A stretch of DNA of 62,916 nt, filler included, from Craspedostauros australis (GCA_030167865.1; 12 parts of 12 records of this genome joined end to end with filler, not necessarily neighbours in it); one strand, 5' to 3'; counted from the first letter of the whole stretch, positions 1-62,916 are shown. The notes: a model not told the origin generated them from the sequence alone. Numbers and translations: made by a program.

Positions 1-582
1 CGCATCCACGATGGCCGAGAGATTGCCACCTGCATTGAATTGGTCGTACTTTCCCTTTCCATAGTGACATGGATGCGAGTCAGCCCGTCGCTTGTTTGAT
101 GGCATGGGTGATTCATTCTGTACAGAGTGAGCAATTGCGGATGTGTCAGTTTGAGACGGCGGAGATGATGGGGGCGGCGATGGTGACTTGGTTGCGCCAT
201 CATTCAATCTATGCAAGAAACGGTCCACCAATGCTGATTTGCCCGTCCCTGAATAGCCGTGGATGAGAACGACCTGTGCATCCTTGTTGCTATCGGCACT
301 ACTGCTGTCATCACGTGTGGGCTTCGTCAGTGGTTTGCGACATATGCGGCCGTAGATCGAATTCAATCGTTCCAGCTCATCTTCGCGTCCCACGAAGGTG
401 TTGAGCCGCAGTTGATCCCACTGTTCGTCATCGTCATCGTTGCCATCGTCGTCGTCACCGAAGGTGTGGTTGTCGTCGTCGTAGATACTGTGCTTGGGAT
501 CATCGGTAGTGTCTGTGCCTGGATGTGATGAAGCGTACGTTTGATCATCCGTCTGCTCACAGGGAGTTGTTTTGTCTGCCAT
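1..582 (-). CDS. 5' part of a COG3899/AAA_16 STAND-like P-loop ATPase (copy 1), running off the left window edge
   Basis: Manual translation from ATG 582 is open to base 1: MADKTT...QWDQLRLNTFVGREDELERLNSIYGRICRKP...VVLIHGYSGTGKSALV...CHYGKGKYDQFNAGGNLSAIVDA. It is clearly paralogous to exon 1 of the two intact genes. It is absent from the ORF track because no stop lies inside the window. Confidence 0.88.
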   Translation of the reverse strand, partial: MADKTTPCEQTDDQTYASSHPGTDTTDDPKHSIYDDDNHTFGDDDDGNDDDDEQWDQLRLNTFVGREDELERLNSIYGRICRKPLTKPTRDDSSSADSNKDAQVVLIHGYSGTGKSALVDRFLHRLNDGATKSPSPPPSSPPSQTDTSAIAHSVQNESPMPSNKRRADSHPCHYGKGKYDQFNAGGNLSAIVDA

Positions 583-1081
583 GGTGCTTGATGCCTTGTC
601 GATCGATGGTTTCGAATGGTGCGAAGTATTGCGGGGTCTGATGTTGCGAGACCCGACGGATTATACCGACACTGTCTTGAAAGAGCGTGTTGGTATTGGC
701 ACGTGGATGTGTTTGTGTATTATGAATGAAGTCCAATGCTCTCTCTCTCTCTCTGTCTCTGTCTCTGAAGTGAGGACGCAGGCACGTTCAGCTCCAAGGA
801 TGAAGAGCCGGGGAATGCGATGTGAGTGCTGGTGCTCTCCTTCGTGACAACAGACTGTTGGCAGGGATGTTCGCAAGCACTATGTCGTTTCTGGTCACGG
901 CCTTCAAGGCATCACGATGGCGCCGCGCAAGTTTGGACACTGCTGTTCCAGCAACCCGAAATGGCTCCAGGTGGACAGCGAAGGAGGCACGAGAGACACT
1001 TGGAAACGGTAATGAATGTCGCAGTGTTCTTCGTTGGTGCTTTGGATGGAGAATGGGTCATGGATGGACACAAGCGAAGTT

Positions 1082-1590
1082 CTGGGACACCCAATAATTT
1101 GTCCAGAATTCGTGCGTTGACATCTTTTCTAGTCTTGCGGGACTAGAAAAGGACAGAACCACGTTATCGATCAAGTTTGTCATTTTTCTTCGAAGTTGAC
1201 TATTTGAGAGAAATTCAGCAATGTTGAGCATTGACTTAACGGATTCTATCGGACAACGTTGAACTTGAGGACAAATACGGACATTATCTGACAAATCCGG
1301 ACAGATCTGGACATTTACGACTACATGGAATCGATATTTTATCCAGTTAGTGTGGAGGCTTGTCCGGATTTGTCAGGAACTGTCCGGATTTGTCCTCATA
1401 TTCAACTATGTCCGACTATTGATTGTCCGTTAATGGAAACTACGCAGTTCAAGGAATTTCTCGCTTTGTTGTCGTGTTTGAACATTCAAAGCACAATTCG
1501 ATCATCGCACTGATTTTCTCTTGATGTAGTCCCGCAAGACTCCAGAACATGTAATTTTCAGAATTCTAAACACATTATTGGTTGTCCCTG
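1082..1590. mobile_element. Foldback/MITE-like non-autonomous DNA transposon (~510 bp)
   Basis: The left end (ctgggacacccaataatttgtccagaattc...agtcttgcgggacta) matches the reverse complement of the right end (cagggacaaccaataatgtgtttagaattc...agtcttgcgggacta). Inner gacaaatccggaca / tgtccggatttgtc repeats are also inverted. No coding capacity and no clear TSD. Confidence 0.75.
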
Positions 1591-2074
1591 GCCATCCAAG
1601 CGATGTTGCCCAGCCATGTCAATGTCGTCGGCTTTCGAAAACCGTATCCTCAGGGACACGCAACGAGATGTCGGATACGAACAAGAATATCGAACCGTTA
1701 AGTTCGAAAGACACAACTATTTCTCATTGATAATATTGTGGTCGGGTCGACCCGATTGATAAATTGGTGGGTCGATCTGCGATGGTGGAGAATGTCATGG
1801 AGATTCTGTGTAGCCACAAACAAATCACCAAAGGGAGTGATCGATGGCTACGAAGAGGCAAAACGATGACTTGCTAGTATTCTGATACTACCTAATCAAG
1901 TTGCCTCCAGTATGCCAACTGCAAAGTTCACGTCTTTCGACTTTGCCGAGTGTATCGAAGGCGTGTGAGTGCCTAATCTCTATCTGTGATAGACTAGCAC
2001 AACTGTACACATATTGTTCCAGAGGAACTGGAGTTTCCCAATGATGATGGTCTGCTTCTGATGAACTCGTACAG

Positions 2075-5000
2075 TTACAGTGCATCAAAGTTCACCTCTG
2101 CCATCATCTTGTGTGCCGTGGTCACGCACATCCGTGTATCTGCTGTGTGCTTCGTCATTCTCCGGTTCCGCCGTCGGCCGTTGATTTCCCCTCCGTCGCT
2201 TCCATCAATGCAGCCCTCCACCATGCTTCGATGGAGGAGGTCCGGATACTTCTTCAAGAGCTGTTCCACCTTCGCCTTTGCTCCCCACTCGTTGTACAAT
2301 GAGATGGCATTCCTCAGATACAGTCGTGGCCAGTACCACTCCGTATCGTCTTCGACAATGGTCGTGTTTTCGTACATCGATGTGCTGGGCTCTCCGAACA
2401 TGAAATCACGACTGCTTCTGCGGTTGCCATTCGCAGTTGTACCAGACAGTTGTGAGGACGAACTCTTGAGGAGAAAGTACTCGGCGGCAAGCTCATTCGC
2501 CAGCGCTGTCTCGTGGATATGGCCAGAGCGAGCAGAGATCGAGATAGCCTTGTCGTAAGCCGCCTTCACAGTCTCCTCCTGTTGCTTTCCAGATGCCGCC
2601 ATTGCATCTGCTTGCATAATCATGTACCGATGGAGAGAGTTCCCGCCCTTCGTTTCGATGAAAGCCTTCAAGGTTCTCATTCGTTGCTTCGAGCGGCGAT
2701 AATACTTTCGTCGCTTCCGGTTGTTGTTTGTGATTCGTTGAGCCAATCTCGACATGGTGAGACCAGAATGAAACGCCTCGAGAGCCAGAGCCACCATCGA
2801 GTGTTCTATTTTGCAAAGACGTTCAAGTGGGGCAACATACTTCTTGGCAACCTCCAGGTCACCGAAGAATGTTGCCAGCTGTATGGAACCCCAACAAGAA
2901 TACAGCGCACTGGCCCATTCTGAAGGATTGGGATCCTTCACCGACATTGAGTCGGCCAGATGACGCCACTTGTCTTCTGCGAAGGCTGCCGTGGGGTCGT
3001 TTTTGCCAAGCAAGACCACCCACGTTGCGAATGCGGACACAAAGATCTCTTCTATAGCCTTGAGGCCATAATGCCGTAGTTGAGCCAGGTATGACTTCCC
3101 CACTCGATGCAGCGAGACGAGAGGTAAGCCAGCTACGAATGCAAAGAGCAAACTCCCTCCCCAGCATCTGTATGCAGACTCCAAGTCACCCGTTTCCATT
3201 GCATCGTGATGGCCTCGACGCAGATCGGCCAAGCACACGTGGACAGGCTTGGACCATGCGTCGATGTAAATTCCCATCACGGCGATGTAACTGCCAAAGA
3301 TGTGCTTGGAGTCAGTTGCATCGAGGATACGTCTCGATAACGCACACAGCCGTTTGCCGAGGTCCACCTCCTTGAAGGTATTCAGGAGAATCACCCCAGC
3401 AGCGCAGAAGGAATACGCACCTTCCGCGCACAAGCCGTGCTTCAGGATGAGTCTGACTTGTCGGAACAAAATGAAGATCAATGTTCCAATCTGGCTCGAG
3501 CAATGGGCCGAGTGAGTGGCACGATGCAATATCTCCATTGTCAATTTGATCTTGGGGTCCTTCATGGCGGGGAGCTTCATTATGTCTTCGTCAGTGTGTT
3601 TGGAGAAGTAGGTGTTGATCTTGCGTTTGTCTCTGAGAGCCAAGAAGATATGATTTCTCACAGGAAAAGTCTTTAGAAGCTTGAGCGATTCGAGTTGGAG
3701 ATCCAACGATTCTTTGAAACGTTCCAAGCGATTAAGTGCCTTCACCAACGACATGTTCACCAAGATCTTGTCCTCTACGTACTGATCGGACCTCTCGACG
3801 ATGGTCTGACATAGCATCGACCCCGTCTCGTAGTTACCGAGGGTCAGTTCGATCTCGGAGAGGCTGTGATACACATCCCTGCACAGACCGTACTGCGTCT
3901 CCCAAGGATCAGCGATCTTGATCTCTAGATTCGTCAGGGCTTGGTTCAGGTACTTCGCTGCCGGAACGAAGGCGGAAACGCCAACTGCAAGCTGTCCTGC
4001 CTTGAGGTTGAGATTGATGAGATCGATGGTTGGAATGATGTGATCGGATACCGTGAGCGACGACACGTTCTCGAGATGGTCCGCAGCCATGAACCACATC
4101 CAGTCTTCGCCCAGCATGGGATCAGACCCGATCTCCATGAGATACTTGCCCACCCGAAACTTCATTTGGTCAAGCTCGTCACCTGGAGGAGACAGCGAGA
4201 AGGCCGCCTGCTGGATTCGATCGTGGGCGAAGCGGAACGTCGCGCCTGAGTCGACAGCGGCTTCAGCTGGACCTGCGTCCGGATTGGCACTGGTCCTCTC
4301 GAGCAGTTCCTCTTTCACTGCCATATCCAGTGCCTCACCTACGCTCATCTCGGTCACCGACAGGGTGCGCATTGCGTTTTCACCATCTGTCTGATGAATC
4401 TGATGCTGTTCCATCTCCCAGTCCATCAGCGTCTCCAACAACGACTGACGGAACGTCGATCGTAGGAATGAAGCCATCTGCAAGCACTTTTGCAGGTCGT
4501 CCGGAAGCGAATGCAGCTTGGATGTGATCAGGTCGACGACATTCGCTGATAGGTCGATCTCATCGGCTGCTCGCTGCTCATCCCATTCCCATTGCAGCGT
4601 GTGGATGTTTCGAGTCAGAGCCTTGCGACGGCGCAGTCCCTCCAACGCTTGCATGGTGTATAGTACGTTGCCTTTGGTCTTGTCATGGAGCAACTTGGCC
4701 AGAGGAGCTGCTTCGGTAGTATCTAACCGAAGTGACGATGCGAGGAACTCCGCGGTTTGGGTGATCGTGAGATCATTGAGAGGAATGTCGTGGATGGTCT
4801 TTCCGTTGGTTTCCCACTGTGAGACGGCAGTGGTGAGTTGGTGTTGAGGATCGTTGTGCACCTCGTTGGATCGGTATGATCCGATGATGAGGAGGTTGCG
4901 GATGGAAGGATCGATCAAGATCTCAGTGATGAGCTTGAGTGATCGTTCATCAACCCATTGGAGATCTGTTTGCGTGGAATACGGGTGTGCGAATGCGGAA

Positions 5001-6383
5001 AAGGAAAGGTCGGAGTGTGGTACAAGGGTGATTCCGTGAGATGATGTCGCGCGGTGTAACACGACGTGTCAGCCTACTCAACGTATAGAAGAAAATGCAT
5101 GGGCGGTCCAAGAACATATCCGAGTACATAACAATACGCGTGCACAAAACACGGTGCCGTTGGCTTCACTCACCGTCCAAATAGAGAACAAGCGGATGAT
5201 CGTCGGTGCAGATGGCTTTGAGGATCACCTTGAAACCGTGCACGATCCGAGGCCATTCTTTTTCTCTCGAACCCACAACTCCGCGTTGGTCCGCGTCGAA
5301 AAGTGAGATCGTCGTCATCGACTTCGCGCTGACCGAATACTCATCAATCGACGGTGCCGCATGCTCCATTCCTTCCGAGCCGGCATTGTACTTGTTGCGG
5401 TTCATCATCCGAGATGGCTTGGAAAAGATCTTCATGCGTTCTTGCCTGCTGGCCATATCTTCTTCGCCAATATCGATCTGCCGACAGCTCATAATATCCC
5501 ACTCCAACATGTTGGAGAGGCCAGGGATGATTTTGCACATGCGGCTGCGCAGGGCCTTGTTCAGTTTCTTGCACAGGGTGTCCCGGATTCGTTTGCTTTC
5601 CAGAATGTCTTCTGCTTCTTTGAGATGGTCGAAGAGGCTGGACAAGGCATCGACGATGGCGGACAAGTTGCCCGCATTCTTGAATTGGTCGTACTTCCCC
5701 TTGCCGACATGGCACGGGTGCAAATCAGCCTGTCTCTTCTTCTGTTCTACAACACCATCTTCGTTTGATGTTGATGGCGTGGTGTTCGGAGGTGACATCG
5801 TGACACCCAAGTCCCCCAAGAAGCGATTCACCAAGGCTGACTTTCCTGTCCCCGAATAGCCATGGATGAGAACAACCTGCGGTTCTTTGTTGCCTTTGCC
5901 TGCGCCTTTTGCCATGCCATTTGCGAGTCGGTTGCTGTCGTCGGATGTCTTGGACGGTTTGCGGCAGATGCGTGCGTAGATCGATTTCAAGCGCTCCAGT
6001 TCATCTTCGCGTCCGATGAAGTGATCGAATCGCAGCTGATCCCACTGATCGCTGCTTGCGCCTTGGCCATCTGCGTCATCAGGATTCTCGGCGCAATCGG
6101 CGCCGTTGAGTTCATCGTCCGAATCTGAGTGCTCGTACTCTTCATCGTCGTCGATGCTGTAGATGTCGAGTTTGGATTCGAACGTCGCGCTGGCTCTGTC
6201 TTTGGCTGAACCGCCTGTGCAATCGCTGATGGCCGTTCCGTCATGAAGAGATCGATTGGTGGCATTCGAAGAGGCGCCTTGGGCATTGGCATCGCCACCG
6301 CAATGCAGATGCGACACCGAAGACGGCTTCTCGGAATCGAAGGATGGAACGTGGATGACCTTGGAAGCGCGGCGGTTCACCAT
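2075..6383 (-). CDS. COG3899/AAA_16 STAND-like ATPase with winged-helix and TPR-like helical C-terminus (copy 2); join(6383..5174,4965..2075), 1366 aa
   Basis: Motifs: FIGREDEL, Walker A GYSGTGKS, GKYDQ, IIGSYRSNEV, KTKGNVLY, FRFAHDRIQQAAFSL, AYDKAI...ALANELAAEY and WGAKAKV. A GTGAGT...CAG intron (5173..4966) restores Walker B LVLYLDDLQW in frame. Confidence 0.9.
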
Positions 6384-8213
6384 GGCTGCTTGGTGTATGG
6401 TATGGTATTGTACGGTATCGTATGGTATAGTGCTTGGCGGTTACACGTTCGGTTAGTGTGCCACAACGATAGCTTGTTGCGGGGTGGATGTTGCGATTGT
6501 CTGAATGTGATCACAATTCGAATCTTTGATTTTGATGTTGTCTCTCTGCTCTCCCGGTCGATGGTTAACGCCAACATGCAATGAAAAGCGTCTGTCTGAG
6601 CGATTGAGTGTCGCGTTCGTGGAGTGCCCACAGCGATGCCGCAAGGGAGTGCCTGCAAGTTCGGACGCATCTTGCGCACCTCATACCAAAACGCCCACAC
6701 ATTCACGCTCACCATTGCGTGAAGAGCGATGATCGTTGGCTGGTCGGGGTTCGTTGACAATCGTCAAGGGAGTAATTCTTTGTTGATCGAAAATACGATA
6801 CCATAACTGAAGCCAACGCGAAGACAAGAATGTCCCAACTGGCAAACGAATCGATCCATCCACCCACGATGACAAAAGGGAAACAAGTGTGTCAAACGAT
6901 TGTATTCGCCCAAGGGCGAGAGTACGATCTACGAGTACAGACGGCTCCACGAACAGGACCTGCAATCTTGCACAGAAAAAGCGCGCGAACGAGAGGTTCC
7001 ACTTTGGTTTTCTCACACAGACACAAGGTAAGTTTCTCACATGCCACGTGGTCTTTCCACACGAACTGCAATGGAACTTGTGAGTTGCCAAACCAAGTCA
7101 TCCCGTTGCATGTTCGCTCGCTGGTATCCAGAATAACCACCGTGGAACATGACAGGTGGCAAACAAAGAACCGCCAAACGCGAAGGTCGCGAAGGATGGA
7201 ACCAGAAAGAACGACTGTGCACAAGCGGTATTGGTCTCGATGCGCGACACAACAAACATCATCAGCGCCAGCACTTCTTCCTGCTTCCGATTTATGGGAA
7301 GGACAAATGACAAGACACTGCAGCACGAAAGTGGTCACCCCTCCGCCACAACATGGCAAATAGCCATGGGGAAAGAAAACCCAAGCAAAACCAGCGCCAC
7401 AAAATGGAAAGTTGGACTTGGGCTATTGGCGTCCAGCCAACACCTCGCGAAGTGACATGGAACAACACACTGCCACAGGTTCATCACCACAAAGTTCAAA
7501 TAATCCGCTCCGCCAGTGCACCATCGGACGCAATGTGTACCGTCCATGTCAGTGAGCGTGACTATTCTTGTGGTGCAGAGGAGAGTAGACTTCAGCGAAC
7601 ATAGTCGTAGCTGCAGCGATCACAAATGCGGAGAGATGCGATGCGACACGTCCACAATTCTGCTGAGCTCGCAAAAAGTGCGATACTCCTCACAAATCAA
7701 ACCAACACCGATCGTTGGCTCGCATGACAGCACTTGGAATTTGCAATTGACCGCGGCCGCTTGAATCAAGACGCAAGACGGAGTGTTGACGTATTGTCTC
7801 GCCTCCAACATTCTAGACTAGTTCAACTCATGTTCTCATCAAGTAAGTTCTCACAGATCTCCACAGATCAGCATGGATCTTCCATGAAGTAATTTGTACA
7901 AGTCAAGCACACAATTGAAGTACTTGTGGAACGTATCGTATTACGTGCAACTAACTCCAACACAAACTTGACCACACTTTCGAAGTTCCAGAAATACAGT
8001 CATTCGGGACACTCTCACATTGGGCAACGATTCGCGAACAAACACGTTCGATAAAACCACAGATATGACGGAATTATCCACGTTCGAAACACCTGTACAA
8101 ATGGCGTCCTACATTTGTTGCATTGAAAGTAGATGCTCGAGTATGAACGTGTAGTTGTTCCAGCCAGTACTGTCATAAGAGCACTCTATTCGTCTCTATT
8201 ACTCTGCACGGAT

Positions 8214-11200
8214 TCACAACGCATCAAAGTTCACCTCCGCCATGATTTTGTGGGCTGTGGCAACGCACATCCGCGTATCCGCAGTGTGCTTCATCATGCT
8301 TCGTTTCCGCCGCCGTCTGGTGCCCTCTCCTCCGTCTCCATTGACGCCGTCCTCGACCATGCCTCTATCGAGCAAGGTTGGATATTTCTGCAGCAAATGT
8401 TCCACCTTTGCCTTTGCTCCCCACTCGTTGTACAGCGAGATGGCATTCCCCAGATACTGCCGCGGCCAGTAGGATTCTGTATCGTCATACAACATGCTTG
8501 TGCTTTTGAAAGCCATGCTGTTGGCATTTTCTTTCCCAATCTCCATGTTTGGGCTGTGATTGCTGTTGCCACGATCGCTTGACTCACCCTCGGTGTTCAC
8601 CAGCGGCTGCTTGTGCAACAAATACTCGGCGGCAAGCTCATTCGCCAGCGCTGTCTCGTGGATATGGCCAGAGCGGGCAGAGAACGAGATGGCCTTGTCG
8701 TATGCTGCCTTCACAGCCTCTTCCGATTCCTTTCCGGATGCCGCCATGGCATCTGCTTGCATGATCATGTATCGATGGAGAGAGGTTCCACCCTTGGTTT
8801 CGATGAACCCCTTCATGGTTTGTATATATTGCTTCGAGCGGCGATAATACTTCCGTCGCTTTCGGTTGTTGTTGGTTATTCGTTGAGCCAGCCTGGACAT
8901 GACGAGTCCAGAATGGAACGCCTTGAGAGATAGGACCATCATTGAGTGCTCTGCTTTGCAAACTTGCTCAAGTGGATCGACGCACTTCTTTCCCACCTCG
9001 AGGTCACCAAAGTATGCTGCCAGTTGTATACAACTCCAACAGGTGAACATCCCTTTGATCCATTCTGAAGGCTTGGTATCTTTCACCGATATCGAGTCCA
9101 CGGAACTCCTCCAGGTGTCTTGTATGCATGATGCGGCGGGGTCATTCTTGCTAGCTATGGTCATCCACATGCCGCAGGGAACCGTCAGGAACTCTTTCAG
9201 AGCATTCAGGCCGTAGTGCTCTACTTGCGCAAGGAATGATTTTACCGCCCGACACAGTGGGACGAGAGGCAATCCAGCCACGGATGCGATGAGCAAACTG
9301 CTTGCCCAGCATCGGTATGCCGGCTCCAAGTCGCCTGTTTCCATCGCAGCGTGATGGCCTCGACGAAGGTCGGCCAGGCACACATGAACAGGCTGGGACC
9401 AAGCATCGACGTAGCTCGCCGCCGAGGCAATGTAAGCACCAAAGATGTGCTTGGATTCAGTCGCATCAATGATCCGTCTTGCCAAGGCACAGAGCCGCTT
9501 GCCCAGATCGATCTTCTTGAGGATATTGATGAGAACGACTCCGGCGCAACAGAAGGCGTAGGCTCCTTCTGCACATAGACCATGCTTCAGTGTGAGTCTG
9601 ACTTGTCGGAACAGGATGAACATCAAGGTTCCAACCTGTTTCGAGCAGTGGGCTGAGAAAATCGTATGTCTCAGTAGCTCCATTGTCAGCTTCATCTTTG
9701 GGTCCGTCATGATGGAGAGATTGATTACCTCGTCGTCAGTGTGCTTGGAGAAGTAGGTATTGATCTTCTGGAGATCCCTGAGAGCCAGGAATAGATGATT
9801 CCTCACAGGGAAGGTCTTCAAAAGGTTGAGCGATTCGAGCTGCAGAACTACCGATTCTTTGTATCGTTCCAGACGATTCAGTGCCTTGACCAACGACAAA
9901 TTCACCAAGATCTTGTCCTCGATGAAGTGATCGGATCTTTCCACAATAGTTTGGCACAGCATCAATCCCTTGTCGTAGTTGCCGAGGGTCAGCTCGATCT
10001 CAGAGAGGCCGCGATAGACATCCCTGCACAATTCATATTGCGTCTCCCAAGGATCAGCGATCTTGATCTCTAGATTCGTCAAGGCTCGGTTCAGGTACTT
10101 TGCTGCCGGAACGAAAGCAGAAACACCAACTGCGAGCTGCCCAGCCTTGAGATTGAGCTTGGTGTAGTCAATGGTTGAAATGATGTGATCAGATACCGTG
10201 AGCGACGACACGTTCTCGAGGTGGTCCGCAGCCATGAACCACATCCAGTCTTCGCCCAACATGGGATCAGATGCGATCTCCATGAGATACTTGCCCACCC
10301 GAAATTTCATTCGGTCGAGCTCGTCGCCTGGGGGTGACAGCGAGAAGGCCGCCTGCTGGATTCGATCATGAACAAAACGGAACATCGCGCCTGAGTTGAC
10401 CAGGTGTTGGGTCGGACCTGCATCCGTCTCGATTCTCTCCAACAGCTCTTCCTTGACGGCCATATCCAGTGCCTCACCTACGCTCATCTCGGTCACCGAC
10501 AGGGTTTTCGTGGCACCCATGCCATCTACCAGATTCAACTGACGCTCTTCGATCTCCCAGTCCATCAACGTCTCCAACAACGACTGACGGAACGTCGATC
10601 GCAGGAATGAAGCCATCTGCAAGCACTTTTGCAGGTCCTCTGGCAGCGAATGGAGCTTCGCCGTGATCAGGTCGACCACGTTCGCTGATAGGTCGATCTC
10701 ATCGGCTGCTCGCTGCTCATCCCATTCCCACTGCGACGTGTGGATGTTGCGAGTCAAGACCTTGCGACGGCGGAGCCCCTCTAGCGCCTGCATGGTGTAT
10801 AGTACGTTGCCTTTGGTCTTGTCATGGAGCAACTTCGCAAGAGGGGTTGTTTTGGTGGTATCCAACCGAAGCGACGATGCGAGAAGCTCCACAGTTTGGG
10901 TGACCGTGAGATCATTGAGGGGAATGTCGTGGATGGTCTTTCCGTTGGTTTTCCACTGTGAGACCGCTGTGGTGAGTTGATGTTGAGGATCGTTGTGTAC
11001 CTCGTTGGATCGGTATGATCCGATAATGAGAAGGTTGCGGATGGAAGGATCGATCAAGATCTCAGTGATGAGCTTGAGAGATCGTTCATCAACCCATTGA
11101 AGGTCTATAGATACGAAAGATTGCGAGCGACAATGTGACACAATCGAGGTTTGAGCATGTGAGGTGGCGTTGTGCAGTGCGGCACAACGTGCCAACGTAC

Positions 11201-11588
11201 TCGTACATATAGAAGAAAAGGTATGGGCGGTCCAAGAACATATCCGAGTCTGCAGCAATACGCGTGTACAAACCACGGTGCCGTCGGTTTCACTCACCGT
11301 CCAAATAGAGCACGAGAGGATGATCGTCGGTGCAGATAGCCTTGAGAATGACCTTGAAACCGTGCACAAGTCGAGGCCATTCTTTTTCTCTTGAAGCTAC
11401 AACTCCGCGTTGGTCCGCATCGAAGAGTGGTATCGTCGTCATCGATTTTGCACCAACTGACTGTTGGTCTATCAACGGTGTCGCATGCTCCATTCCTTCC
11501 GAGCCGGCGTTGTACTTGTTGCGGTTCATCATCCGAGATGGTTGAGAAACTATCTTAATCCGCTCCTGTCTGCTGACCACGTCTTGTT

Positions 11589-11622
<34 letters not shown>

Positions 11623-12507
11623 GTGAAGATTGCTCTGGCAGTCGCCCTCCAACACATTGGAAAGACCAGGAATGATTCTGCACATGCGGTCACACTGATC
11701 ATCGTCCACCTTGCTGCGAATGCTGTGGCGTATGCGGTTGCTCTCCGCAACGTAATCAGGCTCGTCACCCTCCCCGAGATTCTCGAAGAAACTAGACAGA
11801 GCATCAACGATAGCTGACAAGTTGCCCGCGTTGTTGAACTGATCGTACTTTCCCTTGCCAACGTGGCATCGATGCCGATCGGCTTGTCTTTTGCCTTTTT
11901 CGGAAATCGTTTGCGCAGTGACATCATTTGCACCTGCAGTTGATGGCGCGGTGCTCGAAGGAGCCGATTTGACACCCAAACCCTCGAGGAATTGATCCAC
12001 TAGTGCGGATTTTCCTGTCCCAGAGTATCCGTGTATGAGAACAACCTGCGGTTCCTTGTTGCCTTTGCCTGCGCTAGTTGCGTCGGATGTCTTGGATGGT
12101 TTGCGGCAGATGCGTCCGTAGATCGAATTCAGTCGCTCCAACTCATCTTCACGCCCGATGAAGTGATCGAACCGTAGGCGATCCCACCGTCCGCTGCTTG
12201 TGCGTTGGCCATGCTGATCATCGGTGCCATCGGGATTCTCGTCGCGATCCATGGCGTTGTGTTCATCATCAGAATCTGATTGGCTGTGCGCATCATCATC
12301 GTCGATGCTGTAGATGTCGATCTTGGATTCGATCGTTGGGCTGGCTGTTTCCTCCGCAGTGTTGGAGGTGGAAACGGCGATGCCGCTCTCGTGAGCAGAA
12401 CGGTTGATGAATGCATCCACGCCACTCGCCCGTTGACCTTGCGAGAGCGAAGAAGAGCGCTTGAACGATGAGACGTCAAGGTGCTTTGAAGAGCGCTGGG
12501 TCACCAT
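8214..12507 (-). CDS. COG3899/AAA_16 STAND-like ATPase (copy 3); join(12507..11298,11104..8214), 1366 aa
   Basis: Same motifs and same intron position (GTGAGT...TAG, 11297..11105) giving LYLDDLQW. The start MVTQRSSK aligns with MVNRRASK of copy 2. A (GCT)n poly-Ala tract lies at about 11589-11620. Confidence 0.9.
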
Positions 12508-13254
12508 GATGACTTGGTGCTTTCTGGAGTGATTGTGATTCGAATGCAACGACGATCGCGTCCTCTCCTCCCATCATGAATGCCGATTCTATGGCTCCTC
12601 TTGTGATGCAGCCATCGGGAAGTGTGCCCTCTTGTGCACCGCCTATCGCTTTGGGCCCATCTCCGACCTGTGCATCCCCAATGGGTTTTTGTTGAGTCGC
12701 ACAATGGGCGGTCTTCACGAATAGATTTGGTCATGGGTGTGATGGGTGTGTCTTTGGCTCGAGGTCCATGCAGTTTCTGCCACAAAGGGCAGCTAGACAT
12801 TCCCCATGAGACACACTTGTCTACTTTATGCAACTTTTCAATTAATTAACGATCCATATTCTGTTCGTGAGGAGCAGTCTAGAGTACTGGCTTCGCAGAA
12901 CAGAGACACCTTGCGTTAAACAACAAGAGATGTCACAAGTGGCCCCTTCGCGATGACAGATTCGCTGTGTGACCTCGCAGTCCACAATTAGGATTTCTCG
13001 GCACTTCGCATCCGCTGTGCGGCGAGCATAATCGCCCTCACAAAGTCGCCCCAGCAGATGGAGATTCAAGCTTGCAACACTCACTGGTAGAATACATGAT
13101 TCCAAAGACCATCACACACCTCACTGCGTAATGTAATAGTACGCGCATACTGGACACAAGGAGATGTACACCAACGGCTACGCTGGGAATCGTCCACGTT
13201 GATGAGGGTGTTATCCTGGCTGCGGCTGCCTTCCGAAACGGCATCGGCCTCTCT

Positions 13255-13648
13255 GGCACCCACGGACGACAACATGCTGCGGCTCCTTGTTGCCCCTTGT
13301 TGCCCCTTCCTGCGCCGCCTGCGACATCGTGGCTGCTGCTGTCCGATACTGTATGGTCCGCGGCAAATGGTCGCGTGGATCGATTTCTATTGATCCAGTT
13401 CATCTTCGTGTCCGATGAAGTCATCGGCCTGTAGCCAATCTCACCGTCCCCTATTTATGTTGTGATTACCATTGACGACATCGGGATTATCGTGATGATC
13501 GACGGTGTCGCGTTCATCAGGATCGCCGTTGGTATCGCAATTGTTATCCTTCATGGTGTCAACACCGGACTTCGGTTTGCGCGTTGATCTGTCCGTCTTC
13601 CTCGAACGAACGATCAGTGACGCTGTTCTTGTTGGCAGAATGGCTCAT
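13255..13648 (-). pseudogene. Degenerate 5' relic of a fourth STAND-like ATPase copy
   Basis: Frameshifted, stop-containing translation gives an acidic N-terminus, then DDFIGHEDELDQ*KSIHATICR and RGNKEPQHVVVRG. These match FIGREDELERLKSIYARICR and KGNKEPQVVLIHG of the intact copies. Walker A is destroyed. Confidence 0.7.
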
Positions 13649-14585
13649 GTTTCGAAGAAGGCCTGATGCATACATCTCCAACAGATCTGGCAGAGCCAGC
13701 GAAAAATGAGAATAACAGAGCCATTATAGGATGTGTGGATCAATGCTCTGTACTCAAGTATAGCGATGATCATAGAGTAGAATGGATGAATACCTTAAGA
13801 GAGGTTGTGATGGGCAGAGTAAGCACGTACCTCTTACTCCTGTGTGATCAGTTGTTGCGTCATCCCGCGTGGTCTTTTTCTGCGGTTCGTTTCGCCTATC
13901 ATGGTGCACACTATAACGCTTTTTACTGGTTGCTCACACAGGATTCATGTGTTTCTCGTCCTTCGTCGACAGTTTGGGGAAACCACTTAATGAAGGTGCA
14001 GCTAATTCTATCTAACGTGCGACATGTGTCATGACGGCCTCAACGCAGGCGCGCCAAACCAAAAGAGACAAAACCCCACGCTCACATTTTCAACCAAAAC
14101 GACAGAACAACAAAGAACAACACCAATGTGACGTAGGTAATCTGCCACCAAATGATGAAGAGAGGAGCGACGCCAAGACGATCGACGAAGCAGAACTGTT
14201 CCGCACGTGGTCCACCACGCGTATCGACGAAGATGGAAGCTGTGGAACAGGGTAGCTCAGCGACCGATACAACGACATCATCACTTTCGTTGCCTACCTA
14301 CACAGTTGCCTTGCGGTGGTCTTGTTGCTGATCGCAGATGTTTGATTGTACAAATGTTATGGGATACTATTACCATACGAGCTACGAGTATGGGACTTGT
14401 GATAGTATTTGACAGCAACTTCTATCTTCCCGGGAGCGCTCACTCTCTCGGACGAACCAGCGATCCTGAGAGCACCGCACCACCACGGATGAAGGCATAC
14501 CATACCAGCATACTATTATACAAAACACTTCGATGGCTACANNNNNNNNNNNNNNNNNNNNNNNNNNNNNNNNNNNNNNNNNNNN

Positions 14586-14597
14586 TTAATTAATTAA
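14586..14597. other. Artificial scaffold linker TTAATTAATTAA in N runs (first of 11)
   Basis: The identical six-frame-stop 12-mer inside ~44 N on each side starts at 14586, 16715, 19171, 20965, 27071, 33759, 38003, 46010, 48611, 57669 and 59864. Confidence 0.97.
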
Positions 14598-16770
14598 NNN
14601 NNNNNNNNNNNNNNNNNNNNNNNNNNNNNNNNNNNNNNNNNAATCCACAACAAACGTATCCAAGACTCCTTCCTGCCACCACGATGCGATTGGCATGATG
14701 CGATCGTCAAACAGCACAACAACACAACAACACCACAAGAAGCAGACTTCGAGGCGCTCCTCGCTTTCGTTCTTGGCGCCTCACCATGTTAGCACTATGA
14801 TCGTACCCATGCACGCACAGAACGCCTCATCGTCNGTCGCCACTCACATGGACAAAGGTCAAGACAAGGAGGTGATTGGAGCAGTGTGNACACCATCCCG
14901 CTNCCATCGCCGAGTTGATCATCATGATTGTAGTACGACCACCAAGCCACAACACCGCCATGTTCGTCATCACATCATGATCCATCCATGCAAATCATGA
15001 GGATTCTTTCCACCGCTCGCATCTGCGTGGCAGTTGTGCTCCCCAGTTCTGTCATTGTCGATTCTACTGTTCGTGCCGATGATGGTGCTGATGATGGTGC
15101 TGGTGATGTCAAGCAGCAGGATCGGGAACCGCAACTGAACATGATGCATCCACAACGTCTGCGGCTGCTCCAACTGCGTATCCCCCGCACATGCGGCAAG
15201 GCACGGCATGTGGCGCCAATCGCAACAGCAGCANCAAGAGCAACAGCAACAACCCTCTTCGACGATTCCACATGGGTTCGACTGTGCAGAACACACCAGG
15301 GCACCATGTGACACGCCACCTCCTCATCTATCTCTATCCGAACAGCCACCTCATTCGTGAGTGAATCGGCGATCAGTCCCGTGTTCAACCAACCATCGAC
15401 TCTCGGCGATAGATTGGTGACCATGACGATGATGGATTCATCATCGAACGCCCCCACTCTGCACCTTCGGGCACCGCATCTTTCCGTGCAGATCTGAGAT
15501 CCCTCCCACTACCACTGCAACGCAGCGCAGCGCAACGCAATCCAAACAAAGACAGGAGATGAAGCTGCGCGAGCAATTCATCTCCAACAGCGCACACACT
15601 CATCATCTCCCAAGACAAGTGGTGATGCTTGATCCGCGAACAAGACATCGCGCGATGTCCGACCATTTCGCAGCCACAACAATTGGCTTTGGCAAGTTCT
15701 TGTTCTGATCTTTGATTTGGCGATATCTGTTTTGTGGCATCTCATGAAGCAACATTCCGCAGCAAGCAGACGAAGACTTGCCTCCTGGATCGTGGTGTGA
15801 CGACGCAGGTGATGAGAAGCACAGACTGGACCAGGCAATCTCAAGGAGGCGAAGGCAACTTTGTTCAACATAAATCATGGGCATCCGTACTCCAGTGCAA
15901 TCGATACAGCATTGGCCGTTCTTGTCTTCCATCAATCACAACGCTGGTTTGTTGATCATGAAGGCACTGTGGCCATTCGACGCTGCTACGCTATTTGCGG
16001 CGATGATCGCTGCGAGTGCAGTCCCAACAGCAAGTGCCATGGGGAATACAACGGTGAGTCACCCGGATCATCGCACTCATTGCCCTCTGGTGGCCTTCAC
16101 TGACGTCTTCCATGTTGGGTTCTTCGCCCGCTGAATCCGTACCATACGTCCATTCGTTCGTATGCATGCATGCATTTATGTATGCATGTGTGTATGCATG
16201 TGTGTAGCATGTATGTATGCTCGCACTCAACCCAGACTCTTCCGCCAAATCCTCTCTCTCTCGCTCGCTCGCTGTGTTCACGCTGCTTGTACTTGCGATC
16301 ATCACAACAAATCGGATGAAACGAATTCGCTCAATCAACTTGAACTGGAACGACTGTGCCCATCACAACAACTATGACATCACGCTGCAGCATCCCACAC
16401 CGGCACCGCTTTGCGATGAATGGAGATTCGCANCCATTGACGGAGATCTCTTGAATCAAACCTCTCAATCTCTCAGATTCGATGTATTCATTGTTGAAGA
16501 CGTTCAAATTAACTCCATCAAAGTGTTTCTGGCTCCTGGCTGTTCCAACATGCCATACAAGAATACAAGATCTTCTTCCATCCCCACATCTGGCAGGTGG
16601 ACAGCGGGAATTGGACTCAGATCGCCTCTGGCAACAACGGAGAAGTCGACTCTGATGGTTTCACGGCCTCNNNNNNNNNNNNNNNNNNNNNNNNNNNNNN
16701 NNNNNNNNNNNNNNTTAATTAATTAANNNNNNNNNNNNNNNNNNNNNNNNNNNNNNNNNNNNNNNNNNNN

Positions 16771-18666
16771 TTCGAGCGGTGTCGTTGGTGAGCGCTGATC
16801 GCCACCATTGGAGGTCTTGTGTGACTGCATGGGTGAGAGCTGTGTAGCTGAAGTATGGTAGATCAGGTTGGTCCCAATCGTCAGGATGGACGAGTGCGTA
16901 GAGAGCCCGCAGGTAGTTGCGACCGAGGTATGATGGTGTGGCCTCGGCTACGCTCTCCAACATGCCNNNNNNNNNNNNNNNNNNNNNNNNNNNNNNNCTT
17001 GTGGGTGTGGCTTCGATGTAGTCCAGCACCGCGATGATCTTGTCTCGTTTCAGCGGAGGAATGCGTAGGCGTGGTGTGCTCATGGTGTCGAAAATCAGTC
17101 CAGTGTACTTGACGACCTGGTTGGGTGGCGTGAGCTTGCCCGGGTGACAGAGTAGGCCACAGTCCACCGACAGGTCAAGGAAGGCCGACAACGCCGCTGC
17201 GGTCTTGCGGCGTGTGGGTCCATGGATGATGAAGTCATCGCAGTGGGCCCACACGAGAGCGGCGGGCAATCCGTCGGATCCGATGGACACAAGTCCCTGT
17301 CCTCTGGTATGGTCATAGTCCAGGCCTTGGTCGAATGCGGTCCACCACNNNNNNNNNNNNNNNNNNNNNNNNNNNNNNNNNNNNNNNNNNNNNNNNNNNN
17401 NNNNNNNNNNNNNNNNNNNNNNNNNNNNNGTATATCGGAGAATGCTCGCGTAGTCGTCGGAGGAAAGCAGTTCCTAGCCTGCATGCGATAGCCGGTGATT
17501 GGCTAGATCCCATTGGCAGCCCAGCATACTGGTACATTTTTCCCGAAATCGGATGTTGGATGCCGAGAAATCGCCTTTCGTCAGGACGCGTTCGAAATTG
17601 GTAAAAATACTTCGAAGCATCCACCACCGCCGACCATCCACCGTGATACATTTGTTTCAAAATGTCGCGGCTTTTTGGAAAAATGGTCGGATCGGCCCCA
17701 ATGAACTCGTTGGNNNNNNNNNNNNNNNNNNNNNNNNNNNNNNNNNNNNNNNNNNNNNNNNNNNNNNNNNNNNNNNNNNNNNNNNNNNNNNNNNNNNNNN
17801 NNNNNNNNNNNNNNTCTTGCGGCTCGACGACGCCGAGGCTGAGTAGCTCGTCGACGAAGTCCGCTGCCACCTGTTGTTGTTCAGCGGTCATGTCGGTGTT
17901 GTCATGGTGTCCTGATTCCGGGGTGCCCAGGAAATTCATCGGACTCCCTTCTCGCAGATGGTCCCAGTGTTGCTGGGGGAACTCCCACCAGAGCACTCGT
18001 AGCTGTTTGGGGTCAGGGTGTGTATCAGTGTAGTTGGTGCGGTGAACGCGTAGATCGTCGAGTCCGTCCTCGAGTAGCGAAGCGGNNNNNNNNNNNNNNN
18101 NNNNNNNNNNNNNNNNNNNNNNNNNNNNNNNNNNNAATGAACTCGTTGGTGCGGTTTTCTCGCATGTTGGCGATGATGCGCCATTGATCGGGCTGCATGG
18201 GTTTCGGTAGAGCAAAGAGAGGAGCATTGACGACCACCGGATGGAGTGGGTCTTGCGGCTCGACGACGCCGAGGCTGAGTAGCTCGTCGACGAAGTCCGC
18301 TGCCACCTGTTGTTGTTCAGCGGTCATGTCGGTGTTGTCATGGTGTCCTGATTCCGGGGTGCCCAGGAAATTCATCGGACTCCCTTCTCGCAGATGGTCC
18401 CAGTGTTGCTGGGGGAACTCCCACCAGAGCACTCGTAGCTGTTTGGGGTCAGGGTGTGTATCAGTGTAGTTGGTGCGGTGAACGCGTAGATCGTCGAGTC
18501 CGTCCTCGAGTAGCGAAGCGGATCGCTTTCCGTACCGCGCACAAGCCTGCCGCAGGTTGCCCACACGGCGCTGATGCCAATCGCCGCCGGGAGAGAGGTC
18601 GGGTGGGGACCATTGATATTGAGAGTCGCCGTTGTTGCCCTCAGGCATGATTTGATGGGTCTGTCT

Positions 18667-18697
<31 letters not shown>

Positions 18698-19125
18698 TCT
18701 GTCGTTAGTGTCGTAGGTTGGGAGTGTTCGGAGTGCCGATGTACATGGCGGGCCAAGTCCATCAGCGGTGTGGAGAGGTACTCCAGCAGGTGTTGTGACG
18801 GAGTGTGGAAAAGCACTCGCCATTTCGCCTGCTTCAGCACCTCTCCGGGGAGCGAGCTGCCCAGGGCTTTCCCTAACTCGTCTGGAAAGAGGCGTCGGAC
18901 GCCTCTATCCGTCTGAATGAGGGCAAGCCGGTCCATTGGCATTGCAGATGTTGCGCTGTCGACGACCGACTGGGCGTTGCTCTTCGTTATATAGCATCGT
19001 CGAGGAACTCCGCAGTGACGAAGACAGTTCGCCATGCTTCGCTCAGATGCGGGTTGGAGGTCTGGCCAGTCGATGCCAGATGCCGTCCACGTTGTTGCCG
19101 CCCTCACCACCACCGTATAAATCAC
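16771..19125 (-). mobile_element. Gapped retrotransposon polyprotein with RT and start of RNase H connection, DIRS/Ngaro (tyrosine-recombinase)-like
   Basis: RT motifs: NAPLFALPKP..PDQWRIIANMR, VVDASKYFYQF, YAGLPMGSSQSPAIACR, VWAHCDDFIIHG and HPGKLTPPNQVVKYTGLIFDT. These are followed by LRIPPLKRDK and DLQWWRSAL, typical of DIRS/Ngaro RT-RH. No recombinase is visible because the scaffold ends. About 17815-18084 duplicates 18253-18520 across a gap. Confidence 0.75.
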
Positions 19126-19226
19126 CNNNNNNNNNNNNNNNNNNNNNNNNNNNNNNNNNNNNNNNNNNNNTTAATTAATTAANNNNNNNNNNNNNNNNNN
19201 NNNNNNNNNNNNNNNNNNNNNNNNNN

Positions 19227-20585
19227 AGACATGCTAAATCGCACCGAACCAAAAAGAACAAAACACACAGAGACGTAAAGACACAGGCAAAGAGCAAGAG
19301 GATTGTGACGGATTGTGACGGATTGTGCACGACCGATTTTGTACGCGTTATGTAGTACGTGTCCCTGCAGTATTGTTGCGACAAACCGTGCTCGGAGGTG
19401 TGACACGCAGAGGCCTAATCGTACCAAGTAGTGATACGTGCAACGTCAGAAAGCACAGACAGAAACGCTAAATCGTACCGAACCAAAAAGAACAAAACAG
19501 ACAGAGACGTAGAGACACAGGCAAAGAGCAAGAGGATTGTGACGGATTGTGCACGACCGATTTTGTACGCGCTATGTAGTACGCGCTATGTAGTACGTGT
19601 CTGTCACGTCTGTGTAGTATTGTTGCAACAAACCATGCATGGAGATGTGACACACAGAGGCCCAATTGTACGAGGTAGTGATACGTGGAACGTATGCAAG
19701 CACAGACAGACACGCAAAATCGCACCAAACCAAAAAGAACAAAACACACAGAGACGTAAAGACACAGGCAAAGAGCAAGAGGATTGTGACGAATTGTGCA
19801 CGACCGATTTGGACGTGCTGTGTAGTACGTGTCCCTGCAGTATTGTTGCGACAAACCGTGCTCGGAGATGTGACACACAGAGGCCCAATTGTACGAGGTA
19901 GTGATACGTGGAACGTATGCAAGCACAGACAGACACGCAAAATCGCANNNNNNNNNNNNNNNNNNNNNNNNNNNNNNNNNNNNNNNNNNNNNNNNNNCAG
20001 AGGCCCAATTGTACGAGGTAGTGATACGTGGAACGTATGCAAGCACAGACAGACACGCAAAATCGCACCAAACCAAAAAGACCAAAACACACAGACACGT
20101 AAAGACACAGGCAAAGAGCAAGAGGATTGTGACGAATTGTGCACGACCGATTTTGTACGCGCTATGTAGTACGTGTCCCTGCAGTATTGTTGCGACAAAC
20201 CGTGCTCGGAGATGTGACACACAGAGGCCTAATCGTACCAAGTAGTGATACGTNCAACGTCAGAAAGCACAGACAGAAACGCTAAATCGTACCGAACCAA
20301 AAAGAACAAAACAGACAGAGACGTAGAGACACAGGCAAAGAGAAAGAGGGTTGTGACGGATTTCGCACGACCGATTTCGCACGACCGATTTTGTACGCGT
20401 TATGTAGTACGTGTCCCTGCAGTATTGTTGCGACAAATCGTGTTTGGAAACGTGACACACTGGGGGGCCCAATCCTACCAAGTAGTGATACGTGCAACGT
20501 CAGAAAGCACAGACAGAAACGCTAAATCGTATCGAACCAAAAAGAACAAAACAGACAGAGACGTAGAGACACAGGCAAAGCGCAA
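19227..20585. repeat. Tandem satellite, unit about 223-247 bp, at least 6 copies
   Basis: The anchor gtagtgatacgt recurs at about 19428, 19675, 19898, 20018, 20242 and 20482. Units share agacacaggcaaagagcaagaggattgtgacg and gtccctgcagtattgttgcgacaaa. Confidence 0.92.
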
Positions 20586-21654
20586 GATGACCGGTAACAT
20601 TTTGTCACATTTATTCGCCCTCTGCGAAGTTCGACTTGGAATGTTCGCATCGAACGGTCGCAAAGTTTTTCCATCTCGCCGTCGAATCGTGGAACACGTG
20701 TTCATTTTTGTCATTCTGTCTGCGTTGTTCGGATCGAAACAGTGTTTTCCCTGCGTCGCCTTTGACGCGTCGGCCCGACATGTTGGTTGGTTTGTAAGTA
20801 CACTGCAGTTTTGAACGGTTTGGTCCCTGAGGCACAACGAACTTGGGGTGTTGTTGTGAGCATTGCAGATCTGAATAGGCACAATAACGATGAACGGTTC
20901 AAGCTGAAACATTCGGGCATNNNNNNNNNNNNNNNNNNNNNNNNNNNNNNNNNNNNNNNNNNNNTTAATTAATTAANNNNNNNNNNNNNNNNNNNNNNNN
21001 NNNNNNNNNNNNNNNNNNNNGACTGGACCACCACTCGTGCATGAGCGGTTATTCCTCCCCCATGCAATATATTGAGCCAACCCACACAAAGATGAGCGTT
21101 GGAAAAGTAGCTGAAGCGCTTGGAGCGGTTGTGCACGGTGGCAGCTTTGTTTCGCGACGTTGAGTGCGTCGTGAGATTGTGTCGTCTGCCCGTGAGTACG
21201 TTTCATTCACGAATGTTTGGCCCAAAATCGAGTTCGAGAGGGTCTCGGATCCGTGAACCAACCAGAAATGTACCGAATCAGTCTCATTGACAAAAACACA
21301 CAAGAAGAAGAACAACGCAAAAAACGCACTCACAAAGGCCCTATTAGAGATAGCTTGGCCATTTTCATCACCTCATAACTTTATATCCAAGGCCCAGACT
21401 CACTGTATAGCACCTTTTCCTTATTAAAAATGTGTTGAAGTATACATAGTTAAATTATAGTCTCTATAGGAGCCCATTTTTTCAGAATCCTGCCGTGGTC
21501 GTACGGTCATTGGCTGACGTGGGTCTTATGGTAGTCCTCAAATTAAAAATCGGCACGAACGTACTATCGTATCCTGAATGGGGTCGTACAGTAGAGAGGT
21601 GTGTACTCGCATGGCATTGCCCTCCGACCGACCTCTTCTGCTACTCGTGCTTGA

Positions 21655-22108
21655 CCCATCGCCTTCCGAGGGTGCGATCAAGCATGCGATCAAGCATGCG
21701 ATCAAGTATGCGATCAAGTATGCGATCAAGCATGCGATCAAGCATGCGATCAAGCATGCGATCAAGCATGCGATCAAGCATGCGATCATAGGAGGGGATG
21801 CATCTGCCTTGCCATCTGTTTCTCTGTTCGCATTGAAGATTCATTCCACGATGTATGGTTGGTAGTTCGCATTCCACCCATCGCCTTCCAAGGGTGCGAC
21901 CTAGACTGCGATCATAGCCTGCGATCAAAGAATGCGATCATAGAATGCGATCATAGAATGCGATCATAGAATGCGATCATAGAATGCGATCATAGAATGC
22001 GATCATAGAATGCGATCAGAGAATGCGATCAGAGAATGCGATCAGAGAATGCGATCAGAGAATGCGATCATAGAATGCGATCATAGAATGCGATCATAGG
22101 AGCGGATG
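21655..22108. repeat. Paired minisatellites: (TGCGATCAAGCA)x~9.5 and (TGCGATCATAGAA)x~14
   Basis: Directly visible 12-bp array at 21673-21790 and 13-bp array at about 21907-22098, with shared flanks. Confidence 0.95.
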
Positions 22109-22752
22109 AGGATTACCGCTTTGGCTGTTCGGTCCGTGTCCCATGATAAAGAACATCTGCGAAAGTAGAAGGATGAGTGTCAGAGTGCGTGGTACGAGTA
22201 CAAACAATCGGAGATTTGATTTCTACGAGTACAGCGTGTGCGATGGGGGATGATACAGCACCAATGCGTACGAAACGGTACGAAAGGGTATCACCACCAA
22301 TGGTTGACACCTCAACTGACCACTATCATCGCCACGGACGCAAATGACAGACGTGGGGCAGCTGCCCCAATGTATCACCTCTTTGGGCCAAATATCGAAG
22401 GGTGTACTCTGTGAGGAGTTGCGACAATTGGAGAGTTGTATCGTTGCTCCTATGACAACCACGCCCTCGCTGGTGAGTGCGATCAAGGGATTGTTGCTGT
22501 AGAGAAGCGAAGTTGCTCTCTCTGCCTCGACCAACATTGATCTTGTTGACATGCCTGAAATCGTTTGGAACATCTAATTTCCTCGCCCTCACAATACATC
22601 AACAACATCATCCAGTGACCACCACCAATTACGACCTTGGGGGAGAGAGTCCAAGTTCCGCAGGCGCCATTCACATCTGCGTCGCTGGTGCGACCGACGC
22701 AAACCCACCTACACAGTCGCAGCCGCGGCCGCAGCCACATTCATACCCAACA

Positions 22753-24431
22753 ATGGGCGACGAGACAACATATGATGCGTCTGCTAAACTTCCGCCACCA
22801 ATCCCTGTCCCCTCTGCGCCAGTAGCGTCTGAAGAAGACATGCAAGCCCACATGCAAGCTGAAACGCAAAGGGAATTGCAAAGGGCTTTACGACTGTGAC
22901 GAACTCAAACACCAAGTGCCCAATGCAACCCTGATGGGAGCACGAGCAATCAAACCTATATTCCAGTTGCAGAGGTCGTCCCAGGATGGAGCTGGAAAGG
23001 TGTTGTTACTGTGGTGTTACTCATTGTCGGTGCAGCCGGTGCCATTGCAGCAGGCGTAGTGTTCCTCCTAAGTAACGAGACCAGCAGAAGCAACAGCAGC
23101 AACAGCAACATAGACGGCAGCAGTAGTAATCAGCCCACCACAAATGGCCCCGTGATCGGCCATCACAAAATCCAACCCACACACCGACGGAGATACCGAG
23201 TGATCTACCCTCGTCGAACCCAACCCACACACCGACGGATATAGCGAGTGATCGACCATCACAAAATCCAACCCACACACCGACGGAGATACCGAGTGAT
23301 CTACCCTCGCCGAACCCAACCCTCACACCGACGCACATACCGAGTGATCGACCATCACAAAGTCCAACCCACACACCTACGGATACACCGAGTGATCTAC
23401 CCTCGTCGAACCCAACTCACACACTCACGCATATACCGAGTGATCTACTCTCGTCGAACCCAACGGACAGCTTCGATCAATCGAATGCTTTCTTCACGAT
23501 TTGGGAGGTGCTCCTGCCCACACTCCAAGAAGAGCCTACCTTCATCGATGCAGCCATACTCGCCAGCCCAACCAGTACTGCGCATCGAACGCTGGACTGG
23601 ATGGCAAACAGCAACCACCCAGATCTCACATCAATGATCGCGGAAGATGCACAAGCCAATGCCACACGTCTATTAGAGTACTATGCAGTGGTGAGCATGT
23701 ACTTTTCACTCGATGGAGCCAATTGGATCCGCAAGATGGGCTTTCTATCAGATGCTGACCTTTGCAACTGGCACTCTTCCTCTCGTGGTGTGACATGCGA
23801 TGATGGTCATGTGGTAGAAGTAGCTTTGAGTGACAGAAACATGCGGGGCATGCTCGATCCGGCCCTGTATCATCTCTCGCACCTTGAGCAATGGTCAATG
23901 AAAATGACTTACTGGACTCGCGAACAGATTGATGGTATCATCTTCAGTCACATTGTCATGTTGAGTATGCTATCAGAGCTAACTCTAGTGTTCATGGCAC
24001 TGCGAGGTGCGTTTCCGTCAGAATTGTATCAACTTACACAATTGACACATCTTGACTTGGCTTCCAACGGCTTCGCTGGGCGTCTTCCATCCGAGATTGC
24101 TCGGCTGACAGCTCTCGCCTCTCTTGATTTGGGATATGCTGACTTCACTGGGCAGCTTCCATCGGAGATTGGTCAACTGACAGCGCTCGTCAATCTTTAT
24201 CTGGGATACACCGACTTCACTGGACAGCTTCCATCCGAGATTGGTCTACTGACAGCGCTCGTCTATCTTTATCTAGGATACACCGACTTCACTGGACAAC
24301 TTCCATCCAAGATTGGTCAGCTGACAGCCCTCACCAATCTTGGTCTAGGAGGGACCAATTTCACTAGACCGCTTCCAACTCAGGTTGGCCTCCTCACATC
24401 ATTGGAAATAGCCGGGATTCCTGGAATCTAA
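22753..24431 (+). pseudogene. Membrane-anchored LRR protein (TM, Pro/Ser/Thr stalk, LRRNT, plant-type LRRs), disrupted by a stop and frameshift(s)
   Basis: TM VVLLIVGAAGAIAAGVVFLL. The stalk (PSDRPSQNPTHTPTEIPSDLPSSNPTHTPT)n is in the frame of ORF 23508. Cap: TLDW...LLEYYAVVSMYFSLDGANW...LCNW...GVTC. LRRs: LxLxxxxFTGQLPSEIGxLTAL. TGA at 22897-22899 and a missing base near 23150. Confidence 0.78.
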
Positions 24432-25551
24432 TTCACTCCAATTTTTCCAGCACAACTGGCCAAGCTTATGTACTATTTAGGGTTGATTTGAATTGATGTA
24501 CTGTTGAGATGTAGCATCAAGAGCAGTAACCATAGTCGGTGGCCTCCTTGTCTGCGACTAAACAATGAACTAGTCGATTTGAACACGACTCATCGACCAA
24601 AAAACTCGGCAGCTGGTGACCTAGACTGATAACTAGATTGAAGATCCTATTCTCCCAATTGAGTCCAGTCATGTATCTACTGTTGCCAGTACTGCATCGA
24701 GTCCGGTAACGTCCGTGACTGATACCTGTGTTGGAAATCCGGGGTTATAGTTAGTACTAAGATCTAATCCGCTGTTAGAAACTGTACCGTTTTAGAACTG
24801 TGAGCACAATCTCACTTTCTCTTCCAATTTCATCTTCATGGTAGGCATCTGTCGCGGTGGCGACACGAGGCGTCCTGTTGTTCCTAGGTGCTTCCCCCTT
24901 CATTCATCATGCTCTGTTCTTGCTTCCTTGTCTCTGCATCGTCGTAGCTGTCTACACTTGCATGGTAGGGATCTGCAATCTTGAGCACTTGCCTATCTCA
25001 TGTTTTCCGTCGTTGATCTCATGACACCATCGCCTCATGGTCGATGTCACCTCTTGGTGATGCTCCAAACCTGCAGATGTTCTGATCCTTTCTGATGTTC
25101 CAAACCTGCGGATGTTCTTGTCCGCAGGAGGGGCGCGTGCTGTCCTCTGAAGAGGGTGCGCCACTTGCCCATGGACTTGCTGTTCTGATCGACGTCGTCG
25201 TCTGGATGGTTGCCATGGTTGGCGCGGTATCGGGACCTCCTGATCCGCCATAGGTGTCATCCTTGCGTTACTGGAAGACAGGCTATCCTCCTCGCGGTAG
25301 TACAGGTATCAATCACGTCCGTGTCCTTAGTCATAGTCATATTGACATGGTATTCAAAGGTGTGACGAATAGTCTCCGAACATGTGACGAATAATATTCA
25401 AAGCTGTGACGAGTAATGTTGGGAGGTGCGGCAATCGTGGGTATTCCGACAAAGTCGTACCCTCAATTCCTATCACCCTTCCATTGTCGCATCGACAACA
25501 TAACATCCATCATCACCGTCGTTCTCTCTCTCACCTTTCGCCTTACTCCCA

Positions 25552-25971
25552 TTAATCCATTGCAGACCGCAGTTGGATGAAGTGATTCTTGTGGTCGTCG
25601 TAGATCTCCTTTTTGGTGTTCTTTGTGAAGCCGTCTGCGATGTTGTCTTCCGATCGCACGAATTTGGTTATGGCTTCTCCATTTTTGATGAGTTCACGTA
25701 TGAAGTGATGTCGGATGTCGATGTGCCTTGTCTTTGCGGAAGTCGATGGGTTGGAGGCGATGAAGATCGCTCCAACGTTGTCGACCATAACGTCCGCAGG
25801 TTTGTGCATCTTTAATCCGATGTCGCTCATCAGTTGCGTCACGAAGCGGATCTCTTTCCCTGCTTCGGACAGTGCGACGTACTCTGCTTCTGTCGAGCTG
25901 AGTGTTACGCTGCGTTGTGCCTTTGATCTCCATATGATCGGCACTCCTTGTAGTAGGACGACATGCCCTCC
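25552..25971 (-). mobile_element. pol: Ty1/Copia pol 3' fragment (RNase H)
   Basis: GGHVVLLQGVPIIWRSKAQRSVTLSSTEAEYVALSE...VDNVGAIFIASNP...TRHIDIRHHFIRE...NIADGFTK. Homology stops abruptly at about 25971. Confidence 0.92.
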
Positions 25972-26140
25972 TACAAGGCACGGGAATTTCGTTGAAACTG
26001 GTACTCAGAGACAAACCAGCAGTCCCGGATGCAATCGTGCGTCACGGGACACATGCTCGTGCCGATTCGGCCACACGAACAACAATGAAGGTGTCATACA
26101 AACGTTAAATATACGTTATGACGGTTATTTNGCGACCAAC

Positions 26141-27026
26141 TAGTTTCAACGATTCTCTATTAGTTTCAACAAGTCGGGGTTAGTTTCAACGGTTCTTGAT
26201 TAGTTTCAACAAGTCGGCGTTAGTTTCAACGGTTCTTGATTAGTTTCAACAAGTCGGCGTTAGTTTCAACGGTTCTTGATTAGTTTCAACAAGTCGGTGT
26301 TAGTTTCAACAAGTCAGCGATAGTTTCAACAGTTGCTCAGTAGTGATTGACTCGTGTTTGGATGATCCTGAGAGCATCGGTTGGTTGCGGGGCCAATCCG
26401 TGGCAAGTGACATCACTGGTTNNNNNNNNNNNNNNNNNNNNNNNNNNNNNNNNNNNNNNNNNNNNNNNNNNGATGATCCTGAGAGCATCGGTTGGTTGCG
26501 GGGCCAATCCGTGGCAAGTGACATCACTGGTTTCGGCTTTCGTCCGCATCCTGACGCCAAGAAAAGACTGTCACCAAGACACCCAACACAACAACACGAC
26601 AATGGGGAAACAAAACAAAACTCTGCAAGGATCGTCAAATGCCATGTACGGCATTGCAACAACCATCAACCCAATTCCAGATCCAAGCATGTCAACGGAA
26701 CCGCCATGGAAAGCTTGGTGGATGGGCAAGGGGGCGCTGTCAGAGCGGCTCGTTTGCGACAGCGGGAGCGAAAACAGCGAATGGCACAACAAGGTGGCTT
26801 TTCCGCCGTTGCCCTGTTGTGTGATGACATCGCCTCGATCAAATTACGTGCATCATTTTTCATCTGGAGTGTCACAAGGCTTCACGAATGAATCGTGACT
26901 GCTTTCAACGGCTCTCTATTAGTTTCAACGCCTCGCCGATAATTTCAACACCTCGCCGATAGTTTCAACGTTTCTTCATTAGTTTCAACGTTTCTTCATT
27001 AGTTTCAACGTTTCTTCATTAGTTTC
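26141..27026. repeat. Two arrays of TAGTTTCAAC at exact 20-bp spacing (10 copies at 26141-26330; about 7 copies at 26900-27026)
   Basis: A conserved 10-mer alternates with 10-bp variable linkers (aagtcggcgt, ggttcttgat, gtttcttcat). An inverted copy gttgaaact lies at about 25991. Confidence 0.9.
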
Positions 27027-27126
27027 NNNNNNNNNNNNNNNNNNNNNNNNNNNNNNNNNNNNNNNNNNNNTTAATTAATTAANNNNNNNNNNNNNNNNNN
27101 NNNNNNNNNNNNNNNNNNNNNNNNNN

Positions 27127-28730
27127 GGCCACCGACGGTATGGACGGAACAGACGACGTCGCCCTCGTGATGGTCGAGGAACCGATGTGGCTACCCGAAG
27201 ACGCCGCGGCGGACAACGCCGCATTCGTCGTGGTAGATGAAGACATGTGGATGCCCGCCAACGACGAAGAAGACGAAATCGGTCTCGTGATGACCGATGA
27301 ATCAATGTGGTTACCCGACGAAGACAAGTCGGTCAACAACGAAGAATTGGTGTGTTTCCCCACCNACGAGNTCGAAANCGACCCCGTTGAGGTCAAAAAT
27401 GTGACCAACCCAAGAATCGTGACAATCGACGAAATCACGAACATCAAGAAAAACCAAACAATCAACACCACCAAAATGGCGCACTACGAGTCGTTCATCA
27501 ACGACATGGCCCTCGCAACCACCGACGAAGACATGACCGGACTTGACCTCGAAGAAGAGGACGAGTACTCTGAAGAAGAACGAGAGGCCCACACCCCAAG
27601 TGTGTACGGATACTACGGGCCCCCAGTTGCTGCAGTCGAGACCATCAACCGCGAGCAATTCCCATCAAGCGATGAAGACGACTACACCGACGAAGACAAT
27701 CTCTTCGAAGGGATCGTCTACGAGGATGAACCCCTCANNNNNNNNNNNNNNNNNNNNNNNNNNNNNNNNNNNNNNNNNNNNNNNNNNNNNNNNNNNNNNN
27801 NNNNNNNNNNNNNNNNNNNNNNNNNNNNNNNNNNNNNNNNNNNNNNNNNNNNNNNNNNNNNNNNNNNNNNNNNNNNNNNNNNNNNNNNNNNNNNNNNNTT
27901 TCAGCGCGGCCCTCTCTACGCCATGTGCAAGACCTGCCGTAACTCGCCGTTCCTCATCCAACTGGCAAACCCCCCTGCAAGGGCGGTGCCAACGACGATC
28001 CAAGACATCATGACGCGCCGCCAGAAGCTCTGGACTGCAGGACCCCTGCACGTCGCAATGAGATACTCTCTCAGCAACNNNNNNNNNNNNNNNNNNNNNN
28101 NNNNNNNNNNNNNNNNNNNNNNNNNNNNNNNNNNNNNNNNNNNNNNNNNNNNNNNNNNNNNNNNNNNNNNNNNNNNNNNNNNNNNNNNNNNNNNNNNNNN
28201 NNNNNNNNNNNNNNNNNNNNNNNNNNNNNNNNNNNNNNNNNNNNNNNNNNNNNNNNNNNNNNNNNNNNNNNNNNNNNNNNNNNNNNNNNNNNNNNNNNNN
28301 NNNNNNNNNNNNNNNNNNNNNNNNNNNNNNNNNNNNNNNNNNNNNNNNNNNNNNNNNNCCACAGAGGGCTCATCGACAGCCTGGTTCAGCATGCCGCAGA
28401 GATGCTGATGTGGATGCATCATCCAAGTGACCAAGGAGTCCGCGACCCAGAGGAGTTCAACCAACTCCCCATCTACCGAGCGGCCGATGCTCAACCAGAC
28501 ATGGCCATGGTGATCGGCGACCACCAAGACGCTCAACCAGACATGGCCATGGTGATCGGTGACCTCGACGATGCAAGCGCACTCCGCCACACCATCGCCN
28601 NNNNNNNNNNNNNNNNNNNNNNNNNNNNNNNNNNNNNNNNNNNNNNNNNAGCGCACTCCGCCACACCATCGCCCCCGACCACCACGAAGCAAACACTTGG
28701 CTGGGTGATTCCGGTGCCTCATGCCACCTC
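27127..28730 (+). CDS. Gapped acidic ORF of unknown function, possibly retroelement-derived
   Basis: Open frames between N gaps. Internal repeats VALVMVEEPMWLPED / AFVVVDEDMWMPAND / IGLVMTDESMWLPDED and 2x DAQPDMAMVIGD. A CxxC (MCKTCRN) is present. Lies on the same scaffold as a Copia pol. Confidence 0.35.
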
Positions 28731-29517
28731 ACCTGATAGAACGATATTGGAAACGAGGGTAACTTACTGTACGCCGAAGGGTGATCAAGCTGTGGTAGTG
28801 CAGTATGTTGATGAGTTTGTGTGTGTGAGTGTGTTTCTTAGTCTTAAAGCTGTACGAATCCAAATGAGACTTTCAAAAGGATTGTGAGCAGGTGATGAGC
28901 AGCATCCATTAGAGCTGGATCTGCATCATCTCTATTAGTAGTGGTATAGTGGAGCGTTGAGTCTCCCACGTGCAATCATCGCGGTGCCGATGTTGCCATT
29001 CGAGAGAGGAGACATCAATTTCGTGATGGTCGGAGAGAGAGTTTGTTGTTCACTCTCTTCCGATCAATTTGGGGGACTTTGTTCATCCAACGGTTTGATC
29101 TGCTTGTCCATCCAGGACAGGTCATGTCACGCCCATAAGTGGCGTGGGATNNNNNNNNNNNNNNNNNNNNNNNNNNNNNNNNNNNNNNNNNNNNNNNNNN
29201 AGAGAGTTTGTTGTTCACTCTCTTCCGATCGATTTGGGGGACTTTGTTCATCCAACGGTTTGATCTGCTTGTCCATCCAGGACAACCCATGTCACGCCCA
29301 TAAGTGGCGTGGGATGGCGTGATCGCCCAAACCCAAATTCAGCGGACACGCGACATCGTCTTAAGTAGAGCACGATTCGAGGGGAGAGACCCCGTGGGAC
29401 CCCATCCCACCGACATCGAGTCACGCTTCAATCCCGCTCAAACATTCTGAGCAGTCGGGCATTTGACTAACTAGACTAAATCTTAACACGACTAATGGGA
29501 ATACTAGTTTGAGCTAA

Positions 29518-32500
29518 TATCCCGCCACTGGCCTCACACCTTACGATGTTCTGTCACGCATCCGTCTTCCCCTCAAGCAACTTCATAACCTGCACGTATG
29601 GGGCAGTCCAGTCTATGTCCTTAACAAAGCACTGGCCGATGGGCGCAAGATACCCCGATGGGAACCAAGAGGAGAGAGATACGTGAACATGGGTCTCTCT
29701 ACGAAGCATGCTTCAACCGTACCTCTGGTCCTATCACCACGGACAGGTTCAATCACACCTCAGTTCCATGTTGTGTTCGATGACTGGTTCGCAACGATTG
29801 CTACCGACTTGAAGCAACTTCCAAGCTATCAATCGGAAGAATGGACTCGCATGTTCGGTGACACCACCTTTCAATATCCATTCGATGACGACGATGTGGA
29901 ATCAATGGAACAGGACGACATCTTCGCGTCAGACACGCGAGACCACAACCGGTTACAACGCAACGACGATCATACTCCACCACCGAGAATTGATATGCGA
30001 AACCGACAAATCATCCGTGAAAGAGCGCCACAGGTATTGGCGAAAGAGTCGCAGCCACTGACACAACAGATCCCGGATCTCATGAGTGAAACTCTCGCCC
30101 CTCCGATGCCAGTCTCAGAGGGAGCCAACAGGCAAATGTCTTCGACAGAGGGAGCTGCCAATGAGTCTCCGGTATCTGATCCTACTATAGAGTCACCGGA
30201 CCAGCGAACACTTCAACCGCAATTGAGTTCACCTCTCCAAGAGTCGCCAATTTCAGAACCGGCAACTCCATTACCACCTCCAGCTCCGACGCCAATGGAT
30301 ACCAGCTCCACACCACCCATGATGCCTAAGTCTGAGCCAACGCCAACAAGGCTTCGAAGCACGAGAAATCGCAAACAACCAAAGCGATTCACGTACGCGC
30401 GTATGGGAGGCAAAGCAGCCTGGTTGGACGACGAAGATACCGACGATTACTACTTTTGCCCCGCAGTAGCTACCTTGGAAGAAATTGAACAGGCAGCAAT
30501 ACCCAGGGAGTTGCACCCCGATTCGTCATCGATCATCACATTCTCACAAGCTGTCGTCGATTGCTTACACACCATCGAACCTCTCCAACGCGAAGGCAGC
30601 GACTCTCTCTCCATCGATCTACACCAATTCAAGGTGGATGCTCACTACTTGTTGCGCAGACTTCGAGTTCGATTCAATACGTTGAATCCACAACCAACCA
30701 ACATCGTTCTTCCAACATTCGCCCCAAAGCCGGCTGAAGCAGAAGAAGCAAGCATCAACATGGCCGACTGGTGGCAACCGGACCCCGACGACATGACCGA
30801 GGAAGGAGCGACTCCATTTCAGGAGACGTACAACAACTTCCACTCGGACATGGAAGATCACTTCGAGAAAGACCTCAACAGCGTCTTTCTCAACGAAGAT
30901 CTCCTCCGACTGGTCACTGACCACGCAGTTGAGCAGTTCGTGGAGAAGCTGAGTACCTTCATCAGGACAGGCACGATGGAACCCCGCTTCGACGCTCTCG
31001 ATTTCATGTCCAAGGCCAAATCAGGACCATGGTACTACCAAGATCCCGAGCACCTGATGAACCAAGGTTACCTACCACCCAAATCTGCGTACAGCGCAGA
31101 AGCGTTCGTCCAAAGAACTCGCTCCGTGTGGAACGCGATGATCGAGAATCATCACTACCGTCTCGCATTCGAGCTACTCCGTCGCCAGGTGACGACAATC
31201 CGACCAGGACCGTGGATACGTCCAAGCGAATATGAGATTGAGCAATTCGTCCAAGGCATGATTGAGTCGAACACGGCGCCACTCACATCGGCCCCAGCGA
31301 CTCGCTCTCCCAACCAAGGATTCACGCTCGGCATCAACCCGTCATTCATCCTCGACACAGCGAAGTGCATTCCACCAACCACATGGGCGAACATCGAGCA
31401 GCATGCCTACTCTGTCGCAATCATCGAGCCACAGAGGGATGCAACAAACTTCCCCACCTACGTCGATAATCGCATGATCAGCTACTTCGCCGCAGGCGGC
31501 GACTTGGATATCGCCGAACGCACTTCGGTGTACAAGGCATCCAACACCGACCCAGACACCCTTTCCTTCGACGAAGCCATTCGCGATGACAACAAGGACG
31601 AGTGGATGAAAGTCGCCGAAAAGGAGATCCGGGATCTCACGGAAAAGGGAACGTGGGAGGAAGTGAAGAAGATCGACGTCAGAAACGATCGCATCTTTCC
31701 GGGAACCTGGGTCTTTCGCCGTAAGCGCCTTCCTGATGGAACCATCAAGAAGTACAAGGGACGCTGGTGTTGCCGTGGAGACCTCATGAATGAGGACGCC
31801 TCCACCTATGCACCAGTCGTCGCTTGGTCATCCGTCCGCATCTTCCTCAGCACTTCCATCGTCATGGGCTGGGCAACAACGTCCATCGATTTCACGAACG
31901 CTTTCGTGCAAGCATCCATCCACAAGCCCGTGTACCTTCATCTCCCTCGCGGATTCAAGTCAATGAAGGGCCCCGACACCTGCCTCAAGCTCCGCAAGAG
32001 CCTGTACGGCCTGACGATTGCTCCTCGCCTCTGGTACGAACACTTGATTCGAGCTCTCACTACGATCGGCTTCAAGGCCTGCGACCAAGAGCAGTGCTTG
32101 TTCATCAAACAAGACATCATGATCGTCCTCTACGTTGACGATGCGGGCATCGCCTCCAAGACCAAGCAAGCCGCCGACGACTTCATCAAGTCAATGCGCG
32201 ACCTCGGCTTCGAGCTCACCCAAGAAGGAAGCTTCAACGAGTTCCTGGGAATCGAGCTCAGCCGCGACCCAAAGGCAGACACGGTCCATCTCCGCCAGCC
32301 AGGATTGATCAAGAAGATCCTCGCTACGACGAAGATGGCGAACTGCAGCCCGTGCCCCGTACCAACTACGCAGCTCGCACTTGGACAATGCAAGGATGAG
32401 CCACCCATGAACGAACCATGGAACTATCGCTCCGTCGTCGGCATGTTGCTGTATCTCACGACCAACACTCGCCCTGACCTAGCGTTCGCAGTCTCCCAAG

Positions 32501-33166
32501 TCGCTCGCTTCGGAAGCGACCCTCGCCGCTCACACGCTAAGGCCATCAAGCGCATCATGCGCTACCTCAAGCACACTGAGGACAAGGGCACCATCGTGCG
32601 TCCCACTGGGCAGCTTGATCTCAAGTGCTACGTGGATGCAGACTTCGCAGGGCTCTACGGACGAGAAGACAGCAAAGACCCCGTCTCCGTCAAGTCGCGC
32701 ACCGGCTACCTCATCACATTGGGAGGGTGCCCCCTCATTTGGAAGTCCAAACTCCAAACTGAGATTGCTCTATCTACGATGGAGTCCGAGTACGCCGCTC
32801 TCTCTCTCTCGCAATGCGCACGCTGATTCCCATCCAACAGCTCATCCGCCAAGTCATCAACAACGCAGGCACCACCATGCCGCTGCACACCAACCTCCAG
32901 TGCACTGTTTTTGAGGACAACCAAGCTTGCATTTCCCTCGCCACCAATCATCAACCAACCGTGCGCACCAAACACTTCCTGACTAAGTGGCACTTCTTTT
33001 GGTACTGGGTCAAGGCAGGGTTCATCTACATCCAGCACATCGCAACACCNNNNNNNNNNNNNNNNNNNNNNNNNNNNNNNNNNNNNNNNNNNNNNNNNNC
33101 ATCTTCACCAAAGGATTGTCCATCGCAGTCTTCGAATACCTACGATTCAAGATCATGGGTTGGTAA
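29518..33166 (+). mobile_element. pol: Ty1/Copia (diatom CoDi-like) pol: integrase C-terminal part, long linker, RT, RNase H; 5'-truncated and frameshifted
   Basis: HVWGSPVYVL..KIPRWEPR..SITPQFHVVFDDWF, GTWVFRRKRLPDGTIKKYKGRWCCRGD, IDFTNAFVQA, KSLYGL, LYVDD, CYVDADFAG, IALSTMESEY. After a shift at about 32810: VFEDNQACISLA..RTKH..IFTKGL..IMGW*. Confidence 0.95.
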
Positions 33167-33240
33167 CAACCAACAACAACAAATAACAACGAAGGATGAA
33201 GTTTTCATCGATACCACAACCCCAATCACGACCCAACACT

Positions 33241-33520
33241 GAGAGGGAGAGTTGAGATTCAATGAGGGACAGACTATTACCGAACACGGTATCAACCCGA
33301 TGGGAGAAATTCNNNNNNNNNNNNNNNNNNNNNNNNNNNNNNNNNNNNNNNNNNNNNNNNNNNNNNNNNNNNNNNNNNNNNNNNNNNNNNNNNNNNNNNN
33401 NNNNNNNNNNNNNNNNNNNNNNNNNNNNNNNTGGGAACTATATGCTCTTCAGATCCTCCTTACTACAACATACCTCGATTCCTTCATGCTGATGACCACC
33501 ACACTACCACCGTGGTCTCA
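33241..33520 (+). mobile_element. Polypurine tract and candidate 3' LTR of the Copia element
   Basis: GAGAGGGAGAG at 33241-33251 is followed by TGAGA (33253) ... TCTCA (33520) inverted termini. The candidate LTR contains an N gap. Confidence 0.55.
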
Positions 33521-34293
33521 ACTTGCGTATCCAACTTGCTTCAACTCAAGCAATGGAATCCGAGGGTCAGCTTCAACCACAGCCACTGCTTCATGATCGT
33601 CACCACTGATTGTCATGACCTACACTGCAGTGTAACTACATGTGCGGAGAGCAAAGCACTGTAATGATTGTCTACTCTGTTGCACTGAATCAAGTGCATC
33701 AGTGCAGGGTCTCGNNNNNNNNNNNNNNNNNNNNNNNNNNNNNNNNNNNNNNNNNNNNTTAATTAATTAANNNNNNNNNNNNNNNNNNNNNNNNNNNNNN
33801 NNNNNNNNNNNNNNTGAGTTGGAAGGGCAGGAGGGAGGAGGCAGTGTCGATTGGTGGTCTTGTCAACGAGTTTCTGAATGGTTGTGTTCAGAGTAGAGTG
33901 TGGATTGCCACACACAAGAAACCAACGCTCCTCCTCGTTGCCAACAACGCAAGTAGATCACGTATCAAAGTACTCAATTTTTGGCATTATCGTCCGTATT
34001 TTTGAGCGGTGGCTGCTGTTTGGACAGAAAGCAACATGAAGAGACAAGAATCATGCATTGATTGGCACACACAAGTTACAAAAAGAGAGAGATCCGGACA
34101 GTCAATCAATAATTTTTGTTCAGATTGGGCAAAAACGCGAAAACCAATGTTGGTACCATGAAGAAACAAATAGTTTGATGAAACGGTGTGGGCGACAGGA
34201 AAGGAAGAAAGCGAATCGTGACGTCACGTGGGCATTGGAAAGACCCTAATCCTCACGACAGTGACTGTCTCCATTGTGACCAGACCAGTCTCT

Positions 34294-34447
34294 ATTGCGG
34301 GGCTCCCCCTGGCATTGAGTCATCCTGGTGTGTCTCAGTACCCAAGTTCTGGGGCCACTCGAACCCCTCCATTGCGGGGCTCCCCCTGGCATTGAGTCAT
34401 CCTGGCGTGTCTCAGTACCCAAGTTCTGGGGCCACGCGAACCCCTCC
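34294..34447. repeat. 77-bp direct tandem duplication
   Basis: attgcggggctccccctggcattgagtcatcctgg...gaacccctcc occurs at 34294 and 34371 with about 2 mismatches. Confidence 0.9.
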
Positions 34448-35191
34448 ACTACACGACTTCGCTGAATGGGGTCATATGACTTCAGAACATCTTTGATTAT
34501 CCATAAAACTTAAAACAGGCTCTAAATAAAAAATCGATCGGTTAATTACTAGTATTAGACCTTCGAGGACTGCGAATATGTGCTTGGTTTGGATATCCAA
34601 CATAAAACTTGTAGAGCCCAATAAAAACATGCAGGTCGACTCACAAAGGGGGCTCATGATCAATCAGTTTCCCTTCGATTCCATGCCTTTCCCCGCGAGT
34701 AGAGTTTGGTCATTTGTGGAGACGGGTTGGGTTAAATGAATTTGCTGGTTCTTTGCGAGAAAATGACCCCCACTTTTACAAATGACCGGAGACTGTGTGT
34801 CATGTGTTGCATGCACTGGCGCCAGCAGGACCCCTTTGGTTTTTGATCTGGTCGTGGAATCACCGCTGTTGCATTCGCCACCGAAATCTACTCGTGGTTG
34901 TTGGGGGAAGAGCCGAGGATTACCTCTCCATCGAAAGGTGGTGAGGCCTCCGGATTGAGCTCTTCACATTTGCTTCTGCCGTTGCCTCTGGATTGAGCTC
35001 TTCACACTTGCTTCTGCTGTTGCCGCGGTTGTTTGGACTTCAACCACGAAGATTGGCTGGAGAGGTGTCTCAAACGCGCAACAAAACACAAATCAAATGC
35101 ATGCCGACATAAACGAACAAACTCACAAACTCGCAAAACTAACGAAACAAACACAGCATAACCATCCTCCCACAGAAAGTGTTTCGTCACC

Positions 35192-37958
35192 ATGGATAAC
35201 GAACCCCATTGTTTGGACCCGAAGATCTCCATGACTGTGCAAGCACAGCGCAGTGTTGTCTCTGTCAACGACATCGAAGCTGGCACCACCAAGGCCAACA
35301 CCAACACCCCTGAGCACGAGACCATCCACAAGTCCATCCAAACCAAGTCCTTCATCAACCACATCAAGTACATCGTCGAGCTCAATTCCGACACCGTCTT
35401 CTCCACTTGGTACAACGACAAGGGAAAGCCAATCAACAACTACACCTTCCAGCAGCTCTGGGATGAAGCAGGACACTGCGCCCACCTTCTTCGCAACAAA
35501 TGGGGCGTCAAGAAAGATGACCGTGTCGTCCTCTGCTACGACTTCGGACTCCACTTCTTCGCTGTGTTCGTGGGATGTCTCCGTGCCGGAGTGACAGCTG
35601 TCCTGGTCTACCCTCCCGGACCGCCGCTCGTCAAGTCGCTCACCAAGATGAACAAGGTCATCGAGGATTGCGCCCCGGCAATCATCCTCACCCAAACATC
35701 CATCAACCTGCTCCGCGCCGCCGATCGCGCCAACCCAGCATCCAAGAGCCGCGCCATGTGGCCGAGCGGTGTTAAGTACCAAGTCACCGACCGCATCATC
35801 CGTCACGATCCATCCATCGCCGATAAGAGCAAGAACAACAACAGCAACAATAACTCCATGCAGGCAAAGAAGGGCTTCCTTTCCAGCCTCATCTCTGGCC
35901 GCTCGTCGTCGTCACCGTCACCTTCCTTCGATGAGCCAAACATTGAAGGGTCGGATCTGGCGTTCCTTCAGTACACGTCTGGCAGTACCGGCAACCCCAA
36001 GGGCGTCATGGTGACCCACGACGCCCTGAGANNNNNNNNNNNNNNNNNNNNNNNNNNNNNNNNNNNNNNNNNNNNNNNNNNCAACACCCCTGAGCACGAG
36101 ACCATCCACAAGTCCATCCAAACCAAGTCCTTCATCAACCACATCAAGTACATCGTCGAGCTCAAGTCCGACACCGTCTTCTCCACCTGGTACAACGACA
36201 AGGGAAAGCCAATCAACAACTACACCTTCCAACAGCTCTGGGATGAAGCAGGACACTGCGCCCACCTCCTTCGCAACAAATGGGGTGTGAAGAAAGATGA
36301 CCGTGTCGTCCTCTGCTACGACTTCGGACTCCACTTCTTCGCCATGTTCCTGGGATGCCTCCGTGCGGGAGTGACAGCCGTGTTGGTCTACCCTCCTGGA
36401 CCGCCGCTCGTCAAGTCGCTCACCAAGATGAACAAGGTCATCGAGGATTGNGCNCCGGCANTCATCCTCACCCAAACATCCATCAACCTGCTCCGCGCCG
36501 CCGATCGCGCCAACCCAGCATCCAAGAGCCGCGCCATGTGGCCGAGCGGTGTCAAGTACCAAGTCACTGACCGCATCATCCGTCACGATCCGTTCATCAC
36601 CAACAAGAACAGCAACAGCAACAGCAACCCCAAGCAAGCCAAGAAGGGCTTCCTTTCCAGCCTCATCTCTGGCCGCTCGTCGTCGTCACCGTCACCTTCC
36701 TTCGATGAGCCAAACATTGAGGGGTCGGATCTGGCGTTCCTTCAGTACACGTCTGGCAGTACCGGCAACCCCAAGGGCGTCATGGTGACCCACGACGCCC
36801 TGAGAGCCAACATTGANCTGTTTCACAGCAGTTTCCTCACATGCTTTGAAAAAGGTGCAAACGAGATGCAAATCCTGGAGCGATTTACCACCTTTTCATG
36901 GTTGCCTCAGTACCACGACATGGGCCTCATTCAGATGGTGATTGTGCCACTGGCATCGAATTCTCGAGTCCACATGATATCCCCTGTCACATTCATCCGC
37001 AACCCGTTGCTCTGGGTGGACCTCATGTCCCAGCACAAGTGCCATTTCAGCGCCGCCCCTGACTTTGCGTATCGTCTGGTCGTCCGCAAATTCAACGAAG
37101 CCAACAAACAAGCCAACAGAAAGGCTAATTNCATCCCCAANCTGGACCTCNCAAGTGTCCTTCATCTCCAGAATGCCGCAGAGCCAATCCGACTTGACAC
37201 GAAAAAGGAGTTCGCCGACGNATTCTGCCCATACGGTCTGCGCAAGGACTGGTTCCTTGCAGCGTACGGACTAGCTGAGAACGTCGTTGGCACCTGCTAC
37301 AATCACGACTTCTATCTCTCAACCGTCCGCGAAGGTGAAGATCTCCACCCGTTTGTGGCTATCGCCGAACGCAGCAATCTACACAGCTCCATCGATATCA
37401 TCATCGTGGACCCGGACACCTGCGTCCAACGTCCAGACAACGTCACGGGAGAGATCTGGGTCGCCGGGGCCTCTGTGACAGCCGGATATTACAACCAACC
37501 CNAGCTCACCGCCGAANCCTTCCAAGCTACACTCCAAGGCGATGCATCNTCCGATGCTGACAGCAAGATGTACTTGCGCACAGGTGACTACGGATTCTAC
37601 CAAGATGACTACCTCTACATCTGCGGCCGCAAGAAGGACATCATCATCGTCAACGGTGTCAACTACTACCCGCAAGACATCGAGCAGGCCGTCGAGGAGG
37701 CATCATCCGCTGTCCGTCCAGGCTGCGTCGCTGCCTTCTCGTCCGACGATTCGGGAAATGACGGACAGCTCGAGATCGTCTTTGAGATTCGAGCGAGCCG
37801 TGCGGAGGATGCAGGATCGGTGAGTCGGGAGGTCAGAAAGGCCGTGATCGAACACATCGGGTTGACACCAGCAACAATCGCAGCCGTCAAAGAACGCACC
37901 ATCTCCAAAACAACAAGCGGGAAGATCCAGAGACGCCAAAATCGACAACGCCTGCATG
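35192..37958 (+). CDS. Fatty acyl-AMP ligase (FAAL)-type adenylation enzyme, 3'-truncated by scaffold end; N-terminal ~730 bp present twice across a gap
   Basis: [103 protein letters not shown] and KTTSGKIQR. Confidence 0.9.
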
Positions 37959-38059
37959 NNNNNNNNNNNNNNNNNNNNNNNNNNNNNNNNNNNNNNNNNN
38001 NNTTAATTAATTAANNNNNNNNNNNNNNNNNNNNNNNNNNNNNNNNNNNNNNNNNNNNT

Positions 38060-40255
38060 GACGATCTGCTTCGTCCACAACGATTTGATTGAAGGGCCTC
38101 GTGTGATGACGAACGTTTGTTGCCATGTTGTTCTTTGCCATGTCGTCCATCTTCATCTCTCTCATTGCTGTGCTGTTCGATGCTGTCAATTCGATATCCT
38201 CTTGATCTGCTTCGTGGTCGCGCCGATGATGATCGTTCATCGCAGGACTTCCGTCGCCCATCTTCGCCACATGGTGTCGATTGGCTACGGCCACGTTGAT
38301 TTGGTCTTCGCGAACTTCCTCGGTCATGCGTTCGGGAAGGTGAGCCCTTGGGCCGTTGCAAACCAGTCCCAGCGGAGTGCGCATTTGAGTTGGTTTCGCG
38401 TGAACGCGAGGCTGCGTTCATGTCATCCGAACTGCCAGATGTTCGTTGTCGCCGTGATGATGGCGATGAGTCCATCGATACTCGCGCAGTCTTCTGCGGC
38501 CGCGATCGGACGAACTTCGACGACTCTGCGCCGATGGCGAGCGGCAGCTTCTTCCAGAGGAGCAAGTGTGAATTGCTCCGTCACGACGATGACTCAATGA
38601 TGTCGAATGCTCCACACTCTTTGATCTTGACGATGTCGAGCGCGGCTTGCCACTGGTGTGCTGTGCGCTTCTCCGCCGATGCCGTGGCGACGGTGATATG
38701 GATGGTAATATCAATGGTGATGACACGTCTCTTGTTTTGCTGGAGTGGTGACATCGGGGCCCATTGCCAAGCACCTTGGAGATCCTTTCCTTGATCGCCT
38801 CGCGCAGAGCATCCGTGCTTCATTCGCATGAACGTCGTTGCTTTGAGTCTTCACTTGGGCGCAACGAACTGCATGCAGATCTGTTGTGAGAAGGAGCCCC
38901 TCGTTCCTTCTTGCTCGATTGCAATTCGATTCCCAAACTCAAGGCTCCAGGACTGGAAGGGGCTTGGGGTTGTGGCCGAGACACCTCCATGTTCGTGGTT
39001 GCGTTCGAATTGTTGAAGATCGAGTTTGGATTTGGACTGTGATGATGATGATGACGGTGGCGACGATGACGCCTTTGCGGACGCATTGGTCAGGGCAAGA
39101 TCGGCCAATTGCGATGGTCGGGATTCGAGAGATGGCCGTTGCTTCGATTTGGCAGGATTGGTCGACGACACTTCACGTAATGATGATCGTTTGGCCTTGA
39201 GGATGCTTTCCAACGTCGACCTGCGCTTGTTCAACGACAAAGACTGTTGTCTCTATTCATGTATGTGGCTTAACGGGGCTGGTGTAGATGCCGCGCTCCG
39301 GTCTCCAGGCGTGACAGGGGCCGCGGAGCTTCTCCCACCGTTCGTTGCAGCAGCATTTGTCGCAACGCCGGCGCTGTCGTCATCGTTGTGGAGACTTGGC
39401 AGATTGGTCAGTGACTCCAGGCGCTTGCTGCGTGACGTCTCCGTTGTCGCAACTCGAGGTAGAGCCGGGGTGCTGGCTGCGCTCATCGCGCCTGGTATGT
39501 CTGATGTGTCTGGTGTGACTGGCATGTTGCGTCCGTCCTTCGAGAATTCCAAACTCTTGCTCCTCGATTCGGCGCTGCTGGTCGTTCTGTTGGAATTCGT
39601 TTGTGTCCTTGGCCTGCGTCTCCGACTCTGGGCAAGCATCATCTTGTCTTGACTGCTCCATTCGCGGGTTGCGCCGAGTGCTGGGGCTGTGGCGAAGCTG
39701 AGTCCACCTGGGGTGTTTGGCGACGGTATGGATTCGTTGTTGTTGAACTTGCTTTGATCAAAGGAGCTGAATGACATCTTGTGAGCTTGCAAGTCAAGCA
39801 TGTCCAGACTCTTCGCATGTGATCGTTTCACAGCCGAAGCATTCGCATCTTTTGCTGTACTTCTGTTGGCGCTGCTTGGTGTATCTGTGCTGACACTGGC
39901 ACGACCACCTGATTTTGCAGCTGCTTTGGCCTCTTTGGCAACGCTGGTGGGCTTGCTCGCCTTCGATTTCGTGTCGGCCTGTTGCGGTTGCTTGGTCTCC
40001 GTTTGCTTCTCTGCTATCAGTCTGACACCCTCCTCTTCCAGCAACCTCAATCGTCATGACCTCATGACCGCACAGGCTGGACGAAGGTTCGAACAGAGTA
40101 TCAGGCTGGACGCTTTGTTGTGGCAACTCCCAGAGTAGATCGTACTCATGGAAGGTTTCATAGTAATACTCATAATCGTACGACGGGTGGGTCAAGGGTA
40201 CGGAGCAACTGGCGAGCCTTCCCACAGTTCCTCTTGGATGTCGATGCCTCATCAT
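38060..40255 (-). pseudogene. Probable degenerate gene for a low-complexity Ser/Ala/Lys-rich protein
   Basis: ORFs 39253..40050, 38851..39240, 38581..38829 and 38011..38565 lie in one frame, separated by single in-frame stops. No recognisable domain. Confidence 0.35.
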
Positions 40256-41946
40256 CTTGTCTGATTGTTTGTCTGACTGTTTGTGTTGGTGTTGATGGTA
40301 CCAATGTGAAGGGATGCGGTGTCATTGGAGTGGTCGCCATCGTCATCGTCATCGTCAAACAGAGTTGCGTCGAATGAAGACAACAGTGAGGTGATGTTCG
40401 CTGTGGGTGTTTGTGTGTGGTATTGGTTGAATGAACTACGGACGGCAGACAGACGAGTACCCACCAAACGCGCCAAAAATTCTTGACACCACCCAAAACA
40501 ACGAATCTTCGATTTTGCACCCATCATCCATCAAACAACATCAACACAACATCAACACAAAAGAGAGAGAGAGAGAGAGATGAAATGGCATGACTATGTT
40601 TACATTGATGGAGCTATCAGCCAACACCGAGACATTGTCCGTAAAGCAACGAAGCAATGAAATAATGAAGCAAAACAGCAACACAGCAATGAAGTAATCA
40701 AGCAAGCGGCGGCTGCGCAAAATATGGCACGCCAACCAGAATCAACGAAAGCGGCCATGGCAAGAGACGATGATGATGCCGATGATGATGACGCTGATAC
40801 CGATGATCAATGGCAAGCGGTGACGAACAGCGATCTCAAATGTGTCGTATCGCTCAGCGACATCAGAAAGGAAGATATCACACAAACTGCTCCGGAGTAG
40901 AGAATATCTTGGGACATGGGCAATCACAGCACCAACAACATAACCAACAGTCATGGCAAGACATGTCATGGCCCGTGGTGCGGTCTGGATTCAAGTCATC
41001 AGCAGCCGCGCGCACGCACAGAAACGTACGATGCGTTGTCGGAAACGGAGATTCAGCACATGTTGGACGGGTGCATCCGTGAGATCAAACACAGCGACTT
41101 CTTCCGAGACCTGCAGAGCCATCAGTTTGGAAATGTTCCTCAGTTCCCACAACGCGTGCCACAACCAGGCACGCCTGTTCATACCGATGCTCAAAGAGAT
41201 GTATCTCCGCCACAAACCGCAAACGATGAGACAGAGGCACTGTCTCCTTGGATCCACCATTACTGAAATCGTGTGCAATGACATCGGCAACTTCTCCCAT
41301 GGCTCATCATCTTGGTCCGCCATTTCGAAAACCATGCAGCTGTTGGCATGCGCTTGTGCCGTGCGCGACATCATGCACGAACTGCAGCAGCACCACCACC
41401 AACAAGCTGACAGCCGTAGTACATCCCGCTCCGTCACGTTGGATTCGAGTTCTACAAGCCATGCATGACGCAAACAGGGTCCACCATCGTTTCTCACACA
41501 ACTCCTTCCACACCAACGAAACGAGCGAACGTGGAAACCATATGATCGACAACAACGATCACGACGATGACAGCGGTGGCTGGACCATCGTCTTCATGTC
41601 GCATTGGCAAATGATGATGCACAGCAGCGTGCTGTACGCCAACCGGGATCATCTGCAATTCATTCACAGAAGATTATGCGTATCTCGCGGCCCAGCCAGA
41701 CCGCGCTGCGAACGATACGGTACTGCATGGAGCAGCATGCGGTGCGCATCACCAAAGGCGATAGTGAAGGCATGCCGGACGCACCATTGAATGAATGGAT
41801 TACGAATTGCTCCACCTCCTTTCACACAGATTCTATCCTAATGACTATTCTGACGACTATTTTTATCAATCAACTCAATTCCGTCACGCGTTCACTTGTG
41901 GAAGATTTCTGGTACGGTATGGCATGGTATGAAATGGTCTGACACT

Positions 41947-44432
41947 TCACTCCTCTTCTGCAGCAGCACCGTCCGTTTCAACCACTATGGATGATTTGGT
42001 ACTTAGAGAGCGGACGAAGTCCGCCAATGTCGCACAATCCATGTATGAATCCACTTGTTCTGTACCCTTGTCCTCATCTATGACCTTGTACAGCTCCATC
42101 ATGGACANNNNNNNNNNNNNNNNNNNNNNNNNNNNNNNNNNNNNNNNNNNNNNNNNNATGAATCCACTTGTTCTGTACCCTTGTCCTCATCTATGACCTT
42201 GTACAGCTCCATCATGGACATGCCACTGTACTCATCATCAAGTCCGTCACTCTCCATTCTACCATGGCAGAGGTCATGAATGACTCCCATTAGGTGAGGG
42301 TGATGAAATAGCTGCTTGGAATCTGGATGAGTGAACAATTTGTTCTCATTTTCAGCTGCCATCCTCATTGCGGTATCCTTCAACACCACGCAGTTGTGTT
42401 GATCGGCGAATATCAACACATCTATCATGCTGTCCTCTGTGAGATGCTTGCGGGTCAACTCTGCTTCAAGAGCAAGCTTGAGTCGCCAGAAGCCGAACTC
42501 GTTGGCCACAAGGATCAGCTGTTGCAGATCATCCTGTCCAGTGAGGGTGGGAGTTGGCTGGTTTGCGTCATCATCGTCAGTGTAGCCATGGGTGTTGTTG
42601 TTGAAGGATATCTCGCCTGTGTAGATGCATTGGAGGACGTATCGGACGTGTTTTGGTTGAAGGTCGGGAAGAGGGATGGTCGTTTGGATGGGGACCGCGC
42701 CGTCTTCGGTGTTATCATTCACGTGCTGATGTTGGATTCCAGAGCTGATCAATGTCTGAATGGATGGGACAGTGACCATGAGGACTTCGGAGTTGGCTTT
42801 GATTGATTGTTGGTCGTCCCCTTGTCCGCACAGGAAGGTCATGTCTGCGATGGCCTCGGTACGAAAAGCAGCGTGACGATCTTGGTCGATGCTGATCTTG
42901 AGATGTTGTTTCAGCTGCCGTTTCAGCTGTTCGTTCTCTTGTTGACTTTTCGAGAGCATGTGCTGCATTTCTTCCTTCTGTTGTTTCAGCTGTTCGTTCT
43001 CTTGCTCCTTCTGTGTCTTCTCTTGCTCCCTCTGTTCCAACTGCTGTTTCAGTTGTTCGTTCTCCTGCTCATTCTCTTTCAACTGCTGCCGCGGTTGTGA
43101 GTTGCAGTAACTCAGATGATAGAGGCGGTTTATCATCTTGATTTGAAGTGTTGCATCGATCATATCGAGGGGCGTTTTGTTGTTGTTGTTTTGAATGTCG
43201 GTATCGGCATTGGCTGATGCAATGAGGTACGCAACACACTCCACGTGGCCTTTGAAGCATGTCGAATGGAGGGGAGTGTCGCCATTGTTGCTTTTGCAGT
43301 TGATGTCCGCCTCACATGATTTGATGAGGTACTTGACACACTCCAGCTGGCCGTTGGAGCATGCATGATGAAGGGGAGCGAAACCATCGTTGTCTTTGCA
43401 GTTGATGTTCGCCTCACGTGATTCGATGAGGTACTTCACACACTCCAGGTGGCCTTTGAAGCATGTCGAATGGAGGGGAGTGGAACCATTGTTGTTTTTG
43501 CAGTTGATGTCCGCCTCACATGATTCGATGAGGTACTTGACACACTTCAGGTGGCCCTTGGAGCATGCATGATGAAGGGGAGCGAAACCATCGTTGTCTT
43601 TGCAGCTGATGTCCGCCTCACATGATTCGATGAGGTACTTGGCACACTCCAGCTGACCGTTGTTGCATGCCCGATGAAGGGGAGTGTTGCCCTTGTTGGT
43701 TTTGCAGTTGATGTCCGCCTCACATGATTCGATGAGATACTTGGCACACTCCAGGTGGCCGTTGGAGCATGCATGATGAAGGGGAGTGGAACCATCGTTG
43801 TCTTTGCAGTTGATGTTCGCCTCACGTGATTCGATGAGGTACTTCACACACTCCAGGTGGCCTTTGAAGCATGCATGATGAAGGGGAGTGGAACCATTGT
43901 TGTTTTTGCAGTTGATGTCCGCCTCACATGATTTGATGAGGTACTTGACACACTCCAGCTGGCCGTTGGAGCATGCATGATGAAGGGGAGCGAAACCATC
44001 GTTGTCTTTGCAGTTGATGTTCGCCTCACGTGATTCGATGAGGTACTTCACACACTCCAGGTGGCCTTTGAAGCATGTCGAATGGAGGGGAGTGGAACCA
44101 TTGTTGGTTTTGCAGTTGATGTCCGCCTCACATGATTCGATGAGATACTTCACACACTCCAGGTGGCCGTTTGTGCATGCATGATGAAGGGGAGTGCAAC
44201 CATCGTTGTTTTTGCAATGGATGTCCGCCTCACATGATCTGATGAGGTACTTGACACACTCCAGGTGGCCGTTCCAGCATGCCCAATGAAGGGGAGTCCA
44301 ACTATGGTTGTCTTTGAAGTTGACATCAACTCCTTCATTCTGCGTCTTGTTCTGCTTCTTCCATTCCTTCAACACTGACAAGTCACCTGCCTTGGCAGCA
44401 TCAATGAGTTGTTTGTTCGTAACACTCGGCAT
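41947..44432 (-). CDS. Ankyrin-repeat (11 full 34-aa repeats), coiled-coil, BTB/POZ domain protein
   Basis: Repeats TPLHHACxxGHLECVKYLIESCEADINCKxNxG and a Q/E/K coiled coil. BTB motifs ADMTFLC, IPLPDLQPKHVRYVLQCIYTG, LILVANEFGFWRLKLALE and LIFADQHNCVVLKDTAM. The C-terminus continues past the gap overlap (..QVDSYMDCATLADFVRSL..AEEE*) to TGA at 41947-41949. Confidence 0.92.
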
Positions 44433-46067
44433 TTTGAGAGTGTGGTGGATGGTCGATGGTTGTTGCACGATTTACGTTGGATTGGCTGTCGAGGATGTCT
44501 GTGGTCGGAGCTGCCTATGGAAGAGATATCGATGTTTGTGTATGCAACAGCTTGTATTAGTATGAGTATGAGTGCCATACGCTGTGTGATGAATATGAGT
44601 GGCAATTCGATGTCTGTTGTTCACGCGGTTGAGTATGGGGTTGAGTGGTGTGTATGTGTGTGTGTGTGTCTTGTTCGCATGGTCTCCTCCTTCTGTTTGC
44701 CTGTGTTTGTCTCCTTCTCTTGATCAAACGCGTCTGGTTCGCGCGGATTGGATCTTTCTGTTCTCATCCATCACGAAAATGCGTGCGACCAACAACAAGA
44801 AAGAAGCACCACAACAGAGTTCTCGTTTGGCCACAATCAACGCAACACCAATCCGAAGCAAACAACGTGAAAGTCATCGGAAACAGAGAGAGCTGTCATC
44901 GTGGCATCTGCAAGACCGCTGACCCTCGTCCGCCTGCCATCGCAAGCACCAACTTGAGGTGTGAGCCAATGCCTCGAACAACCATGAAGCCACCGATGAA
45001 GCCGCCGATGTGACTGCCTTTGTTGATTGCCTGTGTTGGTTGCGACCCATCTCATTTGGATTTGACTGGTTACCATCCCACCGCACTGCAACCATCACCA
45101 TCCGCGCGAACAACAAGAGTCCTCCACATCAAACCAACACCACATTGCGTATTGGGATGAGTTGACACGTCCAGCAACCAACAGGCGGAGCGATACCGTG
45201 CCGCCTCCACTGTTCCTGCCGCACGGACCACCAACACACAACACCATGCGCATTCTATCAATAGGCATGAGTGCCGCCGTCTTGGCTCGTGACTCCCAGA
45301 GCATTGATGCTCAACCGAGGCGACCGACAGGAACATCCACCTCACAAATGAAGTTGGGAGCACCACGAAGGAGGACATGTGGGTGTACGGTATCCATGGG
45401 CCATGGATCGCTGACCGTGTGCTTCTTGTGCCTGTTGGAACTCGGTGTCAACCATGATCCGCAATATGACACTCGCACTCTGCATGGGGTTGCTCGTTCG
45501 TTGGTTGGTTGGTTGGATTCTTCTTTTGCTAGTCAAGCTCGCTGGATGCTTGGACTGCGCTGTCTCGTCGGTTCTTGTCTTTCCGCCACGCTGGCACTGG
45601 TCGCTTCGAAGATTGGAATTGATGGTGACCCTGGCATTTGTTGCTTCAACGGCGAGTGATCACTCCTCCTGGGACTTGGTAAGGGTCTCAGCTGCAGTTT
45701 TGGCACAATGGCGAGAGTGCAACTCATGAAGAGATGAGAACGATAGCGCGACACAGGACGGTCGATGGAACCACAGATGTCCAATCCGTTCGTGAATGAC
45801 ATCGGCAACATCCCTGTGTGGGTATGTACTATGCCGCAGAGAGCGGACCAGACTAGTCGTAGACAAGGCGGAGGCAGCGTGGGAGCAGTATCCAGCCCTT
45901 CAATCTCTTGGAACATCCATTGCCTTCATCACAGCGTTCTATTGCACAAGCAGATATAGTGTATGNNNNNNNNNNNNNNNNNNNNNNNNNNNNNNNNNNN
46001 NNNNNNNNNTTAATTAATTAANNNNNNNNNNNNNNNNNNNNNNNNNNNNNNNNNNNNNNNNNNNNCG

Positions 46068-48586
46068 GACCCGAAGGACCCAAGCCTCTCTGCCATCCTT
46101 GATGGCACGCCAGGCTACCCAACGGCCGGGCCATCTTCGCTCTCCTTCAAGGAGATCGGAGTCAACTTCATCGAGGTCACCTTCCGACACCCCATCATCG
46201 TAGATGCATGGAATCGAAAGGAAAGAACCAACGAAACCGAAATCGTGCGCCACGTCCACAAGACTACCTGGAACGCGTTCACGGAACTCAAACAGGAGTT
46301 CCGGATCAGCATCGAAACCGCCATGATCTTTGATCTCTTTCCAGCCAAGACCCTCGCNNNNNNNNNNNNNNNNNNNNNNNNNNNNNNNNNNNNNNNNNNN
46401 NNNNNNNNNNNNNNNNNNNNNNNNNNNNNNNNNNNNNNNNNCAAGCACCCGGACGACGTAGCAAGGAACTACGAGACAGGACTCCTCATCTACCACATCG
46501 GAGAATGGGTCAGATCCATCGAAGTTGAGGATGAATCCACTCTCGAATCCACCCTTGACGCGATGTTCACCAACACGGACACCACCGCCAAAGCCATGAC
46601 AGACTTCTGCCGTTCCGAACGATGCGGCAAACGTCACCACAACCAAGCGTGGTTGAACGCCATCGGAGAACACAAGAAGGCACTCTCCAACACATCCGCG
46701 ACCAGTGTCTCATCTGGGTCAGAAGCATCTACCCGTAGAACCGGACGCGACAACGACAGCCACCCAGGAGGAACTCCATCTGGGTTCTCCCTCATGATCG
46801 GTGGGAACACCCCGCACCGTACTCCACCCGACTTCCAGAACGAAACCCAACTCTCCAGCATCGCCAAGCAAGGATCACCAAACACATCACCAGTAGTCAT
46901 CGACACCCGTGGTACCACCCCGCCCAACGAAGGTACCGAACCAGGCACCGACTACGACCAACACCCTGGTAACGACGATACCATAGGCGCATCCGACAAC
47001 CGCGGTCCCACAGGACGGAACCGACCACCCCACGAACGGAACCCGCACCCCTACCACGGTACCACGAATATCCCAGCCCCGCACGGCATGGGTAACTATC
47101 GAGGTAACAACGGGCACGAACCCGTAAACCGGAACCCTACCGACAACCCAAACGCGAACCATGGGACGAGCCGCCCGCACCGTGACAACCATGGACCACC
47201 AGGTAACCATGGACACAACGGTGGCAACCCTTATGGGTACCCCCCTAACATGGGAAACCATTTCCCTCATGGTCCACCGCTTCCAATGTACCACGGAACC
47301 CACCCAGGAGGATTCCCTCCCATCGGAATCCCTATCCCCATGGGCCATTTTCCTCATGGAATCGGAGGCTTCCCAGTACCACAAGTAACCTTCACCCCAG
47401 AACGCACCCCAGGCACCCTCCCTGACGAAACTCAACTCTCCATCATCGCTGAGCGCGGATCTACGACGACATCCCCAACAGCAACTGATGCCCGCGGCGA
47501 CAACCCGAAGGCTGCAGGTACCGACCCTGGCAACGACGACCACAACCAGTACCTGGACACCAACAAAACCACTGGACCAGCCACCGAACATGGACCCAAT
47601 GGAAGGATCAGACTGTTCCCCAACATTTACCCCGAGACCATCAGTGGGTACGACTGCAACCCATCGGACGCCAAGGCAGTAACCTTCGCCCCTGGGACGA
47701 CCACCAAAGACCCAGGGGACACCACCACACCTCGGATGACCAACCTGAAGAACAACAGCAACCATCCAGCAAGCAACCAAAGCTCGTGGGACCATCATGG
47801 TACCACGGGCAACCCACCACCTCATGGTATGACCAGCTACCATAACCACGACGGACGTGAACCAACGATCCGAATCCCAACTGTCAACACAGCCACGAAT
47901 CTTGGGACAGATCATCCGCGTCACCAAGACCCTGGACCCTACGGAAACCATGGTCACACCAACGATGGACCTCATGGGTATCCACCCCGCATGGAGACCT
48001 TCCACGCACATGGGAGCCCACGTCCAGAGCACCCACATCCCCATCCAGGAGGATTTCCGCCCAATGAAATCCCTCTCCACACCGGATACCCCCCAAACAG
48101 AAATGGAGGCTACCCACCAGCCCCGAGAGCTTTCATGCCTGTCGGAATTCCCCAACCTGGGTACCCCCCGAAACCACCAGGACACAGGAACCAAGCAACA
48201 GGTCACGGCGCGAACAAAGGGGGACCGGATCCACACGTCTTAGATCCTGACACCCACCGCGGGCACCACGCATCCGTGCGCGCACCCCATCAGGGAGGCA
48301 CTGATGGTGATACTCCAAATCCTCCCGCCAAGCTGACGAAGCGGCGCCCCAACCCAAACGCCACGAGCACCGGTCCCAACGACGACCACAACCAGCACAG
48401 CATCACCAACAAAGCTGCTGGACCAACCAACGCACGCGAACCCGACGGAAGGAGCAGACCGTTCCCCAACGTGAACTTTGCGACTATTGGCGAAAACGAT
48501 CGCGGGCCACCCGACACCAAGGCGGTAACCTTCGCCTCCAAGACAACCACCAGGGACCCAGGAGATNNNNNNNNNNNNNNNNNNNN
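46068..48586 (+). CDS. Partial large ORF with a globular-looking N-part and long Pro/Gly/His/Asn/Thr-rich internally repeated region; possibly transposon gag/ORF1
   Basis: Open across the whole scaffold. Repeated blocks ETQLSSIAKQGS / ETQLSIIAERGS, HPGGFPP x2, DxKAVTFA..TTxDPGD x2 and NDDHNQ x2. Confidence 0.55.
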
Positions 48587-50646
48587 NNNNNNNNNNNNNN
48601 NNNNNNNNNNTTAATTAATTAANNNNNNNNNNNNNNNNNNNNNNNNNNNNNNNNNNNNNNNNNNNNGTTGCCATCGTCATAGATCTCTCGGTTCCCGACC
48701 GTTATTGGGACATGGCCGAGTAGGCCACTGGATGAGGGTGCTTGGATGTCACATAAGACAGGTAAGGCCATTGGGCTGTCCGAGTGCAACTGGTCGATTG
48801 CTAGGTTGCGGTTTGTCTGGGAGGTGCTATTGGGGGTTGCGGCAATCATGGGTATCTTTGCACTTAATACCATTCCTGTTCCAGTCAGTCCTCATGGGAG
48901 CTGCGGTAGAATAGGGTATCTTTGCAAAGTCGTACCCCCGATTCCTGACAAACTTCCCCCTCGGAAAGTGAAACTCGATTGCGTTTTAGGAGCCAAAAAC
49001 ACAATTGAGTTTCACATTGCAGTCCCGGCAAGCCAACCTTCCACGTGTTGGAACGAAACCAATGGCCAATCATTTCTCTTCATTGGCAGCAATGTTGAGT
49101 CGTCCTTGTCGTGCTGATGATAGTTTTTTGAGATGCTAGTGATGATTAAACTAGCATTCCGAATGAGGGGTGCAGGGAGCGATAGAGAGCGATTACGATA
49201 TCGAATATGCCTGTAAGCTTCACATATGATATCTGCGCGCAAGTATCAAAGGACCCCTTCATGATCCAGCTGAGGAATCTTTGCTCATATCCTATTTCAC
49301 CCGATACAACATCCGCGGCGTGTTCCTGATGCTCTGAGGACTAGTGTAGTCAGATACGACCAGAGACTTCTACCGACGCGCATTTTGCATCTTTTGGAGA
49401 TCCTGACTGCCGTATCGGAAGTCGTTGTTGGTCTCCAACCAACCCAACATGCAATCGCAATAGTTCTGTGTAGACTGCGTGAAGAGCTTCTATTGGACAA
49501 CAAACTGCTGATNNNNNNNNNNNNNNNNNNNNNNNNNNNNNNNNNNNNNNNNNNNNNNNNNNNNNNNNNNNNNNNNNNNNNNNNNNNNNNNNNNNNNNNN
49601 NNNNNNNNNNNNNNNNNNNNNNNNNNNNNNNNNNNNNNNNNNNNNNNNNNNNNNNNNNNNNNNNNNGAAGAGATGGCAGCGAAACTCTCAGAACACGAAG
49701 CTCCTAAGAGAAGAAAGAGGGATGTGCGTTGCGTGCAACTCAGATCACACCCATTAATGATCCTATCAACCTTTGGTCTCAACAAGTGATGCGATAACAT
49801 GCAAGGAGCATTCATATCAGAGCAGTCTAAACTAGAGCTCTATTCTACAGAAGAGAANNNNNNNNNNNNNNNNNNNNNNNNNNNNNNNNNNNNNNNNNNN
49901 NNAGTCACGAGTACCAATGTGAAATCCGAACGTGAGTGCCACATGTGACATGAACACAGGGGTGTGAATGTGAAATGCGATAGGCCTCTAGTATCCGTAC
50001 GAGCGTGCCCGTATCGTCAGTGTCCAACAAGAAAAGCGGATGCACAATCAGTGCCATAGTTGTACTCGTACGAGTGCAACCGTGCCTGTTGGGCAAAAAA
50101 GTGTATCAGTTCAGTTGCGTGAGTGTGCCTGTGCACATGCAATAACCTCAGTCCGGGCGGCTCCAGAAGCGCGCACCCTTGTGATGTGACACAGCAATGG
50201 TGTGCGAGCTAGACAAAGAGGGTGCGTGGAGTGCTGACAAGTACTGTGCTGATGCCAGTCTACCACTATTATTATTCGTATGTTTCTACGTACTCGCACG
50301 GTGCAACTGCGAATGCGCACTCCAATTGACACTCCGAGACAAGGAGCCTACTTTGTTGCGCTGCGGCATGCTGTTTGCTTGCCCGTTGATCTAGTGTTGA
50401 CCGATGCGGTTGCTGATCGTCTTGACCTGGGTCTTGTTCTCCTTCTATGCCGCATCAGCGTGGTATGGCACCAACATGTTCTTCTTGTAGAGGGTAGTAT
50501 TATACACTGAGAGAATGGTGCAGGTGATGTGCACACTGTACCAGTACATGCAAGATGCACGGCTATTCGTAGGTATGTATGGACGCGTCGCACCAATATG
50601 ACAGTCATAGCCACGCCGCAGCTCGGCGAGCACTCTAAAGGGATCA

Positions 50647-52349
50647 TCAATGAATGGCATCCGGTATCCTGGTCGACACAAAGATCGACCCGCGGTGTCC
50701 CTTCATGATTCGGAAGTCGTCATCCAAGTACGTGACGTCGCAGTACGCCGAGCCGTGACCGCCGATGGGGCGCTTGAGAGCGAAGCTCAGGCTGCCATCG
50801 CTCTCCATGCACTCTGGCAGATGAGCCCCCAGCAGGAACCGTGCCGCCAGCACGTTGGCGTACTCCTTGAAGTTGCGATTCGGCGCGTTGCCAGTGTCGA
50901 AGATGTTCCTCCACTCTTCAAGGTCGTTCTCCTCGTCCATGACCTCCAAAGATCCGCCCGAGAACCAGATGGATAGCCGGTTGCTGTGGGATGGATCGGG
51001 GATCGCGTAGCCTTGGTTGGTGAGGATGCCATCGATGGACCTCGGAACGATGTACTCGCCTTCTGCTGCGTCATCTCGATGAACTCCACGCTTCGTTTGA
51101 TCCGCCTTGATGGTGAACGCGACCATGATGCTGCGCCAACAACGTGTGGTGTTCATGAGTTGCACATTGTACGAGCGCATACGAGTGGGAGGGAAGATGG
51201 GGACGAACGAATGAAGGAAGGAAAGATAGATCGAAGTTGCGTGAGATGTGAAGTTGGGGCCGTCGACTCGCTTATTCAAGGATGTGGCTGTGCTTGCTGG
51301 CGAACCACAACGGACAAATCCCACACGGTCAGTGGAATGAAACAGAGCAACAGCACTTACTCATAGCACAACATTTGGACATTGCCGCCCTTGATTTCCT
51401 TGTGCAGGCTCCTGGGAACGTTGAGCGGGCGTCCGGGGTTGCGAGGATCGATGTTTTCGATGCGATTGAAGACGGCCTTCAGCGAGCACATGAGATGGTT
51501 GGGACGGAACATGTCGAATGCAATCCGCCCCAATGTGTACATCGCCTCGCCCTTCTCGTTCGTTCCCTTGCAATCTTCGTACGTCGGTTTGGACAGCGTC
51601 AACCAGTTGCCATGGGTGGCGTTGCTGCTCACGATCGCTGTCGTATCCTGAAGCGCGAGCAAGCGGTCCATGCAGGACCGGAATTCCAGATCTTCTGTGG
51701 ATCCGCCGGTGCTCTTCAGCCGATTGACCAGGGTTTGCTTGATGTCGTAGATCATGTGCTGTCTGTCTATCGAGTGGGGTTGATGCCCGATGGGACATTG
51801 TGCGCCGCCGTATTGATCCCAAAGCGCGTCTTGGTGCTCTGTTTGAGTAACGCACAGCTGGTGATGTGCAGTCCCATCCCAGCGATGGTCATTGTCACCA
51901 GCCCCACCTTTTGCCGCTTTCATGGTGATGCCGCTGCCAGCCATGACGCCGGAGGGGTCGGCGGCATCGGTGCGCCTTCGCTTGCGGCTGCCCAATCCCT
52001 GTGTTCCGTTCTCCGCCTCGCTGCCTTTGTTGACACCTGCGGCATCCGGTTCGGATGGCTGCAGCGCCTTGACCCACCACCTATCGTATGCCTGCTTCGC
52101 GTCTTCTGCCGCTGTGTCGGCAACCATCGGCTCGATGCCACGGAGGAAGCACTCGCTGTAGAACACGGCTGCAGTCCTTGCCTGTCGCCGCTCTTCCTTG
52201 TTCGTGGATGGTGTCATGGATGGGCCATCCTTCCTGTGGGCTTTCGTGGCGAACATCTCTTCCTTCGGGAACGTCGCATCCAGTGTCTCGATGTTGCTCG
52301 GATGCACCAGACTCTGTGTCATTACGGAGTAATCCCGCTTGCCTTTCAT
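50647..52349 (-). CDS. Hypothetical protein with PAP-fibrillin/lipocalin-like C-terminal motif; join(52349..51361,51130..50647), about 490 aa
   Basis: A GTAAGT...CAG intron (51360..51131) joins LCY-D-IMVAFTI in frame. Motifs WLTLSKPTY, YTLGRIAFDMFRP and the C-terminal DVTYLDDDFRIMKGHRGSIFV. An additional upstream exon is not excluded. Confidence 0.78.
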
Positions 52350-53588
52350 GTTACGATATGCAAGATGGTGCGCAGGTTTCGATCTCAGGGAGATGATTTG
52401 GATGACTGGATGATCAGATGAGCAGATGAGCAGGATGGGAAAGTGGGCGAGCGAGCGGAGGATTATGGGTGGATACGTCTGGAGGCGGTTTGATCTGGAG
52501 GGGTGGGAAGAACGTGCGTTGTATCAATAGAGTGTGTGTGCTTGTTTTGTTTGTTTTGTTTGTTTTGTTTGTGCCCTGCCTGATGAAGAGGCAGAGAAGG
52601 GAGAGATGATCCAGATTGACGACCCCTGGCGACGCGAAGTCTGATGAATAGAAGAAGGAGGAGGAACGAGAGCAAGGGCAGTCTCCGAATCCCACACGCC
52701 CAAAAACGTGGGTCTCTTGCGCGAAAGGGTGTCAAACTTCGGCCTCGGGAGGAATTCGGGCGAGGAGGAAGCACCGCGGCGGGAGGAGGGGTTGATGGCA
52801 GATTTGCTGTCGGCGCGTTCGTTGTCTGTTTGGCGGCTGCCGTGTCTGTCCACGTTGCTGTTCGTTGCTGTGCTTCTGCTTCGGCTGCTGTTGGTGTTAT
52901 TGTCACTCTCCCGTCAACACTCTCTTGGCGTCCTCGACCTGTGCCCTCTTTGGTGGTCGTGGCGACTCCCCTTCTGTTCCACGCACAGGGAATCGAAGTG
53001 TCGTGTTCCTCGACACACAGAGAAGGGGCGTTCGGGTTTGCTGATGGACGATGGCGAACACACACGCCAGTTTTTGTCATAACTCAACACCTCTTCCAGC
53101 CAATCAGAGAGTGCTCTGTCCGCGAAGGCGAAAGACGAAGAACATGATCACGGTTCCGTGCTCGATTCGTTTGATCGCTGAGCGTGACTCGAGCGACTCA
53201 AATGAGCCAATTGAAGAAATTTGTGGTGGAAAAAAACCGAAAACATCACAGTGAAAGTGGAAGTGGGGAGGAGAAAAAGTCGCCAAAAATGGGCCGAAGC
53301 TGATCCCCAACACGACACAACCCGACACAACACGACACATCTCTCATCGCACCACAAGGCAAAACATGGTCTCTCGGTTCACCCACAAGCACCAGCTGGA
53401 GGGAACGCCCACAGCAAACCTGGTTGGGTCGAATCGAGCTGAGGGAGAAGCGTCGGAAGATCACCAACTGCCGCTGTCCTTGCCGTCACTGTCGCCATTG
53501 TCGCCATTGTCGCCATTGTCGCCATTGCCGTCAGTAATCCATGTAGTACGCGTGATACCTGTACTAATACATCCACGAAGGCACAGGG

Positions 53589-54800
53589 ATGAAGCTGAAG
53601 CAGCGGGCATCGACGAGACGCGATTCCTCCGTGAGGGTTATTCTGGCGATTGGATCCGTGCTATTCGGCGTCCAGCTCTTGGCCCACATCCATATCACCC
53701 CGCAGCTGTCGTCGTCTTCCACGCCGTTGAATTTCGTAGCATGTGGCACATCCGCCGCAAGCAATAAGGATAGAAAGCCGAAGGACGACCTCGAACAGTA
53801 CTACAAGTTGGCGTACGATGAGTCCTACGGCGTGCTGGATGGCATCTCCAATGACAAATGGAAACAAGCACAGTCCTGGGCTCGGAGATTTGGCTTCCAC
53901 CAGTACCCGGAGGAACCAGAGAGCTGGCTCCTCGAAGGACTGCCCTTCTGGTTCTTCGTCAACTACGACCCCTACTTTGCATGCCCGTACAGCAAACGCA
54001 TCGGCGGGTTGGGAGATGGTCCCAAATGGACTTGCAACCTGGATCGTCTCAAGGACATCGGTCAGGATCGTTGGAAGGCGGATGTAGCAAGTGGCAAGCG
54101 CAGATCCATCAGCGCTGACGGCGGCGGCGAATCACCATCGTCTACTGCTGCTGCTGCTGTAGCCACAGCTGAGTACGATGCATCGAAGTACGGCTGCCTC
54201 GTCTACTCCATCGGAAGCAACGGGAACTACCTGTTCGAGGATGCCATTCAAGAAGAGCTTGGCAGGGAGGCGTGCGAAATCCACGTGTTCGATTTTTCAG
54301 ACAACTACGAGCGCGAGGAGAATGCTGACAAGAACATCCACTTCCATCAGTGGGGATTCAAGGGATCCAAGACCCAAGACTCCAACCTCCCAGCCGGCAA
54401 GGCTGACATGTTCGTCGATCTGTTCGAGATCATCAAACGGTTGGGACACCAGGACCGAGTCATCGATCTCTTCAAGATCGACTGCGAGGGTTGCGAGTAC
54501 GTCTCCAACGAAGACTTCACCAAGTACGACAAGATAAGGCAGATTCTGATCGAGATCCATGCCCCGCCAGGATTCCACGATGAAGAAGAGGAGGATGAAG
54601 ATTCCGAGGACAGCGAGGTCCTGAGGGCGAAAGCAGAAACGCACGCGGAAAGACATAGCAAGGTGCTGGTCAACTTCTTTGATTCTTTTGCTAAGAATAA
54701 TCTCATCATGTTCTCGAAGGAACCCAATCCATGGTGCAGAGGATCATGCCTGGAGTACTCCTTCATCCGTCTCAAACCATCGTTCCTCAATCCCAACTGA
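53589..54800 (+). CDS. Methyltransf_22 (METTL24/FkbM-like) type II membrane methyltransferase
   Basis: N-terminal TM. Motifs RIGGLGDGPKWTC, CLVYSIGSNG, CEIHVFD, IDLFKIDCEGCEY, QILIEIH and FSKEPN..CLEYSFIRL. Confidence 0.88.
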   Translation: MKLKQRASTRRDSSVRVILAIGSVLFGVQLLAHIHITPQLSSSSTPLNFVACGTSAASNKDRKPKDDLEQYYKLAYDESYGVLDGISNDKWKQAQSWARRFGFHQYPEEPESWLLEGLPFWFFVNYDPYFACPYSKRIGGLGDGPKWTCNLDRLKDIGQDRWKADVASGKRRSISADGGGESPSSTAAAAVATAEYDASKYGCLVYSIGSNGNYLFEDAIQEELGREACEIHVFDFSDNYEREENADKNIHFHQWGFKGSKTQDSNLPAGKADMFVDLFEIIKRLGHQDRVIDLFKIDCEGCEYVSNEDFTKYDKIRQILIEIHAPPGFHDEEEEDEDSEDSEVLRAKAETHAERHSKVLVNFFDSFAKNNLIMFSKEPNPWCRGSCLEYSFIRLKPSFLNPN

Positions 54801-55021
54801 ACCATCCGCAGCAGCCATGGACCTCAGGTCGATGGTATCATTGTGAATAGTCAATACTTTGTACAAGGTACGTCTACTCGCACATTGCCAAAATCTGTGA
54901 GTGTGAAAATGAGATGGAGGACTCTCCGGGTTTCTATGTTGCGTCGATTCCATGTACTATACGAGTACTTACTCGCAAAGTACGATATGAAGAATTGATA
55001 TTGTGACGCAAGCCCTCCGCG

Positions 55022-56771
55022 TCAATCACTGGACAGTCCACCTGTCACGTTTGCCCATGCTGCTCCTGCTCCTTCTCTTCCTCGCAGAGTCGGATGCCCG
55101 GCTTGACTTTGGCATCGACCCACCCTTCGGCTCCAAAGTGCTCGTAGAGTGTTGCACAGCGCGATGCTGTCCTTGATATTGATCAAGTCGCGGCGGCTAC
55201 TGCGTTGTGTCAGACCAATTATCTTGGACTCGTCCGCATCCTGCGAAGCCTCCAGCTCGATTTCAGACTCTTCGAGCAACTCCAAACGTTGCTCCCGAAT
55301 GGCATCTTCGATCAATGGATCATTCTTGATCAACTGCTGCAGCAAGAAGTCGCGGGTGGCCATGTAGCCGAGTTCTGTATTGGGAGTGGACTCCAGCACA
55401 AGGTCGGTGCCTTCCCTCCAAACGGATTGAAGTCCCTCCACACCTTCCTCTTGGGCTGAGAATCCGCAGAAGACCATTCGCTGGACGCATTTGCATTTGG
55501 CGTTGTCGAACAGCGATTGCAACGGCGCAACTGGATTCGCTGAGATCGATTCGGCCATTGTTCGATGGCTGTCGAGCAAGCCTCTTACGTGTATGCTTTT
55601 GTTTTGCGCAAAATTCACAACGAGGTAGGACTGGGCTTGCCATCGGAGATGCTCCAGGGATGTCTGGAGCCTTTCTCCAACCAGAGAAGGGGTGGAGGCG
55701 GAAGAGATTGAAGCAGAAACTGACGACAGTGCTGTCGACGACGAGGAGCTGGCCTTCGCTTGTTCATCGGGAACGAAGACATCCTCCATCCTTGATGACA
55801 GCACAAGCATGGGGTAAAATACTCGAACCATGAATTCACCCAGCGTGGTGGCGAAGAAACCGTGCAAAAACATGTGATGTGGAACGGGAGAGCACGCGCA
55901 ATTTTGCATCGCTTCTCGCTCGGTGATATTGGAAAGCGATGGGAGCCGGATGGATGGCTCGACCGCGAATTGACCAATGTGTGGGAAGCTAGCGCACTTG
56001 TGAAATCCCGGTCTGGACGCGATGGTCCAGTTAGGCTGGTGCAGAGTCTGTATGACCGGCAGTCGATGCAGTGGATGTTCCAGATCGTGCATTGTGGTGT
56101 CATGAAACCAATACTCATCTTGGAAGCAAACGTGCTCGACGTGAGAATATGATTTGTCCATAAGTCGTTGCGGAACCAGTCTGGTTGTTCCCACCTATCA
56201 TTCTCGTGTGTTGGCTGGACGCTGATTTCTTTTCTTCCGTTGCGTTCGGGGCACTTGTTATCAAGCTCTCCCCCGCACACCGCCGCTGCCTCCGCCACCA
56301 ACGCTAGCATCAACAACAGCGTCACCGACGCCAAGAGCTTCATCATTCTCGTCGTCTCCGTTTCCGACAGTCCCCACCCAAGCATCGTACGGAGAGGCGG
56401 CCATCTGGTTTGAGGGATTACCAACCATCGCGAGTGCGTCCTTCATTATTACTTCGATGATCTTCGATGAACGCGATGCATTGTACTATGTAATACATTG
56501 ACAAAATGATGAACAGGGCCGTCCACACTGACCGCCAGTGGGATGATTTGCCACCTGACCGTCCATTTTGCGAGGTTCGTACTTTCGCTGCCTTTGCCGT
56601 GGACCTCAGTGATGGCGACATGCTTGACCGCAGCAAATTGCCCGGATCTGAATCCTGCTTGCCAAGCTTCTCCAATGACGACCCTGAACGCCTTTGCTGT
56701 CGATTCTGACGTTGGCGTCGATGGCAGTGTTGCTGCTGGTATCCTGACTGCTCCATTGTCGATGCGGGCAC
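55022..56771 (-). pseudogene. Disrupted type II membrane glycosyltransferase-like gene (GT61/DUF563-like)
   Basis: TM WTALFIILSMYYIVQCIAF in ORF 56418..56771, frame changes near 56450 and 56260, then a 390-aa ORF with C.QRMVFCGF and IIGLTQRSSRRDLINIKDSIALCN. The expected (V/I)HGA core is missing and the frame shifts to LYEHFGAEGWVDAKVK. Confidence 0.45.
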
Positions 56772-57449
56772 ATCAAGGCCGACACATTCTCACCTTCCCT
56801 ATTCGTAGAGAGTATGCCTTCGTCTTGTGTGCTCCAAATGGCTCACCGTTGATGGGTGCTGAGATGGTGTCGTCTCAACCCCGGTCAAGTGGCTCGCGCT
56901 GGTGCGAGAGAACAGGTCGCATGCACGAGTGCATGGTGCCATGCGAGTATCCATGTCCCCTACGCTGTACGAAACAGGCCATGTTGAAATCCTTTGTGCC
57001 AACCCGTGTCACGAAAAACACTGGAAAATGAAGAACAACTGTGGCTCCCTCGGTTTTCTGTCCGTTTTCGTCACACCCACAATCACATTGGTTGTTCGTT
57101 TCGCAACAAGTGTCTCTTCAAGGGTGTCCTTGTTTATTGGAGTGAGAAACTCGGTTAGTGCATCCGATGTTGAAACTTCGTTGTGTAAAGGTTCTTCAGG
57201 TTTGAATCAATGTGTTGACATCGTGTGATGACGACAGCGCCCAAGCAAACATGGTGTCGGGGAGCCATGGTAATATAGATAATTTCCCTCAGGTCTAAAA
57301 ACAAAGACCCAACAGGATTCATTCGAATTGGCAACCACACAAACAAAAAATGAGAACAACGACAGGCAAAATGGGTCTCCTGCGCGATGCATTGTTCATA
57401 CGTGTACAACCAATTACTCTGCTCTGTTCTACTGGCTTAGTCTGTCTCT

Positions 57450-57623
57450 CTAGTAACTGACTTGGAAAGGCTGGAAGAAGCCTTCATCAATGGACAGCTG
57501 TGTGATCATGGCAACCACCTTGAACACTGTCTTGTGAAGTTTCATGTTGTGGCGAAATGGTTCATACAAGATCTTCCATTTCTTGAAGAGACGATTGATG
57601 GTTTCGTGTCTTGCTCTTGCTTG
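57450..57623 (-). mobile_element. C-terminus of a PIF/Harbinger-ISL2EU (DDE_Tnp_4-like) transposase
   Basis: Manual translation: QARARHETINRLFKKWKILYEPFRHNMKLHKTVFKVVAMITQLSIDEGFFQPFQVSY*. RARHETIN.LFK.W.IL...FRH carries the catalytic E. Not in the ORF track. Confidence 0.8.
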
Positions 57624-57724
57624 CNNNNNNNNNNNNNNNNNNNNNNNNNNNNNNNNNNNNNNNNNNNNTTAATTAATTAANNNNNNNNNNNNNNNNNNNN
57701 NNNNNNNNNNNNNNNNNNNNNNNN

Positions 57725-58836
57725 ACACGATGGTTCTCATGCATGTATTCGTGGCGGTGCGCGGCAATCCCCACAGTTCTGTTGCGTTCAAGCCAGGACG
57801 CAGTGGTCTGAACCGTCGTCTCCTTGATTCGCGCAAGAGTCACAGACACAGGTTCCTCAGGTTCAGACATGTCTTCGCCAGAGACATCTTCGCTCTGTCC
57901 ATGCACAATCGTACTTACCTCGTTGGTTCTTGTCGCACGCATCCTTGCTTGATTCGGACGTGGTGGAGTCATTGGGTGTTCTGTNGATTGGAGAGTTNCT
58001 GTTGGATTGGTGGAGGGAGANGCAATGTTGGATTGAGAAGCNGTTTTGAGAAAGTGGGACGGGGGAACAGAGACAGCCCAGCCGACTTCGGATTTCAGGT
58101 ACTCTTTGTTTTTTATGTACTCTTTTACACCTGGTGTGTTCTTTGCCTTCGTGTCTTCTGTGCAAGTGTGTGAGCGAAAAAGACGAAAGGGCATACACAG
58201 CACATCAATGCCCCCAGCCAAGGTCGACACAAACACGTACCTGCTTCCTTTACCTCCTCCATGTGCGANNNNNNNNNNNNNNNNNNNNNNNNNNNNNNNN
58301 NNNNNNNNNNNNNNNNNNGTTGGTTCTTGTCGCACGCATCCTTGCTTGATTCGGACGTGGTGGAGTCATTGGGTGTTCTGTTGATTGGAGAGTTTCTGTT
58401 GGATTGGTGGAGGGAGACGCAATGTTGGATTGAGAAGCGGTTTTGAGAAAGTGGGACGGGGGAACAGAGACAGCCCAGCCGACTTCGGATTTCAGGTACT
58501 CTTTGTTTTTTATGTACTCTTTTACACCTGGTGTGTTCTTTGCCTTCGTGTCTTCTGTGCAAGTGTGTGAGCGAAAAAGANGAAAGGGCATACACAGCAC
58601 ATCAATGCCCCCAGCCAAGGTCGACACAAACACGTACCTGCTTCCTTTACCTCCTCCATGTGCGACACCCACAAGTTTCTGTAGTTCCGGGAAAAGTTAG
58701 CGCGGTTGAAAACGTGAAGGTCTTCGAACTTGTCATAGACGAAGGCAGGAGACCATTTTCTTGGAATGTCACCTGTGGCAATCATGCGTTTTAGGTCCAC
58801 AACCTCGCGTGCGGTGCGCTTCCACGGTTTGCCCAT
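57725..58836 (-). CDS. Partial spliced gene, possibly a transposon accessory (Myb/HTH-like) protein; exon 1 58836..58638, intron 58637..58555
   Basis: MGKPWKRTAREVVDLKRMIATGDIP...FNRANFSRNYRNL. A GTACGT...CACAG intron joins in frame to EDTKAKNTPGVKEY. About 57921-58268 duplicates 58319-58665 across a gap. Confidence 0.5.
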
Positions 58837-58843
58837 GTTGATA

Positions 58844-58844
58844 A

Positions 58845-58926
<82 letters not shown>

Positions 58927-58927
58927 G
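58844..58927. repeat. (TTG/AAC)n microsatellite, at least 27 units, running into a gap
   Basis: Directly visible. Confidence 0.97.
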
Positions 58928-59920
58928 NNNNNNNNNNNNNNNNNNNNNNNNNNNNNNNNNNNNNNNNNNNNNNNNNNNNNNNNNNNNNNNNNNNNNNNNN
59001 NNNNNNNNNNNNNNNNNNNNNNNNNNNNNNNNNNNNNNNNNNNNNNNNNNNNNNNAGACACCTTGCTATTTTGTGAGAACATACCTGCGTCAGACTTTGT
59101 GCATTCACTACGGCAACGCAACAGCTTGGTGGCCTACCAAATGACTGTGGGAAATCGCATGCGGCAGACATGGTGAAAGCATCGCACAGTATGAATGAAC
59201 GCATGTGGCTGTAGGATTCTACACAAATGCCTTCTGGCGCTCTGGTTGTCGGCTGTGTACGGAACAGGGGTGACAACATTGCCGTTCAAAGATCGTTGCA
59301 TGCATGTCGGTTCAAGTGGGTGCTGGTTGGTGACGACTACTATTCTGCAGAACAATCAGTGTCACTGTCACAGATGATGTCAGCTCTCGTCACTTTGATG
59401 GTTGCTCTCGTATGACGTTCGTTGACATCATGTCATGCAACGACACTGGTTGGTGTTGACGGTGCTGCACGTAAGACGCTCTCTAGAGTATCCCATGTCA
59501 GTTGTGCTTCAAGCATACGGCAAGTCATTCATATCTTTTGGGGCGGTTTGGCAGACAACATCATTTCCGTTCTTCCGGTGTGAGAAAGCTGCTATTGTAT
59601 GACGTGTGCGCATCAACGCAAATGCAGGTGTGACACGTAATCGTGGGCGTGGCAACAGTACATACTCTACGCGGTTGGGAAATCGGACTCATGGCCTTTC
59701 TACACAATCGTTCTCTACAACATGCATGGGTGAAGAACGAATACATCTATGACACAACAACAAGTTCTTCGTGGCTTGTCGCAGGCGGAGGGAGGCGAGG
59801 TCCGGTAGTCGGGGAAACANNNNNNNNNNNNNNNNNNNNNNNNNNNNNNNNNNNNNNNNNNNNTTAATTAATTAANNNNNNNNNNNNNNNNNNNNNNNNN
59901 NNNNNNNNNNNNNNNNNNNG

Positions 59921-62916
59921 GACGAACGCGAGTCAGATTGTGCGAATACGAACAGTGCCGATGACACTGATGTCGAGTACATTCCAGAAGCAGAGGATGC
60001 TGTAAATAGAAAAGGACTACTCACATCTATCTTCAAATCAGCAGGCATTGACATTCGAGCAATTTCGAAATTCCCTGTGAGTGGATTCAGAAGCATCCCA
60101 CCAAGGGGAGCCAAGCATCGCTGGAGTGTCATCAAACGAATCTGGAAAGAGCTGTGTAATGGAACATCCGAGCATGCAATCTTCCCTGGCACGAAACCCC
60201 CACCTCAACTTTGGGAAGCCATGACCTTCGTGCGACATCGCAAACAGCTCCCTCCTGTGTTGCTGGAGCAGACTCTCTGTCATTTAGCCTTCTGGGGGAA
60301 TAGGGACCTGTCACTGACTGCTCGTGCGGTTTTGGCAATGACCTGTGACTCCAGGCGCTGCACCCGAATCCTGGCTGTGCACTACAGCAGCCTGTCGAAA
60401 GGAGACAAGGCGAAAGTCATGCCGCAACGCCGAACCATGTCTCGTGCAGCACACAGGAGACTGTTGCACGCTGGTGGTGCGATCCTTGCTGGAGGCCAGT
60501 TCCCACACACAGACTACAAGTACCGTGTCAAGGAATCTAGCCTCCAGGGAGTGATCTCATTTCTCACCTCCATGTTCCAGTACCGACCAGGCATCACAAG
60601 GAGTGTGAAGTTGGCTGGTGTTCTGTTCCCAGACCTGCCCATCTTCATTCGTGGATCATCATCTATTGCAGAACTCTTTGCGAAGTACAAGAATGCAACA
60701 GATGACCCAGTCGGTATGCCTGCCTTCAGGAGTATCCTGACATTGCTCACACGACGTGGCAAGTGTCAAACAGGCCTGTCCTCCTTCTACACAGACACTC
60801 TGACTGTATTCATGCACTTCCAACACATGATCAGGAGAGTCATGGAACTGCTTCAGACTCAGAACAAGGAACATCAAGACAAAGAGCTCGTGTCTGAGCT
60901 TCTCAATGAGGCACAGGCCATCATCACGGACAGCGATTCTGTTCTTTCATTTGCAAAATGGGAATACGCAAACAAGCACATCCAGGTGAAGCCAACCACA
61001 GATACTCTACATTCCGCAGAATTTGCACTGACAAATGGCTCCCTCCCATTTGTGAACCAAGCATGCAAGCAATGTGCAGATGTCATGACATTCTTCCCGA
61101 TTCGCGTTTGCAACTTCATGCGAACTGCCACCAACAACATCACTGGCAACACGTTCGAATTGGATCGCATGGCTGCAGCAATTAACCTGTGTGATGACGC
61201 ACTGCGCCAGTACATGGCCCACCAAGTGAGACGAAAGGTACAAGCACAGAAGATCAAGGAGGAAAAGGAGCGCCTCAAGGACCACCCAGATCGCATCATT
61301 GCTGTGCTTGATCACAAGCAACGCATCCTCCCAACGGAGAATCAGGAAGCTCAGAAAGCGTTCTTTGGCAAGAATGGAATGTCTCTCCTTGGTNNNNNNN
61401 NNNNNNNNNNNNNNNNNNNNNNNNNNNNNNNNNNNNNNNNNNNNNNNNNNNNNNNNNNNNNNNNNNNNNNNNNNNNNNNNNNNNNNNNNNNNNNNNNNNN
61501 NNGGTGATGAAGGGGCGGAACAAGCAGGATCATGTCCAAGTTGCTGGTGCGATCAAGATTCTTCATTCCACCGTGCTTCCGAAGCTTCACAAGGGGGTCA
61601 AAGAGGTTGTATTCCAGAGTGACAATGCCAGTTGCTTTGCAAGTCCAGCACTGATGAGGTACATGCATGGACTGAACCAAGGAGAGGTTGAAGTTGAATA
61701 CAAGATGCCAGAGAAGAAGAAGAAGCGGAAGACGACAGCCAAGAACAAGGGCAAGCACAAGGACAAGGCTAAATCTCCGCCTGCCCCCAAAATCAACACA
61801 GAACAGTCATCTTATCATGACGCGAAGGCTGCATCATCCACGAAGGCAAAAGCACAGGAAGACACCGGAACCCGCCCTCCCAAACCGCGACTCCAAATCA
61901 TCCAATGGCTGTACACTGAGGCACAAGCTGGCAAGAGTGCTTTGGACGGACACTTCGGTTTCGTCTCACGTCAACTCAGGTTGTTTGTGGATAGTGCCAG
62001 GGATGCAAAGATTGCCACCGAAGGCGATATTTTCAAAGTGCTACAAGCTGCCAACATCAAGGGGACAACNNNNNTTCTGTTGGATCTGAGCAGATTGGGA
62101 CATGCCATCATCTGTGGTGTGGACGGAAAGGAAAAAGCATTCGCGACCAACCGAGTTTCCGTTCGCGCCACCCATCAAATTGATCTGATCGATGACAAAA
62201 TCCAGGTCACAGCATCATCGGGCTTGACACATCCAGAGACTATCACTCAGGGCAAGATCGACAAGTTCGACATTCTCCATCTCGATGTCACTTGCAATGA
62301 TGAGGACATCACCGAGGTCCCACCGGCATTCGTGATGGATCCACAGAATATCCGCGGCTCACAACCGACTGAACGACGACACACATCAACAACAAACAAG
62401 AGCACCAACAAGACCGACATGTTCAAGCGCATTCTCACTTCGCGTGTTCTGGAACCAGCAGCGGCAGCAGCAGAAACGGCAAATTGTGAACGAAATGCCA
62501 CAGTGGACTTCCCTCAATCCATCAGGCAGGGATGGGCGATCTGTCACCCAGACAAAGCCACCTCACGAAAGAAGGATCCATCAGCATCTCCAGCAACCAA
62601 GGTACCGTCCATGTCGAAACAAGTGGCGCAGATTGTGTGCGATGCTGCGATTGCTTGCAGGAGCCCAGACACGAGGAGGAGCGCTCATGTGCTTCATGAA
62701 GAGCTGATGGCCGGGCCTTTCTTGCTTGATTGGGAGCAGAGGATCAAGGTGGACATCACATACCTCAAATGCTTCCTGGCAGCTCCTGACGGTCGAGCGG
62801 AGAGATACCTGGAGAACAATGGCTTCTTGGATGACGAGGAATGTGAAGAGCACCTGAACGAGATGCATGAACTGCGGATCATGGCATCCAAGGAGAACAC
62901 TCAAAGCGAAGAAGCG
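59921..62916 (+). mobile_element. Large DDD-type transposase, Sola3-like, partial at both ends
   Basis: IAVLDHKQRILP..QEAQKAFFGKNGMSLLG. After the gap (frame from 61504, open to the window end): KQDHVQV, VVFQSDNASCF, WLYTEAQAGKSALDGHFG and later GWA. This pattern resembles Sola3 motifs as recalled. Confidence 0.7.

Follow-up and report, generated by a model that had tools for sequence, protein, structure and literature searches.

The window (the whole stretch of DNA analysed here, 62,916 nt from the diatom Craspedostauros australis) carries an array of four minus-strand copies of one gene within positions 1–13,518: two are intact (copies A and B), one is cut by the window edge (copy 0) and one is a relic. 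Gene models and tblastn thus bear out the four same-strand paralogues (one partial, two intact, one relic) that an earlier note on this DNA had described, and the spliced proteins have the predicted length of 1,366 aa in both copies. When the remaining 49 kb of the window was searched by tblastn with copy A, no further paralogue turned up. Positions 1–14,541 contain no N, and from 14,542 onwards the window consists of short contigs chained by 11 linkers, each made up of 44 N, TTAATTAATTAA and a further 44 N; the contig that holds the array is therefore unplaced.

Table 1. Genes and features of the array (window coordinates)
Feature	Position	Strand	Description and basis
Copy 0	1..582	-	Third paralogue, 5′ part; ATG at 582..580; remainder beyond the left edge of the window
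Copy A exon 1	5174..6383	-	Residues 1-403 plus one base; AAA_16 match
Copy A intron	4966..5173	-	208 nt, GT..AG, phase 1; read directly in the sequence
Copy A exon 2 and stop codon	2075..4965	-	Residues 404-1366; coding 4965..2078, stop 2077..2075
Copy B exon 1	11298..12507	-	Walker A at residues 160-167; AAA_16 match
Copy B intron	11105..11297	-	193 nt, GT..AG; position and phase as in the copy A intron
Copy B exon 2 and stop codon	8214..11104	-	Coding 11104..8217, stop 8216..8214
Relic	13259..13518	-	260 nt of the N-terminal coding region, residues ~90-175; tblastn and DNA alignment
Copy A NOD	4181..6020	-	Residues ~122-665, intron included; NBD, helical domain and winged helix; motifs and model alignments
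Copy A arm and TPR-like superhelical sensor	2249..4180	-	Exon-2 residues ~263-906; AlphaFold model
Copy A C-terminal helix	2099..2143	-	Exon-2 residues 942-956; candidate docking or output motif

Both intact genes have two exons, and their proteins are identical at 1,001 of 1,345 aligned columns (74%). A repeat search of the window placed the starts of copies A and B 6,124–6,169 nt apart. Each intron splits the Walker-B 'DD', falling in phase 1 within the codon of the second Asp, such that exon joining recreates YLDDLQWVD in copy A and splicing gives the family-wide DDLQW in both copies. The 3′ 139 nt of intron B are 80.6% identical to intron A. Copy 0, which is partial solely through the window edge, encodes an acidic N-terminus, VGREDELERL, a Walker A motif and GKGKYDQF in translation; tblastn aligns it to residues 62-246 of copy A at 44% identity, and it belongs to repeat families D1 and D6. 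The relic is spread over two frames at 43–45% identity, with a frameshift, in-frame TGA and TAG codons and a degenerate Walker A region; its DNA was aligned with copies A, B and 0, and the remainder of the gene is gone.

The layout proposed earlier for each intact gene, an acidic N-terminus followed by a P-loop, a winged helix and a long helical region, agrees with amino acid composition, AAA_16 scores and AlphaFold models. The acidic low-complexity N-terminus extends for ~120–140 aa before the NOD; the first 140 aa of A and B have a pI of 4.4–5.0, with 19–21% D+E and 74–76% small or polar residues. The first exons of copies A and B match AAA_16 (PF13191) with 36.8 and 40.1 bits, respectively, against a Pfam gathering cut-off of 32.6 bits. 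In copy A, FIGREDEL starts at residue 122 and Walker A lies at residues 175-182 (nt 5838-5861); both copies have the same Walker A, GYSGTGKS, and the same Walker B, LVLYLDD, of the hhhhDD type. Exon 2 opens with the second Walker-B Asp and the sensor-1 Arg; the helical domain and winged helix come next, and the arm and TPR-like sensor lead on to the C-terminal tail. All of the family motifs are kept (G-x4-GKS, GK(Y/F)DQ, DDLQW, YR-x-NE, F-x-HDRIQQ and WGA-x-AKV), and exon-2 residues D1, W4, D6, R32, F246, H248 and D249 are invariant in a 40-row alignment. From the alignment and the NOD model of a homologue, the invariant F-x-H-D sits where the last helix of the winged helix begins; in STAND NTPases, a winged-helix His that contacts ADP is the counterpart of the His in the NB-ARC 'MHD' motif, and the His of F-x-H-D is a candidate for this role.

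Two features of the P-loop domain depart from the family pattern. Walker A and Walker B are separated by 220–235 aa in A and B versus 141 in the homologue P0010, with ~80–95 extra, lineage-specific low-complexity residues between the two motifs, and the Pro of the family 'GNP' is replaced, giving GNV. ATPase competence of A and B is therefore an assumption. The proteins stop 63 aa past the last core motif, WGA-x-AKV, in a short basic tail that consists of a disordered basic linker and then one helix, the 10-residue blocks covering which have pLDDT values of 86 and 79 in the model. This helix is conserved between A and B, a comparable tail is carried by the Staurosira protein P0007, and we regard it as a candidate docking or output motif.

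The domain searches revealed no effector. Pfam, NCBIfam and PADLOC gave no kinase, GAF, cyclase or other effector domain in A or B, with no Pkinase match in their exons by Pfam, and tblastn with 115 homologues found no kinase, GAF, GGDEF, HisKA or cyclase match in the window outside the known exons. Nine apparent tblastn matches outside the exons proved to be read-through into intron B. Both catalytic flanks are thus absent, as had been claimed, and the unseen kinase or cyclase exon that could have overturned that claim was looked for in the contig without success; the start and the end of the A and B proteins are conserved between them, and both match P0007, the transcriptome-derived sister protein. 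The N-terminal 150 aa matched no Atlas family (best score 0.82), and the PADLOC-DB defence models gave only two matches, both at the P-loop level (E 0.02–0.04). NACHT scored 13.5 bits (E 0.065), below its cut-off of 26.7, and there was no NB-ARC among the matches listed; the homologue P0008 scored 29.7 bits for NACHT. Neither an LRR, death-fold, TIR or nuclease domain nor a DNA-binding output domain was found in A or B, and the repeats are TPR-like.

Structure prediction supports a STAND-like fold for the A and B proteins, closest to MalT, in agreement with the fold proposed before. The AlphaFold model of copy A exon 2 (pLDDT 84, pTM 0.71) is of a winged helix followed by ~650 aa of paired-helix repeats, all-helical at high confidence, and Foldseek ranks TPR superhelices and the STAND-TPR protein 6mfv_A highest against it. 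Residues 1-351 of this model match MalT residues 129-413 with Z 10.5. For the repeats, exon-2 residues 350-778 align with MalT domain III (1hz4_A) at Z 12.3 and rmsd 4.4 over 350/366 residues, and the copy A sensor aligns with the APC subunit 4ui9_O at Z 14.2, although helical-repeat Z values of 10–14 are in the range where a match may mean a common arrangement only. The complete NOD fold comes from the model of P0010 (pLDDT 88.8), which is ~30% identical to the window proteins (28–30% for the exon-1 rows in alignment A2), and its best match is MalT 8bob_D (Z 16.8, rmsd 4.6, 345 residues aligned). This NOD model also matches 6mfv_A (Z 15.6, rmsd 4.9), resting NRC2 (Z 15.1, rmsd 4.9), NLRP9 (Z 13.0) and ADP-bound Apaf-1 (Z 12.3, 359 residues aligned), with Avs3 among its Foldseek matches. 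Cdc6/Orc1 reached a similar Z only at an rmsd of 10.7–11.7. Profile searches against PDB sequences gave nothing beyond generic P-loop and repeat matches.

A search for homologues of near-equal length gave 115 proteins at E ≤ 0.001, and a class of longer proteins comprised 612 homologues at E ≤ 1e-20; in the 120 listed of these 612, the named records are bacterial and each row carries GAF and/or a kinase. The bacterial homologues are 22–28% identical, with E down to 1e-63 and mostly ~95% coverage of exon 2 among the matches listed, and the module is, as had been stated, the core of bacterial Ser/Thr-kinase/COG3899/GAF/His-kinase or cyclase proteins. An identical protein is absent from the collections searched; the nearest homologue is P0007 (1,288 aa), at 40% identity and 100% coverage of exon 2. 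In a 67-row tree, a 23-row clade (SH-aLRT 99) unites A, B, all seven of the named diatom rows and unnamed core-only rows, and its sister is a group of three kinase-plus-AAA_16 rows (support 93). The best 150 representatives comprised 70 core-only proteins, 30 with an N-terminal extension only and 50 with a C-terminal extension. When 26 of the N-extended relatives were scanned, five gave protein-kinase matches, some of them partial or under the Pfam cut-off, one gave DUF6824 and 20 gave nothing known. We infer that the diatom clade descends from bacterial kinase/COG3899/GAF/output proteins with loss of the C-terminal outputs, and that the N-terminal kinase is also missing in the subclade of the window genes. 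Table 1 of a 2012 paper (PMC3491386) gives 42, 48, 11 and 2 COG3899 proteins for four diatom genomes; for the genomes in that table, this answers in part whether the family is low-copy (2–48 per genome).

Comparison of the full sequences of copies A and B gave a dS of 0.69 and a dN/dS of 0.24. Among 100-codon windows, dN/dS peaks at 0.60 in the N-terminal low-complexity region; outside that region the highest values (0.34–0.41) are in the C-terminal sensor, and the strongest constraint in the gene is in the NOD (0.05–0.10, residues 333-582). No similarity is left between the A and B spacers by sequence comparison. At the level of sequence, then, A and B are old duplicates under purifying selection and, because dN/dS is 0.24, both copies are to be taken as functional. 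Of the claim that the family is clustered and turning over, the clustering stands and one copy is dead, whereas turnover is not supported, given the dS, the dN/dS and the dissimilar spacers.

The A and B proteins are of a known kind, MalT-like STAND proteins with a TPR sensor, and belong to a clade that we found undescribed in the literature searched. Both the NOD and the sensor find their best structural match in MalT (PDB 8bob; domain III, 1hz4), which has the same order of NOD, arm and superhelical sensor, although sequence identity is only 10–14%. The MalT C-terminus is a LuxR-type DNA-binding domain, whereas A and B have no output domain, and their repeat region is ~130 aa longer than the stretch aligned to MalT domain III. 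Unlike MalT, they have an acidic N-terminal extension, low-complexity P-loop inserts, a eukaryotic host and introns. The bacterial CP1 kinase family of PMC12599244, 'trifunctional' Ser/Thr kinase/COG3899/GAF/His-kinase, GGDEF or cyclase proteins, consists of true homologues over the whole core, from YGRE-x-EL to WGA-x-AKV, with the core motifs in common; however, the N-terminal kinase and C-terminal GAF and output domains of these proteins are absent from A and B and from their contig, and the diatom sequences form a separate clade. The diatom COG3899/AAA_16 proteins of Staurosira, Nitzschia, Skeletonema, Cyclotella, Conticribra and Thalassiosira fall in one clade with A and B, and most are core-only like them, the N-terminus being short and acidic and the tail likewise short. 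P0007 has the P-loop inserts and C-terminal helix in common with A and B, whereas members from Thalassiosirales have an N-terminal extension of ~270–550 aa. With NLRs, Apaf-1/CED-4 and Avs, A and B have in common the closed NBD-HD-WHD and an overall plan in which a repeat sensor follows the NOD. They are nonetheless not NLRs in the strict sense, since NACHT and NB-ARC do not rise above cut-off, the repeats are TPR-like rather than LRR (or WD40) and there is no death-fold or TIR; CARD, PYD, CC and nuclease effectors are likewise lacking, and diversifying selection was not detected in the A versus B dN/dS.

The array as a whole probably represents tandem diatom nuclear genes for cytosolic, MalT-like STAND NTPases of bacterial derivation that lack an output domain and act as a sensor or scaffold. 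MalT and other STAND proteins serve as the analogy for a mechanism in which the closed, ADP-bound form would be auto-inhibited. Binding of a ligand to the TPR sensor would release the arm, after which ADP would be swapped for ATP and the NOD would oligomerise. Output would then arise by induced proximity to a partner, recruited either by the C-terminal helix or by the N-terminal motif, which is conserved, acidic and contains Tyr. The basis of the analogy is the MalT switch model as set out in PMC4381067, and the switch, oligomerisation and partner steps are all carried over from it. Read conservatively, the proteins are signal-transduction sensors or scaffolds, with an immune role possible.

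A more specific reading, which we consider unlikely, is that the genes encode intracellular immune or non-self receptors analogous to NLRs, clustered and subject to birth and death, with output via a partner or the short termini. The combination of a NOD with superhelical repeats suits such receptors, as do structural matches that include resting NRC2, NLRP9, Apaf-1 and Avs3, but MalT, the nearest structural match, regulates metabolism, and in the bacterial relatives the core is joined to signalling domains (kinase, GAF, His-kinase and cyclase). A tandem cluster containing a dead copy and the wide variation in COG3899 number among the four diatom genomes tabulated in PMC3491386 are also consistent with it, as are the variability among close relatives of the region N-terminal to the NOD and the location in the C-terminal sensor of the highest dN/dS outside the low-complexity N-terminus. 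Yet the overall dN/dS, the lack of any 100-codon window above 0.60, the dS and the dissimilar spacers are those of old conserved duplicates, and neither a PADLOC match nor a death-fold, TIR or nuclease domain accompanies them. The proposal of a role in immunity or non-self recognition found no positive evidence here, the argument for it being one of analogy in architecture.

It is distinctly improbable that the proteins are decayed or neofunctionalised remnants of a bacterial type without a nucleotide switch, for example a passive TPR scaffold or chaperone-like adaptor with a vestigial P-loop. Decay of this sort would be in keeping with the loss of both output domains, the long low-complexity inserts within the P-loop domain and the replaced 'GNP' Pro, and PMC12599244 puts ~40% of the linked CP1 kinases of the bacterial relatives as pseudokinases. 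However, Walker A, the Walker-B DD, the sensor-1 Arg and F-x-H-D are intact, and invariant or nearly so across 40 relatives, and constraint within the gene is strongest in the NOD. That the array is an artefact, whether an assembly duplication, stitched haplotigs or bacterial contamination among unplaced contigs, is scarcely credible. The array does lie in an unplaced contig of a linker-joined chain, but its contig has no N, and A and B, with 26% of aligned residues different, the dS given above and unrelated spacers, are neither haplotypes nor collapsed repeats; spliceosomal GT..AG introns interrupt both genes, and their sister is a diatom transcriptome protein.

Much of marine primary production is due to diatoms, which are subject to attack by viruses, bacteria and parasites, and no description of an intracellular receptor system for them was found in the literature searched. 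We likewise consider unlikely the idea that diatoms possess their own expanded STAND receptor family, of bacterial origin and stripped of its outputs, as an NLR-analogous surveillance directed at viruses, algicidal bacteria, parasites or non-self mating types. If this were true, tandem arrays would provide new TPR-sensor specificities, a partner encoded by a separate gene would receive the output via the acidic N-terminal motif or the C-terminal helix, and a major group of marine phytoplankton would have made another independent assembly of a NOD-plus-repeat immune receptor. If the proteins are not immune, they would still form a class of ligand-gated signalling proteins that is large and unexplored, and an example of bacterial multidomain sensors cut down to a regulatory core. 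A family hitherto merely counted as 'COG3899, predicted ATPase' can now be modelled as a STAND switch of the MalT type whose TPR sensor is large; it is multi-copy, partly tandem and related to bacterial kinase-COG3899 proteins, which makes it a concrete candidate to knock out, or to test under infection, in those model diatoms that have the family.

The array lies within a single unplaced contig (1..14,541), free of N and with its left end outside view, and may continue leftward beyond position 1. All long ORFs of relevance within 1-13,648 are on the minus strand. Copies A and B are intact two-exon paralogues, and each encodes 1,366 aa, as stated in the earlier note. Both introns start with GTGAGT, end with AG and interrupt, in phase 1, the codon for the second aspartate of Walker B; after splicing, the exons give '...LVLYLDDLQWVD...', the best-conserved motif of the family. 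The two proteins are identical in 1,001 of 1,345 aligned columns, while a third paralogue, copy 0, is far more diverged from A. Copy 0 had been called partial, and it is incomplete within the window, but the truncation is the cut of the window and not a natural one. In the relic, ∼750 nt upstream of the copy B start, the Walker A region is ruined, and the remainder of that gene is gone. No additional paralogue was found in the other 49 kb of the window. Between Walker A and Walker B, copies A and B carry low-complexity, Ser/Pro/Thr-rich inserts of ∼80-95 extra residues relative to the homologues P0010 and P0008, copy B also having 10 consecutive Ala; similar inserts occur in a homologous protein from a Staurosira transcriptome.

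Coordinates of the features of the array and of the other contigs in the window
Feature	Position	Strand	Remarks
Copy A	exon 1 6383..5174, intron 5173..4966, exon 2 4965..2078	minus	direct reading
Copy B	exon 1 12507..11298, intron 11297..11105, exon 2 11104..8217	minus	direct reading
Copy 0	starts at 582, continues past left window edge	minus	44% identical to A over residues 62-246
Relic	13259-13518	minus	260 nt; ~residues 90-175 in two frames; in-frame TGA and TAG
Low-complexity inserts	5175-5860, 11299-12030		between Walker A and Walker B
RVT_1 fragment	17313-18323	minus	weak, below cut-off
LRR protein	23130-24431	plus	PT-rich N-terminus
Copia-type reverse transcriptase ORF	29518-32826	plus	1,102 aa; RVT_2, E 3e-38
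DIP2-like AMP-binding enzyme	35162-38014	plus
Ankyrin-repeat and BTB protein	42099-44471	minus
Methyltransf_22 protein	53568-54800	plus
Artificial linkers	14542-14641, 16671-16770, 19127-19226, 20921-21020, 27027-27126, 33715-33814, 37959-38058, 45966-46065, 48567-48666, 57625-57724, 59820-59919

Comparison of A with B by the Nei-Gojobori method gave dS = 0.69, dN = 0.163 and dN/dS = 0.24. The ratio was 0.05-0.10 in the NOD (the P-loop nucleotide-binding domain, helical domain and winged helix; residues 333-582), 0.60 in the N-terminal low-complexity region and 0.34-0.41 in two stretches of the tail and the sensor, the TPR-like repeat region. No 100-codon window exceeded 0.60, site-wise positive selection being beyond the reach of two sequences. 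In the central part, which encodes the NOD, dS is only 0.36-0.43 (4000-5400 compared with 10100-11500, introns included), whereas on either side it is 0.8-1.3. The introns retain 80.6% identity over their 3' 139 nt, although no similarity is left in the spacers between the genes. The low central dS and the likeness of the introns despite unrelated spacers suggest gene conversion between the tandem copies over the gene centre. Judged by these substitution values, A and B appear to be old duplicates kept by selection, accompanied by one dead fragment; rapid birth and death does not fit the dS, the dN/dS and the dissimilar spacers. The same dS, the spacers without detectable similarity and the spliceosomal introns in both copies also argue against the array being an assembly artefact or contamination, which we consider very improbable and rejected.

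The only Pfam match in the proteins was AAA_16, at 36.8 bits (A) and 40.1 bits (B) with a cut-off of 32.6, and NCBIfam and PADLOC scans gave no match near cut-off. Searching the PDB with a single protein sequence returned two chance-level matches only, and with a 40-row profile only generic P-loop matches (Clp, ORC and, weakly, NLR) and PPR repeat matches. When 115 homologues, including those with kinase, GAF and output domains, were compared with the window by tblastn, none of the 346 HSPs lay beyond the known exons except nine, which run on into the intron of copy B where the frame is open by chance. Hidden exons encoding a kinase, GAF or output domain were therefore rejected. Starts and ends are conserved between A and B and fit those of the mRNA-derived Staurosira protein, which starts ∼135 aa before Walker A and has a similar short tail. 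The N-terminal 140 aa of A and B are acidic (pI 4.4-5.0, 19-21% D+E) and poor in hydrophobic residues, and an ESM Atlas search with the N-terminal 150 aa found no relatives, the best score of 0.82 being too low to be useful. Thus, with no matches outside the exons, conserved ends and an N-terminus lacking relatives, the description of these genes as effector-less is confirmed at the level of sequence.

The fold was examined with two models. The model of exon 2 of the window's own protein (40-row alignment; pLDDT 84, pTM 0.71) contains the remainder of the P-loop domain, the helical domain and a winged helix ending in an invariant F-x-HDRIQQ helix, followed by ∼650 aa of helices arranged in pairs, then a basic, disordered linker and a final confident helix. 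Its top Foldseek matches were TPR superhelices (TTC7B, Ski3, APC subunits), with the archaeal STAND-TPR protein 6mfv at rank 4. VIA-align against 48,161 chains gave Z = 14.2 for an APC subunit and Z = 13.0 for peptide-binding TPR regulators such as PlcR. Model residues 350-778 matched MalT domain III over 350 of 366 residues (Z = 12.3, rmsd 4.4), a weak match if taken alone, since helical repeats with Z below ∼13 may share only a common arrangement. Model residues 1-351 matched the MalT NOD-arm (8bob_D 129-413) over 267 residues (Z = 10.5, rmsd 6.0), and the colinear match of both exon-2 halves to one protein is a stronger point than the repeat match.

Because the P-loop domain of A and B is split by the intron, the NOD of P0010 was modelled instead (residues 1-483; pLDDT 88.8, pTM 0.80); its identity to the exon-1 rows of the window is 28-30% (alignment A2). 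MalT ranked first in VIA-align (Z = 16.8, rmsd 4.6, 345 residues aligned). Other STAND proteins in closed, resting forms followed with rmsd nearly as low, namely 6mfv (Z = 15.6, rmsd 4.9), NRC2 (Z = 15.1, rmsd 4.9), NLRP9 (Z = 13.0, rmsd 4.7) and ADP-bound Apaf-1 (Z = 12.3, rmsd 5.4, 359 residues). Cdc6/Orc1 reached Z = 15-16.5 only at rmsd 10.7-11.7, so that the modelled NOD appears to have its domains in common with these proteins and a different arrangement. By Foldseek, Cdc6/Orc1, Apaf-1, CED-4, MalT, NRC2, NRC3, Sr35 and Avs3 were all matched at E ∼1e-8 to 1e-6, MalT having the best TM score (0.47/0.53). The models point to the STAND-like fold that had been proposed, with MalT nearest.

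A near-length search with exon 2 (963 aa) scored 7,995 candidates, 115 of them at E<=0.001. The Staurosira protein (1,288 aa) was the best match, with 40% identity and 100% coverage, followed by AAA_16-only proteins and proteins of other named diatoms (Nitzschia, Conticribra, Thalassiosira, Skeletonema, Cyclotella and Bacillariaceae). Bacterial matches ranked below these and were 22-27% identical; those with near-full coverage span ∼95% of exon 2 and are flanked by a protein kinase on the N-terminal side and by GAF plus His-kinase, GGDEF or cyclase on the C-terminal side. Among longer proteins there were 612 matches at E<=1e-20; all 120 of the matches listed have this multi-domain layout, the named ones bacterial, with identity of at most 28%, and there is no sign among them of a long fused form in close relatives. 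The bacterial context described in the earlier note (kinase, COG3899, GAF, output) is therefore seen in the multi-domain bacterial matches of both searches.

A quick IQ-TREE phylogeny (LG+G4, SH-aLRT support only; provisional) was built from 67 rows, comprising A, B and the near-complete-core matches; a motif and length filter had removed 50 of the 115 matches. A and B pair as sisters (support 100), and Staurosira comes next (support 100). Together with every one of the seven named diatom rows and with further core-only rows, A and B fall in a diatom-type clade of 23 rows (support 99), 'clade' presuming a root among the bacterial rows of this unrooted tree. Its sister is a set of three kinase plus AAA_16 rows without C-terminal domains (support 93).

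A profile of the diatom-type clade run against 1.84 billion proteins found 150,158 representatives at E<=0.001, of which 29,091 reached E<=1e-30. Among the best 150 representatives, 70 were core-only, with fewer than 150 aa flanking the match at each end, 30 had an N-terminal extension only and 50 a C-terminal extension of at least 150 aa; core-only forms are thus common among the relatives. Scanning of 26 N-extended relatives gave protein-kinase matches in five (some partial or below the Pfam cut-off), DUF6824 in one and nothing known in 20. The region before the NOD varies in the diatom-type clade (P0072, P0074, P0113, P0106, P0246, P0250, P0256, P0281, P0358 and P0340). The first four, from Thalassiosirales, have N-terminal extensions of ∼270-550 aa with no Pfam match. 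A kinase remnant in these four was rejected, there being no Pfam kinase at E<=0.05, and in BLASTP P0113 aligned with P0054, which bears a kinase, from the ATPase onward only; a resemblance to a kinase C-lobe motif, judged by eye only, was dropped as a claim.

The family has been counted before: Table 1 of the genome paper on Thalassiosira oceanica (PMC3491386) puts COG3899 'Predicted ATPase' proteins at 42 in T. oceanica, 48 in T. pseudonana, 11 in P. tricornutum and 2 in F. cylindrus; no discussion of the family was found in the available parts of that paper. In T. pseudonana, three proteins pair COG3899 with a diatom-specific ∼80-aa domain (PMC3478156), which may be the 84-position DUF6824, a domain on which we found no paper. 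According to a review of bacterial pseudokinases, every CP1 pseudokinase is linked to a COG3899 domain, and ∼40% of CP1 kinases are pseudokinases (PMC12599244). In the main texts of open-access articles, we found no paper that treats the diatom clade of these genes as a STAND or NLR-like system.

By sequence the proteins are part of the AAA_16/COG3899 core family, and by modelled fold they belong with the MalT-type STAND NTPases, like which they may work by analogy. They differ from MalT in lacking a DNA-binding domain, and from the bacterial kinase/COG3899/GAF class in that both flanks are missing. Walker A and Walker B are intact in A and B, and the sensor-1 Arg and F-x-H-D are present; in other STANDs, mutating the His of this motif often makes the protein auto-active. 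That the proteins are vestigial ATPases seems to us quite unlikely. The models show a STAND-type closed NOD and a large TPR-like sensor, and there is no output domain. If the proteins behave like MalT and other STANDs (PMC4381067), the resting form would be ADP-bound and auto-inhibited, ligand binding in the sensor would release the arm, and ATP in place of ADP would allow the NOD to oligomerize. Since no effector is present in the same polypeptide, output would have to pass through a separate partner protein. Such a partner could be recruited by either of two short, conserved stretches, the C-terminal helix or an acidic motif that contains Tyr and precedes the NOD. This motif reads 'DIYSIDDD...' in both copies, and P0010, P0018 and P0021 have comparable acidic-aromatic runs.

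We regard this reading as a switch and scaffold as somewhat probable. The immune or non-self role put forward in the earlier note is an unlikely alternative reading of the same architecture, less so than a vestigial ATPase; compared with NLRs in the strict sense, the proteins score under the cut-off for NACHT, show no NB-ARC among the matches listed, and have neither an LRR nor a death-fold or TIR domain.

A single-protein scan of metagenome contigs for related loci, as a test of tandem arrangement, found none. An alignment scan kept 80 loci, 78 of them 22-30% identical; only L001 (177-3265) and L002 (341-3247) reached 30% or more across almost the full query, with tblastn identities of 33% and 29%. 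Both lie on 3.6-kb contigs without neighbours. Neither of these two closest metagenomic relatives has an intron at the Walker-B site, so that intron appears specific to the window's lineage. In L001 the frame shifts between 2249 and 2357, probably at a different intron.

The rest of the window, from 14,542, is a pseudo-molecule made up of short unplaced contigs, across whose linkers adjacency has no meaning. The eleven artificial linkers consist of 44 N, TTAATTAATTAA and 44 N, TTAATTAATTAA having stops in all six frames; numerous further N runs of 1-280 bases occur inside the contig pieces. Beyond the array, six of the 19 ORFs scanned matched a family at E<=0.001. The ankyrin-BTB, LRR, AMP-binding and Methyltransf_22 genes are each on separate small contigs, and the unplaced contigs are rich in retrotransposons.
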